A stretch of 64,000 nucleotides of DNA from the NCBI GenBank assembly GCA_965203885.1, contig OZ241920.1, positions 3,231,970 through 3,295,969 on the forward strand. The letters are read 5' to 3'. Below the pieces are notes generated by a model. That model was not told the DNA's origin, made no database searches, and was given only the letters and a program-made list of their open reading frames with translations. This DNA is from a bacterium. Lineage in GTDB: Bacteria > JAAXHH01. A program made the position numbers and the translations under genes. Shown here piece by piece: positions 1 through 64,000 of this stretch; position 1 is the first letter of the stretch, and each line of letters begins with the position of its first letter.

Positions 1-11
1 GCGCCCGGATG

Positions 12-647
12 TTAATGCAGGCCGTCCGGCCCGCGGCAGATTTCGGTGTGGCGCCAGCCCGGTCCATGGCGTCGGTCCTTCAGGATTTCGATTTCACATT
101 GAAAACGGTCCACCGCCAGGCGGCGGCAGGAGGTCTGGCCCCTCAGGGTGACCATCGGCCCCAGCGAAGGCGCCTCACGGGACTTGGCGGTCAGGCACAG
201 GAGGGCGGCGTGGTGGTCCCGCGCCTGCCGGGCCAGGCGCACCTGCAGCGGCACGGGGACCCTGGAATCGGCGTGCAGGTCCATCACCACCAGCCCGAAG
301 CCGCCCGAACGCAGGACCCGGTCCGCCGCCCGCGCCGCGGCCCGGGCGTCCGGTACGCGGATGACCACCAGGGCGTCCAGGTCCACGCCGCTCTCCGCCG
401 CGTCCGGCGCGAAGAAGGTGTCCGGCGTCGCCGCGATCCAGGCCGCCGGCTCGCCCTCGAGCTGGGCGTCCAGCACCAGCCGGAAGGCGGCCGTCAGCAG
501 GGCGGTCCCGGGGACGGACGAGAGCTCGCAGAACCGCCCGGCCAGCTGGGCCCGCGACCAGCGCGGCCGCTCCTCCCGCTTCTTGGCGGGCATCCGCGTG
601 AGATAGGGTTCGAGATCCTGCAGATCCCGGTCCCGCTGGGACGACAT
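12..647 (-). CDS. imuA: ImuA-like RecA-fold/SulA-like protein of the imuA-imuB-dnaE2 mutagenesis cassette. imuB would lie beyond the window start.
   Basis: 211 aa with an ELSSVPG...G(F)GLVVMD RecA/SulA-like core. Sits directly downstream of lexA on the same strand, the known lexA-imuA-imuB-dnaE2 arrangement. ATG at 647 with a GAAGGAA Shine-Dalgarno. Confidence 0.55.
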   Translation of the reverse strand: MSSQRDRDLQDLEPYLTRMPAKKREERPRWSRAQLAGRFCELSSVPGTALLTAAFRLVLDAQLEGEPAAWIAATPDTFFAPDAAESGVDLDALVVIRVPDARAAARAADRVLRSGGFGLVVMDLHADSRVPVPLQVRLARQARDHHAALLCLTAKSREAPSLGPMVTLRGQTSCRRLAVDRFQCEIEILKDRRHGPGWRHTEICRGPDGLH

Positions 648-726
648 AGTGGTTCCTTCTACTGTTCGATGACTTATTCAATACGTTGATCTGATATTCC
701 CTGTTCGACGCGACGGGCCGGCCGTC

Positions 727-1341
727 CTACTCAACGCTCCGCCGCACCTCGATGACCTTGCCCAGGAGCGAAAAAGGCGCGCCGTCCTCCCGGGGGATGA
801 TCGGGCTGAAGGCCTCGTTCTCCGGATGCAGCTCGACGCGCCCGTCCCGCTCCCGGTACCGCTTGACCGTTGTCTCGTCGCCCACCAGGGCCACCACGAT
901 GTCCCCCGGAGTGGCCGTCGGCTGCCGGCGCACGATCACGATATCCCCAGGCAGGATGCCGGCATGGAGCATGCTCTCCCCCTCCACCGCCAGCGCGAAG
1001 AGCTCATCGTCGTCGAAACGCGTCTGCACCATGATGTATTCCGGGGGATCCTCCATGGCCTCGGTCAGCTCGCCCGCCTGGACGCGTCCCAGCATGGCGA
1101 TCAACTGGGGCGGACGGGCCTTGCCGAACTCCGGCAGCCGGTAGGAGCGGGACCTGCCGCCGGTCTTGGCGAGCTTGCCGTCGACCACCAGCCGCTCCAG
1201 GTGCTGGCGGGCGGACTGGACGGCCCGGAACCCGAAGGCGCGCTGCACCTCCCGGGTGGTGGGCGGCATGCCGCCCAGGATCCGGTCCCGCACGAAATCG
1301 TAGATCTTCTTCCGGGTCTCTCCGGGCGATGTGTAGGCCAT
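727..1341 (-). CDS. lexA: LexA repressor (S24 peptidase, SOS regulator)
   Basis: N-terminal winged HTH (TTREVQRAFGFRAVQSARQHLERLVVDG), the Ala-Gly cleavage region and a C-terminal S24 domain with GDIVIVRR and a catalytic-type Ser/Lys layout. The true start is the internal ATG at 1341, not the track start at 1422. Confidence 0.85.
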   Translation of the reverse strand: MAYTSPGETRKKIYDFVRDRILGGMPPTTREVQRAFGFRAVQSARQHLERLVVDGKLAKTGGRSRSYRLPEFGKARPPQLIAMLGRVQAGELTEAMEDPPEYIMVQTRFDDDELFALAVEGESMLHAGILPGDIVIVRRQPTATPGDIVVALVGDETTVKRYRERDGRVELHPENEAFSPIIPREDGAPFSLLGKVIEVRRSVE

Positions 1342-1424
1342 GATGGTCTCCCAGGGACGGGGACGGTGAATGGGTCGATGGCAGGGGCCGAGACGCACCA
1401 AAACGCGCGCCTGAAAATCCATAA

Positions 1425-1442
1425 AACAGACATTTGTCTGTT
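1425..1442. promoter_or_regulatory. Perfect 18-bp palindrome AACAGACAtTTGTCTGTT about 85 bp upstream of lexA; candidate SOS box / LexA operator
   Basis: 8-bp perfect inverted arms with a 2-bp spacer, sitting in the lexA promoter region. It does not match the E. coli or Gram-positive consensus exactly, so the assignment is positional. Confidence 0.35.
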
Positions 1443-1722
1443 ATGTCAAGTGTTTTTAGGAAAAGATTGTGGACGGCTGAGCACTATCAGCGCACAGGCG
1501 GAATAGATGGTAAAGGGATGTCGAGGGAGTCTTATGGAGATGGCAAGGGGGCTTGTACCGGAGTGGATTCTCGTACAAACCGTCCCGCCAAGTCGCGAAC
1601 AGGAACTAATTTGCTATTTCAAGGTAGGCGGATTTGGCGGTTGGCTCGGGTATGGGATACCCTTCTTCTCTCATCTCCCTCTGGCAATCTGCGACTGCTT
1701 CAGGCTGTTAAGAGTCAATCAA

Positions 1723-1911
1723 TTACTTGACCGACTCTACCTCAAGATCTCGACAAATCTTCTTCGCCAGCAAGTCGTCGATTTCCCTATGTCGCGGAAT
1801 CGAAGAACGCCGATCACCTCGACTATTGCGCCACCAGGAATGACGACTGCCTTCACGGATCATTACACATCCTCTACGTCGAAGGTGTTTCAGCAGTTCA
1901 ATTCGTTTCAT
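1723..1911 (-). CDS. hicA: HicA mRNA-interferase toxin
   Basis: 62 aa MKRIELLKHLRRRGCVMIREGSRHSWWRN..., typical HicA with the catalytic His in the GSHH-like motif. Its ATG overlaps the hicB stop by 4 bp (ATGA). Confidence 0.75.
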   Translation of the reverse strand: MKRIELLKHLRRRGCVMIREGSRHSWWRNSRGDRRSSIPRHREIDDLLAKKICRDLEVESVK

Positions 1912-2117
1912 GCGATGACTACTTTTTCCTCCTGGTAGTCGTCTCCCGCTGCCGCCAGGGCCTCGCGCCGATTGAACTCCAAGGCTTCTGAAAGCGATTC
2001 GACAAGGGTTTGCCGCAATGCCTGAAGGGTCCGTTCCTGGCAATTAACACCAGGCACTTCCTCAATCCAGCCAATCCACCACTCGCCTCTGCGTTTCACA
2101 ACTGCCGTGTATTCCAT
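1908..2117 (-). CDS. hicB: HicB antitoxin (UPF0150 / RNase-H-like fold)
   Basis: 69 aa MEYTAVVKRRGEWWIGWIEEVPGVNCQERTLQALRQTL..., a HicB N-terminal domain. GAGGAA Shine-Dalgarno; translationally coupled to hicA. Confidence 0.75.
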   Translation of the reverse strand: MEYTAVVKRRGEWWIGWIEEVPGVNCQERTLQALRQTLVESLSEALEFNRREALAAAGDDYQEEKVVIA

Positions 2118-2411
2118 TTTTGTTCCTCAGTTGGACAGTGAGTTGGCGTTTAGAAATACGACTTTAGCAACGTTGCGTGAGGGATCATAAAGGTACCGGG
2201 TGAGCCCTGGTGATTCTGGATTTATGAAACTACAGTCCTATAATAAAGGAATTAGATATTTGAAGCAACTGTCCGGTCCGCCATGGCCGCTGACGCCGAA
2301 TCAGTCGTGCGGAATCACAGAAATCGGTGAAGACTCAACGGGTAGTCAATAAAGACACTTTATCAAAAATATCCCTTGTTTACTGACACAATTAACGTTA
2401 ATTATGTCAAT

Positions 2412-3611
2412 ATGATGACAGATTCATACATTCCTCAGGCACAACTCGCCCGGCTCGCTCAACGGGTTACACCGGGAAAAGTCGTCGTGGTCTACGGTCC
2501 CAGGAGGGTGGGCAAGACCACGCTGATCAAGCGCTACATTCGGAAACACGACCCCGACGCCCTGCTCGTGACGGGGGAGGATATCGTGGTCCGGGAATAC
2601 CTCGAGAGTCAATCCCTGGCCAAACTGACGTCCTTCGTCGGGCGGCGGCGTACACTGATTATCGACGAAGCGCAGCATGTCCGGGAGATCGGACTGAATC
2701 TCAAGCTGCTGGCCGATCACGTCGAGGGGCTTCGGATCATCGCCACGGGTTCTTCCTCCTTCGACCTGGCCCGGCAAACCGGCGAGCCCCTGACCGGCCG
2801 AAAGCATACCCTGCCGCTTCTGCCCCTGGCCCAACTGGAAATCCAGGAACGGGAGTCCGCCCACCAGACCAGGGCCCATCTCGAGCAGCGGCTGATCTAC
2901 GGATCGTATCCGGAAGTCGTCCTCATGGACTCGAACGAAGACCGGCAACGCTACATAAAGGAATTGATCGCGTCCTATCTTTTTAAAGACATACTCCAGT
3001 TGGAAGGCATTCGAAATGCGGACAGGCTGACCAGACTGCTGCAGATGCTTGCCTTCCAGATCGGACAACAGGTTTCGACCTCCGAACTGGGCACCCAACT
3101 CGGCATGAGCGCGAACACCGTGGATCGCTATCTGGACCTGCTCGAAAAATCCTATATCCTCTACAGCCGCCGCGGTTTCAGCCGCAACCTGCGAAAGGAA
3201 ATAACCAAGAGCCGGAGGTACTACTTCTACGACAACGGCATCAGGAACGGGCTGATCAGCAACTTCAACCCATTGGCGATGCGTGACGACGTGGGGTATC
3301 TGTGGGAAAGTTACGTCCTGGTTGAGCGGATGAAGTACAACCTTTACAACGACCGCCTGGCCGAAAGCTACTTCTGGCGAACCTACGACCGGCAGGAAAT
3401 CGACCTGGTCGAGGAATGGGGCGGGCGATTGCTCGCGACGGAGATGAAATGGTCCGCCAGGTCAAGTCGGGCGCCGGGTGCCTGGCGCAAGGCCTACCCC
3501 GACAGCACCTACCAGGTTGTCCATCCGGAAAACTACCTGGGTTTTATATGCCATGATCTCGAAAGACAGCGCCATGATCCGTGGCCCGAAAATCAAGGAG
3601 AACCCGAATGA
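2412..3611 (+). CDS. AAA+ ATPase with C-terminal DUF4143 (COG1373 family)
   Basis: Walker A GPRRVGKTT, Walker B LIIDEAQ and a DUF4143-like C-terminus. First ATG at 2412 (the track start at 2376 is TTG). Flanking DNA is AT-rich relative to the backbone. Confidence 0.7.
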   Translation: MMTDSYIPQAQLARLAQRVTPGKVVVVYGPRRVGKTTLIKRYIRKHDPDALLVTGEDIVVREYLESQSLAKLTSFVGRRRTLIIDEAQHVREIGLNLKLLADHVEGLRIIATGSSSFDLARQTGEPLTGRKHTLPLLPLAQLEIQERESAHQTRAHLEQRLIYGSYPEVVLMDSNEDRQRYIKELIASYLFKDILQLEGIRNADRLTRLLQMLAFQIGQQVSTSELGTQLGMSANTVDRYLDLLEKSYILYSRRGFSRNLRKEITKSRRYYFYDNGIRNGLISNFNPLAMRDDVGYLWESYVLVERMKYNLYNDRLAESYFWRTYDRQEIDLVEEWGGRLLATEMKWSARSSRAPGAWRKAYPDSTYQVVHPENYLGFICHDLERQRHDPWPENQGEPE

Positions 3612-3651
3612 CCAGGTGGCGTGAAATCACCTTCTACGTGGACAAGCCCGA

Positions 3652-3690
3652 AAGCGCGGGGGCCGGCCGCGACAGCACGGGAACCGGCCC
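3652..3690 (+). terminator. GC-rich hairpin GGGGGCCGG-N17-CCGGCCCCC downstream of the ATPase gene
   Basis: Perfect 9-bp stem seen directly in the sequence, with no clear U-tract. Candidate factor-independent terminator of the high-GC type. Confidence 0.25.
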
Positions 3691-3910
3691 CCTTAGCGCG
3701 GGGGCCGACCCCGATTACTCCGACTGCGCCTGTTGTCCAAATAAAAGTGTTTGAATGAGCATGAATATTGCATTAAAATCAAATTTCGTCCTGGACTGAT
3801 ACTAACAAGAACACCTTCAAATCTCGTTTACGTCTCGTCCCGGCCTGGCGCTGGATCATCCGTATATCCAGACCGGGGCGCCCCGCCACAACCAATGGGA
3901 GGCTTGACCC

Positions 3911-5314
3911 ATGCTTCGAGTTGCGACGCTGCTTTGCGCGGCCGCCCTGAGCTGGTACGCGCAACCGGCGCAGGCCCAGGCAGTGACCCAGGAAACGCTC
4001 CTGAACGCGTACTACGACCTCTGGCACGAACTGGGCAGGCAGCCGACTTCGGGGGAAGTCGAGGCGCAGACGCCCTATTCCGCCGGCCGTTACCTGGAGG
4101 TCTGGGAGGACTGGGACGGCGTTCGGCAGGCGCTGGTCGACCATCTGTACCAGAGAGCGCTGTTCGCGGCGCTGCAGCAGGACACGGATACCGCCACGGA
4201 GTTCTATCAGAAAATCCTGGAAATCGATCCCGATCATCCGGAGGCGAATTCGGCTTACGGGATCGACCTGGATGAAGCGGCGGGAAGACGCGCCGAATTC
4301 ACCGTGGAGAAAGCCGGATCGCCGGCGATGTCTTCCTTTATGACGTTTCTTTCCTTACGCGCCCAGGGCGACGGACAGGGGGCGCGCGACTACTTCATGC
4401 TGGCACAGAGCCAGAAGGCGCAACACGTCGCCTCGGAGACCGCGAAGCTGAAGGAACGGTACGACAACGCCGTCGCGCTGTATGAGGGGGGATCGTACAC
4501 GGAGGCGATCGAACAGTTCCGGTTGTTGATGGAAACGAGACCGAACCAGATAGGCTACGATGAAATCTACCGTCCGAACGCCGACGCCATCCGGCAGTAC
4601 CTGGAGGACGCCATCGCGAAAAACGTCGCGGCACGCGCCTCCAGGATCGTATCCATTTCCGATAATTCCAGGTTCTCGGTGTGGATCACCGGCAACTGGA
4701 TGGCGCAGATGGGCGAAATGGGACTGCAGGGAACTCACCTGAGATACGTCCCGACGGGCGAGTTCAACCAGCTGGCCCTGGGGCGTGTGCCGCTCCCTGG
4801 CGACATGAAGCTGGCGCCCAATTCCTACCTGGGAGGCGACCTGGGCGTATCGTTTCGCGTTACGGACTTTCTCTGGGCCGGCGCCGCCTGGTCACAACTG
4901 GTACTGACGCCCTACGCCGAGCTCTCCATGGGCAGCCTGGAAGGCTCCCACAAATTGCCGGAGGGTTCGATTTCGGCCATTTCGGTCTTCGTGGAACCGT
5001 CCACGATGATCTCGAATACGATGCGTGTATACGCGCAGGCGGGCGTGGGACGCTACAGCATCGATTTGCCGGATGCCAGCCTGGGCGCCTCGGGCGCGGG
5101 AAGTCTGCCGAGGTTGTCGTCCCACAAGAGCGCATCGATCGGGGGGTACCTGGGCGGTGGATGCAATTTATGGTTCCTGGCCACCGAAAGCGGGCTGCTG
5201 GGGCTCCGGCTGGATGCGAAGTACCATCTTACCAGGGGGACCGACGGCAGTACGGATCGAACCGTGACACTGGGCGGTGTGCGGCTCGGCGCCGGCCTTA
5301 CGTTCTCGATGTAG
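3911..5314 (+). CDS. Secreted protein with an N-terminal signal peptide, a TPR-like helical region and a beta-rich C-terminal half (possible outer-membrane protein)
   Basis: MLRVATLLCAAALSWYAQPAQA-QA signal peptide. No catalytic motifs recognised. C-terminal half is rich in alternating hydrophobic/Gly residues. Confidence 0.5.
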   Translation: MLRVATLLCAAALSWYAQPAQAQAVTQETLLNAYYDLWHELGRQPTSGEVEAQTPYSAGRYLEVWEDWDGVRQALVDHLYQRALFAALQQDTDTATEFYQKILEIDPDHPEANSAYGIDLDEAAGRRAEFTVEKAGSPAMSSFMTFLSLRAQGDGQGARDYFMLAQSQKAQHVASETAKLKERYDNAVALYEGGSYTEAIEQFRLLMETRPNQIGYDEIYRPNADAIRQYLEDAIAKNVAARASRIVSISDNSRFSVWITGNWMAQMGEMGLQGTHLRYVPTGEFNQLALGRVPLPGDMKLAPNSYLGGDLGVSFRVTDFLWAGAAWSQLVLTPYAELSMGSLEGSHKLPEGSISAISVFVEPSTMISNTMRVYAQAGVGRYSIDLPDASLGASGAGSLPRLSSHKSASIGGYLGGGCNLWFLATESGLLGLRLDAKYHLTRGTDGSTDRTVTLGGVRLGAGLTFSM

Positions 5315-5420
5315 CGGGCGTTACGTGACGCGTTCGATGTAGCCGGTCTTACCTGACGTGTTTGATGTAGCGGGCCGCACGTGGCGCGCTCGATGTAGCG
5401 GGTCTGTCGTGCCGCGCTCT
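5301..5420. repeat. Four tandem 28-30-bp direct repeats (core TCGATGTAGCGGGNC); the first copy contains the stop codon of the preceding gene
   Basis: cgttctcgatgtagcgggcg... / cgttcgatgtagccggtc... / tttgatgtagcgggccgc... / ctcgatgtagcgggtctg... Confidence 0.8.
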
Positions 5421-5478
5421 CTACATTCTCCATGTAATTGATTCGAGGCCGGCCTCGCGTATCCCGGCTGGCCGGATC

Positions 5479-5733
5479 TCAGTACCTTTGCCTGGAAACG
5501 ACGGACCACAGGAAGACCGCCATGCCGGCGAGGACGAGCCCGGCGCCCAGGCACAGGAACAGGGTCATCGAGACCGGGTGGATCCAGAACAGGGTCGCCA
5601 CTTCCACGGCCAGCCCCGCTATGATCAACCAGCCCGCAACGCATAGGCGCGCGGCGAATCCCTTTCGGCGGCCGATCCCTCCCGCACCATTCATTTCACC
5701 ACCCATTTTGCAAGCAATGCCCCGTCCATGCAT
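5479..5733 (-). CDS. Small hypothetical membrane protein with two predicted TM helices
   Basis: 84-aa ORF (or 70-75 aa from internal Met) with helices WLIIAGLAVEVATLFWI and LFLCLGAGLVLAGMAVFLW. Sits immediately downstream of the NrfH-like gene on the same strand. Start codon uncertain. Confidence 0.3.
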   Translation of the reverse strand: MHGRGIACKMGGEMNGAGGIGRRKGFAARLCVAGWLIIAGLAVEVATLFWIHPVSMTLFLCLGAGLVLAGMAVFLWSVVSRQRY

Positions 5734-5737
5734 CAGC

Positions 5738-5884
5738 CTCCCTGACCGTCAATAACCCCGCTCACTCTGCCGCTTCCGGCTGCCATCTCCCTGACAGTCA
5801 CTCATCCCGCTCACTCTGCCGCTTCCGCCCGCCATCTCCCTGACCGTCAGTAATCCGGCTCACTCTCCCGCTTCCGGCCGCCAT
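5738..5884. repeat. Three tandem 49-bp direct repeats (CTCCCTGACNGTCANTNANCCCGCTCACTCTSCCGCTTCCGSCNGCCAT)
   Basis: Seen directly. The array spans the last codons and stop of the NrfH-like gene and abuts the start of the small membrane ORF. Each unit has the near-palindrome CTGACCGTCAG. Confidence 0.8.
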
Positions 5885-6426
5885 CGTCCGAACCGTTCCA
5901 GCTTGTCCACCTCGTGCACCAGGTTGTGGCACATCACGCATGACCGGGAACCGTCGAGGAGCTCACGCAGATAGGGCAGGTGGTCCGGATGCTCCTCGTA
6001 CGTCCGCGCGCCCGCGTGACATTCGAGACAGGCCGTGTTTTCGAAAGGCTCGTACAGCGCGATCGGCTCCGACCAGGTCCCCCAGACGTTGTGCCAGACG
6101 TGCCGCACGCCCCGGATCTTGTCGTCCACGTCCCCGAACATGGTGTAGTCCGAATGGCAGGCGTAGCAGGCGCGGTCCGCGGGGATCCGCTTGTTCTGAA
6201 AATGGGCGGCGGGCAGGAACCGCCCGTCGTCGATATACAGGCTCTCTCCGAAGGGTTTGTTGACGTGGCAGGAGACGCAGAACTCGGTCGACTTGGCCTG
6301 CTCGTAGTGCTGCACGGATCCACCGAGCAGCGCCACGCCGGGCAGCACGAAGAACGTGAAAAAGGCGAATATCATGCCGCCGGCCGAGGCGGTAAGATCG
6401 GGCCGCCTCAGGACCACCGCGATCAT
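5860..6426 (-). CDS. NapC/NirT/NrfH-family membrane-anchored tetrahaem cytochrome c (quinol dehydrogenase type)
   Basis: Four CxxCH motifs (CVSCH, CYACH, CLECH, CVMCH) after an N-terminal TM helix. ATG at 6426. An alternative GTG at 6504, with GGAG 9 nt upstream, would add a second TM helix. The long track ORF extending to 6924 is rejected. Confidence 0.7.
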   Translation of the reverse strand: MIAVVLRRPDLTASAGGMIFAFFTFFVLPGVALLGGSVQHYEQAKSTEFCVSCHVNKPFGESLYIDDGRFLPAAHFQNKRIPADRACYACHSDYTMFGDVDDKIRGVRHVWHNVWGTWSEPIALYEPFENTACLECHAGARTYEEHPDHLPYLRELLDGSRSCVMCHNLVHEVDKLERFGRWRPEAGE

Positions 6427-6468
6427 GGCGAGCGTGACGGCCGCCAGGAAGATGAGGCTGACGGTCAG

Positions 6469-6504
6469 TCCGGTCAGTCCGGACAGTCCGGTCAATCCGG
6501 CCAC
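6469..6504. repeat. 9-bp microsatellite (GGTCAGTCC)x4 at the 5-prime end or leader of the NrfH-like gene
   Basis: ggtcagtcc ggtcagtcc ggacagtcc ggtcaatcc. It is in frame (GLT)n if the GTG 6504 start is used. Confidence 0.7.
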
Positions 6505-6688
6505 TCGGTTCGACTCCTGTCCCGCTGTGAGGCGTTTTCGCGCTAAGTCGGGGCGTTTGGGCCGCGTCGGCCGAGCCGCCAAGGCGCGCCGGCTGCTTCG
6601 GCCCGACCACTCCAACCGCTCCGGCCGCGCCAACCGCTTCGGCCAGGACGTTCCGATCTCTTCGGCTACCCCAGGCCACTCCAACCGC

Positions 6689-7999
6689 TTACTCCGCCCC
6701 GCCGTACCTCCTGGCGTCTTCACGAAGGTCCCGGGCGAGCGACCTGATCTCGGCCAGGTCCTGCACCATCTCGCTCCAGCCGTACCACAGCGCGTAATCG
6801 GGATTGTTGTGGAAGGTCCCCTGGAACGCCCGCATGCGATGCTCCAGGTGCATCCGGAAGAGGCGCTGCTCGATGGTCGAAGGCGCGTCGTGGAACGCCA
6901 GCAGGTCGGGAAAGTCGTAGGCATAGTGTTCAGGCCGGACCAGGATCCCGTCCCGGTAGAGCGCGGAGACGATGCGGATGGCCTCGGCCAGGAGCCGGTC
7001 GGTCTCGCGGATCATCTCGTCGCCCTTTTCGAGTTCCGCCCGCACGAGATTCTCCGAATGGCACTGCTCGCAGATCCCGGTCATGCGGTCGCGCTCGCGC
7101 TGCCAGTCTTCCTGGGTCAGCCGGGCCACGTCGGCCTGCCTGACCACCTCCAGCCGCGGAGTGGGGTTGCCATCGGGGTCCAGCACGCCGAGCGCCTGGA
7201 GGATGGTCGCCCGGTCCGCCGCCCACTGCGCGTCTTCCGGCATGGGCAGGCGGACGGCCAGGAACCCCCACGCGGTCCGCACGCCATGGTCGCCCTGGGG
7301 CATGTGGCAGGTCTGGCACGTGGGCGCCTGGGCATGTTCCGGCAGCGTGCCGTTCTGCTTGAGCAGGTGCCGCACGCCGTGCTTGGAGGAGGAGTACATC
7401 TCCCACTGGGGATGGTCGAATCCCATGTGGCACGTCCTGCACGCCTGGGGCTCCCGCGCCTCCTTCACCGAAAAGAGATGGCGGGTGTGGCATACGTCGC
7501 AGGACGACAGGCCGAACAGCCCGTCCTGCGCCTTGATCGTCTTGATTTCCTCTTCGGTCTTGAGGCCGATGCGGTGGCACCCGCCGCAGCCTTTCATCCC
7601 CTCGGTCAGGGCCATGGGCAGGAAGTGCGTCGTCGGCATGGCGTTCATGCTGGCCCAGGCGAGGGCGTGCTTGCCCCCCGCGAACTGTTCCACCTGGATC
7701 GGATGGCACGTGGCGCAGACGTCGGGCGTGGCGACCCCGGCCAGGTGCGCGTCCTCCTCCGTGCGGTGCTCGCCGCCGTGACACATCACGCAGTACACGC
7801 CGCTCGTGCTGTGGGTGCTGAGTTCCCAGTCCGTGACGATACCGGGCGTGGCGTCCTGGTGGCAGGTCACGCAGTCGGACGCGGCCCGGGGCGGTTCTGC
7901 CGAAGGACCGCAGGATGCTACGGAAGCTACGGAAATCAAAAAAGACAGGGCGAAAAGCGGAATGAACGGGCGGCGGGTGGGGGCAGGGAGCTTCATCAT
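6689..7999 (-). CDS. Octaheme c-type cytochrome, hydroxylamine-oxidoreductase (HAO)-like family, predicted lipoprotein
   Basis: Eight CxxCH motifs (CVTCH, CVMCH, CATCH, CGGCH, CDVCH, CRTCH, CQTCH, CEQCH) followed by a haem-free helical C-terminus of about 130 aa. Signal peptide with lipobox SVASC. Start taken at MMKLP (7999). Family call is by haem count and layout; no CxxCK, no CX15CH. Confidence 0.65.
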   Translation of the reverse strand: MMKLPAPTRRPFIPLFALSFLISVASVASCGPSAEPPRAASDCVTCHQDATPGIVTDWELSTHSTSGVYCVMCHGGEHRTEEDAHLAGVATPDVCATCHPIQVEQFAGGKHALAWASMNAMPTTHFLPMALTEGMKGCGGCHRIGLKTEEEIKTIKAQDGLFGLSSCDVCHTRHLFSVKEAREPQACRTCHMGFDHPQWEMYSSSKHGVRHLLKQNGTLPEHAQAPTCQTCHMPQGDHGVRTAWGFLAVRLPMPEDAQWAADRATILQALGVLDPDGNPTPRLEVVRQADVARLTQEDWQRERDRMTGICEQCHSENLVRAELEKGDEMIRETDRLLAEAIRIVSALYRDGILVRPEHYAYDFPDLLAFHDAPSTIEQRLFRMHLEHRMRAFQGTFHNNPDYALWYGWSEMVQDLAEIRSLARDLREDARRYGGAE

Positions 8000-8162
8000 C
8001 TGATCGCCGCTCCAATCTCGATGAACGTTTGGGCCTATCGCGTCATCGAATACGCATCCCCGGGCAGGGCGGTGCCGAAATCCGACGACCGTCATCTAAT
8101 GCATGATATGTCATAGCGTCTATGAAATACAACAAAAAACCCCGGCCCGGTTTCGCAATGGG

Positions 8163-8666
8163 TCACGGCCCCTCCCAGGGCCGTATCCTCGGTATCCAGC
8201 GCGGCACGTTCTCTTTGTACAGCCGGTAGGCGTCGCCGAACCGGCGCTCGAGGCCCGGCTCCTCGTGGAACGGGAAATAGATCGCGCACACCAGGAAAAA
8301 CACGCCCATCCAGCCCGCGAGGTGCCAGGAGCCGAAGAGCAGGGCTTCGGCGCCGAGGATGAGCACCATGCCCGAATTCATGGGGTTGCGCACGTGGCGG
8401 TAGGGACCGAGGACGACCAGCTTCTCGGGCGGCGCCCACGGCGCCGGCGTGCCCTTGCCGACCCGGTCGAACAGCGTCATGGTCCAGACCGCCAGGAACA
8501 GGCCGTCCACCGCCATGGCGATCCCGATCCAGAACCGGACCTGCGCGGGTTCCGCCGGCGACAGTGCGCCCGGCGTGCCGGCCGCCACCCACAGAATCGC
8601 GCCCGGGACGTAGATCGTAGCCGCCGCCGGGAGGAGGACGACGGCACGCGCGGTGGTCCACTTCAT
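8163..8666 (-). CDS. Isoprenylcysteine carboxyl methyltransferase / phospholipid methyltransferase family membrane protein
   Basis: GPYRHVRNPMNSG motif plus multiple TM helices, typical of the ICMT/PEMT class. Confidence 0.7.
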   Translation of the reverse strand: MKWTTARAVVLLPAAATIYVPGAILWVAAGTPGALSPAEPAQVRFWIGIAMAVDGLFLAVWTMTLFDRVGKGTPAPWAPPEKLVVLGPYRHVRNPMNSGMVLILGAEALLFGSWHLAGWMGVFFLVCAIYFPFHEEPGLERRFGDAYRLYKENVPRWIPRIRPWEGP

Positions 8667-8805
8667 ACGCGGGATATCCTTTGATCACACCACTTGCCGT
8701 ACAACCGGCAGACCGGTACCATTCCGCGCCACCCCTTAGCCATCCGCCGAGGATTCTTCAGCCTGCCGCGGCCATCCTCCGCGTCCGTCCGGCCCCGCCA
8801 TCCCT

Positions 8806-9663
8806 TCACCCTCCCCCCGACACGCCCCTGAGCCGGTCCCATTCCGCCAGGTACGCGGCCAGGTGTCCGTTCTCCGGGGATTGCGCCTTCTCCTCGAGCA
8901 TGGACCGCACCAGGTCCTGTTCGTCCCGGTACTGATCGTCGTTGAAGAACCCGGCGAAATGGGCGATCCGCAGCCATACGAGGTAGGTCGTCACGGCGTC
9001 GTGCTGGTTGTACTGCGCGATGCGCCGGATATCGCCGTCGAGCCAGGACTCGGCCACGCTGCCGCCGTCGAAACCGTCCATCTTGCCCGGTATGCCCGAG
9101 AGCACCGACATCTCCTTGAGGGAAGGGCGCGCCTTGCCCCACTCTCCGATGGCCGTCATCAGGTCCACGTTCCACTCGCTCGCCCGCGAGAAGTAGTCGT
9201 AGCCTTCCCAGGGCTTGTCCGGCCGCTTGCAGAACCCCGGCGCGGTGATGCCCTTGATGATCCCGCGCTGGATGATGATCGGCAGGTCCGATCCCGAGGA
9301 ATTGAAGCCGACGAGCTGGGGCAGGCGGCGGCCCACGCTCTCCAGGAACCGGGACAGGATCGTGGCTTCGTCGCAGTCGTCGGGGTTTTCGGGGTCCCGG
9401 GGCTGCACGCGCAGGCCGACCGATACCCCGCCCCCGGGTTCCTCGCTCCGGGTCACCATGGCGATGGAGACCAGGCGGGACATGGCGTACTTGAGGAAGG
9501 GCCGCGGCGCTTCCTCCGTGGCGCCGTTTTTGCGCCACATCTCGTGGACGACTTCCCGATCGGGCATGTCGGGCGGCAGGTCGTAGAGCAGGCGTCCCGC
9601 GTCGGGGTCCGGGACCCATTCGGCGTCGAAGGCCCATACATGGTTCATTACGCTTTTGAACAT
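8806..9663 (-). CDS. DEDDy 3-prime-5-prime exonuclease of the PolB-exonuclease-like family (COG3298-type)
   Basis: Exo I FDAEW, Exo II FNSSGSDLP, Exo III YNQHD motifs in the expected order and spacing. Confidence 0.55.
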   Translation of the reverse strand: MFKSVMNHVWAFDAEWVPDPDAGRLLYDLPPDMPDREVVHEMWRKNGATEEAPRPFLKYAMSRLVSIAMVTRSEEPGGGVSVGLRVQPRDPENPDDCDEATILSRFLESVGRRLPQLVGFNSSGSDLPIIIQRGIIKGITAPGFCKRPDKPWEGYDYFSRASEWNVDLMTAIGEWGKARPSLKEMSVLSGIPGKMDGFDGGSVAESWLDGDIRRIAQYNQHDAVTTYLVWLRIAHFAGFFNDDQYRDEQDLVRSMLEEKAQSPENGHLAAYLAEWDRLRGVSGGG

Positions 9664-9682
9664 GGTGTGGTCTCTCGTGTTT

Positions 9683-9760
9683 TTTCGGCCAGTTCGTGTA
9701 TATCCGGCCGGTTCGTGTTCATCCGGCCAGTTCGCATTTATCCGGCCAGTTCGTGTTTAA
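9683..9760. repeat. Four tandem 19-bp direct repeats (ATCCGGCCAGTTCGTGTT), 20-95 bp upstream of the exonuclease start
   Basis: tttcggccagttcgtgtat / atccggccggttcgtgttc / atccggccagttcgcattt / atccggccagttcgtgttta. Confidence 0.8.
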
Positions 9761-9923
9761 CCGGAAGGTGTGAACGCTTATCCGATTCGGCGCAGCTTTG
9801 TGGAGGAGCCGCTCGAGTCCGGGCCGAGAACCGGTGCCGGCCGCTGGGACGCGCATATGCCCGGTGCGGGAGGCGTCCCTGCCCGGTGTGGGAGGCGTCC
9901 CTGACCCGCTCGAGTCCGGGCTG

Positions 9924-10319
9924 CTACTCGAGCAACGCCACGCCCTCCTGCCGGGCGGCGTTCCGATCGAAAGTATACAATGGAAGGGCTTCAACCCGTT
10001 CGGCCGCGGCCCGGATCATCAGACCGGAAAACCCGGCGCCACCGTCCCTGTAGCGGAAAGCCGCCGTCGCGACGTCGTCCGCGGCCTCCATCACGAGGAC
10101 CTCCGTCGAGACCAGGTCGTCGAGCACATCGGCGATCCGGTCGCGGTCGAAGCCGTATGCGCGCTCCAGGACGCAGACGAGCTCGACCACGACTTCCCGG
10201 CCGATGAATCCCGGTTCCTCAACCGTAAGCGACGTCAGCAGTACGTGGGCCGCCGCGGCCTGTCTTTCATCATCGCGAACGAGAAACCGGACAAGGACAT
10301 TGGTATCGAGCGCGATCAT
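9924..10319 (-). CDS. vapC: VapC PIN-domain ribonuclease toxin
   Basis: MIALDTNVLVRFL... with the conserved acidic residues of a PIN domain. Overlaps the vapB stop by 4 bp. Confidence 0.8.
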   Translation of the reverse strand: MIALDTNVLVRFLVRDDERQAAAAHVLLTSLTVEEPGFIGREVVVELVCVLERAYGFDRDRIADVLDDLVSTEVLVMEAADDVATAAFRYRDGGAGFSGLMIRAAAERVEALPLYTFDRNAARQEGVALLE

Positions 10320-10549
10320 TCCTCACGGGCTCCATCGGAAACCGCCTGCTCCATGTCCTCCAGCGTGACGGCGGGACCGTTGTGTTCCAGTGCGCCGAAC
10401 AGCCGTCCGATCGGGCGTACGGGCAGAATGCGCACCTCGTCTTCGCAGATCACGTAGCGGACCCTGTCGGGGCCACTGATGCCGAGCGTTTCACGTACCG
10501 CCTTGGGCAGCGTGGTCTGTCCTTTTCTGTTGATTCTGGATTCGATCAT
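10316..10549 (-). CDS. vapB: VapB antitoxin, AbrB/MazE/SpoVT-type DNA-binding fold
   Basis: 77 aa, N-terminal swapped-hairpin motif RINRKGQTTLPKAVRETLGI. Confidence 0.7.
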   Translation of the reverse strand: MIESRINRKGQTTLPKAVRETLGISGPDRVRYVICEDEVRILPVRPIGRLFGALEHNGPAVTLEDMEQAVSDGAREE

Positions 10550-10567
10550 CGCAATCCTTTCTCTGGA

Positions 10568-10680
10568 AATACGTACTTTTTGGCATTATGTCATACTTTT
10601 TTGTATTATGACGTACTTTTTCTAAAATAGCGTACTTTTAAGGCAAAAGTAAGGATTATTTGAAAATTACGTACTTTCCT
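10568..10680. promoter_or_regulatory. AT-rich region upstream of vapB with five direct copies and one inverted copy of (A)CGTACTTTT at about 19-20 bp spacing; candidate VapB operator/promoter array
   Basis: aaatacgtactttttgg, gtcatacttttttg, gacgtactttttct, agcgtacttttaagg, aaaagtaagg (inverted), ttacgtactttcc. Confidence 0.4.
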
Positions 10681-11503
10681 CCAATCGTCCGTCCGTGGAC
10701 AGGAACAGCGCGTCGCGTTCGTCCTGCGGAACGTAGGTGCCTGTGCGGCCGTCCGCGCGAATGGCCGCGCGCAGGGGACCGAGATCCCGGTCGTGGAAGT
10801 TTCTCAACAGCCGGATGTTCCGTTGCACCTCGGACGCCTCCCGCCGGGCCAGGGGCTTCTCCAGCAGCTGCCGGGTCAGGGGGACGAGCGCGTCGTGGCC
10901 GGCGCCGGACAGGAATTGTTCGAGGGAGGCCGCGACTTCGGACGTCAGGCGGCGGAACCCGGTGAGACGGGAACCGCGTATGCGTTCGTGGGGGGGAAGA
11001 TGGATGGTCCGTTCGATGTGGCCGGCCAGGCTGAGTAGATACACGAGGGCTTCGAAGGCGGCCAGCGCCCGCCTGCGCGACTTGAACGCGCCGTACCAGC
11101 GCAGGTCGAGGTCCGACCACGCGTCCACGTGGGTCGTGAAGCAGAGCAGCACCTGCTTTTCGGTGCCGCCGATTCCGATCGCCGGGTACAGGAAATCGTA
11201 CGTGCCGTCCTCGTTGTACGCCGGGCGCAGCTTGCGGATCAGCTCGTTCTCGAGCAGCAGCGCCTCGCGCTCGGAATCGCGGTGGATCACTTCAAGGGCG
11301 CTGGCCTCCCGTACCAGCGCGCGCATCTTCCGGTGCACCTTGCGCCGGGTGGCGCTGCGGTACTGCCGCAGACGGCGCCGGATGTTCCCGGCCTTGCCCA
11401 CGTAAATGACCGCGCCCTGCCCGTCCCTGAACAGGTAGACCGCCGGCGTCGAGGGCAGTTCCTCGATGAGGCGCTCGCCGAATTTGCGGTCGAACATGCG
11501 CAT
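10667..11503 (-). CDS. GIY-YIG nuclease, Cho-like (UvrC N-terminal homologue)
   Basis: PAVYLFRDGQGAVIYVGKAGNIRRRLRQY ... LLLENELIRKLRPAYN closely parallels the E. coli Cho/UvrC GIY-YIG region. ATG at 11503; the upstream 204 nt of the track ORF is rejected. Confidence 0.6.
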   Translation of the reverse strand: MRMFDRKFGERLIEELPSTPAVYLFRDGQGAVIYVGKAGNIRRRLRQYRSATRRKVHRKMRALVREASALEVIHRDSEREALLLENELIRKLRPAYNEDGTYDFLYPAIGIGGTEKQVLLCFTTHVDAWSDLDLRWYGAFKSRRRALAAFEALVYLLSLAGHIERTIHLPPHERIRGSRLTGFRRLTSEVAASLEQFLSGAGHDALVPLTRQLLEKPLARREASEVQRNIRLLRNFHDRDLGPLRAAIRADGRTGTYVPQDERDALFLSTDGRLEEST

Positions 11504-11669
11504 GGTGGAGGTACGCCTCCGGAAGAGCTCTAATTGACTGCTGTCAGCGCAGTACCCGGGTTTGAGACGGGTACTCCGCGTCTTATCCGCGCTGTATCGG
11601 TGTCTTAACCGCAACGTTACCGCGCCGCATCCGCGCCAATCTACGTCTTTTTTATGTCGTATCTGTAAA

Positions 11670-11714
11670 TGTATCGACAATGTATCGACGTCGCATCGAC
11701 GTCGCATCGACGTT
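11670..11714. repeat. Four tandem 11-12-bp repeats (GCATCGACGTC) in the divergent promoter region between the Cho-like and AbgB-like genes
   Basis: tgtatcgacaa tgtatcgacgtc gcatcgacgtc gcatcgacgtt. Confidence 0.7.
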
Positions 11715-11741
11715 GCATGGATGCCTGGCGACCGTTATAAT
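11713..11741 (+). promoter_or_regulatory. Sigma-70-like promoter TTGCAT-N17-TATAAT upstream of the AbgB-like gene
   Basis: Perfect TATAAT -10 with a 17-bp spacer and a 4/6 -35. The last ATCGACG repeat overlaps the -35. Confidence 0.35.
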
Positions 11742-11821
11742 ATACCATTGAAATCCCCTTCGACATCCCAAATCCCGCTTGCCCATTGCATACGCCGCCA
11801 ACCAGACGGAGACCCAGGACC

Positions 11822-13228
11822 ATGACCGCGGAAAAACTGATCATCGACTACGTAAACGACCAGGACGACAACCTGTCCCAAATGGCCAAGGACATCTGGG
11901 ACCATCCGCAGATCGCGTTGGAGGAGACGTACGCGTCGGCCCTGCAGGCGAAGGAGCTCGAGGCGGACGGCTTCTCCGTCGAATGGGGCGCAGGGGGGAT
12001 GTCCACGGCCTTCGTCGCCACCTGGGGCTCGGGGGATCCCGTCATCGGGTTCCTGGGCGAGTACGACGCATTGCCGGGCCTGTCGCAGACGGTGTCGGCG
12101 GAACGGGAAGTCATCGATCCGGGCGGTCCGGGCCACGGCTGCGGGCACAACCTCTTCGGCACGGCGTGCCTGGGCTCGGTGAAGGCCCTGAAGCGCGCGA
12201 TGCAGCAGGACGGCATCGGCGGCACGATCCGGTACTACGGCTGTCCCGCGGAAGAGCAGGTGGTGGGCAAGGTGCTCATGGCGAACGACGGCGCCTTCGA
12301 CGATCTCGACGCCGCCATCACCTGGCATCCCGGCGCGACGAACGTGGTCTGGAACGGTTCCTCGCTGGCGCTCAACTCGTTCAAGGTGAACTTCCACGGC
12401 GTGGCCGCCCATGCCTCGGGCGTGCCGCACCAGGGACGCAGCGCCCTCGACGGCGTGATGCTGATGGACGTGGGCATGAACTACCTCCGGGAGCACGTAA
12501 TCCCGGAGGCCCGCATCCACAGCGTGGTGACGAGCGGCGGGGAGGCGCCGAACGTGGTGCCCGCCTTTGCCCAGGTGTGGTACTACATCCGGTCGCCCAA
12601 GCGCGCCGAGGTGGACGAGATGTACGAACGGGTGCTCGACATCGCCCGGGGCGCCGCGCTGATGACCGGCACAACCCACGATATCGAGTTCATCGGAGGC
12701 GCGTACGAGGTCCTGCCGAACGGCACGATCTCCGACCTGATGCTGCGGAAGATGCAGGCCGTGAACGATCTCGCCTTCACCGCCGAGGAGCGGCGCTTCG
12801 CCCGGCAGCTCCAGGCGACGTTCCCCGATAACGCGATCCGGATGGCCTACGAACGGATGGAGAAATCGACGCAGCCGGAATCTATTGCCGAGAGTATCGA
12901 GAACCCCCTCTGGACCCAGGTGCTGCCCCATTCCGACACGCCGCCGCACGTGGAGGGTTCGACCGATGTGGGCGACGTGAGCTGGATCACGCCCACCGGA
13001 CAGATCACGACGTGCTGCTGGCCCCTGGGCACGCCGGCCCACAGCTGGCAGATGGTGGCGTCCTCCGGTTCGAGCATCGGCAGCCGGGGCATGCTCTTCG
13101 CGGCCAAGGCCCTGGCGCTGACGGGCCTCGACCTGTTGCGGGACCCGGACCTGCTCAGACGGGCCAACGAGGAATTCGACGAGGCGAGGGACGGCAAGAC
13201 GTACAAGAGCGCGCTGCCGGAGGAGTGA
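11822..13228 (+). CDS. abgB: M20D-family amidohydrolase, p-aminobenzoyl-glutamate hydrolase subunit B (AbgB)-like
   Basis: GEYDALPGLSQ, GHGCGHNLFG, YYGCPAEE and WHPG blocks align with AbgB. Start at MTAEK (11822). Confidence 0.75.
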   Translation: MTAEKLIIDYVNDQDDNLSQMAKDIWDHPQIALEETYASALQAKELEADGFSVEWGAGGMSTAFVATWGSGDPVIGFLGEYDALPGLSQTVSAEREVIDPGGPGHGCGHNLFGTACLGSVKALKRAMQQDGIGGTIRYYGCPAEEQVVGKVLMANDGAFDDLDAAITWHPGATNVVWNGSSLALNSFKVNFHGVAAHASGVPHQGRSALDGVMLMDVGMNYLREHVIPEARIHSVVTSGGEAPNVVPAFAQVWYYIRSPKRAEVDEMYERVLDIARGAALMTGTTHDIEFIGGAYEVLPNGTISDLMLRKMQAVNDLAFTAEERRFARQLQATFPDNAIRMAYERMEKSTQPESIAESIENPLWTQVLPHSDTPPHVEGSTDVGDVSWITPTGQITTCCWPLGTPAHSWQMVASSGSSIGSRGMLFAAKALALTGLDLLRDPDLLRRANEEFDEARDGKTYKSALPEE

Positions 13229-13398
13229 GGGCCTGCGGGAGCGAAGGTCCGATGGGTGAGGATCTGACAGGCCGAGGATCAGATCGTTTAGGCCCGGACG
13301 GGTGAGGCCTGCGGGAGCGCGCTGCCGGAAGGCTTTGGGACGAATTGGCCAGGACTGACGAGGTACGGACTGGCGAGGACCGGATTTATGAGGACCGG

Positions 13399-14220
13399 AT
13401 GACGATTACCATTCCGAAGGTGGATATACCCCAGGATGCCGGCGACCGGTACCGGCGCGACGGCTTCTATCTCGCTCCGCCCATCATCCCAGCCGATCTG
13501 ATCGAGCGCGTGACCGAGAGCATGGACCGGGTCATGGCCGGCGAGTACGAGACCGGGGAACCTCCGCGCCGATCGTGGAACCCCGGCGACGACCCGAAGC
13601 GCATCCGCAAGATCGACCAGGCGCACCTGTCGGACCGTACGATCTACGAACTGGCCTCGCACCCGGAGATCGGCCGCTGGGCGGCGGCCCTGCTGGGCGC
13701 GGAACGGGTCCAGCTCTGGGCGTCCCAGATGCTCTACAAGCCGCCGGCCGGCCCGGGCGGCTCGGGCGGTTCGAGCGTCGGGGTGACGGGCAACGTCGGG
13801 TGGCACCAGGACAAGCAGTACTGGAAATTCCTGGACGGCGAGCTGTACACGGCGTGGGTCGCCGTGAGCGACGTGACCGGGGAGTCCGGGCCCATGCGGT
13901 TCCTGCGGGGTTCGCACCGGTGGGGCCTGCTGGACAGCGGCGACTTCTTCGGGCACGACCACGAAGCCCAGCGAAAGGGCATCCCCGTGCCGGAGGGAGA
14001 AGCCTGGGACGAGGTCGAGGCGGTCCTGCCGCCCGGCGCGGTCAGTTTCCATGACCGCCACACCTACCATGCCAGCGGGCCGAATGTATCGAACGCGCCG
14101 CGCCGGAGTTTCGCCTTCCACCTGCGGACCGAGCACGCACGGCCGGTCGAAGGGCGGGACGACTACTACGTGCAGCACCTGGACGATCCCGCCTATTGTC
14201 CGGTGCTGTACGAGGCGTGA
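13399..14220 (+). CDS. Phytanoyl-CoA dioxygenase (PhyH) family Fe(II)/2-oxoglutarate oxygenase
   Basis: WHQD (HxD) motif and PhyH-type N-terminus RRDGFYL. First ATG at 13399 with GAGGA 4 nt upstream (track start is TTG). Confidence 0.7.
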   Translation: MTITIPKVDIPQDAGDRYRRDGFYLAPPIIPADLIERVTESMDRVMAGEYETGEPPRRSWNPGDDPKRIRKIDQAHLSDRTIYELASHPEIGRWAAALLGAERVQLWASQMLYKPPAGPGGSGGSSVGVTGNVGWHQDKQYWKFLDGELYTAWVAVSDVTGESGPMRFLRGSHRWGLLDSGDFFGHDHEAQRKGIPVPEGEAWDEVEAVLPPGAVSFHDRHTYHASGPNVSNAPRRSFAFHLRTEHARPVEGRDDYYVQHLDDPAYCPVLYEA

Positions 14221-14395
14221 TTTGCAAGGGCGCGGCTCTGAAACGTCGCGGCGGAAGGGCGGCGGCGCGGAAAGGGAAGCGGCTCGGCTCGATGGGCATC
14301 GGCACGGCTCGGCGCGGAGGCGGCGGCACGGCGGGGAAGCGTAAACGGAATGGGTACAGGATATTGATCACTGTGCCGGAAAGGGGTTGCCTGGT

Positions 14396-14590
14396 ATGAG
14401 CGGAATACTGGACGCAGTGTTAGTTACGGCACTAATGTTAGTGGGCAATTTTCTCTTCATCACGGGCATGCTCGCCATGTCCGGCGGCCACAACATGCAT
14501 CGCATCGGGCTGTCCACCCCCCGGCGCGGCATGATCGCCCTGATCGTGGGCGTAATCTTGTTTACCTCTGGGCTTTCCGAATTAAACTGA
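14396..14590 (+). CDS. Small hypothetical membrane protein (two TM helices) upstream of lhr
   Basis: [31 protein letters not shown]...[14 protein letters not shown]. No other support. Confidence 0.3.
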
Positions 14591-14624
14591 CATTCCCCGG
14601 GCACCAGCACCTTTCAGAAAACCC

Positions 14625-17600
14625 ATGCTCAACGACCTCTTCCATCCCGCCGTGGCCGCCTGGTTCGACGACCGGTTCGAGGAACCGTCCGACATCCAGA
14701 AGCGGGCCTGGCCGGTCATCAAGCAGCGGCAGAACACGCTGATCGCCGCGCCCACGGGTTCGGGCAAGACCCTGGCGGCCTTCCTGTCGTCCATCGACGA
14801 CCTGGTCCGGCAGAGCCAGTACGGAACGCTGCCCGAGGGCACGCAGATCGTCTACGTTTCTCCCCTGAAGGCCCTCAGCAACGACATCCACGCCAACCTG
14901 CAGGTCCCCCTGAAGGGCATCAAGGCGATCCTCAAGGAGCGCGGGAGGCCGGACGCGCCCATCCGCGTCGCGGTGCGCACGGGCGACACGCCCACGAGCG
15001 AGCGGGCCGCCATGACGAAGCATCCGCCCCACATCCTGGTGACGACGCCGGAGAGCCTGTACCTGCTGCTCACGAGCGCGGGCGGGCGGCGGATCCTGCC
15101 GAACGTGCATACCCTCATCATCGACGAGATCCACGCGCTGGTCGGCAACAAGCGCGGATCGCACCTGGCCCTTTCGGTGGAGCGCCTGGAACGGCTCACC
15201 TCCGGCCCGCTCACGCGCATCGGCATCTCGGCAACCCAGAAGCCCATCGACCGGATCGCCCACTTCCTCACCGGCGCGGGCTACGCGAAGGGGAAGGGAT
15301 GCAAGGTCCTCAATACGGGCCACCGGCGCAAACTCGAGCTGAAGATCGAAGTCCCGCGCTCCCCCCTCGGCGCCGTCATGTCGAACGAGGTCTGGGAGGA
15401 GGTGTACGAGCGCCTCGAGGAACTCATCCTGCGGCACCGGACCACGCTGGTCTTCGTCACGACGCGGAGCATGTCGGAGCGGCTGGCCCGCCACCTGAGC
15501 GACCGGCTGGGCGCCGAAAACGTCACCTCCCACCACGGCAGCATGTCGAAGGAGCACCGGCACGACGCCGAGCAGCGGCTGAAAGCGGGCGCGCTGAAGG
15601 CCCTCGTGGCCACGGCCTCCCTGGAACTGGGGATCGACATCGGTTCCGTCGACCTCGTCTGCCAGATCGGCTCCCCCAAGGCCATCGCCACGCTGATCCA
15701 GCGCGTGGGCCGGTCGGGACACACGATCACGGGCACGCCGAAGGGCCGGCTTTTTCCGCTGACGCGGGACGAACTGGTGGAGGCCGCGGCGATCATGGAT
15801 TCGGTGCGGCGGGGCGAACTCGACCGGATCATCATCCCCGAACAGCCGCTGGACGTGCTGGCCCAGCAGATCATCGCCGAGGTGGGTAATAGCGATTTCC
15901 AGGAGGACGACCTGTACCACCTGGTCCGCCGGGCCTACCCGTACAGGAACCTTGCCCGCGAGGAATTCGACGGCGTCGTGGCCATGCTGGCCGAGGGCTA
16001 TACGCCGCGCCGGGGACGCAAGCACGCTTACATCCAGCGGGACCTGATGCACGGGGCGGTCAAGGGCCGCAGGGGGGCGCGGATCAACGCCCTCATGTCG
16101 GGCGGGACGATCCCGGACCAGTTCGACTACGACGTGATCATGGAGCCCACGGAGACCTTCATCGGCACGCTGAACGAGGACTTCGCCATCGAGAGCACGG
16201 CCGGGGACATCGTGCAGCTGGGGAACAACTCGTGGCGGATCCTGCGCGTGGAAAAGGGCAAGATCCGGGTCGAGGACGCCCAGGGCCTGCCGCCCACCAT
16301 GCCCTTCTGGTTCGGCGAGGCGCCGGGAAGGACGGCGGAGCTTTCCGCTTCGCTGTCGCGGCTGCGGGAAGAGGTGGCGAGCCGGATCGACCTGGGCGCC
16401 GGGGACGGCAGACCGACGGATGGCGACGGATCGGAAGCCGCGATCGGACGCGACGATGGGGCGGGCTCTGAAGCCGCGAACGGTCGCGACGACAGGGCAG
16501 GATCGGCGAACGGGCAGGACGGCGGGAGGAAGCTCGACCCCGATTGGAAGAAAGCGGCCGAAGACTGGCTGATGGAGTCCGCGGGCGTCTCCCACGTGGC
16601 GGCGACGCAGATCGCGGAGTACCTGGGCGCGACCAGGGCGGCCCTCGGCGTCATCCCCTCCCAGAAGGACCTGGTGGCGGAACGGTTCTTCGACGAGGCC
16701 GGCGACATGCACCTCGTGCTCCACAGTCCCTTCGGAAGCCGGGTCAACCGCGCCTGGGGACTGGCCCTGCGCAAGCGGTTCTGCCGGACCTTCAACTTCG
16801 AGCTGCAGGCCGCGGCGAACGAGGATTCCATCATCCTGTCCCTGGGCGCCACCCACAGCTTCCCCCTCGACGACGTCTTCCGCTACCTCAACGCGAAGTC
16901 GGTCCGGGAGGTCCTGGTCCAGGCCCTCCTCGACGCGCCCATGTTCGAGGTGCGCTGGCGCTGGAACGCGTCGACCGCCCTGGCCGTGCTGCGGCGCAGG
17001 GGCGGGGACCGGGTGCCGCCGCAGATACAGCGGTCCGTGGCCGAGGACCTGATCGCCCAGGTGTTTCCCGATCAGATCGCGTGCCTGGAGAACATCGCGG
17101 GCGACCGGGAGGTGCCGGACCATCCCCTGGTCACCCAGACCATCGAGGACTGCCTGCACGAGGCCATGGACGTGTCGTCGCTGGAGGCTGTGCTGAAGGC
17201 GATGAAGGCCGGGGAAATGAACGTGCACGCGCGGGACCTGCGCGAGCCCTCGCCCATGGCCGAGGAGATCCTCAACGCCCGGCCCTATGCCTTCCTGGAC
17301 GACGCGCCCCTCGAGGAGCGGCGGACCAACGCCGTCCGGAACCGCCGCTGGCTCGACCCCGCGGTCGCGGGCGACCTGGGACGCCTGGACCCGGAGGCCA
17401 TCGACACCGTCCGGGGCGACGCCTGGCCCGAGGTGCGGAGTCCCGACGAACTCCATGACGCCCTCGTGCTTGCGGGGTACGTCACGGAAGAAGAGGGAAA
17501 GAAGGGCGATCAGTACGGAGGCTGGACGGACTACTACGCCGTGCTGGAGAGCGACCGGCGGGCCGCGACGCTCGTGACGGAGGGCGGGAAGCGCCTCTGG

Positions 17601-19271
17601 GCGCCCCTGGAGCGGCGCATCCATTTCGAACGGGTGCATCCCCGGGGTCGGTTCGAGCCGGCGGAGGAAATCCCGGCCGAGGTGAGACGCAACCTGGAGA
17701 AGAGTTTTCAGTCCGCAACCGGCGCGTCCGCTACTGACGGTGCGGCTGCTGCGACCACCGAGGCCGATGCATCGGACGGTGCGACCAGTGCATCGGTCGC
17801 CGCGTCTGACGGCGCGTCCGGCCCTGACGCGTCCGCAACGGAAGAGGCCGCGCTGGTGGAACTGATGCGGGGGAGGCTGGAGACCCTGGGACCGGTCACG
17901 GCGGCCGGGCTGGCCGCGTCCATCGATCTGCCGGTGGGCAGGATCGAACAGGCGCTGTCCGCGCTGGAGCACGAGGGATTCGTCTTCAGGGGACAGTTCT
18001 CGCCGGACGCGGACGGGCTGGAATGGTGCGAGCGGCGGCTCCTGGCGCGGATCCACCGCTTCACGATCACGAGGCTCCGCCGGGAGATCCAGCCCGTTTC
18101 ACCCGCCGACTTCATGCAGTTCCTTTTTACCTGGCATCACCTGGCGCCCGATACCCGGCTGAAGGGGCCCGACGCCGTGACTGCGGTGCTGCGCATGCTC
18201 GAAGGCGTGGAAGCGCCGGCGGCGGCGTGGGAGAGCGAGATCCTGCCTTCCCGCGTTTCCGACTACGACTATGCCTGGCTCGACAACCTGTGCCTCTCCG
18301 GCAAGTACGCCTGGGGGCGGCTCCGTCCCCACCGTTCGAACGGCGAGAACGGGAAGACGGCCGGTCCGATCCGGACGACGCCCATCGCCATCGTGGACCG
18401 GATGAACCGGTCGCTGTGGATGTCCCTGAGCGGCGTAACCGGCGAGGAAGACCTTCCCCTGTCCACCTACGCGAAGACGGTCCTGGACCTGATGACCCGG
18501 CAGGGCGCGGTGTTCTTCGACGACATCGTCGCGCAGGCGGGGATCCTGCGCACCCACGCCGAGGAGGCCGTGGCGGAGCTGGTCTCGGCGGGCATGGCGA
18601 CCTCCGACAGTTTCGCGGGACTCAGGGCCCTGCTGGCGCCGACGCGTCACCGGGAGTCCCGGCGGGGACGGGAACGGGTCAATCCCTTCGACCTGTCGAC
18701 GGCGGGACGGTGGGGGCTGACTTCAAGGACCCCGGAGGAAGGCCGCGGGGAGGAGGATCTCGAGGCCTACGCCCGCGTCGCCCTGGCCCGGTACGGCGTG
18801 GTGTTCCGGCGGCTCACGGAACGGGAGAACGCCTCGCCGCCGTGGCGGGACCTGGTGCGGGTGCTGCGACGCATGGAAGCCCGGGGAGAGATCCGCGGCG
18901 GCCGGTTCGTGAACGGCGTCTGGGGCGAGCAGTACGCCCTGGGCGAGGCCGTCACCCTCTTGCGAAGCATCCGCCGGAAAGAGAAGCAGGGCACGCTCGT
19001 CGCCATCAGCGCGGCCGACCCGCTGAACCTGGTCGGGATCATCACCCCCGGCAGGCGCATTCCCGGGATCACGAACAACCGGATCCTCTACCGGGACGGC
19101 GAACCGATCCTGATCATGGAAGGCGGCGAAATCAGGGAGGCGTCCCCGGTGGCGGCCGAAGAACAGTGGGCCTTGCGGCAGGAACTGGTCAAGCGGGAGT
19201 TCCCGCCGAAGCTGAAGGCCTATCTGAGCGGCCGGCGCCCCCGGGAAAAGACCGCCGCGCAAAAGTCCTGA
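14625..19271 (+). CDS. lhr: Lhr-family large ATP-dependent DEAD/DEAH-box helicase
   Basis: 1548 aa. N-terminal motifs [24 protein letters not shown]. Overall length and architecture match Lhr. Carries acidic/Gly low-complexity insertions. Confidence 0.85.
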
Positions 19272-19387
19272 CGCGCGCGGAATGCGCGCGGAATGCGGAC
19301 CGGCGTCCAGATGCCCGGGCGCTCGATCTTCTTATTTCAAATGAGCACGCTTTCAAAGGCTGCTAAGGCCCGTCTGGGACGGCTAGC

Positions 19388-20023
19388 ATGAAGAAGATCG
19401 TCATCGTCCTGCTGGCCGTCGGGGTCTCGCTGCCGGCCGCCGGCAGGAGTTTCGCCCAGGTCGCGGAAAAGCGCATGTCGATCAGCCTGGGCGGCGGGAG
19501 AAGCATCCCCACGGGCGGTTTCGCCGACGGCAAATCAACGGGGTCGCTGTTCCTCCTGGGGGTTACCGTACGGGTTTCCAGATCCGTCCATCTCGCCTTC
19601 AACGGCTACGACAACCTCCTGTCCGTAGCGCGCGGCCAACACGACCGGGACCGCCTCAACGACGAAGCGCTGCAGCGGCTCGGACCCCACGTGGATGCCA
19701 ATATGAGCCTGGAAGGCGGCAATTTCGGATTGATGCTGAAAACCTCCACGTCCCCGGCGCGCTTCTACGGGGTGGGCGGCATCGGCTACTCCAGGGTGAT
19801 CGACCGGTTCTTCGGCACCGTGAACGGCACAAAGCTGACCGCCTTCAGCGCGGAGTCCTCTTTCAGCATCCTCCTGGGCGGCGGCGTGCACGTACCGATG
19901 ACGTCAACGGTCGGACTGGCGCTGGACGTCCGGTACATTCGCGCCTTCAACGACCGCAACGTCCAGTGGGTTCCGGTCGCCTTGTCCGTCGTCTTCAATT
20001 TCTGGAAGGTAGAACCGGACTAG
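19388..20023 (+). CDS. Outer-membrane beta-barrel protein (small OmpA-like/OmpW-like barrel family)
   Basis: Signal peptide MKKIVIVLLAVGVSLPAAGRSFA-QV and alternating amphipathic beta strands. Confidence 0.5.
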   Translation: MKKIVIVLLAVGVSLPAAGRSFAQVAEKRMSISLGGGRSIPTGGFADGKSTGSLFLLGVTVRVSRSVHLAFNGYDNLLSVARGQHDRDRLNDEALQRLGPHVDANMSLEGGNFGLMLKTSTSPARFYGVGGIGYSRVIDRFFGTVNGTKLTAFSAESSFSILLGGGVHVPMTSTVGLALDVRYIRAFNDRNVQWVPVALSVVFNFWKVEPD

Positions 20024-20164
20024 ACCCTTATTCCGGTGTCGGACTTTCTTCCCAGCCGCGCTTCCGTGCCGATGGAACCTCCCGCCTGGGCTTGCCTCGC
20101 AAACTTGAGGCGCGCTTCCGTGCCGGCCTGTCCCGGCATACCTTCTGAATCCAGGCAGACCCCA

Positions 20165-21151
20165 TCAATTCAGCGCTTTGGATGCTTCAACCAACTCCGC
20201 GGGCGAGGCCGTTCCCGTGACACCCAGCTGACGGACGGTGACCGAGGCGGCGAGGTTGCCGATCAGCCCGCCCTCCAGGTGCGTCGCGCCGGCCGCCAAC
20301 GAGGCCACAATCCCTGCCGTTACGCTGTCCCCGGCCCCCACGGGATCCACGGGTCCCGGGACGGGTATGCCGGGCACGTGCCGGCGGCCTTCCCCGTCGA
20401 TCAGCAGCAGGCCGTCCGCGCCGAGGGTGACGTACACCGGCCGCGCCGGTCCTTCGCCGGCAACGGTTCCTTGTTCGGAGGCCACTCCGCCCAACTCGTC
20501 CCGGTTGCCCTTGCGGATGACGTGGCGGAATGCGCCGATCCGTTCGCGCGAGTCCGCCAGGATGACCTTGTCGGGATGGGTCCGGCCCAGCTCGCCGATC
20601 GCTTCCCGAACCCGGTCCGTGACGACGCCGGTGTTCCGCGCGCCCACCTGGTCCAGGACGGCCACGCCGTCCATCGTCGGCGCCATGTCCCGTAGGCAGG
20701 CGATGATCCGGTCCTCCAGGCCCCGCGGGGTGGGTGACCGGTTCTGTATATCCATGCGGTTCGATTCCCGTTCTCCGCCCGCCTCGCGGTGCATGGGCTT
20801 GATGTAGGTCGGGGTGAACCGGTCCGGCGATTCGATCAGGGCGTCCAGGCGGACCCCCATCGCGGCCAGCCCCCGCCGGAGCTCGTAGCCCTCCCCGTCG
20901 TCCCCCGTGATCCCCAGGGCATGCAGGCGCCCGACGCCCAGCGCGCGCAGGTTGGCCGCGACCGTGCCGGCGGCTCCCGGCATGCAACGCCGGGCCACGA
21001 CCTGGCGGGCGGCCAGCCCCGTCTCCAGGGACGGTTCGTCCAGTCCCGGATCGAGGACCAGGTACTTGTCCAGGAAGAAGTCGCCCACGACCAGGATGGA
21101 CAGGCCGGAGAAGCGGGACAGCAGGGTTTCGAGTCGGTCCGGCGTCATCAT
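20165..21151 (-). CDS. PfkB-family sugar kinase resembling HldE/RfaE domain I (heptose-7-phosphate kinase-like)
   Basis: ILVVGDFFLDKY ... GAAGTVAANLRALG ... GAGDSV motifs. Start taken at MMTPD (21151). The track ORF extends to a GTG at 21199 through a duplicated LDARAPLT/LDARAPLM segment. Confidence 0.65.
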   Translation of the reverse strand: MMTPDRLETLLSRFSGLSILVVGDFFLDKYLVLDPGLDEPSLETGLAARQVVARRCMPGAAGTVAANLRALGVGRLHALGITGDDGEGYELRRGLAAMGVRLDALIESPDRFTPTYIKPMHREAGGERESNRMDIQNRSPTPRGLEDRIIACLRDMAPTMDGVAVLDQVGARNTGVVTDRVREAIGELGRTHPDKVILADSRERIGAFRHVIRKGNRDELGGVASEQGTVAGEGPARPVYVTLGADGLLLIDGEGRRHVPGIPVPGPVDPVGAGDSVTAGIVASLAAGATHLEGGLIGNLAASVTVRQLGVTGTASPAELVEASKALN

Positions 21152-21198
21152 GAGCGGAGCCCGCGCGTCGAGCGTGAGTGGGGCCCGCGCGTCGAGCA

Positions 21199-21279
21199 CG
21201 GGGACAGTTCCGCCCGGCTGAGGAACGGGGACAGGCCCGCCCGGCTGCGGAACGGGGACAGCTTCGCCCGGCTGAGGAA
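21199..21279. repeat. Three tandem 27-bp repeats (GGGGACAGNNCGCCCGGCTGAGGAAC), preceded by a 24-bp x2 duplication (21151-21198)
   Basis: Seen directly in the divergent region between the PfkB kinase and the first ABC transporter. Confidence 0.8.
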
Positions 21280-21663
21280 CGGGGGTGGGGACACGGGTTC
21301 AGTTCGTCGTTTCATGGTGAAGATATGGACGAGATCGGTTCGAGGTTTGGGCGTGAAATATTGAAAAGATCCGATCTCACGCAATGTACGGCTCGTCGTA
21401 CGTAAATCAAAGTATATACAGTAAATAAACGTATTCGGCACGTACCTTTTCCTTGATTTTCAGGCCGCGGAAGTGTACATTTGCGAATCTGATCGCACCG
21501 CGGATTCCTCATGCTGAACCGCGGTTTCCTCGCGCCGCCTCGACGCCCCAATCCGCACTCGCAATCGGCAGGCTTACGGGTGCATCCACTTTATTGATAT
21601 ATGACTGGTCCCGTTCATTCCGCACGACGGCACGCCCCGCAGCATAGTCCCAAAGGACGCTCC

Positions 21664-23865
21664 ATGCGCCTGGCCGATCCCCTGCCGGATCAGATTCAGA
21701 AGAAAATCTACCCCGTACTGGAGCCCAACGAAGAAATCCACATCACGCTGGAATCGGACATGGACGCGAGGGGCCGGTTCGAGCCTTCGTGGCTCATCGT
21801 GACCGACCGCCGGGTCATGGCCCTGGAACTGAACGGCTCGGGCGACGACATCGCCGTCCCGCTTTCGGACCTGACCAGGGTGGCCGTGGAACCCCTGGTC
21901 GGCGGGTCCCGCCTGGAAGTCTCCACGGCCGAAGACACCATCCCGCTCATCCAGTATTCCCAGAGCCGGGTCGACCTCTTCAATGAGGCGCAGCGGGGCA
22001 TCGAGCAGCACATCGAAGAAAAGCCGTTCCAGGTCAAGACGGAGTTCCCGCGGGTGGTCTGCGAGACCTGCGGCCGGCGCCTGCCCACGAAGGACGGGCT
22101 GTGTCCGGCCTGCGTCAGCAAGTGGGGCATGCTCAAGCGGATCTGCTCCTACCTGGGCGCCCACCGGGGCAAGGCCGTCATCATGGTGGCGCTGTTCGCC
22201 GTGCTCAGCGTGGCGGAGCTCCTCCCGCCCAAGATCACGCAGCTCATCATCGACGACGCCTTCGCGAACGGGGACACGGAGCTCCTGTTCTGGCTGGTCG
22301 CGGTCATGGGCGTCCTGCTCGTCGTCCGGTGGCTGGGCGAGATGGCGAACGGCTGGCTGACGGCCTGGGTGGGCGCCCGCGTGGTGGCGGACATCCGGGC
22401 CCAGGTGTACCACCACGTGGAATACCTATCGCTTGGATTCCACGACAAGCAGAAGACGGGCGGCCTGCTTTCGCGGGTAACGCGGGACACCCGGAACGTG
22501 CGCAGCTTCCTGGTGGACGGCCTGCCCTTCCTCGTCCTCCGCTGGCTGACGACGCTCGGGATCATCGGCATGCTGTTTTATACCAACTGGGTGCTCACGC
22601 TGTACATCCTGATCCCCGTCCCGCTCATCGTCATATGGGGCCGGGTACTGTATAAGAGACTGCGGGTCTACTACACCCGTATGTGGCGCCAGTGGGAAGG
22701 GTTCTTCACCCACATCCAGGAGTCCCTTTCGGGGATCCGCATCGTCAAGGCCTTCGCCCAGGAAAACAGGGAAGTCGGCCGGTTCAGGCGCAACGCGCGG
22801 GACATGTTCGCCCTGGAATACTGGACCGAGAAGCAGTGGATCTACTACTTCTCCACCATGGGCCTGCTGAACTTCCTGGGCTTCATCGTGGTCTGGCTGG
22901 TGGGCGGCAGGCAGGTGCTCGGGCAGGAGCTCACCACGGGCGAACTGATCATGTTCTACTTCTATTTGCACATGTTCTACGGACCGCTGCGCTGGCTCGG
23001 CCGGGTCAACAGCTGGATGACCCGGGCGATGAGCGCCGCCGAGCGGGTCTTCGAGCTCATCGACATGGAGCCGGAGAATTACGAGGACCGGAACGCGAGG
23101 CCGATGCCGGGCACCCGGGGCGAGATCGTCTTCGAGAACGTGACGTTCGGCTATGACGCCGCGCTGCCGGTGCTCCGGGACGTCAATCTCCATATCCGGC
23201 CCGGCGAGATGATCGGACTGGTCGGCAAGTCGGGCGCCGGGAAGAGCACGACCATCAATCTCATCTGCCGGTTCTACGATGTGAATTACGGTTCGATCAC
23301 CCTGGACGGCGTGGACCTGCGGGACATCCGGCTCGAGGACCTGCGGGGCCACATCGGCGTCGTCCTGCAGGAACCGATCCTCTTCAACGGCACGATCCGG
23401 GAGAACATCGCCTACGGGAAGCCCGCCGCGAGTTTCGAGGATATCATGACGGCGGCCCGCGCGGCCAACGCCCACAACTTCATCCTCGCGAAGCCCGACG
23501 GATACGACACGATCCTCGGGGACAAGGGCAACGGACTGTCGGGCGGCGAGAAGCAGCGCGTCTCCATCGCCCGGGCGATCCTCCACGACCCCCGCATCCT
23601 GATCCTGGACGAGGCGACTTCCTCGGTGGACGCCGAGACGGAGAAACAGCTCCAGGAAGCCATCGCCCGGTTGATCAAGGGACGTACGACGATCGCCATC
23701 GCCCACCGCCTGTCCACGCTGCGGGACGCCGACCGGCTCGTGGTGCTGGAGCAGGGAAGGGTCGTCGAGGAAGGCACCCACGAGGAACTGATCGCGAACC
23801 GCGGCCATTTCCATCACCTGGTGCGGTTGCAGAAAGCGACCTCCGAGATCATGGAGGTGGCCTGA
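21664..23865 (+). CDS. ABC exporter (fused permease plus ATPase) with an N-terminal cytoplasmic PH-like domain and a CxxC...CxxC zinc ribbon
   Basis: N-terminal about 180 aa (WLIVTDRRVMALEL...; CETCGRRLPTKDGLCPAC), six TM helices, then Walker A GKSGAGKST, signature LSGGEKQR and Walker B ILILDEATS. Start at MRLADP. Confidence 0.85.
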   Translation: MRLADPLPDQIQKKIYPVLEPNEEIHITLESDMDARGRFEPSWLIVTDRRVMALELNGSGDDIAVPLSDLTRVAVEPLVGGSRLEVSTAEDTIPLIQYSQSRVDLFNEAQRGIEQHIEEKPFQVKTEFPRVVCETCGRRLPTKDGLCPACVSKWGMLKRICSYLGAHRGKAVIMVALFAVLSVAELLPPKITQLIIDDAFANGDTELLFWLVAVMGVLLVVRWLGEMANGWLTAWVGARVVADIRAQVYHHVEYLSLGFHDKQKTGGLLSRVTRDTRNVRSFLVDGLPFLVLRWLTTLGIIGMLFYTNWVLTLYILIPVPLIVIWGRVLYKRLRVYYTRMWRQWEGFFTHIQESLSGIRIVKAFAQENREVGRFRRNARDMFALEYWTEKQWIYYFSTMGLLNFLGFIVVWLVGGRQVLGQELTTGELIMFYFYLHMFYGPLRWLGRVNSWMTRAMSAAERVFELIDMEPENYEDRNARPMPGTRGEIVFENVTFGYDAALPVLRDVNLHIRPGEMIGLVGKSGAGKSTTINLICRFYDVNYGSITLDGVDLRDIRLEDLRGHIGVVLQEPILFNGTIRENIAYGKPAASFEDIMTAARAANAHNFILAKPDGYDTILGDKGNGLSGGEKQRVSIARAILHDPRILILDEATSSVDAETEKQLQEAIARLIKGRTTIAIAHRLSTLRDADRLVVLEQGRVVEEGTHEELIANRGHFHHLVRLQKATSEIMEVA

Positions 23866-23904
23866 CCGGCGCCGGTTGCCGGATCGGGCGAGGACTGTAA
23901 AGGC

Positions 23905-26265
23905 ATGACGGATACCACGGATACCACGACCACCTACGAAGAGCGGATGCCCGACGCGCTGGCCGGCCGTTGCCGGGAGGCGCTGCGTGAAGGGGAGTCC
24001 GTCCGTATCGCGGCGGCGACCGACCTGACGGAAGACCTGCGGTTCGAGGAACGCTGGCTCGTGGTGACGGACCAGCGCCTGATGCGGTTCGATACGAACG
24101 GGGCGCACGCGGGGGCGGGAGCGGGCGCAGGGTCGCGCGCGGGCAACGGGGACGCGGGCAACGGGAACGCCTCCATCGAGTTCTCCGACGCCAAAAGCGC
24201 CGCCGTGGAAGAACTGGTCGGCTCGGGCCGGATCAACGTGGTGATCGGCAACGAAGAGGTCGAGGTCATCCGCTACACGCCGTCCCAGCGCGCCAAGTTC
24301 GCGCGGATCGCCCGGGGTATCGACCAGCTCATCAAGGAAGAACCGGTCGATATGCAGGGGGAGGTGGACCGCACCCGGTGCGACCAGTGCGGACGCCTTC
24401 TGCCCGAGCCGAACGGGATCTGTTCGGCGTGCACCAACCGGCTCGCGATGATGGCGCGGATCGCCCGGTACGCCCTGCCCTTCAAGGGCCGCCTCGCGCT
24501 CATGGTCTTCCTGTCGCTGCTGTTCACCCTGGCCGAACTCGGTCCGCCCTACATCATGCGGATCATCATCGACGACGTACTGGTCGACCCCGGCGCCGCC
24601 GCGGCCGGGGACGCCGCGGCCGGAGACCCCTTCGCGCTCCTCTACCTGCTCGTCGGCGCCTACGCGGTCATCCGGCTGGTGTCCTTCGTCCTGGAGATCT
24701 TCAAGGACCGGCTCTCCGTCTGGCTCGGCGGCCGCGTGATCGTGTCCGTCCGCGAGGACCTGTACGAGAACCTGTCCCGCCTGGGCATGAAGTTCTACAA
24801 CAAGCGGCAGGTCGGGTCCCTGATCTCGCGGGTATCCAACGACACGGAGAGCATGATGTGGTTCCTGGTCGACGGCGTGCCCTACATCATCACCAACCTT
24901 CTGCTCCTGGCCGGGATCCTGGTCCTGCTTTTCCTGACCAGCTGGCAGCTGACGCTCCTGGTGCTCATCCCCATACCCCTGCTCGTAATCGGAGGGGGAT
25001 TCTTCTGGGTCCGGCTGATCCGGGCCTTCCGTACGAAATACTACCGCTGGGGCAAGCTGGTGGGCATGGCGGGCGAGATGCTCTCCTCGGTGCGCGTCGT
25101 AAAGACCTTCGTCCAGGAAAAGCGGGAGATGCGGCGGTTCAGGAGCAGCAACGAAGGCGTCTTCCAGGGAGATTACGAGAGCGAGAAGGAAGCGGCCGTG
25201 TTCTTCAGCACGGTCAGCATGCTCACTTCGTCGGGACTGATCCTGGTCTGGTTCTACGGGGGATCGGCCGTCATCGACGGGGACTTCACCCCCGGCGCGC
25301 TCATCATGTTCATCGCCTACCTCTGGATGCTGTACGAACCGCTCCGGTGGTTCGGCGAGCTGAACACCTGGTCGAGCCGGGCCATGAGCGGCGCGGAGAA
25401 GGTCTTCGAAATCGTCGACACCGCGGCGGAAACCGAGGACCGGGACGACCCGGTCGAGATGAAGGACATGCGCGGCGAGGTGGAGTTCAGCGACGTGGTC
25501 TTCGCCTACGAGGCGGGCAAGCCCGTACTCCACGACATCAACCTGCACGTGCGGCCCGGCGAGATGATCGGCCTGGTGGGCAAGTCCGGTTCCGGCAAGA
25601 CGACGATGACCAACCTGCTGTGCCGGTTCTACGATATCGACGAGGGCGGCCTGATGATCGACGGCGTGCCGATCCGGGACATCGGCCTGGAGGACCTGCG
25701 AAGGCAGATCGGCGTCGTGCTGCAGGACTCCTACTTCTTCAGCGGCTCCATCGCGGAGAACATCCGGTACAGCAGTCCGGACGCCTCGTTCGATCAGATC
25801 ATGCGGGCGGCCCGGACGGCGAACGCCCACGATTTCATCTGCGCGAAGCCCGACGGCTACGACACGCAGATCGGCGAGAACGGCAAGGAACTGTCGGGGG
25901 GCGAAAAGCAGCGGATCGCCATCGCGCGGGCCATCATCCACGATCCCCGCATCCTGGTCCTGGACGAGGCGACCTCCTCGGTGGACACCCACACGGAGAA
26001 GCTCATCCAGGAGGCCATCGCCAACCTCGTGAAGGGCCGGACGACCTTCGCCATCGCCCACCGGCTGTCGACCCTGCGCAGGGCGGACCGGCTGGTGGTG
26101 CTGGACGCGGGCAAGATCGTGGAGACGGGCACCCACGAGGAACTGCTGGACATGAAAGGCCATTTCTACCGCATGGTCGAGACGCAGCGGGCGAGCACCG
26201 CGGTCCTGGCCGTGGGCGGGGGCAAGAGCGACCCGAACCGTGACGCCAACGGACACACATCGTAA
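23905..26265 (+). CDS. Paralogous ABC exporter with the same N-terminal PH-like plus zinc-ribbon domain
   Basis: WLVVTDQRLMRFD..., CDQCGRLLPEPNGICSAC, GKSGSGKTT, LSGGEKQR, ILVLDEATS. Has a Gly/Ala/Asn low-complexity insert in the N-domain. Confidence 0.85.
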   Translation: MTDTTDTTTTYEERMPDALAGRCREALREGESVRIAAATDLTEDLRFEERWLVVTDQRLMRFDTNGAHAGAGAGAGSRAGNGDAGNGNASIEFSDAKSAAVEELVGSGRINVVIGNEEVEVIRYTPSQRAKFARIARGIDQLIKEEPVDMQGEVDRTRCDQCGRLLPEPNGICSACTNRLAMMARIARYALPFKGRLALMVFLSLLFTLAELGPPYIMRIIIDDVLVDPGAAAAGDAAAGDPFALLYLLVGAYAVIRLVSFVLEIFKDRLSVWLGGRVIVSVREDLYENLSRLGMKFYNKRQVGSLISRVSNDTESMMWFLVDGVPYIITNLLLLAGILVLLFLTSWQLTLLVLIPIPLLVIGGGFFWVRLIRAFRTKYYRWGKLVGMAGEMLSSVRVVKTFVQEKREMRRFRSSNEGVFQGDYESEKEAAVFFSTVSMLTSSGLILVWFYGGSAVIDGDFTPGALIMFIAYLWMLYEPLRWFGELNTWSSRAMSGAEKVFEIVDTAAETEDRDDPVEMKDMRGEVEFSDVVFAYEAGKPVLHDINLHVRPGEMIGLVGKSGSGKTTMTNLLCRFYDIDEGGLMIDGVPIRDIGLEDLRRQIGVVLQDSYFFSGSIAENIRYSSPDASFDQIMRAARTANAHDFICAKPDGYDTQIGENGKELSGGEKQRIAIARAIIHDPRILVLDEATSSVDTHTEKLIQEAIANLVKGRTTFAIAHRLSTLRRADRLVVLDAGKIVETGTHEELLDMKGHFYRMVETQRASTAVLAVGGGKSDPNRDANGHTS

Positions 26266-26279
26266 GCGGGGAGAACGAG

Positions 26280-26828
26280 ATGCCGAAAGAACCTGGCGTG
26301 GACGCGCCGGACACCTTTGAATTCGAAACGGGGATCGAGAACGCGCCCGTCGAACCTTACCAGGCGCACGAGATCCGCGTGTTCAGGGCGCCGGCCCACA
26401 CGGTGCGGATGACGGTCACGGGCGAGCGGTCCTACATCCGCGTCCGGCCGGTCAACGCCTCGCCCATGGCCCACAACGACCGGTACGTGTCGCTCCTGGA
26501 CATCAAGAACGAGGAAGTGGCCTTCATCAAGGACATGAACGACCTGGACGAGGAGTCGCGCAAGGTCATCGAGGAAGAGCTGGCGCACCGGTACCTGAGG
26601 GCGACCATCGCGTGCGTCCACTCCATCCAGATGGAGTATGGCGTGACCTACTGGGACGTAACGACCGACCGGGGGAAACGGGAGTTCGTCATCCGCGGCC
26701 ACGAGAACACCCACTGGGCGTCGGATACGCGGCTGCTGCTTACCGACGTGGACGGCAACCGGTTCGAGGTCGTCGACTACACGAAACTGGACCCCAACAG
26801 CGTGCGGTTGATCGAGACGAACGTGTGA
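26280..26828 (+). CDS. Conserved hypothetical cytoplasmic protein, DUF1854-like, co-oriented and 15 bp downstream of the ABC pair
   Basis: 182 aa with no TM helix or signal peptide. From memory this family usually accompanies this class of ABC exporter pair; the family label is not verified. Confidence 0.45.
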   Translation: MPKEPGVDAPDTFEFETGIENAPVEPYQAHEIRVFRAPAHTVRMTVTGERSYIRVRPVNASPMAHNDRYVSLLDIKNEEVAFIKDMNDLDEESRKVIEEELAHRYLRATIACVHSIQMEYGVTYWDVTTDRGKREFVIRGHENTHWASDTRLLLTDVDGNRFEVVDYTKLDPNSVRLIETNV

Positions 26829-26961
26829 CGGGAACGGGCACGGGAGACCGGACGCGGACCGGTATTGCGGTCGGCCGGGACCGGTATTGCACGCGGCCGG
26901 GTCTTGTCGATCCGGTCATCGCGGCGGCGCCGTGAACGAAGGCGGGCGCGGGAGGAAGACC

Positions 26962-27801
26962 ATGGCGGAACGGGCGGCGCAGGACAAGTACGACCAGTTG
27001 ATCAGAGACGGTTTCTGCGTAATCGAGGGGGTACTGAAGCCCGATATGCTGGAAAGGGTCCGGTCCGTCTCCGACCGGCTGCTTGACGCCCAGCCCCCGT
27101 CCCATTTCGAAGAGCAGAAGTCCACGGGCAGCATGATCAGCGTCTTCGACGACGTGTTCTTCGCCGAACTTGTGTCCTATCCCCCGGCGCTGGCGGCCCT
27201 GGCCGGCCTGGGGTTCGACCGGCCCACGTGGTCCTCGGGGTTCGTCATCAGCAAGCCGCCCCGCAGCCCGGCGCTCTTCTGGCACCAGGACTGGTGGGGA
27301 TGGGACGATCCCTGCAGCTATGAGCCGCCGCCGCAGCAGGTCTTCCTGATGTACTACCTGGTCGACACCGACCGGCACAACGGGTGCCTCCGGGCGATCG
27401 CGGGGTCCCACCTGAACCGCCATCCCCTCCACCGGCACGTCGAGGAGGCCCACACGGACGACCTGCGGGCCATGGGCGATCCCGACCATCCGGCCTACCA
27501 GCCCGCGCCGGGCGAAGTGGACGTGCCCGTCCGGGCCGGCGACCTGGTCATCGGGGATTCCCGGCTGCTGCACGCGGCCCACGGGAACAAGAGCGATGAG
27601 CGGCGCACGGTGATCACCCTGTGGTACATCCCCCTGTATCACGCGTTGCCCGGCCGGATCCAGGCCTACCTGGCGCGCCATCCCCGGCCCGATTCGTGGG
27701 CGGAGGCGACGGGGGGCGAGCTGAAACCGCTGACCGCGGTGTACGAGGGCGGGGCGGAACCCATTGCCTGGAACCGCGTGCCCGGCCCCGCGCTGAAGTA
27801 A
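26962..27801 (+). CDS. PhyH-family Fe(II)/2OG dioxygenase (second paralogue)
   Basis: FWHQDWWGW (HxD) motif. Start at MAERAAQD. Confidence 0.7.
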   Translation: MAERAAQDKYDQLIRDGFCVIEGVLKPDMLERVRSVSDRLLDAQPPSHFEEQKSTGSMISVFDDVFFAELVSYPPALAALAGLGFDRPTWSSGFVISKPPRSPALFWHQDWWGWDDPCSYEPPPQQVFLMYYLVDTDRHNGCLRAIAGSHLNRHPLHRHVEEAHTDDLRAMGDPDHPAYQPAPGEVDVPVRAGDLVIGDSRLLHAAHGNKSDERRTVITLWYIPLYHALPGRIQAYLARHPRPDSWAEATGGELKPLTAVYEGGAEPIAWNRVPGPALK

Positions 27802-27887
27802 CCTGCCGCGGCGCGTCTCGTCCGGTCGATCATTCCAAAGTCGATCCTCGAGAACCGGCCGGAAAAGGACAGACAGGAATCTCCGCA

Positions 27888-29441
27888 TTGAACAACGACA
27901 CCCTCTACCGGGAAACCCACCGCCCCCAGTTCCACTTCACGGCGCGGGAACACTGGATCAACGATCCCAACGGACTGGTGTATTTCGACGGGGAATTTCA
28001 CCTCTATTTCCAGCATACGCCGGGCAGCATGGTGCACGGGCGCACGACGTGGGGGCACGCGGTCAGCACGGACCTGGTGCGCTGGAAGCAGCTCCACACC
28101 GCCGCGCTGGACGTGGACGAAACGGGCTGGATGTGGTCGGGGTCCGCGGCGGTGGACCATGACGACACGGGCGGGTTCCAGGAGGGGGACGCGCCGCCGC
28201 TGATCGCCTTCTACACGGCGGGCGGCGAAAGGATGTTCCCTGGCAAGCGGTGTATACAGTGCATAGCCTTCAGCAACGACCGGGGCCGGACGTGGACGAA
28301 ATACGCGGGCAATCCGGTCATCGGCCATATCCGCGCGGAGAACCGGGACCCGAAGGTGGTGTGGCACGGGCCGACCGCCCGGTGGATCATGACCCTGTTC
28401 ATGGACGATAACGACTACGCCCTGTTCTCGTCCCCGGACCTGAAGTCCTGGACGCACCTGCAGGACCTGACCCTGCCCGGCGTGTCCGAATGCCCCGACT
28501 TCTTCGAGCTGCCGGTGGACGGCGACCCGTCGAACACGCGGTGGGTCTTCTGGGGGGCGAGCGGCGGCTACCTGCTCGGGCGTTTCGACGGCGGGACCTT
28601 CACGCCGGAGACGGACGTGCTCCCGGCGGAGCAGGGCGCCAACGGTTATGCCGCGCAGACCTGGAGCGACGTCCCGGCGGAGGACGGCAGGCGGATCCAG
28701 ATCTCCTGGATGCGGAACGGGCGGTACCCGGCCATGCCCTTCAACCAGCAGATGACCTTTCCCGTGGAACTGACGCTCAGGACGCTGCCGGAAGGGATCC
28801 GGCTGTGCCGCGAGCCCGTGGCGGAAATCGAAACGCTGCATGAGAGGACGCGCGCCTGGCCCGCGGGCGACATCGCGGAAATGGCGGCCACCCGGTTCCG
28901 TCAGCGCTTCGAATCGGGAGAGATCACCAGCTACGCGGTCACGGACCTGCGCGAGGCCGAAAGCCGGCTCGTCCTGGCCGGCGAAGGCGACCTCTTCGAC
29001 GTGCGGATGGAAATAGAAGTGGAAGACGGCGGTGACAACCGGGGCGCCGATGAAAAAAGAAGCCCCGATGAGGAGAAAGTCGGCGGCAGCGACAACACGG
29101 GCGCCGATGAGGAGAAAGGCGACGGCGGCGAACCGGCCGGAGCCAGGGGATTCACCGTCGAAGTGCGGGGACATCCCGTGAAATACGATGCGGATCGCCA
29201 GACCCTGTCCTGCATGGGGCGAACCGCCGATCTCCGTACCATTGACGGCCGCGTCAGCCTCCAACTCCTGGTCGACCGCACGTCCCTGGAGATCTTCGGC
29301 AACCGGGGCGAGGTGTCCATGTCCTTCTGCTTCCTGCCGGCCGCGGCAAACCAGTCGCTGGCCCTGAAGGCGGATGGCGGGCGGGCGCGCATCGCTTCGC
29401 TGACCGTGCATGAGCTCAAGTCCGCCTGGGAAACCGGGTAA
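27888..29441 (+). CDS. Glycoside hydrolase family 32 (beta-fructofuranosidase/levanase type), cytoplasmic
   Basis: WINDPNG, RDP, EC (GVSECPDFF) motifs; no signal peptide. Probable TTG start at 27888 with AGGAA 8 nt upstream. C-terminal beta-sandwich carries an acidic repeat insert. Confidence 0.75.
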   Translation: MNNDTLYRETHRPQFHFTAREHWINDPNGLVYFDGEFHLYFQHTPGSMVHGRTTWGHAVSTDLVRWKQLHTAALDVDETGWMWSGSAAVDHDDTGGFQEGDAPPLIAFYTAGGERMFPGKRCIQCIAFSNDRGRTWTKYAGNPVIGHIRAENRDPKVVWHGPTARWIMTLFMDDNDYALFSSPDLKSWTHLQDLTLPGVSECPDFFELPVDGDPSNTRWVFWGASGGYLLGRFDGGTFTPETDVLPAEQGANGYAAQTWSDVPAEDGRRIQISWMRNGRYPAMPFNQQMTFPVELTLRTLPEGIRLCREPVAEIETLHERTRAWPAGDIAEMAATRFRQRFESGEITSYAVTDLREAESRLVLAGEGDLFDVRMEIEVEDGGDNRGADEKRSPDEEKVGGSDNTGADEEKGDGGEPAGARGFTVEVRGHPVKYDADRQTLSCMGRTADLRTIDGRVSLQLLVDRTSLEIFGNRGEVSMSFCFLPAAANQSLALKADGGRARIASLTVHELKSAWETG

Positions 29442-29503
29442 CTCATCCGTAACCGGTGCGGACATCGCGCCTGAATCGCGTCGCCGCCAGTAGGAACTCA
29501 GGC

Positions 29504-30586
29504 ATGCCCATCATGCCAGGCAGGCCCGTCATGTCCAGCCCGATCACCAAAGCCATCGAACAGTTCCCCCGGGTCCGGCTGGGCCATGGGCCGACGCCCC
29601 TCGACGCCGCCCCGCGCCTGGGTGCGGCCCTCGGCATCGAGCTGTGGATCAAGCGCGACGACTGCACGGGGCTGGCCATGGGCGGGAACAAGGTCCGCCA
29701 GCTCGAATTCCCCCTGGGCGAGGCGCAATCCCGGGATGCCGACACCCTGCTGATCACCAGCGCGGTACAGTCGAACTACGTCCGCGTGGCCGCCGCCGCC
29801 GGCCGCCGGCTCGGCATGGAGACCCACATACAGCTGGAAGAGCGCGTGCCGGAGGCGGACGCCCTCTACCGCACTTCCGGCAACGTCCTGCTCGACCGGC
29901 TCTTCGGCGCGAAGCTCCATTCCTTCCCGGTCGGCGAGGACGAGCCCGCGGCGGACGCGTCGCTGGACCTGCTTGCCCAGTCGCTCGCGGAGGAAGGCCG
30001 CAGGCCCTACGTGATCCATCTCGCCCCCGCCCATCCGCCCCTCGGTGCGCTCGGCTACGTGATCGCGGCCGAGGAGGTCCTGGCGCAGGCCCGATCCCTC
30101 GACCTCGAATTCGACGCCGTGGTCTGTCCCACGGGCAGCGCCCTGACCCACGCGGGGCTCCTGGTGGGCCTGCGGGTCCTGGGCAAGGACGTGCCCGTTT
30201 ACGGCATCTGCGTGCGGCGCGATGCCGCCAGCCAGGCGGCGCGCGTAGAGATAGTGGCGGAGCGGCTGGCCGGGATGATCGAACGGCCGGAGGATTTCGA
30301 CGCGGGCGACGTAGCGGCCTTCGACGGCGTCCTGGCGCCCGGCTATGGCCGGCTCAACGACGCGGTGGGCGAGGCGATCGCCCTGGCGGCCCGCCAGGAG
30401 GGGCTGCTCCTCGATCCGGTCTACACCGGCAAGACGATGGCGGGCCTGATCGAACACGTGCGCTCCGGCGTCATCCCTTCCGGCAGCCGCGTGCTCTTCA
30501 TCCATACGGGCGGCCTGCCGGCCCTGTTCGCCTACGGGGACAAGCTCGGTTCGTGGCTGTCGGACGTGCCGTGGGACGGGGTATAG
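29504..30586 (+). CDS. PLP-dependent ACC deaminase / D-cysteine desulfhydrase family enzyme
   Basis: GGNKVRQLEF motif, typical of the ACC deaminase/DcyD family. ATG at 29504 with an AGGA Shine-Dalgarno. Confidence 0.7.
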   Translation: MPIMPGRPVMSSPITKAIEQFPRVRLGHGPTPLDAAPRLGAALGIELWIKRDDCTGLAMGGNKVRQLEFPLGEAQSRDADTLLITSAVQSNYVRVAAAAGRRLGMETHIQLEERVPEADALYRTSGNVLLDRLFGAKLHSFPVGEDEPAADASLDLLAQSLAEEGRRPYVIHLAPAHPPLGALGYVIAAEEVLAQARSLDLEFDAVVCPTGSALTHAGLLVGLRVLGKDVPVYGICVRRDAASQAARVEIVAERLAGMIERPEDFDAGDVAAFDGVLAPGYGRLNDAVGEAIALAARQEGLLLDPVYTGKTMAGLIEHVRSGVIPSGSRVLFIHTGGLPALFAYGDKLGSWLSDVPWDGV

Positions 30587-30752
30587 CCATTGAAGACAGT
30601 GTATAGCCATTTATTTTGAGCGCGTATTGAATGGATTTCGTATATTGCGTTGGATGAGTGACTTCAATTGCGCCCTCCCGCACCGGACCGTCAGGAAGCC
30701 TTCCGGATGGGCGGTATCTTCGGGTCCGGGGAGGCGACACTGAAAAGGGGAT

Positions 30753-31613
30753 ATGACCTTGGTAAGATTCGTGCTGACCATCGCGGTGGCGTTGCCGCTG
30801 CTCCTGCCTGCTGAAACCCGCGCGCAAACAGATCATCCCAACGGTACGACCACCCGCGATTTCCGCGTTACCGGATCGGTGTCCCAGGTGGCCGTGACCG
30901 GGGAAGCCAGTGAGGACGGCCAGGGGTCAGGCGCCGCGTCTCCCGCGGAGGTGGCCGGGACCGACGCCCTGGCGTGGGCGCTTCAATCCGAATTCGGAAT
31001 GGAACATACGAACTACTGGGGAATCTCCGCGCTGCGTATGCGCGCCGGATACGGCGAGGTGCGTGATGGCGGAGCGCCGCGCGAGGCCGTGGACCGGCTT
31101 ACCGGAGAGGCGACGTACGAGTTGCCGATCGACGCCCGCCCGGACGTGGTCACCATCGCTCCGTTCCTGGGGGTGTCGGGGATCTCGGCGTGGACCGCGC
31201 CAACCCGTCCGGACGGTACCGCGGATGACAGACCCCTTTCCGTACGCGTCAAGGCCGGCGTTACGAACAGGCTGGGCAAGGCGGGAACAGGTGGAAGCGC
31301 CGCTTCGCCGGCAAAATGGAACGGAGTCTTGAGAATCAGCGCGGCGGGAGACTGGGACCGGCTGACCGGCGTCCTGGACTACGGATTCGAGATCGCCCAG
31401 GAATTGAAGCGACAGATCAGGCCCGGCGTGGAGTTCACCTCGCGGGGGGACCTCTTCCTTTCCAACCACCTTTCGCTTCGGCAATACACGCATATCGACG
31501 TATCCATCGTGTCGCGTCTCTCCATCGCGATCGACGGAAACCTCTTCCTGCATCACGCGGACCACACGCAAACGAAGACGGAAATCCTCGTGGGACTGGG
31601 TGTTCATTTGTAG
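30753..31613 (+). CDS. Hypothetical exported protein
   Basis: Signal peptide MTLVRFVLTIAVALPLLLPAETRA-QT. No recognisable domains. Confidence 0.45.
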   Translation: MTLVRFVLTIAVALPLLLPAETRAQTDHPNGTTTRDFRVTGSVSQVAVTGEASEDGQGSGAASPAEVAGTDALAWALQSEFGMEHTNYWGISALRMRAGYGEVRDGGAPREAVDRLTGEATYELPIDARPDVVTIAPFLGVSGISAWTAPTRPDGTADDRPLSVRVKAGVTNRLGKAGTGGSAASPAKWNGVLRISAAGDWDRLTGVLDYGFEIAQELKRQIRPGVEFTSRGDLFLSNHLSLRQYTHIDVSIVSRLSIAIDGNLFLHHADHTQTKTEILVGLGVHL

Positions 31614-31664
31614 TCGTGGATGTGGACCTGATCGACTATCACTGAACCAAGGGAGTGACCCCCC

Positions 31665-31979
31665 ATGAACGATATTGCAAGCGATCGAGTCGGCCCGATG
31701 CTGAACCCGCCGCACCTGGGCGAGTTGATCCGCGAGAGCATGGACGATTTGGGCTGGAACGTGACCGAGACGGCGGCTCGGCTGGGCTGTGAGCGAGGTA
31801 CACTGTCCCGATTACTGAACGGCAAGGCGGGGGTATCCGCTAATATGGCGCTGGCGTTGGAAGACCTGGGCTGGGGCACGGCCGATCACTGGATGCGGAT
31901 GCAGGCGAGTTACGAACTTGCTCAGGCACGCCGTGACCGGACCGCCGCCGATCGGCGCGCGGACGCAATGCACGTGTGA
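31665..31979 (+). CDS. higA: HigA-type antitoxin (XRE-family HTH, addiction-module antidote protein); orphan
   Basis: ...NVTETAARLGCERGTLSRLLNGKAGVSANMALALE helix-turn-helix. A GGGAG Shine-Dalgarno sits 19 nt after an upstream stop, as in toxin-antitoxin pairs. Confidence 0.6.
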   Translation: MNDIASDRVGPMLNPPHLGELIRESMDDLGWNVTETAARLGCERGTLSRLLNGKAGVSANMALALEDLGWGTADHWMRMQASYELAQARRDRTAADRRADAMHV

Positions 31980-32043
31980 GAGGAAGTCGCGCAAACGGGA
32001 GATACCTGCCGATCGGAATGCACAGAATTGCACGAACTGCTTA

Positions 32044-32781
32044 TCAGCCGAACGCCTCGGCGAACTTCTGTGACCGCGTGTTGAGCAGGCTGTAGAAGCC
32101 GCGCACTTCCGGGTCGGGATGGTCGCGCCAGAGACCCGTGGGGATGGTGGTGAACTGGCTGAGGACGGGTCCGTCGCGATGGCCGTAATAGACCTGGACG
32201 GACTTGCGTTCGTGCGCGGTCTTCCGCACGGTGGCGGCGTGGACCACGGACAGGTTGAAGAGGATGACGGTGCCGGCCGGTCCGTGGAGATGAACCCCGC
32301 CCCGCTCCCTGACCTGTTCCTCGATATCCAGTACGGGCCCGTCGCAGGGTTCCGGCGAGATCGAAAAGCAGTGGGTATCCTCGCGCACGTCGGACAGGTA
32401 GAGCATCATGTGGAGGTAGCCGCACCGGTAGGGCCGGTCGGTCATGTGCCTCCGGTCGCGGTGCCAGACCTCCACCGGATCGCCCTCGTGCGGCGCCATG
32501 TGGCGCAGGCAGGCCTCCGCGAGGCAGCTCGGTCCCTCGAAGATGGTTTCGATGGCGCCGATCAGCGCGGGGTGGCGGATCAGCCCGTCGAATTCCGGGG
32601 TTGAGATGAGCGGCTCACAGTTCACGCTCTGGTGCCCGTCGAAGGCGATGGCCCGCCAGAAATACCCCGTCTCCGACCGGTCGCGGTCGTACAGTTCGAT
32701 GTAGCGGCCAGTCTCTTCAGCGGTAAACGGCTGTCCGAGATTTACATAGCCGTTTTGCCTGAAGAACTCGAGATCGACCAT
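32044..32781 (-). CDS. PhyH-family Fe(II)/2OG dioxygenase (third paralogue)
   Basis: VEVWHRDRRHM (HxD). ATG at 32781; the 270-aa N-terminal extension of the track ORF is rejected. Confidence 0.6.
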   Translation of the reverse strand: MVDLEFFRQNGYVNLGQPFTAEETGRYIELYDRDRSETGYFWRAIAFDGHQSVNCEPLISTPEFDGLIRHPALIGAIETIFEGPSCLAEACLRHMAPHEGDPVEVWHRDRRHMTDRPYRCGYLHMMLYLSDVREDTHCFSISPEPCDGPVLDIEEQVRERGGVHLHGPAGTVILFNLSVVHAATVRKTAHERKSVQVYYGHRDGPVLSQFTTIPTGLWRDHPDPEVRGFYSLLNTRSQKFAEAFG

Positions 32782-32843
32782 GGCTGGTGAATTCCTCTTC
32801 CCTGGCGGATAGTCCTTCCCGGCTCGCCCCTTTGCAGCATTCC

Positions 32844-33941
32844 TTACTTCTCGCACATGACGTCCCGGAACAGTTCCGAGAAGACGGCCCGGTCTTCGGG
32901 CGTCCCCACCGTGACCCGGACGAGGCGGTCCAGGCCCGGCGCGGCGGGTTTTCTCAGGAACACGCCCCGCTCGATGAGCGTGTTCATCACGGCGCCGGCC
33001 CGTTCGCCCGTACCGAAATCGAAGGCGACGAAATTGGTCTGGGAGGGCAGGGACGATATCCCCACGTCCTCCGCCAGATCCCGGTAGCCATGGCGGCCCT
33101 CCTCCACGGCCCGTACCACGCTCGCGACGAATGCCGGGTCGCGCAGTGAGGCCAGGGCGCCCGCCTGGGCCACCAGGCTCACGCCGAAGTGCAGGCGGAC
33201 CTTGTCGAAGGTCCGGATGATGTCCCGGTGGGCAATGGCGTAACCGACCCGGGCGCCGGCCATCCCGTGGGCCTTGGAGAAGGTGCGCACGCGGATCAGC
33301 CGGGGGTCGTCCACGTCGACCGGGAGGACGGTGTCCGGCGGCACGAAGTCCAGGTACGCCTCGTCGAGCACGAAGAGGCAGCCGGGCGGCAGGCGGTCCA
33401 GCAGATCGCCCACGGCGTTGCTGCCAAAATAGGATCCCGTGGGGTTGTCCGGGTTGGCGAGGTAGAGGATGGACGCCTTCGCGCGCGCCGCCAGGTCCGT
33501 CAGCGCGGCCAGGTCGTTGCGGTCGTTGCGGTAGGGAACCGTTTCCAGCCTGCCGCCGAAGCCGTCGACGTGATAGACGAAGGTCGGGTAGCAACCGAGG
33601 GACGCGCCGACGGCATCGCCCGGGTTCATGTACATGCGGACGATCAGTCCCAGCAGGTCGTCGATCCCCGCGCCGAGGGTCACGTTCCCGATATCCACGC
33701 CGTGCATCGCGGCCAGTTCGGCCCGCAGGTCGTACCCTTCGGGGTCGCAGTACCAGGCGACGCCTCTCGCGGCTTCGCTCATGGCCGCCGCGGCCCGGGG
33801 CGATACGCCGAAGGCACTTTCATTGGCGCCGATGCGCACGCGGAACGGTTTTCCCTGACGACGTTCGATGGTTTCGGGACCCACGAAGGGGGTCACGGAG
33901 GGCAGGCCTGCCACGATGTCGGAATAAGGGGGTCTGGACAT
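32844..33941 (-). CDS. Class I/II PLP aminotransferase, histidinol-phosphate aminotransferase (HisC)-like
   Basis: LANPDNPTG and TFSKAHGMAGARVGY (PLP lysine) motifs. Confidence 0.75.
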   Translation of the reverse strand: MSRPPYSDIVAGLPSVTPFVGPETIERRQGKPFRVRIGANESAFGVSPRAAAAMSEAARGVAWYCDPEGYDLRAELAAMHGVDIGNVTLGAGIDDLLGLIVRMYMNPGDAVGASLGCYPTFVYHVDGFGGRLETVPYRNDRNDLAALTDLAARAKASILYLANPDNPTGSYFGSNAVGDLLDRLPPGCLFVLDEAYLDFVPPDTVLPVDVDDPRLIRVRTFSKAHGMAGARVGYAIAHRDIIRTFDKVRLHFGVSLVAQAGALASLRDPAFVASVVRAVEEGRHGYRDLAEDVGISSLPSQTNFVAFDFGTGERAGAVMNTLIERGVFLRKPAAPGLDRLVRVTVGTPEDRAVFSELFRDVMCEK

Positions 33942-33960
33942 CAGATCGGTCGCGGCTGTG

Positions 33961-34986
33961 TCAGGCCGCGGCTTCCATGTCGGCGCTGTACCGGCCCGTG
34001 CGGGCGGCGCTGTTGCACCGGGCGCGGTGGTAAAAGGCTTTCTGGCCCTCCTCGAAACGGGCGGGATCTCCACCCCATGCCCGCAGCGGAGCGGCCTGCA
34101 GGGCGCGGCCGTAGGAGAAGCTGAGTTCCCACGGGAGCTCGCCGAACATGGCGTTCATGGCGTTCAGGTGCGCCGTGGCTTTCTCCGAGGACTGCCCGCC
34201 CGACAGAAAGGCGGCGCCGGGCACTTCCCGCGGCACGTTGCGCAGGAAATTGTTCACCGTGCGGCGCGCGACTTCCTCCACGTTGGCCTGCTCGGGGCAT
34301 TCCGAGCCGGAGATGACCATGCTGGGCTTCAGGACGATCCCTTCCAGCATGACCCCGTGCTCGTCCAGCGCTTCGAACACGTGCCGAAGCGTGACCCGCG
34401 TGACCTCGTCGCACCGGTAGATGTTATGGTCGCCATCCATCAGCACCTCGGGTTCGACGATCGGAACGATACCGCTTTCCTGGCACAGGGCGGCGTACCG
34501 CGCGAGGGCGTGGGCATTGGCTTTGATACATGGGTCCGTTGGAATGCCCCTCCCCACGGTAATGACCGCCCGCCACTTGGCGAAAGCGGCGCCCAGCTTC
34601 CGGTATCTCCCCAGGCGCCCCCGCAGGCCGTCGAGCCCCTCGGTCACGGTCTCGCCCGGGAAACCGGCCAGGTCGTGGATGCCGGTATCCACCTTGATCC
34701 CGGGGATCACCCCCTTGTCGGCCAGGAGCTTCGGGAACGGGGTCTCGGCCTCGTCGAGGGCCTTCTGCCGCAGGGTCTCTTCGTAGAGGATGACCCCGCT
34801 GATGAATTCCTCCATGCCTTCGGTGGTGAACAGCATGTGGCGGTAGGCCCGGCGGTTCTCCTTCGTCGACGCCAGTCCGATGCCGTCGAACCGGCTCTTG
34901 ATCGTGCCGCTGCTCTCGTCCGCCGCCAGGATCCCCTTGTCGGGAGCGACCATGGCGCGGGCGACTTCTTTCAGTTCGGAAGACAT
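33961..34986 (-). CDS. fba: Class I fructose-bisphosphate aldolase (eukaryote-type, Schiff-base)
   Basis: GILAADESSGTI, IVPIVEPEVL, LEGIVLKPSMV (Schiff-base Lys), LSGGQS blocks align with aldolase A-type enzymes. Confidence 0.85.
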   Translation of the reverse strand: MSSELKEVARAMVAPDKGILAADESSGTIKSRFDGIGLASTKENRRAYRHMLFTTEGMEEFISGVILYEETLRQKALDEAETPFPKLLADKGVIPGIKVDTGIHDLAGFPGETVTEGLDGLRGRLGRYRKLGAAFAKWRAVITVGRGIPTDPCIKANAHALARYAALCQESGIVPIVEPEVLMDGDHNIYRCDEVTRVTLRHVFEALDEHGVMLEGIVLKPSMVISGSECPEQANVEEVARRTVNNFLRNVPREVPGAAFLSGGQSSEKATAHLNAMNAMFGELPWELSFSYGRALQAAPLRAWGGDPARFEEGQKAFYHRARCNSAARTGRYSADMEAAA

Positions 34987-35277
34987 CTTCTGCTGCTTCT
35001 CCTCGCGGGTATTGCTTCTGGTATAAAACAACAAGTAGAACGCTTGTGTCCGGTAAAATACAACACGTAGAACGCATGTAAAAAAGGCGGGTGGGGCCTG
35101 GCTGTCAATCCTTTCTTGGCCGGTCGCTTTTGGCTTGAAACACGGACCGCCCTTCGATATAATACCGCCTGCAGCCGTTTCCCGCTTCCATATCCGCATG
35201 CGCGTCCGATGTTCTCCGGAAGTCCGCCCCGCATCAGGACGCGGCATTGTCCTCGACCCGGTAGCCAGGCAACCTCC

Positions 35278-36840
35278 ATGCCCCGCGACACGATTGAGCC
35301 GCCCGACGACGTGATTGAGCCGCCCGACGACGTGATTGAGCCGCCCCGCGTTCTGGCCATCGACATCGGCACGTCGTCCGTGCGGGCGATCCTGTTCGAC
35401 CGCATGGGCCGGATCGCGTCGCCGCCCTTTCAGAAAACCTACGACATGGAGACCACGCCGGACGGCGGGGCCTGTATCGACGCGGACCGCCTCGCGGACG
35501 TGGTGGGTTCGGTCCTCGACGATTTCTGCGCCGCGGGCGGACCTTCCGCGGGCGGATCAGCAACGGGCGGACCTGCAACGGGCGGACCTGCAACGATCGA
35601 CGGCGTGGCCATGACCACGTTCTGGCACAACGTGGTGGGCGTGGAGGGCGACCGCGCCGTGACCCCGCTGATCAGCTGGGCCGACACGCGGCCGGGGACG
35701 GTCATCGCCGAACTGGGCGGGCGCCTCGACGGCGCTTCGGCCCACGGCCGCACCGGGTGCGTGCTCCACGCGTCCTACCTGCCCGCCAAGATATGCTGGC
35801 TGGCCCGGAACGACCCCGACCTGTTCGCCCGGGTGGAACGCTGGATGTCCATCGGCGAATACCTCTTCCTCCGGTGGTTCGGCGCGCCGGCCTGCAGCGT
35901 TTCCATGGCGTCCGGCACGGGGTTGTTCAACGCGCACCGCTGCGACTGGGACGACGAGACGCTGGCCGCGCTGCCGGTGGAACGGGACCAGCTGACGCCC
36001 ATAAGCGACGTGGACGAGCCGGTCCTGGGCCTGAAGGACGAATTCGCGTCCCGCTGGCCGGTCCTGGCCGGCGCGCCCTGGTATCCCGCCATCGGCGACG
36101 GCGCCTGCAACAACATCGGCAGCGGATGCGTGGACGAGGGCCGTATCGCCCTGATGGTGGGCACTTCCGGCGCCATGCGGGTCATGCGGAGGGCCGAGGA
36201 GTTTACCATCCCCGAAGGCCTGTGGTGTTACCGGTCGGACCGCCGGAGGATCCTCATGGGCGGCGCCCTGAGCAACGGGGGGAACGTCTACGGCTGGATG
36301 CGCGACACGCTGCGCCTTGCCGGCGAGCAACGCGTCGAGCGGTACCTGGGCGGCATGGCGCCGGACAGCCACGGCCTCACGGTACTGCCCTTCTGGGCCG
36401 GCGAGCGCAGCCCGGGCTGGCACGACTCCGCCCGGGCGACCATCACGGGCATGACGCTGCACACCACGCCCCTGGACGTCATGCGGGCCAGCCTGGAGGC
36501 CACGGCCTACTGTTTCGCGAACATCCACGGCCGGCTGCGGTCGATCTGGGGAGATTCCGGCGAGATCGTCGCGTCGGGCGCGGGCCTGCTGCAGTCGCCC
36601 GTCTGGATGCAGATACTGGCCGACGTGCTGGAGCGGCCCATCACCGCCTCGGCCGTGACCGAGGCCTCGAGCCGCGGGGCCGCGCTGCTGGCGCTGGAGG
36701 CCTCCGGCGCGCTGGAGGACCTGTCCGCCGCGCCCGCCCCCATGGGGAAGACCTACGAACCGGAACCGGCGAACCGGGATGCCTACAGGGAAGCGGTGAA
36801 ACGGCAGCAGGATCTGTACGATATGATGATGGACAGTTGA
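35278..36840 (+). CDS. FGGY-family carbohydrate kinase (gluconokinase/xylulokinase-like)
   Basis: LAIDIGTSSVRAILFD N-terminal motif and FGGY C-domain. N-terminus has a PPDDVIEPPDDVIEPP duplication. Confidence 0.75.
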   Translation: MPRDTIEPPDDVIEPPDDVIEPPRVLAIDIGTSSVRAILFDRMGRIASPPFQKTYDMETTPDGGACIDADRLADVVGSVLDDFCAAGGPSAGGSATGGPATGGPATIDGVAMTTFWHNVVGVEGDRAVTPLISWADTRPGTVIAELGGRLDGASAHGRTGCVLHASYLPAKICWLARNDPDLFARVERWMSIGEYLFLRWFGAPACSVSMASGTGLFNAHRCDWDDETLAALPVERDQLTPISDVDEPVLGLKDEFASRWPVLAGAPWYPAIGDGACNNIGSGCVDEGRIALMVGTSGAMRVMRRAEEFTIPEGLWCYRSDRRRILMGGALSNGGNVYGWMRDTLRLAGEQRVERYLGGMAPDSHGLTVLPFWAGERSPGWHDSARATITGMTLHTTPLDVMRASLEATAYCFANIHGRLRSIWGDSGEIVASGAGLLQSPVWMQILADVLERPITASAVTEASSRGAALLALEASGALEDLSAAPAPMGKTYEPEPANRDAYREAVKRQQDLYDMMMDS

Positions 36841-37008
36841 AGGGCCGGGTTGTATCTTAGCGGGCGTCCGGACCCGGCGGACCTGGTTTTGACGGTCGCC
36901 CGGCCGCCCGGACGGTTACCCGACGCAACGAAATATCCACCCAGATTACCGGACTACAGCTTCCCGGACTGCAGGGAGCGAAAACCCGAATCGAAAAGGA
37001 CCCTGACC

Positions 37009-39075
37009 GTGTCAGTGAACGATCTCGAGCAACGCTGCATCAACACCATCCGCATGCTGGCCGTCGACGCCGTTCAGCAGGCCAACAGCGGCCACCCGGG
37101 CCTTCCCATGGAAGCCGCGCCCATCGCCTACGTGCTGTGGACGCGCATCATGCGGTACAATCCGAAGAATCCGGACTGGCCGGACCGGGATCGCTTCGTG
37201 CTCTCCGGCGGGCACGGTTCCATGCTGCTCTACGCCATGCTCCATCTCACCGGCTACGACCTGTCCCTCGACGAGATCAGGAACTTCCGGCAGTGGGAGA
37301 GCCAGACGCCCGGCCATCCCGAATACGGCGACACGCCCGGCGTGGAGACCACCACGGGTCCCCTCGGCCAGGGCATCTCCAACGCCGTGGGCATGGCCAT
37401 GGCCGAGGCCCACCTGGCGGCCCGGTACAACCGCGCCGGCCACGAGATCGTCAACCACCACACCTACGTCATCGCCAGCGACGGGGACATGATGGAGGGC
37501 GTCGCCTCCGAGGCCTGTTCCCTCGCGGGACACCTCGGACTCGGCCGGCTGATCGTCATCTACCTGGACAACAGCGTCACGATCGACGGCGGGACGGACC
37601 TGGCCTTTTCGGAGAATACGGGCCTGCGGTTCGACGCCTACGGCTGGCACGTACAGCGGGTCATGGACGGGAACGACCTGGCCCGGGTCGAAGCCGCGGT
37701 GGAAATGGCGCGGAACGAGACCGAACGGCCCTCGATCATCATCTGCCGCACGGTTATCGGCTACGGCAGCCCCAACAAGGCCGGCACATCCAAGGCCCAC
37801 GGCGAGCCCCTCGGCGCGGAAGAAGTGGAGCTGACAAAGCAGAACCTCGGCTGGCCGCAGTCGCCGAAGTTCCTGGTCCCCGATGACGTGCGCGCCTTCT
37901 TCCGGCAGATGGTCCTGTATGGAAAGGGATGGGAGCTGGCCTGGCGCCAGAAATTCGAGGCCTACGCGGCCCTGTTCCCCGGACTCGCGGAGACCTGGAA
38001 GCGGGCCATGGACGGCGAGCTGCCGGCGGGATGGGACGAGGACCTGCCGGCCTTCCCGGCCGACCAGGGGGACATGGCCACGCGGCAGGCGTCCGGCGTG
38101 ACCATCAACGCCCTGTCCCAGCGCATCCCGGGTCTGCTGGGCGGTTCGGCGGACCTGGCCGGGTCCAACAACACCATGGTGGAGGCCGAGACGAACTACG
38201 CCGCCGGGAACCACGGCGGCCGCAACCTGCACTTCGGCGTGCGCGAGCATGCCATGGCCGCCGCGCTCAACGGGATGGCGCTCCACGGCGGCCTGCGTCC
38301 CTACGCCGGCACGTTCCTCGTATTCTCGGACTACATGCGCCCGGCCATCCGCCTGGCGGCCCTGATGGGCATCGCGCCGGTCTACGTCTTCACCCACGAC
38401 AGCGTGGGACTGGGCGAGGACGGTCCGACCCACCAGCCCATCGAGCACTACATGGCGCTGCGGGCGATCCCCAACCTGACGCTGATCCGTCCCGCCGACG
38501 CGGCGGAGACCTCGGAAGCCTGGGTGGCGGCGCTGCGGCGCACGGACGGTCCCGTCGCCCTGGCGCTGACCCGGCAGAAGCTGCCCGTGCTGGACCGGGC
38601 GGGACTCGCATCCGCCGACGGCCTGCACCGGGGCGCCTACGTCCTTGCCGACGGGGACGGTAGCGGCGACGCGGCCGGTGACGGGGGCGGCGACGCGAGC
38701 GGCGACGCGGCCACCGACCCGGACGTGATCCTCATCGCCTCCGGTTCGGAAGTCTGCCTGGCCCTCGAGGCCCGGGACGCGCTGGCCGGCGAAGGGGTGG
38801 CCGCGCGCGTGGTCAGCATGCCGAGCTGGGAGCTGTTCGATGCGCAGAGCGCGGAATACCGGGAGTCCGTACTTCCGTCGTCGGTCACCGCGCGCCTCGC
38901 CATCGAACCGGGCGTCACGCTCGGCTGGGAGCGGTACGTGGGACCGCGGGGCGACGTCATCGGCCTGGAACGCTTCGGCGCCTCGGCCCCCTACGACGTC
39001 GTGTTCGAGCACCTGGGCTTCACCGCCGCCAACATCGCCGGCAGGGCGAAGGCGTTGGTTGCGGGCGCGGGATGA
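37009..39075 (+). CDS. tkt: Transketolase
   Basis: [22 protein letters not shown], thiamine-diphosphate and pyrimidine-binding blocks. GTG start at 37009 with AAGGA 8 nt upstream. Gly/Asp-rich insert near 38650-38720. Confidence 0.85.
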
Positions 39076-39186
39076 CCGGCAAGCGCGTAACCGCAAGGCG
39101 CCTCTGACGACCGCCGAAATCGCGTGGCCGTCAGGCGGTGACCACAGGCGTTGGTTGCGGGCGCGAGATGATCAGGACCCGGCTTA

Positions 39187-40191
39187 CTAAAACCCCACCT
39201 CTTTAAACACCTCCAGCGGTAATTCCTTCTCCAGGTCCTTGAAGTACTGGTAGTTGGTATCGACTACCCGGTAACCCATATTCGTGTACAGGAGAATCGG
39301 CCGGGGGCTGCCCGTGTTCGCCTGGGTAGTCGCGTGCCGGTACCCGAGCCGGCGCATCTCCCGCAGCAGGATCTCCATCATGTACCGTCCGAAGCCCTTC
39401 CCCTGCTCCCCCTCGCTCACCCTTCCGCCCACCGGGCTGCCTTCGATGGAGAACCAGGGGATGTAGAAAGTTTCCTGCGCTTCGGGCGCCCGGCAGAAAT
39501 CACCGAGCGACTGGGCGAACCCCTGCCCGATGCACTGATCTCCGCGGAAGAGCTGGAACTCCATGTTGGGCAGCCTGCCCCGGCCGGGCCTGGTTTCGAA
39601 GCGCGGGGTCACTCCGGCATCCGGCAGTTCGGGGTCCGGAACGGAAAAATCCGGGAGTTCGAGGAGGATGATGCCGCGTGTTATGCGGTAATCGTTCATG
39701 CTGAACAGGGCGCCCACGTGGCCCATCCTGTCGGACTGGAACCCGTGGCAGAAGCGGTAGAACCGGTAGCCGAAGTAGCTGAAGGCCCGTATCTGGCTTA
39801 TGCCGAACCCCCGCAAATGGGCTTCCGCCGCTTCCAGGAGCGCCTGGCCCGCCGGCCGCGCCCCCGCCCGGTAGTGGAAGAACCGGATGAGGCCGATCCG
39901 GTCCTTCAGCAGTTCCTCGATGGGATGGAGCCCGACGCGGTCGTACTCCTCGCCCTTGCGGCAGACGGCCACGTGGGCGAATCCCGCGACGGCGCCGTCG
40001 TCGTCTTCCGCCACCAGGAAGGACTCGTCCGAAAGGTCCTCGTAGGGTTCGTCCCTTTCTTCGTGCCAGCGGACCCCGGTCTCGAATTCATCCGACGAGA
40101 CGGGGTAGCAATACGGCATGGCCGCGAACTGATCGTTGTAGAAATCCTTTAATTCGGACGCCTGTTCGATTTCGAGGGACTTGATTTTCAT
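39187..40191 (-). CDS. GNAT-family N-acetyltransferase (two tandem GNAT-like halves)
   Basis: Acetyl-CoA-binding-like segments in both halves. ATG at 40191 with an AAGGAA Shine-Dalgarno. Confidence 0.55.
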   Translation of the reverse strand: MKIKSLEIEQASELKDFYNDQFAAMPYCYPVSSDEFETGVRWHEERDEPYEDLSDESFLVAEDDDGAVAGFAHVAVCRKGEEYDRVGLHPIEELLKDRIGLIRFFHYRAGARPAGQALLEAAEAHLRGFGISQIRAFSYFGYRFYRFCHGFQSDRMGHVGALFSMNDYRITRGIILLELPDFSVPDPELPDAGVTPRFETRPGRGRLPNMEFQLFRGDQCIGQGFAQSLGDFCRAPEAQETFYIPWFSIEGSPVGGRVSEGEQGKGFGRYMMEILLREMRRLGYRHATTQANTGSPRPILLYTNMGYRVVDTNYQYFKDLEKELPLEVFKEVGF

Positions 40192-40397
40192 GGTTGAGGG
40201 TTCCTTGCCTGGGGAGATGGCTGCGCCTGTCGGGGAACTAAACAGGTACGCAACGGACGTGTTCGTAGGAGTGCTTAACTCATTCGCATCCGGATGCATT
40301 GGGATACGGGGGGCATAGAGAGCATTGGGGGTAAGTTAACCGATTTTACAGATAATATCGTTAATGGATACCTTAAATGCGAGATAATTCACATAAT

Positions 40398-40434
40398 TTT
40401 GACAATAACACGTGAATGAGTTAATTTCCATTTC
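40398..40434 (+). promoter_or_regulatory. Promoter-like TTGACA-N17-TAATTT only a few nt before the fic ATG (near-leaderless)
   Basis: Perfect -35 hexamer; -10 is 3-4/6. The region is flanked by a perfect 11-bp inverted repeat TTAACTCATTC (40275-40288) / GAATGAGTTAA (40413-40427). Confidence 0.3.
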
Positions 40435-41364
40435 ATGGCCACGACCAGACCGATGAAAAACCGCATCCATTCGCTCAAACGTGAATACGATACCCTGCGC
40501 AAAGGCAAGGATTCGCTCCTGTCCATGATCGACGAAGTGGAGATTGCCGAGAGCGTATACAACTCGAACGCCATTGAGAATTCAACGCTGTCGCTGGAGG
40601 AGACGGAGCGGATCCTTTTGGAACAAGCCCTGTCCCGTAATGTATCCATTCGTGAAGTCTTCGAGGCGAAAAACCTTGCCCGGGTCATGGAGTACAAGCG
40701 GACCGCGGCGAAAGACAGCGAGTTGAGCGAAACCCTGATTCTGCGGCTCCATCAGATGCTGATGGGCGGTATCGACGATTCCATCGCCGGACGTTTTCGG
40801 CGGCGGGGCGAATACGTTCGAGTGGGGACGCACATTGCGCCGGCGCCCGAGCACGTGGAACGCATGATGGAAAACATCCTGATCGACTACGTCAGCGACC
40901 TGGATGCCTACTTTCTAGATAAGATCGCGCTTTTCCATCTGGATTTCGAATACATCCATCCATTCTGCGATGGGAACGGCAGACTGGGGCGTGTCATCAT
41001 GAATTTCCAGCTCCTGCAACTCGGTCTGCCCCGTATTATCATACGCAATTCGGAGAAGGAGAGGTACTACCAGGCTTTCAGGGAATTCGGGGAAGGCGCT
41101 TCGACCAGGACCATGGAAAGCATCGTCTTCCTCGGGCTTTTGGAATCATTGCACAAACGATTGAGTTACTTGAGAGGCGCGGAGATCATCCGGCTGTCGG
41201 AATACATCAGGCGCAACCGCCTGTCGGCTCCGGCAATTACGAACGCCGCCCGGCGGCAGACCATTCCCGCGTTTCGCGAAAAGGGGGTCTGGAAGATCGC
41301 AAGAGAATACGAACATAATCCGCACCGCCACCACACGACCAGAGAGGAACCTCATCCATGTTGA
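40435..41364 (+). CDS. Fic/Doc-family protein (AMPylator-type) in an AT-rich island
   Basis: Canonical HPFCDGNGRLGR Fic motif. N-terminal TLSLEE resembles an inhibitory-helix motif. Local GC is about 50% versus about 67% backbone. Confidence 0.8.
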   Translation: MATTRPMKNRIHSLKREYDTLRKGKDSLLSMIDEVEIAESVYNSNAIENSTLSLEETERILLEQALSRNVSIREVFEAKNLARVMEYKRTAAKDSELSETLILRLHQMLMGGIDDSIAGRFRRRGEYVRVGTHIAPAPEHVERMMENILIDYVSDLDAYFLDKIALFHLDFEYIHPFCDGNGRLGRVIMNFQLLQLGLPRIIIRNSEKERYYQAFREFGEGASTRTMESIVFLGLLESLHKRLSYLRGAEIIRLSEYIRRNRLSAPAITNAARRQTIPAFREKGVWKIAREYEHNPHRHHTTREEPHPC

Positions 41365-42656
41365 CGATACCACGATTCCGCGCCCTGCTTCCGCTGCTTG
41401 CGGCGGTGCTCTTCTTCCTCGCGGGTTCGCCCGCCGCGCCGCGGGCCTTCGCCCAGTCCTTTGCTCCCGCCGGCCCGGAAGAGGCGGGCGTCTCTTCCGA
41501 ACGGCTCGCCCGGATCGACGCGGCGCTTGAAGCGTACGTCGAGGAGGAAAAACTGCCGGGCGCCGCGCTCGTGATCGGCCGGCGCGGGCACGTGGTCTAC
41601 GCCAGGGCCTTCGGCTACCGGGACCGCGAGGCGGGGGATCCGCTCGAGATGACGGACCTCTTCCGCATCGCTTCGCAGACCAAGGCGGTCGTTTCGGTGG
41701 GCGTGATGATCCTGCAGGAGCAGGGTCGCCTGCTGATCGACCAGGACCTGGCCGACTTCATCCCCGAATTCGACAGCACGACCGTCGCCGTCAAAAACGA
41801 GGACGGGGGCTTCGAGGCGGTTCCCGCCGAGCGCAACATCACGGTGCGCGACTTGCTCACGCACACCGCCGGCATCGGGTACGGGTGGGGGCCGGGCGCC
41901 GAGCGCTGGGAGGAGGCCGGCATCGTGGGCTGGTATTTCGCCGACCGCGACGAGCCGATCGCCGACACCGTGGAGCGCATGGGAAGTCTGCCCATGGACG
42001 CCCAGCCGGGCGAGGCCTTCGTGTACGGCTACGCCACGGATATCCTGGGCGTGGTGATCGAGCGGGCATCGGGCATGGCGCTGGACGCCTTCCTGCGGGC
42101 CGAGATCCTCGAGCCGCTGGGCATGGTGGACACGCACTTCTACGTGCCGCCGGAGCAGGCGGACCGGCTCACCGTCGTGTACTCGGTGACGGAGGAAAGC
42201 GGGATGGAGCGCGCGCCCGATCCGGGCCACATGGTCGGGCAGGGCATGTATCTGGAGGGCCCGCGCAAGAGCTTCTCGGGCGGCGCGGGGCTCGTCTCCA
42301 CGCCGATGGACTACGCCCGCTTCCTCGAAGCGCTCCGGCGCGGCGGCGCGCTCGACGGCGCGCGCATCCTGTCGCCCAAGACCGTGGAGCTCATGACCGT
42401 CGACCACGTCCACGATGCCTGGCAGGGCGACGGCGGCGGCTTCGGCTTGGGGTTCGGCATTACCGAGGAGATCGGCTGGAGCGGGTTGCCGGGTTCACCG
42501 GGTGCATACGCCTGGGGAGGGGCCTACCACTCCACGTACTGGGTCGATCCGGCCGAAGAGCTGGTGGTTTCGTACATGACGCAGGTCATCCCCGCCCAGG
42601 GACTCGACGACCACCAGCGGCTCCGCGCGCTCGTCTACCAGGCGCTGGTGGACTGA
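41358..42656 (+). CDS. Secreted serine hydrolase of the class C beta-lactamase / penicillin-binding-protein-like family
   Basis: Signal peptide; SxxK motif ASQTK. Family 3 beta-lactamase fold. Confidence 0.75.
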   Translation: MLTIPRFRALLPLLAAVLFFLAGSPAAPRAFAQSFAPAGPEEAGVSSERLARIDAALEAYVEEEKLPGAALVIGRRGHVVYARAFGYRDREAGDPLEMTDLFRIASQTKAVVSVGVMILQEQGRLLIDQDLADFIPEFDSTTVAVKNEDGGFEAVPAERNITVRDLLTHTAGIGYGWGPGAERWEEAGIVGWYFADRDEPIADTVERMGSLPMDAQPGEAFVYGYATDILGVVIERASGMALDAFLRAEILEPLGMVDTHFYVPPEQADRLTVVYSVTEESGMERAPDPGHMVGQGMYLEGPRKSFSGGAGLVSTPMDYARFLEALRRGGALDGARILSPKTVELMTVDHVHDAWQGDGGGFGLGFGITEEIGWSGLPGSPGAYAWGGAYHSTYWVDPAEELVVSYMTQVIPAQGLDDHQRLRALVYQALVD

Positions 42657-42710
42657 GCGGGATATACGGGCCATCGTGCCGGCCGCCTCCCTGGTCATTC
42701 GGCTACCTGG

Positions 42711-45700
42711 CTACCGGAACCTCCAGTTCAGGATGACGTCCAGTCCGGGTTCCGGTATCACCCGCCTGGCCGACGGCAACGACACATCGGAACCCGGCCC
42801 ATCATTCAGCAGTCCCCGCACCGCGCCGGATGCAGGATCCAGCAACAAGACCGCCACCGGGTCATCTCGCCCGTTCAGCGCAACGACACCCTCCGGACCG
42901 GAAAACGTGATCCGTTCCAGCCGCTCCGACCAGTCCCGTCGTATCGGTAGAGCGAAAGCGAAGGCACCTCCCTCGCCGTCCCCGATCTCGGCCATGCCGA
43001 AGGACAGGCTGAACAGCGTACGGCCGTCCGTGGCGGTACCGGTGATCCGGTAGGGACCGTCCAGTCGCGATGTATAAGGAACCGCGTCGACCACGAAAGC
43101 GGGTTCGAGGACCGGGTCACCCATTTCGTTTACGCCGCCCCACAGCAACAGGCTCGGCGCGTTGAAATTGGAAGCCGTAGCCAGAGAAGCTTCCTGGAAG
43201 AGGCGGTACCCGGCGGCCTTGGTGAAATGGTAGTCGCTTATCCATCGGGGATCGCAGTACGTCATCAGGTCCGGGGTGTCCGGGCTGACCAGCGTCCCAT
43301 CCAGCAGATCATACCCCCAGTTCCCGATGGATCCATCGCTCTGTGGAAAGTCGGGATCGGGTCCCACGACACTTCCGCAGGGGGCGTGCAGAAGATTGAA
43401 ATTGTGGCCCAGTTCATGGGCGATCGTCGGTCCATGGAGAACCGAAATAGACACGTTCCCGGGCAACAAGCCCCACCCGGCCCCGTTTCTGAGCACGCCC
43501 ATGTAGTGTCCGCTCGCGCCTTCCATGGTGCTTATCATGGTAGTCAAACGGATCAATTCATTATGGTTTTCCCACGAGGGGTCGACCGATATCGACACGG
43601 GGTCGTGCACGTGAAGCTCGATTTCCTTCACGGGCAAAAGGTCGCGCGTATATCGGAACAGGCCGGAATCCTCCGTCAACCCCTCCAGCCGCATCAGGAT
43701 CGATCGGTCGGGATGTTCGGTCCAGAGAAAGGGAATCATGGTAAGCTTGAGGGGCGGTACTTCCCGCACGTCGAGCACCATACGACCGGAGGACGGCAGG
43801 CGGCCGGCGATGCCGAGAGCGGGATCGGTCGCGCCGTCAGGATCGATCTCGACAACCATTTCCGCGCCGGGCGCCAGGACCCTTCCCGGCACCGGCGCAT
43901 TTGCCGAAGCGGAAAGGTCTCCCTCGTCGATCTGTTGCGGAATGGAGACGCCCCCGCCAGGGATGTCCGTGGAGAACACCTCGGCACCGTCCTGGTAGAA
44001 AGTGGCCCGGACGAGGGGCATGGACACGTCGGCGTCCGTATCCCGCGTGACGAACACGCGCAGCAGCGCGTCCTTGCCGGCGACCAGGGGCACCGGGTAA
44101 TCCAACGACTGCGTCGCCTGCGTCAGGTACGCCGTCATCCCGGCGTCGCCATCGACACATAAGGCAACCCGGCTGTTCGGTATCGTCCGCAACCAGTCCT
44201 GGAATCCAGGGTCCGCCGGTGCGCATAACCCCGTTCCGTCGAGCAGCAAATCATCCAGGCCGAGTCGGGTCAGCGTCAACGGCAATGCACCGGACATTCC
44301 CGTGTTTTCCGTAAGACCCAGCGTCTTTAGTTCGGCAAGATCTCCCAGGCTCCGCGGCACATTACCGGAAAGCTGGTTGTGCGAAAGCCGTAAGACCTCC
44401 AGTTTTTCGAGTCGCCCGATTTCCGTCGGAATCATCCCGGTTAACAGGTTGTGATCGAGCGATAGAAACACCAGGCTGCCCAGATCTCCGATTTCAGGCG
44501 GGATCTCACCATCCAGCCGGTTGTTACCGAGTTCCAGGTCTTCGAGCCTGCCAAGCCGCCCGATTTCCGCGGGAATCGAACCGGTCAGGCTGTTATCGCT
44601 GAGATGTAGAATCTCCAGTTCCTGTAGTTGTCCGATTTCCGGAGGGATCGGCCCCGTCAGGTTATTGTGATCAAACGTGAGGCGGCTGAGCTGCTTGAGT
44701 TGTCCGAGTTCGGGCGGGATCGGCCCTTCCAACTTGTTCTCAGTTAGAAACAGAATCCAAAGGATGGAAAGCCGTCCGATTTCCGGTGGAATCATTCCCG
44801 TCAGGAAATTGCGGTGCAGAGACAGGTTCTTAAGCTTGCCGAGTTGTCCGAGTTCGGGAGGGATCGGCCCCGATAACCTGTTCTGGTGAAGGTCCAGTGA
44901 ACGCAGGTTGCCAAGTTGACCCAGTGACGCGGGTATCGATCCGGATAGCCTGTTCTCGGCGAGCAACAGGGCATCCAGGTATTCAAGCCGTCCAAGTACC
45001 GGCGGGATTTCTCCCGTCAACTGGTTCTTGTAGAGAGACAGCGCCACGAGGTTGGTCAGCTGGCCCAGTTCCGGTGGTATCGAACCCGTAAGCTCGTTGA
45101 AGCTCAGCACGAGGAACCGGAGCTTTGCGAGTTGCCCGAGTTGCGGAGGAACGGCCCCTGTCAGTTGGTTATCCGTCAGCAGCAGGGATTCCAGGTCGCC
45201 CAGCTGCTGAAGATCCGGCGGGATGGTACCCGAGATCTGGTTTTCGCCGAGATCGAGATACCGGAGTTGTACGAGTTGTCCCAATTCCAACGGTATGGTT
45301 CCCCGGAGGTTGTTGGCCTTCAAAATGAGCTCGATCACCTGTCCGTCGGCATTGGTCGTCACCCCATGCCAGCTTCCCAGCGGTTCGTCGCTCAGCCAGT
45401 TCGCGCGGCGGTGCCAACCCGGTCCATTCATGCTGTTGTAAAGAACGGACAAAGGGTAGTAATCCCTTCGGGGGTCGGTGCATTCGTCGACGGTCGCGTT
45501 CGAAATCCCGCCAATCCATTGCTCGAACACCTGGACCGGTGGAGCGCACAGTTGCGTCCCTTCCAGATCCAGATCATCAAGGGCAAGTTTCGTGAGCGCA
45601 TGAGGCAAGGCGCCGGAAAGGCCCGGGTTGAACGAGAGATTCAGCGTTCGAAGTGCCGTAATGTCGCTCAACTGGCTGGATATCGATCCGTTCAGGTTAT

Positions 45701-64000: not shown

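Follow-up and report, generated by a model that had tools for sequence, protein, structure and literature searches.

HAO-family enzymes characterised so far all act on N-N or N-O compounds (PMC8042395). The absence of the tyrosine that cross-links to the catalytic haem is the mark of reductive HAOs (PMC8042395), a 'His at the key site' has been reported for such enzymes, and for HAOs of organisms other than anammox bacteria a reductive role is inferred in nearly every case (PMC12758564). Of the HAOs that lack the cross-link, those tested so far showed no useful rate of hydroxylamine oxidation (PMC8042395); one of them, Kustc0458, converts nitrite to NO (PMC8042395). A link between HAOs and the quinone pool has been put forward as the hydroxylamine:quinone redox module (HURM) and its reverse, in both of which HaoA is joined to CycB, a cytochrome of the NapC/NrfH type (PMC3701875). 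The role proposed for this pair in reverse HURM is the reduction of nitrite (PMC3701875, PMC8042395).

Here, we analysed a 64,000-nucleotide stretch of bacterial DNA (the window), on the minus strand of which three genes follow one another in the order octaheme lipoprotein, NapC/NirT-family tetrahaem cytochrome (NapC-like protein) and small membrane protein (Table 1).

Table 1. Features of the three-gene locus, with positions in the window.
Feature	Position	Strand	Basis
Upstream spacer, likely promoter region for the three-gene unit	8000..8162	(-)	inference only
Octaheme HAO-family cytochrome c, predicted lipoprotein, 436 aa	6689..7999	(-)	ORF
Lipobox V27-A28-S29-C30, signal peptide end	7910..7921	(-)	sequence
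Haem motif 4, C138-G-G-C-H142, predicted catalytic haem 4	7574..7588	(-)	conservation
Asp195-His196, predicted distal-pocket acid-base pair	7412..7417	(-)	alignment
Loop P400-D-Y-A-L-W-Y-G-W408, site of the P460 cross-linking Tyr	6776..6802	(-)	HMMER alignment
Octaheme-NapC spacer, enlarged by imperfect repeats of the octaheme stop-codon region	6505..6688	(-)	repeat families D3, D5
NapC/NirT-family tetrahaem cytochrome c, 214 aa, 2 N-terminal TM helices	5860..6504	(-)	PF03264, CxxCH motifs, conserved start
9-nt in-frame microsatellite, (G-L-T/S)x4, NapC-like N-terminus	6462..6500	(-)	TRF period 9, 4.3 copies
49-nt x 3 tandem duplication of the NapC-like 3' end	5738..5885	(-)	TRF score 233, 87% matches; repeat family D1
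Small membrane protein, 71 aa, 2 TM helices	5479..5694 (alternative start 5733)	(-)	conservation, dN/dS

The octaheme protein is a member of the HAO family with an HAO fold, distinct from ONR, OTR and NrfA. It matched the Pfam HAO profile PF13447 with 84 bits (cut-off 21.9, E 1.3e-23), and a profile search of the PDB returned HAO-family chains only (E 6e-39 to 3e-26), with Kustc0458 as the best match (5.6e-39). The best 11 Foldseek matches of an AF2 monomer model (pLDDT 89) all belonged to the HAO family. The first-pass annotation had assigned the protein to this family from the sequence. Its description as a lipoprotein with eight CxxCH motifs and a haem-free helical C-terminus was likewise confirmed: the motif cysteines are C43, C70, C95, C138, C167, C187, C228 and C310, a lipobox is present and the last 120 residues are free of haem motifs. 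All eight motifs are kept without exception in 23 close relatives and in 52 diverse ones. GMKGCGGCH around haem 4, which we take from HAO structures to be the catalytic haem, is invariant in 23 family members, and its CxxCH also in the 52 diverse relatives. The pair Asp195-His196 aligned with Asp267-His268 of Nitrosomonas europaea HAO (NeHAO) and with the D-H pair of Kustc0458; it is invariant within the family, and among the 52 diverse relatives the Asp is found in 38 and the His in 42. The count of conserved His outside the motifs fits seven bis-His haems and one open haem. Together with the Asp-His pair, this points to catalysis at haem 4 rather than to simple electron transfer. The lipid-modified Cys30 is followed by Gly; in E. 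coli, Gly after the lipidated Cys directs a lipoprotein to the outer membrane, a rule that may not hold in these phyla.

Whether the enzyme is oxidative or reductive had been called undecidable by eye. A check for the cross-linking tyrosine narrows this question towards reductive: in the HMMER alignment, Tyr467 of NeHAO stands opposite Leu404 of the octaheme protein, that is, the cross-linking residue is absent. From Pro to Gly, the loop comprises seven residues with the Tyr in fifth place in NeHAO and HOX, versus six residues in the octaheme protein and Kustc0458. Many relatives have His in the Leu404 column, in agreement with the key-site His published for reductive HAOs (PMC12758564). With the oxidative equivalog of NCBIfam (hydrazine_HDH, NF052343), the score was 77 bits, where the cut-off is 900. 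On either side of Leu404 lie the invariant Tyr402 and Tyr406, and one HMMER alignment to HOX places the HOX Tyr opposite Tyr406 instead of Leu404. In related clades, the Tyr406 column holds Tyr in 28 of 52 sequences and Leu, Arg, Glu or Asn in the remainder. Since a missing cross-link Tyr is the criterion of the field (PMC8042395, PMC12758564), we regard the octaheme protein as a reductive-type HAO; judged by its sequence, it is most likely reductive and not the nitrification enzyme of automatic annotation.

The second gene had been described as a four-haem membrane cytochrome of the NapC/NirT/NrfH type. Family and haem number were upheld by a match to PF03264 (NapC/NirT; 39.6 bits, cut-off 24.1) and by four CxxCH motifs, all of which are kept in 20 homologues. 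Its membrane anchor departs from the single helix of the PF03264 family, as two hydrophobic helices precede haem 1. All named equivalogs compared stayed below their cut-offs (NrfH TIGR03153, 33.6 versus 134.2; NapC/NirT TIGR02161, 30 versus 310.6; TorC, 28.8 versus 478), and the comparison with the NrfH chain 2j7a_C gave an E value of 0.36. At haem 1, CVSCHVN was found in place of the NrfH-type CxxCHxM, and over the NapC-like clade the residue at the Met position varies between Asn, Ile and Met. The NapC family is not confined to one direction of electron flow; cM552 of ammonia oxidisers presumably reduces quinone. In each of the 20 homologues, a start codon lies 66 aa ahead of haem 1, and in the window this is a GTG at 6504, preceded by the ribosome-binding site AGGAG.

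The NapC-like protein is always accompanied by the small protein. This also holds for a sister clade of the pair (42-52% identity), which adjoins genes for a monohaem cytochrome c, an MtrA-like multihaem protein and an MtrB/PioB porin. The two-TM mini-protein seen by the first-pass annotation after the NapC-like gene is borne out by two hydrophobic helices, by conservation and by its dN/dS. In the subclade of the window (see below), the small ORF is kept after the NapC-like gene in 20 loci, in 15 of which its start overlaps the NapC-like stop (ATGA or GTGA). Homologous ORFs lie 3' of the NapC-like genes of the sister clade, and invariant residues are common to both clades; the invariant His39 is located in the inter-helix loop. 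The proteins are 61-86 aa long, and a relative with 94% identity was called at 71 aa. Profiles of Pfam and NCBIfam gave no significant match to the small ORF, and its family comprises at least 449 database clusters, all of which lack a Pfam domain and a meaningful name. dN/dS was 0.075 for the octaheme gene, 0.11 for the NapC-like gene and 0.15 for the small ORF (for the latter versus the closest relative, L001). That is, all three genes are under purifying selection.

With the NapC-like start at GTG 6504, the spacer between the two cytochrome genes measures 184 nt (6505-6688) and not 260 bp as first reported. The 9-nt microsatellite described as part of it is real, with four units in the window and two in the close relatives L001 and L087, but it belongs to the 5' end of the NapC-like coding sequence and not to the stretch between the genes. 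Dispersed repeats had also been noted in the spacer. Indeed, CCACTCCAACCGCT occurs there, and only there, twice exactly and once with two mismatches, but this count may be due to chance (three matches were reached in 2 of 100 shuffles). In L001 and L087, the same spacer comprises only 51-55 nt. The spacer between the NapC-like gene and the small ORF, about 165 nt long in the window, is filled by the 49-nt duplication, the first copy of which overlaps the NapC-like stop codon. Both spacers of the window are enlarged through local imperfect tandem duplications. Upstream of the octaheme gene, the first sizeable non-coding stretch reaches up to a PEMT-like gene (8163-8666); a search for a sigma-70 consensus in this stretch found none, and none of the spacers of the three-gene unit, including that between the cytochrome genes, yielded a terminator-like site on the minus strand.

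The octaheme family is large, with more than 6,800 protein clusters and at least 589 species genomes from many phyla, across which its sequence identity amounts to 65-70%. A lipobox was found in 23 of 23 loci of one subclade, monophyletic in 50 of 50 NJ bootstraps, versus 0 of 55 other family loci (after discounting two spurious pattern matches). All 22 subclade loci with enough downstream sequence carry the octaheme gene, the NapC-like gene and the small ORF in the same order, so that the partners are indeed retained in related genomes. Neither the NapC-like gene nor the small ORF accompanied the octaheme gene at any of the 55 other family loci or at the 63-74%-identical loci outside the subclade. 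Thus, the lipobox is strictly tied to both partner genes within one monophyletic subclade, and a lipoprotein anchor is, as had been suspected, uncommon in the HAO family. The subclade loci stem from several phyla and their flanks vary; our search for other neighbour genes conserved across lineages found none. Nitrate, nitrite or NO genes were sought elsewhere in the 64-kb window and were not found. Taken together, the three genes most likely constitute one operon that is co-inherited.

The module is best read as a hard-wired, quinol-linked reductive HAO, a 'reverse HURM'. We consider it fairly probable that the operon encodes an electron-transfer chain at the membrane with a reductive HAO-type enzyme as its last member. 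We infer that its products form a complex at the inner membrane, in which the two helices of the NapC-like protein and the two of the 71-aa protein would build a four-helix anchor. This pair would oxidise quinol at the periplasmic face and pass the electrons through the four c-haems of the NapC-like protein to the octaheme protein, which would be kept at the membrane by a lipid anchor at its N-terminus, with about 12 residues as a tether, and is presumably trimeric, by analogy with other HAOs. There, seven bis-His haems would feed a five-coordinate haem 4, at which a nitrogen oxide could be reduced, with Asp195-His196 as proton relay. Candidate substrates are nitrite, nitric oxide or hydroxylamine, and the product may be ammonium or nitric oxide.

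A wider reading seems possible, although we hold it only tentatively: the NapC-like protein and the two-helix protein may represent a hitherto unrecognised two-subunit, four-helix quinol dehydrogenase that is plugged into different periplasmic machines, among them a lipid-anchored HAO supercomplex. The invariant His of the small subunit would then lie on the periplasmic side of the membrane and either ligate a haem or contribute to the quinol site. The same quinol module would serve an HAO-type reductase in the subclade and Mto/Pio-like porin-cytochrome conduits in the sister clade, and in the clade of the window it would be firmly joined to a trimeric, lipid-anchored HAO-type enzyme in a supercomplex at the membrane, a hard-wired reverse HURM.

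Some observations count against the reductive chain. Tyr402 and Tyr406 stand beside the key site, with the HOX Tyr opposite the latter in one alignment; NapC-family proteins operate in either direction; Gly follows the lipidated Cys; the window holds no N-oxide genes; and the spacers, with 184 nt and about 165 nt, exceed the usual length within an operon by far.

One rival reading is an oxidative, forward HURM, in which the octaheme enzyme would oxidise hydroxylamine, e.g. leaked by neighbouring ammonia oxidisers, to NO or nitrite and the electrons would enter the quinone pool via the NapC-like protein, for detoxification or energy gain. Besides the invariance of Tyr402 and Tyr406, this reading could draw on the catalytic-subunit-first order with a NapC-family tetrahaem cytochrome, which resembles the hao clusters of ammonia oxidisers (PMC3701875), on the public annotation of relatives as 'hydroxylamine dehydrogenase' and on the interpretation of hao as nitrification in sponge Latescibacterota (PMC12993501). 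We nevertheless judge it quite unlikely, given Leu404 opposite NeHAO Tyr467, the loop length shared with cross-link-free Kustc0458 and a score far below the cut-off of the oxidative equivalog. A catalytic cross-link residue would be expected to be conserved, whereas Tyr406 varies among relatives; the operon is without a c554-type partner gene; and the cross-link-deficient HAOs tested showed no useful hydroxylamine oxidation (PMC8042395). Unlikely as well is a non-nitrogen substrate, with the octaheme protein as a periplasmic electron hub or reductase (of sulfur oxyanions, metals or others) fed by a CymA-like quinol dehydrogenase. The sister-clade pair beside MtrA-like and MtrB/PioB genes, a cluster of the extracellular electron-transfer or iron-oxidation type, would suit such a role, as would the absence of nitrogen-cycle genes from the 64-kb window and from the conserved neighbours and the in vitro promiscuity of multihaem enzymes of the superfamily (PMC5276818). 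But the invariant Asp-His pair and the His count speak for an active haem 4, the characterised HAO-family enzymes all use nitrogen compounds (PMC8042395), and the high identity over many phyla suggests a tightly constrained catalytic function.

That the genes are mere neighbours, with independent cytochromes and the small ORF as a spurious frame, of which many long ones arise in high-GC DNA, is highly improbable. The long, repeat-rich spacers of the window and the promoter and terminator searches, which gave no assignment, would be compatible with it, yet the spacers are short in close relatives and the comparative data already contradict this reading: order and adjacency are kept in all 22 subclade loci across several phyla with varying flanks, stop and start codons of the NapC-like gene and small ORF overlap in most loci, and the small ORF has invariant residues in two clades, hundreds of database clusters and a low dN/dS.

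Genes of the octaheme family routinely receive the label 'hao / hydroxylamine dehydrogenase' and are then taken as a sign of nitrification potential, as was done for sponge Latescibacterota (PMC12993501). Our analysis of the key site suggests that the family consists of cross-link-free, reductive-type enzymes. If the wider reading of a quinol module fixed to an HAO-type enzyme is true, uncultured, abundant Acidobacteriota and Latescibacterota would gain respiratory nitrite, NO or hydroxylamine reduction, now misread as nitrification. The reverse-HURM idea has so far concerned unlinked genes in one organism, whereas here one operon is inherited and transferred as a unit, which makes it a clean genetic and biochemical test system. 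A two-helix NapC-like protein with an obligatory small partner is a seemingly undescribed architecture in a well-studied family and is common to clusters of the extracellular electron-transfer type. Current understanding is thereby extended and made testable, not overturned.

Among known systems, NeHAO (PDB 1fgj, 4fas, 6m0p) differs by Tyr467, cross-linked to haem P460, and by a loop that is one residue longer. With c554 and cM552 it forms the forward HURM; it is soluble and works in the oxidative direction with c554 as intermediary. The haoA-haoB-cycA-cycB cluster of ammonia oxidisers likewise unites a haoA-type gene with a NapC-family, cycB-type gene; a c554-type tetrahaem gene (cycA) was sought in the operon of the window and in the 22 syntenic loci and found in none. 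IhOCC of Ignicoccus hospitalis (PDB 4qo5) is an archaeal, membrane-associated octaheme protein with 21-26% identity and a different mode of membrane association. For IhOCC, we know of no NapC-type partner gene. Kustc0458/Kustc0457 (HAOr of Kuenenia stuttgartiensis, PDB 6h5l) shares the six-residue loop without cross-link Tyr and the Asp-His pair. Kustc0458 is the top Foldseek match as well as the best among solved structures, at only 24-31% identity. It lacks a lipid anchor and has Trp at the key site, in contrast to the Leu and the predicted lipid anchor found here, and its partner is a soluble dihaem cytochrome within a 60-haem dodecamer instead of a membrane NapC-type protein. A dihaem partner of the Kustc0457 type was not found at the operon, the sole other cytochrome gene being that of the four-haem NapC-like protein. 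The gene set of the sister-clade cluster is presumably that of the mto cluster (MtoA-MtoB-MtoD-CymA of iron oxidisers), and to our knowledge a conserved small two-helix partner is undescribed for CymA-type proteins. Compared with such mto/pio clusters, the NapC-like copy of the window is coupled to an HAO-type enzyme instead. NrfHA (PDB 2j7a) resembles the arrangement proposed here in that a periplasmic multihaem N-oxide reductase is docked on a quinol dehydrogenase of the NapC/NrfH family. Similar by description are the reverse-HURM system proposed for Nautilia profundicola and the epsilon-Hao of Campylobacterota, which also combine an HAO octaheme protein without the cross-link Tyr and a NapC/NrfH-family tetrahaem quinone link (PMC3701875, PMC8042395). 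In N. profundicola, the genes are unlinked (NAMH_1280, NAMH_0559), whereas here a single operon unites both with a third gene, and the octaheme lipoprotein and the two-helix NapC-like protein with its small partner set the operon apart from reverse HURM as described.

The octaheme cytochrome carries eight CxxCH motifs and a signal peptide that ends in a lipobox (V-A-S-C30), both read from the sequence, and scored 84 bits against PF13447, the Pfam model of the HAO family. When solved structures were searched with a family profile, only HAO-family chains were retrieved, with the reductive HAO Kustc0458 of Kuenenia stuttgartiensis at the top (5.6e-39). Our comparison table, in which the values stand without a column heading, lists Nitrosomonas europaea HAO (NeHAO) at 24.8, Kustc0458 at 23.0, the oxidative HOX at 22.6, IhOCC at 21.4, octaheme nitrite reductase (ONR) at 10.6 and NrfA at 9.1, and a Foldseek analysis of the AlphaFold model was concordant with it. 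Thus, the HAO-family assignment of the first-pass annotation stands, and the protein did not fall in with OTR or any other family outside HAO. The model used reached a pLDDT of 89 from a diverse alignment of 52 sequences (23 close homologues gave an unusable pLDDT of 59) and shows long helices in the haem-free final 120 residues. An exact look-up of the protein in public assemblies found no match on record, and no Campylobacterota proteins occurred among the cluster members of 20 family representatives, which we searched for a named epsilon-Hao. We weighed whether T-R-R-P-F, within the signal peptide, could be a Tat signal and dismissed the idea, since the stretch is not conserved in the close relative L001 and since c-type cytochromes cross the membrane unfolded.

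The field distinguishes oxidative from reductive enzymes by a C-terminal tyrosine that is cross-linked to haem 4 of the adjacent subunit (PMC8042395). This tyrosine is missing from the window protein, where Leu404 is the HMMER counterpart of NeHAO Tyr467. The flanks of the key site are firmly anchored in the alignment (G-x-x-H-x-N-P before, G-W after) and enclose seven residues in NeHAO (G-G-W-T-Y-T-E) and in HOX, each with the tyrosine at the fifth position. The window protein has six residues at this place (D-Y-A-L-W-Y), as has the cross-link-free Kustc0458 (D-V-S-W-W-W). Many related clades carry a histidine at column 404, which agrees with a recent report of histidine at the key site of ancestral reductive HAOs (PMC12758564). 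The distal pocket retains its Asp-His pair (Asp195-His196, equivalent to NeHAO Asp267-His268). Invariant tyrosines, Tyr402 and Tyr406, lie on either side of the key site, and one alignment placed the HOX tyrosine opposite Tyr406, a caveat on the Leu404 assignment. A catalytic cross-link through Tyr406 is nevertheless disfavoured, because this position is not conserved in the sister clades (Tyr in 28 of 52 relatives), which argues against such a role. Judged by the cross-link tyrosine, the octaheme enzyme is therefore predicted to be of the reductive type.

Octaheme proteins of this family are very numerous and strongly conserved: they fill more than 6,800 clusters (65-90% identity), and at least 589 species genomes contain a relative, among them members of Acidobacteriota, Gemmatimonadota, Latescibacterota, Nitrospirota, Calditrichota, Ignavibacteria, Zixibacteria and other phyla. 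We compared synteny in the best 80 loci. The order octaheme gene, NapC-like gene, small ORF was found in all 22 loci of one subclade for which downstream sequence exists, with octaheme proteins 74-92% identical to that of the window, so that the proposed synteny of the three genes held. Both partners were absent from all 63-74%-identical loci outside this subclade among the 80, and there the octaheme gene is mostly solitary, in varying contexts, in the loci inspected. The lipobox follows the same division, being present in 23/23 subclade loci versus 0/55 others (two false pattern hits discounted), whose proteins have ordinary signal peptides. Subclade monophyly was recovered in 50/50 bootstraps of a neighbour-joining tree (distances computed in numpy). 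In 15 of 20 loci the small ORF has a start codon that overlaps the NapC-like stop (ATGA or GTGA), and dN/dS against the closest relative was 0.075 for the octaheme gene, 0.11 for the NapC-like gene and 0.15 for the small ORF. No conserved fourth gene was found around the triad across lineages. That is, the inherited unit comprises exactly these three genes, occurs in several phyla, and is a real, well-defined operon. Complete MAG chromosomes with the triad include OY764083.1, OY760650.2, OZ246889.1 and OZ242366.1.

Two subclade loci, L021 and L014, contain extra DNA between the NapC-like gene and the small ORF. In L021 this amounts to ~1.1 kb and the NapC-like protein is also truncated (196 aa), which suggests that the module has taken up an insertion there or is decaying. 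Some genomes encode a second, distant HAO-like octaheme protein (23-27% identity) beside or near the family member; in L057, a Nitrospirae MAG, its gene lies immediately upstream on the same strand. In L033, a Cytophagia MAG, a partner-less octaheme gene is followed by genes for a 164-aa protein, a six-helix membrane protein and a nine-haem, two-helix cytochrome, which may form an alternative membrane partner system for a soluble form of the enzyme.

The NapC-like start had been placed too far downstream in the first-pass annotation. In 20/20 homologues exactly 66 residues separate the start codon from the first haem motif, and in the window this corresponds to a GTG preceded by AGGAG nine bases upstream. 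With this start, two hydrophobic helices precede the haem domain, the octaheme-to-NapC-like spacer shrinks from the annotated 260 bp to 184 nt, and the 9-nt microsatellite (4.3 copies), formerly taken as intergenic, turns out to be coding and accounts for an in-frame (G-L-T/S)x4 stretch at the N-terminus, where two close relatives have two units each versus four here. The spacer is 51-55 nt in these two relatives and has been enlarged in the window by imperfect copies of the region surrounding the stop of the octaheme gene; in the second spacer, before the small ORF, the NapC-like 3' end is duplicated in tandem (49 nt x 3). Many intergenic spacers of this genome contain short tandem arrays of imperfect units (2-5 copies with a period of 19-49 nt), and the repeats at the cytochrome genes thus reflect a genome-wide habit rather than a feature of the locus. 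The array expansions are absent from close relatives.

The NapC-like protein passed the Pfam threshold of PF03264 (NapC/NirT; 39.6 versus 24.1 bits). It missed the equivalog cut-offs for NrfH, NapC and TorC by a wide margin, and its similarity to the NrfH of the PDB is slight. Within the NapC/NirT superfamily it is a divergent form, with an additional transmembrane helix, and a conserved histidine precedes its haem 1. The small ORF is best read as 71 aa, since this reading matches a 94%-identical database protein. Pfam and NCBIfam gave only sub-threshold noise and no family for it. Its relatives, 61-86 aa long, number at least 449, those with any meaningful name being called hypothetical, and a histidine in the inter-helix loop (His39) is invariant across its own and the sister clade.

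Rfam had no match in 5200-8400, a promoter scan at the triad found nothing, and the sole minus-strand terminator-like site, within the NapC-like coding sequence, was taken as chance. Pfam revealed no nitrogen-cycle genes among 30 other ORFs of the window, and the rest of the 64 kb has no bearing on nitrogen metabolism. Around the triad lie toxin-antitoxin-like pairs (HicA/HicB-like; a PIN-domain protein with an AbrB-type partner) and DNA-repair genes (LexA-like, and by Pfam a GIY-YIG protein, a PolB-type exonuclease and an Lhr helicase). The window also contains two PhyH-family (phytanoyl-CoA dioxygenase-like) genes, the second adjoining a pair of fused ABC exporters and a DUF1854 gene, and encodes a eukaryote-like repeat protein in which numerous leucine-rich repeats are combined with a bacterial Ig-like domain and whose gene contains a coding repeat array. 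The window is most closely related to Latescibacterota MAGs; the names of some related MAGs (COS, RHO bins) may point to sponge hosts.

Coordinates of features in the window and in loci of relatives (L-numbers)
Feature	Locus	Position	Strand	Length
Octaheme gene	window	7999 to 6689	minus	436 aa
NapC-like gene, GTG start	window	6504	minus	
9-nt microsatellite	window	6462-6500		
Small ORF	window	5694 to 5479	minus	71 aa
Tandem arrays at triad	window	5738-5885, 6585-6700		
Other tandem arrays	window	5305-5419, 9675-9764, 10574-10621, 21198-21284, 49965-50089		
Toxin-antitoxin-like and DNA-repair genes	window	1723-2117 (-), 9924-10549 (-), 727-1422 (-), 14625-19271 (+)		
PhyH-family genes	window	13345-14220, 26887-27801	plus	
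ABC exporter pair and DUF1854 gene	window	21601-26828		
Leucine-rich-repeat protein gene	window	42711-47357	minus	1548 aa
Coding repeat array	window	46888-47279		
NapC-like gene and small ORF with extra DNA between	L021	7202-9187		
NapC-like gene and small ORF with extra DNA between	L014	7446-8394		
Second HAO-like octaheme gene	L057	4436-5914		
Second HAO-like octaheme gene	L039	807-2051		
Second HAO-like octaheme gene	L040	11815-13062		
Possible alternative membrane partner genes	L033	7462-10446		
Sister-clade cluster	L081	3428-5880		
Sister-clade cluster	L082	1182-5818		
Sister-clade cluster	L083	1125-5818		
Sister-clade cluster	L084	1259-5800		
Sister-clade cluster	L085	1646-2789		

Beyond the family membership, the missing tyrosine and the joint inheritance, which the data show, we infer that the three proteins form a complex anchored in the inner membrane. 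The four-helix anchor, made of the NapC-like and the small protein, would oxidise quinol and pass electrons through its four haems to the lipid-tethered octaheme enzyme, presumably a trimer, where they would arrive at haem 4 and reduce nitrite, NO or hydroxylamine; direction, substrate and product are part of this proposal. The presence of hao has been counted as nitrification (PMC12993501), a reading that the triad corrects in abundant uncultured bacteria. With its genes linked, the triad also lends itself to testing the reverse-HURM hypothesis, in which a NapC-type quinol dehydrogenase feeds a reductive HAO (PMC3701875).

The membrane pair is not confined to the octaheme enzyme. The genes of Acidobacteriota NapC-like proteins with 42-52% identity are likewise followed by a homologous small ORF, which either adjoins the NapC-like stop codon or overlaps it. 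Of the six loci of this sister clade that we examined, four have neighbouring genes for a monohaem cytochrome c, an MtrA-like multihaem protein and an MtrB/PioB porin; another has the monohaem cytochrome, and the remaining one begins at a contig edge. The pair is thus kept while its neighbours differ, and therefore constitutes a conserved two-gene module that is reused with different periplasmic partners. It points to a putative two-subunit quinol dehydrogenase of the NapC type, apparently of an undescribed form. In the sister clade the gene set resembles the mto/pio cluster, which suggests a function in extracellular electron transfer or iron oxidation.

Follow-up and report, generated by a model that had tools for sequence, protein, structure and literature searches.

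Tandem ABC exporter genes with PH-like and Cys4-ribbon heads and their DUF1854 partner: a candidate heterodimeric export module

Three adjacent and co-directional open reading frames on the + strand (21664-26828) of a bacterial DNA window (the whole stretch analysed, 64,000 nucleotides) encode two ABC proteins, ABC1 and ABC2, and a soluble DUF1854 protein. We lean modestly towards a model in which ABC1 and ABC2 form a heterodimeric exporter with the DUF1854 protein docked on it, the N-terminal heads of the ABC proteins and DUF1854 serving to recruit cargo or to gate the transporter. The set is an ordinary, intact member of its family. Judged from sequence, it belongs to a distinct subfamily: duplicated, below the equivalog cut-offs of the corresponding NCBIfam models, and without a cphA neighbour.

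Results

ABC1, the 'up' subunit (21664..23865, +), was defined by its open reading frame, Pfam and NCBIfam matches, and orthologue clade. It comprises 733 aa, one fewer than the 734 aa of the initial annotation. An alternative upstream ATG at 21601 would extend it to 754 aa, but the putative start at 21664 is favoured, as it is preceded by a Shine-Dalgarno-like AAGGA motif and 733 aa is also the length of more distant orthologues. ABC2, the 'dn' subunit (23905..26265, +; 786 aa), shares the architecture of ABC1 and falls in a separate orthologue clade. The DUF1854 gene (26280..26828, +; 182 aa) begins after a gap of 14 nt, where 15 bp had been reported; the three adjacent reading frames themselves and the lengths of the second and third products were as originally described. 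GC3 was 0.90-0.92 in all three alike, which identifies them as genuine genes. A promoter and terminator scan of 21100-27000 returned nothing exceeding shuffled expectation.

The two ABC proteins are 45% identical along their whole length, N-terminal domain included. Each fuses a six-TM ABC_membrane domain (PF00664) to an ABC_tran nucleotide-binding domain (NBD; PF00005) with its motifs present, placing both among ABCB-type (type IV fold) exporters. The transmembrane domain of ABC1 lies at 22180..22989 (+; residues 173-442, E 1.2e-48) and is followed by an NBD at 23173..23844 (+) whose Walker A/B, signature, and H-loop motifs are all canonical. The corresponding domains of ABC2 lie at 24496..25341 (+; residues 198-479, E 2.3e-42) and 25528..26199 (+), the latter also canonical by Pfam and a motif table. 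Both subunits preserve the Walker A/B, signature, and H-loop motifs together with the Q-loop Gln, and the D-E, LSGGE-x-QR, and H-loop His elements are retained in 59 of 59 up and 59 of 59 dn orthologues. The motif check across these orthologues (59 for each subunit) revealed no degenerate ATP site in ABC1 or ABC2. The closest PDB sequence relatives of the core are ABCB1, MsbA, Sav1866, and TM287/288 (e.g. 3qf4_B, E 3e-115), with matches beginning at query residue 148 or later. NCBIfam models for HlyB and bacteriocin exporters matched the core at about 380 bits.

The region preceding this core had been described as a PH/GRAM-like fold with a W-L-[IV]-VTD motif, ending in a CxxC-x(9-11)-CxxC zinc ribbon; the fold, the motif, and the four-cysteine pattern were all borne out. 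A seven-stranded beta sandwich with a C-terminal helix cap characterizes the fold, which occupies residues 1-118 of ABC1 (21664..22017, +); the motif of ABC1 reads WLIVTDRRVM and that of ABC2 WLVVTDQRLM. Both proteins show the ribbon pattern CxxC-x10-CxxC, as CETC-x10-CPAC in ABC1 (22060..22113, +; C133, C136, C147, C150) and CDQC-x10-CSAC in ABC2 (24379..24432, +; C159, C162, C173, C176). All four cysteines were invariant in the 143 tallied sequences (59 up, 59 dn, 6 Poribacteria-labelled, and 19 other) out of 152 aligned. ABC1 just passed the Pfam bPH_3 threshold (23.5 bits; cut-off 23), while ABC2 remained under it. The match of ABC1 to the zinc-ribbon family DZR_2 was weak (17.6 bits; cut-off 27), and the putative ribbon was predicted with lower confidence (pLDDT about 65-73). 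A profile search with the head recovered at least 1258 representative sequences clustered at 50% identity, with the head N-terminal wherever shown. A word-indexed protein search recovered 10 fragments, and a PDB sequence search gave no match. The PH-like domain and Cys4 ribbon together are a hallmark of the whole family. Our literature search found no paper describing their combination with an ABC exporter.

ABC2 additionally carries a Gly/Ala/Asn-rich stretch within its PH-like domain (24094..24174, +; residues about 64-90). Measured from RLMRFD to IEFSDAK, this segment spans 40 aa in the window, compared with 25 aa in the closest relatives and a baseline of 22 aa, and contains a 15-bp tandem repeat at 24138-24170. 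The insertion noted at the outset is real. Rather than an acquired module, however, it is a lineage-specific repeat expansion of a variable loop.

The assignment of the small protein to DUF1854 was confirmed by HMM search, with residues 52-179 matching profile positions 1-128 of 130 in PF08909 (135.8 bits; cut-off 26.8; E 1e-39). It is a clear member, with no difference from the family at this level. An AlphaFold2 model (pLDDT 80.5; residues 1-18 below 50) showed a short linker followed by two beta-rich halves, each closed by a helix. This topology and a weak pairwise signal (E 0.0025, probability 12%) hint at a possible internal duplication. Many arginine and aromatic residues are invariant. 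No significant structural relative was found among solved structures, the PDB sequence search returned no match, and no ligand-binding family matched. We likewise found no solved structure or demonstrated function for PF08909. Homology between the head and DUF1854, considered for the resemblance of WLIVTDRRVM to LLLTDVDGNRF, was rejected (hhalign probability 2.6%; at most 13% for the halves).

Gene-neighbourhood analysis supported the three genes as a unit. Of 72 related loci offering 4.8 kb or more of upstream sequence, 64 have two head-bearing ABC genes immediately preceding DUF1854, and 4-bp gene overlaps are frequent among such three-gene loci. Across 58 two-gene loci, the upstream ABC genes group in one clade and the downstream ones in another, which marks the duplication as ancient. 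The initial annotation described the three-gene arrangement as recurring across phyla. The pairing of an ABC gene with DUF1854 does recur in further lineages; the tandem form was found solely in metagenome-assembled genomes (MAGs) bearing the label Latescibacterota or Gemmatimonadota, plus one further MAG contig (L083). Titles suggest a possible sponge origin for some MAGs of this branch (e.g. SB06xx bins). Elsewhere, a single ABC gene or a fusion takes its place. A single ABC gene followed by DUF1854 occurs on a Chloroflexota-type contig, in Ralstonia, and on further metagenome contigs, and natural single-chain proteins (P0177, P0279, P0282) have the order head, transmembrane domain, NBD, and DUF1854, the last joined at the NBD C-terminus. 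DUF1854 also occurs without an ABC partner (P0042, L071) or preceded by only a C-terminal ABC fragment (L065).

The surroundings of the operon consist of unrelated housekeeping genes in every lineage sampled. Neither cphA nor any other polymer synthase is encoded in the 64-kb window, and none lies within 10 kb in the 85 related loci analysed (about 20 kb each), where tblastn matched only a Mur-ligase domain belonging to a genuine MurD. MurD-like ligases near the operon in clade-2 loci and at 50121-51680 of the window were considered as polymer synthetases and dismissed, as both score above the equivalog threshold for MurD (369 and 389 bits versus 212). A PAPS-reductase-like gene upstream of the operon in 32 loci was also discounted as a linked gene, being an ordinary CysH-type enzyme. 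ORF clustering across 80 loci identified no neighbours common to the window's clade and clade 2 beyond the three genes. Sixteen clade-2 loci encode a 329-aa protein downstream of DUF1854 that has no Pfam or NCBIfam match and is absent from the window. Genes for periplasmic binding proteins, TonB receptors, or siderophores are unlinked to the operon in all clades, and the window shows no linked membrane-fusion or outer-membrane partner. With no polymer synthase nearby and no neighbour shared across clades, a cargo assignment has no local genomic support here.

The family does have named members. NCBIfam models NF052233 and NF052234 describe the ABC/DUF1854 pair as "cyanophycin metabolism-associated". 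NF052233 was the best NCBIfam match of ABC1 (617 bits) and ABC2 (598 bits), full-length with the head included and below the equivalog cut-off of 880. NF052234 was that of the DUF1854 protein (97.6 bits; cut-off 150). The Ralstonia proteins, serving as a control, exceeded both cut-offs (1460 and 234 bits). They are encoded divergently from two cphA genes, and the ABC head has WLVVTNRRLV and a CxxC-x10-CxxC ribbon. Identity of the window proteins to their Ralstonia counterparts is about 35-38% for ABC and about 30% for DUF1854.

Discussion

In the model we favour, ABC1 and ABC2 would assemble into an ABCB-type heterodimer with two catalytically competent ATP sites. The tandem genes, the 4-bp overlaps in relatives, and the two anciently separated clades that have been kept together point to heterodimer formation; separate ancient clades and canonical ATPase motifs fit an obligate heterodimer with two active sites. 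The PH/GRAM-like domain and Cys4 ribbon of each subunit would lie in the cytoplasm just ahead of TM1, at the membrane-cytosol interface. Single-chain fusions indicate that DUF1854 binds the transporter, and the soluble protein is predicted to dock from the cytoplasm, probably at the NBD C-termini. Heads and DUF1854 may then act as modules that recruit cargo or gate its passage. The cargo would be a hydrophilic product of the cytoplasm; a polymer resembling a peptide or a poly-amino acid is most plausible, and it would be expelled through the transmembrane domains at the expense of ATP. Several observations weigh against this model: the window and the 85 related loci yielded no polymer synthase, clades share no further neighbour, both equivalog cut-offs are missed, DUF1854 occasionally occurs alone or beside an ABC fragment, and the pair has two canonical ATP sites although tandem heterodimeric exporters usually have a degenerate one. 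That adjacency is incidental, with DUF1854 serving a function unrelated to the ABC pair, is scarcely credible. Loci in which DUF1854 stands alone or beside an ABC fragment would agree with such independence, but 64 of 72 loci keep the gene order, distant lineages show the pairing again, cofitness has been reported (bioRxiv 10.1101/072470), and the three independent fusions nearly refute it.

Alternative functions for the assembled machine differ mainly in cargo and direction. A general small-molecule, lipid, or drug exporter, in which the heads and DUF1854 are regulatory sensors rather than cargo receptors, would have its ATPase gated by a cytosolic ligand or membrane lipid, resembling the C-terminal regulatory domains of MalK, MetN, and ModC. 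The proximity of the core to MsbA, Sav1866, TM287/288, and ABCB1, the unrelated housekeeping genes around the operon in all lineages, the position of DUF1854 at the NBD C-terminus in fusions, and its invariant arginine and aromatic residues, which suggest a possible ligand site, are all consistent with this reading. We nevertheless think it unlikely, given that DUF1854 matches no ligand-binding family and that cofitness with cphA in betaproteobacteria argues for a dedicated cargo (bioRxiv 10.1101/072470). More unlikely still is a genuine exporter of cyanophycin or a cyanophycin-like polymer, retaining the betaproteobacterial function with a synthetase elsewhere in the genome. Architecture and head motifs agree with the Ralstonia equivalogs, the best NCBIfam matches are NF052233 and NF052234, and cofitness with cphA/cphA' has been reported for two betaproteobacteria (bioRxiv 10.1101/072470). 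However, the scores fall well below the cut-offs (617/598 bits versus 880; 97.6 versus 150), cphA is missing from the window and from 85 related loci, each spanning about 20 kb, single-ABC contexts of the Chloroflexota type and others likewise lack it, and cyanophycin has no known export process according to PMC9974463. Finally, transport might run inward on an exporter fold, as in IrtAB or YbtPQ, with the cytoplasmic N-terminal domains processing imported cargo. IrtAB is a heterodimeric importer of this kind in which one subunit has a cytoplasmic N-terminal domain, and the layout here resembles it superficially. Import is highly improbable, as the head is present on both subunits, unlike in IrtAB, no receptor, binding-protein, or siderophore gene of the kinds named above is linked in any clade, and the relatives in betaproteobacteria are associated with a polymer synthetase of the cytoplasm.

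That the ABC/DUF1854 family is widespread, named in NCBIfam, and proposed by Price et al. to function in polymer efflux is already known. The initial view that it has no assigned substrate consequently stands only in part: the family is not wholly unassigned, given this amino-acid-polymer proposal and the NCBIfam models. Its sole functional evidence is cofitness in two betaproteobacteria (bioRxiv 10.1101/072470). Our data add the family-wide head, the DUF1854 fusions, a large branch anciently duplicated into a probable heterodimer with two active sites, and the finding that most sampled members lie away from cphA. Together, these define head-ABC plus DUF1854 as the conserved core, and the cyanophycin label may not be transferable to the whole family, a caution that guards against over-annotation. 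A broader proposal, which we offer as speculative and doubtful, is that the module is a widespread, dedicated system that secretes hydrophilic polymers or peptides of cytoplasmic origin, found in MAGs labelled Latescibacterota, Gemmatimonadota, Poribacteria, and Chloroflexota as well as in Betaproteobacteria (at least 1258 clusters at 50% identity). The betaproteobacterial branch would export a cyanophycin-like polymer, the duplicated branch would have been re-tooled for other cargo, and the PH heads and tandem-repeat DUF1854 would constitute a new kind of cytoplasmic cargo receptor. If true, this would give a cyanophycin-like polymer its first known means of export, by way of the betaproteobacterial branch. 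Cupriavidus and Acidovorax offer tractable hosts for testing polymer export.

Comparison with known systems

No family member with a structure, a shown cargo, or a described mechanism was found in the PDB or the literature. The nearest known relatives are the betaproteobacterial cphA-cphA'-ABC-DUF1854 loci. In Acidovorax and Cupriavidus, cofitness connects the ABC gene and DUF1854 to the cyanophycin-synthetase paralogues cphA/cphA', and DUF1854 was proposed to be one of the subunits of a pump for the efflux of amino-acid polymers (Price et al., bioRxiv 10.1101/072470). The order of head, ribbon, six-TM domain, and NBD, with the DUF1854 gene immediately downstream, is shared with this NF052233/NF052234 system. 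In contrast, it has one ABC gene rather than two and is associated with cphA/cphA', whereas no cphA neighbours the window set or its 85 related loci.

As half-transporters of the type IV exporter fold, ABC1 and ABC2 resemble TM287/288 and TmrAB, which rank among their nearest bacterial sequence relatives in the PDB. One degenerate ATP site, as in TM287/288, TmrAB, and BmrCD, is usual in tandem heterodimeric exporters, and these proteins are not known to have an N-terminal PH-ribbon head or a DUF1854 partner. The window pair differs in that both sites are canonical. A working analogy is offered by cytoplasmic accessory domains that recruit polymer or peptide cargo, known from PCAT1 (C39 peptidase), HlyB (C39-like), and Wzt (C-terminal carbohydrate-binding domain). 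The accessory fold of PCAT1 and HlyB is the papain-like C39 fold, while that of the window ABC proteins is PH/GRAM-like with a putative zinc ribbon. Compared with bacterial PH domains (bPH_3, PF14470; PDB 3b77), the window head is set apart by the Cys4 ribbon and ABC exporter to which it is fused.

Organization of the three-gene unit

Three open reading frames follow one another on the forward strand: the upstream ABC exporter ABC1 (21601/21664-23865), its paralogue ABC2 (23905-26265), and a gene for a 182-aa protein (26280-26828). Each had a GC3 of 0.90-0.92, typical of real genes in a window with 65% GC. Pfam matched ABC_membrane and ABC_tran in both exporters and identified the small protein as DUF1854 (135.8 bits; cut-off 26.8). 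The arrangement proposed by the initial annotation was thereby recovered, including two full-length exporters with the small gene closely downstream; its lengths were adjusted slightly. ABC1 spans 733 aa, not 734, from the ATG at 21664, a start that is preceded by a Shine-Dalgarno-like AAGGA and agrees with distant orthologues of 733 aa. The gap between ABC2 and the DUF1854 gene is 14 nt rather than 15 bp.

ABC1 and ABC2 share 45% identity over their entire length, the N-terminal ~170-195 residues included. This region, here called the head, had been described as a PH/GRAM-like domain followed by a zinc ribbon, and both the PH-like motif and a CxxC-x10-CxxC ribbon occur in each protein. For ABC1, Pfam returned a match to bPH_3 (23.5 bits; cut-off 23) and a weak match to a zinc-ribbon model. 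When ABC1 residues 1-170 were modelled with AlphaFold (pLDDT 82), one helix preceded seven strands and a C-terminal helix; the ribbon that follows was predicted less confidently, and an amphipathic helix then connects to TM1. Together, the model and the bPH_3 match bear out the predicted PH/GRAM-like fold. None of the solved ABC transporters covers the head, as all PDB sequence matches start at query residue 148 or later.

The DUF1854 model (pLDDT 80.5, pTM 0.53) begins with a low-confidence segment (residues 1-18, pLDDT < 50) and a short linker, followed by two beta-rich halves, each closed by a helix. Foldseek revealed no significant match to solved structures, and sequence searches found none in the PDB. 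Profile comparison gave no homology between DUF1854 and the head, and any sign of internal duplication within DUF1854 was weak.

Conservation and duplication

Relatives were sought in species-representative genomes using two motifs specific to the DUF1854 subfamily of the window, yielding 434. The best 80 of these all derived from MAGs labelled Latescibacterota, Gemmatimonadota, Poribacteria, or simply "bacterium", with a counterpart on a Latescibacterota MAG contig being ~97% identical to the window protein. Upstream sequence of at least 4.8 kb was available for 72 loci. In 63 of them, DUF1854 came straight after two head-bearing ABC genes; one locus with a shorter flank brought the total to 64, upholding the claim that the three genes recur as a unit. 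A single ABC gene was present in six loci, every one labelled Poribacteria, and three (L032, L065, L071) had no head-bearing ABC gene directly before DUF1854. A C-terminal ABC fragment adjoins DUF1854 in L065, L032, and the two-ABC locus L075, whose intact pair lies 4.5 kb upstream; in L071 and L081 no ABC gene was found within 10 kb. The uncoupled loci (L065, L071, L075, L081) suggest rearrangement or insertion events.

In a neighbor-joining tree covering 58 two-gene loci, the upstream ABC genes grouped in one clade and the downstream ABC genes in another, indicating that the duplication is old and that both copies were kept. Walker A, the Q-loop Gln, LSGGE-x-QR, the Walker B D-E, and the H-loop His were retained in 59 of 59 orthologues of each subunit, and the four ribbon cysteines were invariant in all sequences tallied. 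These patterns are consistent with an obligate heterodimer in which both ATP sites are active. Heterodimeric ABC exporters usually have a degenerate ATP site; unlike these, ABC1 and ABC2 keep both motif sets canonical.

The Gly/Ala/Asn-rich insertion of ABC2 does fall within the PH-like domain, in a hairpin loop, but is not an acquired module. Most orthologues have 22 aa in the segment from RLMRFD to IEFSDAK; the closest relatives have 25, the related locus L007 has 31, and the window has 40. In the window, the insertion overlaps a 15-bp tandem repeat (24138-24170). Judged from these sequences, it is a lineage-specific repeat expansion. Similar Gly/Asp/Ala/Asn-rich low-complexity stretches occur in the Lhr helicase (14625-19271) and in GH32 (27621-29441; ~40 aa, missing from the L005 orthologue), and the loop may be part of a genome-wide tendency.

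Genomic neighborhood

The unit is flanked by genes for an Lhr helicase, an outer-membrane barrel, a divergent PfkB kinase, PhyH, GH32, and a PLP enzyme, with synteny confined to the closest clade. A second clade of loci instead carries CysH, MurD, HlyD/MacB-like genes, and Yip1. As ABC1, ABC2, and DUF1854 are the only constant genes, the surroundings offer no local clue to cargo. In 16 Latescibacterota-type loci of the second clade, a 329-aa protein without matches in Pfam or NCBIfam lies directly 3' of DUF1854 (e.g. L053:10918-11907); it is absent from the window.

Between the divergent pfkB and ABC1 are adjacent tandem repeats (21151-21284) of 24 bp x 2.0 and 27 bp x 3.2 (consensus ACGGGGACAGCTCCGCCCGGCTGAGGA), which overlap a doubtful 5' extension of the PfkB ORF and are followed by an AT-rich stretch (~21340-21440). 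These could represent a regulatory or repeat element. A spacer of 134 nt separates the DUF1854 stop from the probable true start of PhyH (ATG at 26963, preceded by GGAGGAAG), and it contains a 22-bp direct repeat x 2.1 (GGACCGGTATTGCACGCGGCCG, 26856-26901). This PhyH gene is one of three PhyH (phytanoyl-CoA dioxygenase family) paralogues in the 64 kb (13345-14220, 26963-27801, and 59698-60489). Elsewhere, a 1548-aa protein on the reverse strand (42711-47357) contains many leucine-rich repeats and a Big_2 Ig-like domain in a region of 0.58-0.59 GC (vs ~0.65); this eukaryote-like repeat protein was possibly acquired horizontally. A 950-aa membrane protein (53677-56529) matched the UPF0182 family very strongly (944 bits).

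Proposed function and relation to cyanophycin-associated systems

An exhaustive search with the head profile (E <= 1e-3) matched 1258 cluster representatives (50% identity), and the head was always N-terminal among the matches listed. Three long matches (P0177, P0279, P0282) were single chains containing head, TMD, NBD, and DUF1854, with DUF1854 fused after the NBD. One ABC gene with DUF1854 directly after it was likewise seen on a Chloroflexota-type contig and in two further contexts from metagenomes. Such fusions, together with the recurring adjacency, argue strongly for a physical complex of DUF1854 with the transporter, and they place DUF1854 in the cytoplasm; an incidental ABC-DUF1854 adjacency is nearly excluded. 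The initial observation is confirmed, and its interpretation as a probable heterodimeric exporter with a cytoplasmic partner is supported.

We propose that ABC1 and ABC2 pair as a heterodimer. The heads and ribbons, directly before TM1, would flank the cytoplasmic entrance, by analogy to the C39 and C39-like domains of peptide exporters, with DUF1854 below the NBDs, like the carbohydrate-binding domain of Wzt or the regulatory domains of MalK and MetN. Heads and DUF1854 would act jointly in recruiting or gating a hydrophilic cargo from the cytoplasm, most plausibly a peptide-like polymer because of betaproteobacterial genetics: DUF1854 and an adjacent ABC exporter are cofit with the cyanophycin-synthetase paralogues cphA and cphA' in Acidovorax and Cupriavidus (Price et al., bioRxiv 10.1101/072470). 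The same genetics would suit a genuine cyanophycin exporter whose cphA is encoded at another site of the genome, a reading we consider improbable. The 64-kb window contains no cphA. With both Ralstonia CphA proteins as tblastn queries, the sole match in the window and 85 related loci was to the Mur-ligase domain of a bona fide MurD gene. Slightly less improbable, though still unlikely, is a general exporter in which the accessory domains are regulatory. The core is exporter-type, with two NBDs bearing intact motifs. An importer built on this fold seems very unlikely. The PH-ribbon-ABC/DUF1854 family possibly represents the missing polymer-export route.

NCBIfam holds equivalog models termed "cyanophycin metabolism-associated" for both the ABC (cut-off 880 bits) and DUF1854 (150 bits) proteins. 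On a Ralstonia megaplasmid, two cphA genes diverge from a gene for a 768-aa ABC protein, with DUF1854 next in line; the ABC and DUF1854 products score well over these cut-offs (1460 and 234 bits), and ABC1 (617), ABC2 (598), and the window DUF1854 (97.6) fall below them. The Ralstonia ABC protein carries the same head motifs as the window proteins, in a layout with one ABC gene beside cphA, whereas the window has two ABC genes and no cphA. The window instance contributes a comparative definition of the family rather than a surprise: it belongs to a known, biochemically uncharacterised family, of which it is a duplicated variant unlinked to cphA.

Follow-up and report, generated by a model that had tools for sequence, protein, structure and literature searches.

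The window, that is the whole 64-kb stretch of DNA analysed, belongs to an uncultured lineage of MAGs, mostly named Gemmatimonadota, that probably forms short tandem duplications often. The transketolase gene, tkt, occupies an open reading frame from 36850 to 39075 on the forward strand and ends with a TGA stop codon at 39073-39075. Judged against relatives, which are 84-89% identical and carry the Pfam domains Transketolase_N, Transket_pyr and Transketolase_C, the true start probably lies near 36991. Repeat finders detect in-frame tandem repeats of 12 and 24 nt on the same strand in the inter-domain linker (38652-38712). The length of this linker is variable among relatives, and members of a cluster with at least 90% identity span 655-722 aa. 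Convergent to tkt, on the reverse strand, is a gene for a GNAT-like acetyltransferase of 334 aa (39187-40191), the stop codon of which reads CTA on the forward strand (39187-39189). The syntenic 334-aa gene in relatives gives faint matches to Acetyltransf.

The spacer between these genes contains a second copy of the tkt terminus. The last eight codons (ALVAGAG) with the TGA, at 39050-39075 (AGGCGTTGGTTGCGGGCGCGGGATGA), recur on the same strand at 39146-39171 (AGGCGTTGGTTGCGGGCGCGAGATGA) with 25 of 26 positions identical. The downstream copy is non-coding, differs by one G to A change and also ends in TGA. The first-pass annotation had placed such a duplicate about 95 bp downstream and this is confirmed; the spacing, start to start, is 96 nt or 32 codons, and the local alignment score of 24 compares with 8.5 ± 1.4 when the spacer is dinucleotide-shuffled 500 times (p ≤ 0.002). 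The second copy does not represent an in-frame read-through extension of tkt, as three in-frame stops intervene. The copies are separated by 70 nt (39076-39145) and the spacer concludes with 15 nt, tcaggacccggctta (39172-39186), that align with the whole 15-nt tkt-GNAT spacer of one relative, L084, and also with the distal spacer ends of L083, L088 and L089.

The head-to-tail placement of copies that characterizes a tandem array is only partly seen at tkt, where two good copies enclose 70 nt of unrelated sequence. A plain 96-nt tandem duplication was rejected because sequence offset by 96 nt is unrelated outside the 26 nt. The intervening 70 nt resemble the tkt end of the window no more than chance allows (p = 0.97), which leaves a reading as decayed copies of it without statistical support, and with no other copy on either strand of the 64-kb window they do not constitute a repeated element. 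Their alignment with the L086 spacer is weak (score 16, p = 0.028), and they are possibly an old, decayed array. With the shared portion limited to 26 of the 96 nt, and the segment unlike both flanks, an extra step such as insertion, recombination or gene conversion has to be invoked. Ectopic conversion inside an old array may have created the young distal copy, a history that would give the R-X-R arrangement of two repeats about an unlike segment.

Recombination between strains would produce the same arrangement by a different route. DNA from a related strain might have replaced tkt up to a point inside the incoming downstream spacer, with an illegitimate join just upstream of the resident tkt end that left the resident last 26 nt and the original 15-nt spacer. 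Such a scar accounts for a segment unlike both flanks, for its weak alignment to the spacer of another lineage (L086) and for the downstream copy being contiguous with 15 nt orthologous to the entire L084 spacer. The affinities of L081 also change across the junction, this relative being among the closest in tkt (90.5% over the last 330 nt) and the most distant in the GNAT gene (86.2% and 82.4%), whilst those of L083 are reversed. However, differences in rate could account for these shifts, which come to a few percent over stretches of 330-600 nt; L086 is not the closest relative across the final 330 nt of tkt (85.1%); and the other six sites described below are ordinary tandem arrays where no such event is needed. 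On balance we consider a recombination scar unlikely.

A unique 70-nt insert flanked by direct repeats might also suggest a small mobile or integrated element, either a MITE with its target-site duplication, an attL/attR pair or the template and variable repeats of a DGR. The sole mismatch, G in the gene copy and A downstream, is in the direction expected of DGR mutagenesis. DGR repeats are about 100 nt or more, with differences confined to template-repeat adenines. A single G/A difference at tkt is uninformative in that respect. The repeat, at 26 nt, is far below DGR length, and the Pfam matches of genes within 10 kb in the syntenic relatives contain no reverse transcriptase family. As with att-flanked integrative elements, the 3′ terminus of a gene occurs as two direct copies, of which the upstream one completes the gene; unlike those elements, the 70 nt between the tkt copies hold no ORF, integrase or cargo, no integrase occurs within 10 kb in any syntenic relative, and similar duplications are found here at promoters and inside genes. 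The insert lacks terminal inverted repeats and a second copy in the window or the related loci compared. The flanking repeats vary in length from site to site (11-47 nt), which does not match the signature of any one transposase. On anatomy and neighbourhood the DGR, att-site, CRISPR and transposon target-site-duplication readings were rejected, and an element of any of these types is very improbable.

Among relatives the tkt-GNAT spacer ranges in length from 15 to 149 nt, and decayed copies of the tkt end are present inside it in most of them. Such copies reach significance at p ≤ 0.002 in the window, L086 and L087, and at p = 0.014 in L083, whilst weaker copies, in register directly after the stop codon, occur in L081 and L088-L091. 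In L087 the 3′ end of the GNAT gene is duplicated too.

Similar duplications had been described at the stop codons of six other genes in the window. All six repeats are real, although that at lhr abuts the stop rather than covering it. TRF and a diagonal scan detect arrays at 5305, 13352, 19273, 58467, 63945 and many other sites; those that follow are read on the forward strand. At 5305-5419 a 28-nt unit occurs 4.1 times, each copy with GATGTAG, the first copy supplying the last codons and TAG of gene 3911-5314. This gene encodes an AAA_14/DUF4143 protein, the C-terminus of which is unlike that of both relatives. Direct reading and a repeat finder place the end of the abgB-like gene (stop 13226-13228) and partial downstream copies at 13207-13332; two segments of it are repeated, one of 15 nt at +108 and one of 14 nt at +76, and L093, the closest relative, has at least five decayed copies of this gene end. 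An 11-nt unit (GCGCGCGGAAT) present 2.3 times at 19273-19297 begins 2 nt after the lhr stop codon (19269-19271). In the PALP gene, of the ACC-deaminase family, the TAG stop is covered at 30581-30611 by GTATAGCCATT-gaagacagt-GTATAGCCATT, the copies being 20 nt apart. This site is also R-X-R in form, with no mismatches in 11 nt and five in 9 nt. The junction of the acpH stop and solA start is duplicated at 58467-58535, where GATGGGTAACCA occurs twice, 31 nt apart, and with it ATGGGTAA; copy 1 holds the acpH stop (58498-58500) and copy 2 the solA start (ATG 58524). Finally, an 8-nt unit (2.8 copies) and a 21-nt unit (2.1 copies) lie over and after the cysS stop (63955-63957) at 63945-64000, where they are cut by the window end. 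Start codons are involved as well. A 15-nt unit copying the ribosome-binding site (RBS) and start codon of the PhyH gene (GAGGACCGGATGA) is present 3.7 times at 13352-13405, with the true ATG at 13399, and RBS and ATG arrays precede PhyH in L094 as they do in the window.

The number of such features is well above chance. At the scale of the window a shuffled control, as the first-pass annotation had proposed, returns 0-1 local direct-repeat clusters in block shuffles against 30 per 64 kb observed. The repeats are specific to particular lineages. A background of 80 unrelated bacterial loci, taken from the contig search with tkt in which, among the matches listed, the relatives are 55-63% identical, averages 0.057 clusters per kb, about eight-fold below the window, and densities in the window's relatives run from 0 to 0.43 per kb, those of the L084 and L088 types having few repeats. 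Assembly artefact was rejected, the same kinds of array with decayed copies being present in independent ENA, NCBI, Logan and JGI assemblies.

Clusters are spread over all classes of position, at 2.2 per kb in non-coding and 0.22 per kb in coding DNA. They touch 14 of 38 spacers and 14% of non-coding bases lie inside them. Within coding sequence, as in VNTRs, the best period is a multiple of 3 in 11 of 12 clusters, the exception being at an uncertain gene start.

Are the duplications directed to the ends of genes? The first-pass annotation had considered them the outcome of a systematic process at 3′ ends, slippage at termination hairpins for example, or an element or enzyme that targets stop-proximal sequence. 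Some preference for stops is apparent. Six clusters in the window, one of them doubtful, overlap a stop codon compared with 2.5 ± 1.4 under random placement, a marginal excess (P = 0.028). Pooled over 230 kb, 11 clusters touch stops and 3 touch starts (binomial p ~0.06), a count in which start calls are unreliable and the tkt orthologues are not independent. Sites above the 99th percentile of a permuted null comprise 8 of 120 gene ends, none of 123 starts and 2 of 354 internal positions, and the tkt end itself has been duplicated repeatedly, in several lineages. This excess of stops over starts is nevertheless only borderline and dependent on uncertain gene calls. It can be explained by selection, though it could be a real 3′-end bias.

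Other observations argue against a dedicated process. Of the window's 18 non-coding clusters, ten are purely intergenic, six touch a stop and two a start, so the majority have no contact with a stop codon, and arrays are present at promoter regions, over the RBS and ATG on the start side and within tkt itself. The tkt spacer folds no better than shuffled sequence (z -0.3 and -0.9), displays no terminator-like site or hairpin and, in common with the whole window, has no Rfam match at gathering score; terminator and structured-RNA readings were rejected on these grounds. The units share no motif. When 23 units were compared pairwise (253 pairs), with either strand and every rotation allowed, the mean similarity score was 5.90 against 5.72 for shuffles and the maximum 12 against 16. 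The earlier view that this is not a generic REP family is thus upheld, the units being site-specific, and nothing points to an element directed at stop-proximal sequence. Of the hairpin-slippage proposal the slippage survives, duplication of that type being the most plausible, whilst the hairpin does not, at least at the tkt spacer. A process dedicated to 3′ ends now appears improbable.

Relatives reveal the ancestral state at some sites and the pace of change at others. In L096 (88% identity) acpH and solA overlap by 8 nt, with ATGGGTAA undisturbed, and the repeats at the end of cysS are absent. In L095, at 96.5-97.4% nucleotide identity to the window, the acpH/solA junction carries about 94 nt more array. 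Copy number at this junction therefore progresses from none in L096 to two in the window and more in L095, a difference between close genomes that is typical of VNTRs. At the PALP stop the window has a 20-nt insertion that is absent from L081. The one clean polarised case is in L081, where a perfect 14-nt tandem duplication, TGATGGACAGTTGA twice, lies across the stop codon of an FGGY gene; none of the five other genomes compared, the window included, has it. Here there is microhomology, TGA both preceding and ending the 14-nt unit.

The same comparisons bear on whether the arrays are retained for some benefit, in separating convergent or overlapping genes, and so reducing transcriptional or translational interference, or as arrays of binding sites. 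The convergent tkt-GNAT spacer is expanded in every relative except one, duplication resolves gene overlaps, and units that contain an RBS are iterated upstream of PhyH. Against this, copies decay to near-random sequence with no conserved motif or structure, their number varies between strains that are 97% identical, and L084 functions with a 15-nt spacer and L096 with an 8-nt overlap. We judge a selected function to be decidedly unlikely.

The closest known counterparts are the close direct repeats and short tandem duplications of intergenic DNA in prokaryotes, which Huang & Mrazek 2014 (PMC4060949) surveyed. Like the repeats in the window, these are locus-specific, tens of nucleotides apart, strongly intergenic rather than in genes, and put down to slippage or tandem duplication, after which the copies diverge and become interrupted. 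There are differences in that the density here is some eight-fold above the mean of the unrelated loci, many arrays can be traced to the stop or start region of the adjoining gene, and 70 nt of unrelated sequence separate the two tkt copies. Achaz et al. are said to have proposed, in 2002, tandem duplication as the origin of close direct repeats.

There is also a resemblance to the VNTR or minisatellite loci of bacteria, in particular to the mycobacterial MIRUs, which, as reportedly described by Supply et al. in 1997, are located between operon genes and contain short ORFs reaching into the stop and start codons on either side. In both cases tandem units of tens of nucleotides lie at gene junctions, overlap the stop and start codons of the neighbours and vary in copy number between close strains, here the window and L095. 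MIRUs, however, are one dispersed family with a consensus, whereas each unit here derives from its own flanking gene. Neither a consensus across loci (253 unit comparisons) nor a palindrome or hairpin at the tkt spacer, nor a target-site duplication of fixed length (lengths 11-47 nt), of the kinds that mark REP/BIME, MITE or MIRU sequences, was observed. The simple sequence repeats of contingency loci share the presumed strand misalignment at repeats and the restriction of coding arrays to in-frame periods; their units, though, are 1-6 nt whereas those in the window are much longer, without evidence of phase-variable switching.

Short tandem duplications of local origin are numerous in the intergenic DNA of this bacterium, and the copy of the tkt end is one of them. 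It is thus a feature of known kind that appears to be an ordinary by-product of mutation, not the work of a stop-codon-specific mechanism. We consider it likely that the by-product is of frequent short local tandem duplication, with units of about 8-100 nt, filtered by selection. Slippage is probably the source. Slipped-strand mispairing at short direct microhomologies would generate a tandem duplication, and the resulting arrays would then expand, contract and decay further. Purifying selection would remove harmful duplications, with survivors confined to spacers, to in-frame positions in tolerant protein segments or to gene boundaries. When a stop codon is duplicated the upstream copy would serve as the intact gene end and the downstream copy become new non-coding DNA. 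Between overlapping genes, or genes with very little spacer, only duplications that span the boundary would be harmless, and gene ends would for these reasons repeatedly bud off new spacer DNA. The tkt-GNAT spacer may have grown in this manner from about 15 nt to the 44-149 nt found in different relatives, and the junction duplication would have resolved the 8-nt overlap of acpH and solA. A stronger version, in which the spacers have largely budded from adjoining stop and start regions by a lineage-specific, unusually active duplication process with R-X-R forms and a real 3′-end bias, and in which overlapping genes have been drawn apart by the same budding, is possible but doubtful.

No new mechanism is revealed by this result, which instead informs on how compact bacterial genomes gain non-coding DNA. 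A duplication at a gene boundary costs nothing, keeps both genes and makes a spacer free to decay; it also parts genes that formerly overlapped and so removes translational coupling. Since in this clade such arrays make C-termini, start sites and spacer lengths differ among strains that are 97% identical, caution is advisable with any gene end or start that is called close to an array. If budding with a 3′-end bias were true, then gene termini would be the main source of new non-coding DNA in this organism and an unusual property of replication or repair would be indicated.

The open reading frame of tkt, the transketolase gene, ends at position 39075, with its TGA at 39073-39075. The last 26 nt (copy 1, 39050-39075, AGGCGTTGGTTGCGGGCGCGGGATGA) are present again at 39146-39171 (copy 2), with a single G>A difference and a start-to-start spacing of 96 nt. 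The alignment score is 24, compared with 8.5±1.4 for 500 dinucleotide shuffles of the spacer (p≤0.002), which confirms the duplicated gene end described in the first-pass annotation. It is copy 1, including the TGA, and not copy 2 that is joined to the gene. The 15 nt 3′ of copy 2 (tcaggacccggctta) align with the entire 15-nt spacer of the related locus L084 and, in three others (L083, L088 and L089), with the spacer's distal end. Copy 2 therefore occupies the place expected of an undisturbed tkt end.

The nearest tkt proteins display 84-89% identity and derive from metagenome-assembled genomes, which, where a source names them, are mostly given as Gemmatimonadota and once as Zixibacteria; the G+C content of the window is 64.6%. 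Relatives keep the gene order FGGY kinase, tkt, a convergent 334-aa GNAT-like gene (39187-40191, - strand in the window), Fic and a beta-lactamase-family gene. In the window 111 nt separate the tkt stop from the GNAT stop; the corresponding interval is 15, 44, 48, 60, 77, 89, 90, 90, 110 and 149 nt in ten relatives. The spacers of L086 and L087 (p≤0.002) and of L083 (p=0.014) contain decayed copies of their own tkt end that reach significance; in L087 there are about four, and one closes with TAA, the stop of that genome's tkt. In L081 and L088-L091 the best matches, individually not significant (p 0.10-0.26), lie directly 3′ of the stop in the same register. The GNAT 3′ end is also doubled in L087 (12205-12225), a fossil CTAAAACCC being followed 16 nt on by the functional TCAAAACCC. 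The presence of both kinds of copy shows that the spacer was built, at least in part, from the two convergent gene ends, in repeated rounds spread over a long time. None of the relatives examined has an integrase or reverse transcriptase near the tkt locus. The termination hairpin suggested as a cause receives no support at tkt, where the spacer contains no terminator-like site and folds no better than shuffled sequence. The FGGY-tkt spacer of L087 (9857-9958) holds an array of three 34-nt units that is not seen in other relatives.

A plain 96-nt tandem duplication is ruled out at tkt, as the 70 nt between the copies resemble neither the sequence 96 nt upstream nor that 96 nt downstream. Nor does this segment match the end of the window's tkt (p=0.97) or any other part of the window. 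The L086 spacer aligns with it over about 63 nt (score 16, p=0.028), weakly suggesting that it may be an old, decayed array. How could a nearly perfect copy come to lie distal to such a segment? One candidate is ectopic gene conversion, with the gene end overwriting a member of an old array; another is a recombination scar. The nearest relative changes across the tkt/GNAT junction, with L081 at 90.5% over the last 330 nt of tkt as opposed to 86.2% and 82.4% in GNAT, and L083 showing the reverse affinity. Such a shift is compatible with recombination near the junction, although it is not strong evidence for it.

Duplications at other gene boundaries can be polarised by comparison with relatives. 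At the FGGY stop a perfect tandem of TGATGGACAGTTGA (two units) spans the stop codon in L081 alone, with TGA both before the unit and at its end, and these flanking triplets give it what appears to be the classic signature of slippage. At the PALP stop the single GTATAGCCgtc of L081 corresponds to GTATAGCCATT-gaagacagt-GTATAGCCATT in the window. The acpH and solA genes share an 8-nt overlap (ATGGGTAA) in L096 (88% amino acid identity); in the window the junction is doubled, the acpH stop coming from the first copy and the solA start from the second, and L095 (96.5-97.4% nucleotide identity to the window) has about 94 nt more array at the same place. In L093 (92% amino acid identity) gcgctgcc.ga.gagTAG is repeated at the abgB stop in at least five decayed copies, the most distal and longest of which keeps the TGA and flanking bases that the window and L094 show at the end of the gene. 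Starts are also involved, since arrays of a unit comprising ribosome-binding site and start codon, GAGGACCGGATGA, occur at PhyH in the window and L094. Three genomes (window 3911-5314, L093 1-1257, L094 4506-5927) each have their own, unrelated C-terminus in the AAA_14/DUF4143 gene, and the window ORF terminates within the first 28-nt unit of an array. Upstream of this gene L094 (1-4341) carries imuB-like (IMS family) and dnaE2-like error-prone polymerase genes that are missing at the corresponding position in the window and L093.

A diagonal scan for local repeats (offsets 8-150 nt, score ≥14) yields 30 clusters for the window and 0-1 for eight block-wise dinucleotide shuffles. The density is 0.47 clusters per kb, against 0.057 in 80 unrelated bacterial loci (1.22 Mb) and 0 to 0.43 in relatives. 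Twelve clusters lie within genes, 11 with a period divisible by three. The tkt inter-domain linker (38652-38712) likewise carries in-frame 12/24-nt repeats; its length and sequence differ in every relative (P0001-P0022), for example as DRADRADR or GLASTSGLAPADGL repeats, and among proteins sharing at least 90% identity the length runs from 655 to 722 aa. The other 18 clusters fall in 8.3 kb of non-coding DNA. Clusters touch 14 of 38 spacers and take up 14% of the non-coding bases.

The best-kept non-coding repeat of the window is a 47-nt segment repeated with 98% identity 72 nt apart (49973-50091), between the - strand genes 49063-49914 and 50121-51680; TRF also assigns it a 37-nt period, which points to higher-order duplication of a two-unit block that already existed. 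A 19-nt unit (TCGTGTTTATCCGGCCAGT) is present 4.7 times at 9675-9764, in the divergent promoter region between 8806-9663 (- strand) and about 9798 (+ strand), and could be an array of regulator binding sites. Long, well-preserved intergenic arrays at L081 18633-18842 (8-nt period, score 92) and L083 14360-14515 (20-nt period, score 105) indicate that other clade members bear large non-coding tandem arrays, at different places. A 1548-aa ORF (42711-47357, - strand) contains long internal arrays of 72/144-nt (44413-44956 and 46268-46450) and 9/18/54-nt repeats (46861-47280) and looks like a large repetitive surface-type protein. It has no orthologue at the same position in the tkt-region relatives, where the beta-lactamase-family gene directly precedes Peptidase_M24; in L083 two short unannotated ORFs lie between these genes.

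Are stop codons a specific target, as first proposed? Repeats are present at all six further genes named, although that at lhr (19273-19297) begins 2 nt past the stop and not on it. Ten of the 18 non-coding clusters are at neither stop nor start, six (one doubtful) are at a stop and two at a start. Random placement of the 18, mostly at non-coding positions, predicts 2.5±1.4 stop overlaps (P=0.028 for the six seen) and 2.6 start overlaps. Pooling the window with eight related loci (230 kb) gives 28 intergenic, 11 stop, three start and 27 coding clusters. When the last 30 nt of each gene are compared with the next 120 nt, matches above the 99th percentile of a permuted null occur at 8/120 gene ends, 0/123 starts and 2/354 internal sites, with the caveat that four of the eight ends belong to tkt orthologues and that start positions are called unreliably. 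Stops thus show a modest surplus over starts, but the majority of non-coding repeats lie away from stop codons. The proposal of a stop-codon-specific process accordingly finds only partial support.

The units at separate sites are unrelated, 253 pairwise comparisons being no different from shuffles. This excludes a family of REP, MITE or MIRU type, in line with the earlier view that no generic REP family is involved, and Rfam gives no match anywhere in the window. Arrays with decayed copies are seen again in independent assemblies of four origins, which rules out assembly artefacts.

The simplest account is that short tandem duplications arise at a high rate in the lineage and that purifying selection acts on them. 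An intragenic duplication would be lost unless in frame and tolerated, whilst one internal to a spacer would be neutral. A stop-spanning duplication would likewise be neutral, the upstream copy preserving the gene and the downstream copy turning into spacer. With a spacer of 15 nt or with overlapping genes, no duplication could be neutral unless it spanned a boundary, and gene ends would therefore seem targeted. Start-spanning duplications occur too; they are likely less often tolerated, because upstream copies of the ribosome-binding site and ATG are added, and are also harder to score. Arrays already present would favour further misalignment, which would explain recurrence at the same junctions. 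We infer that slippage produces the duplications and that selection makes stops and starts differ.

VNTR loci such as the mycobacterial MIRUs overlap flanking stop and start codons, and the window repeats resemble them in this respect; unlike in MIRUs, each unit is locus-specific. A non-exhaustive literature search found no paper on the un-overlapping of genes through junction duplication. The duplications are a further example of an already known kind of feature, in which two points are worth noting: the unusually high repeat density of the lineage and the interrupted form at tkt.
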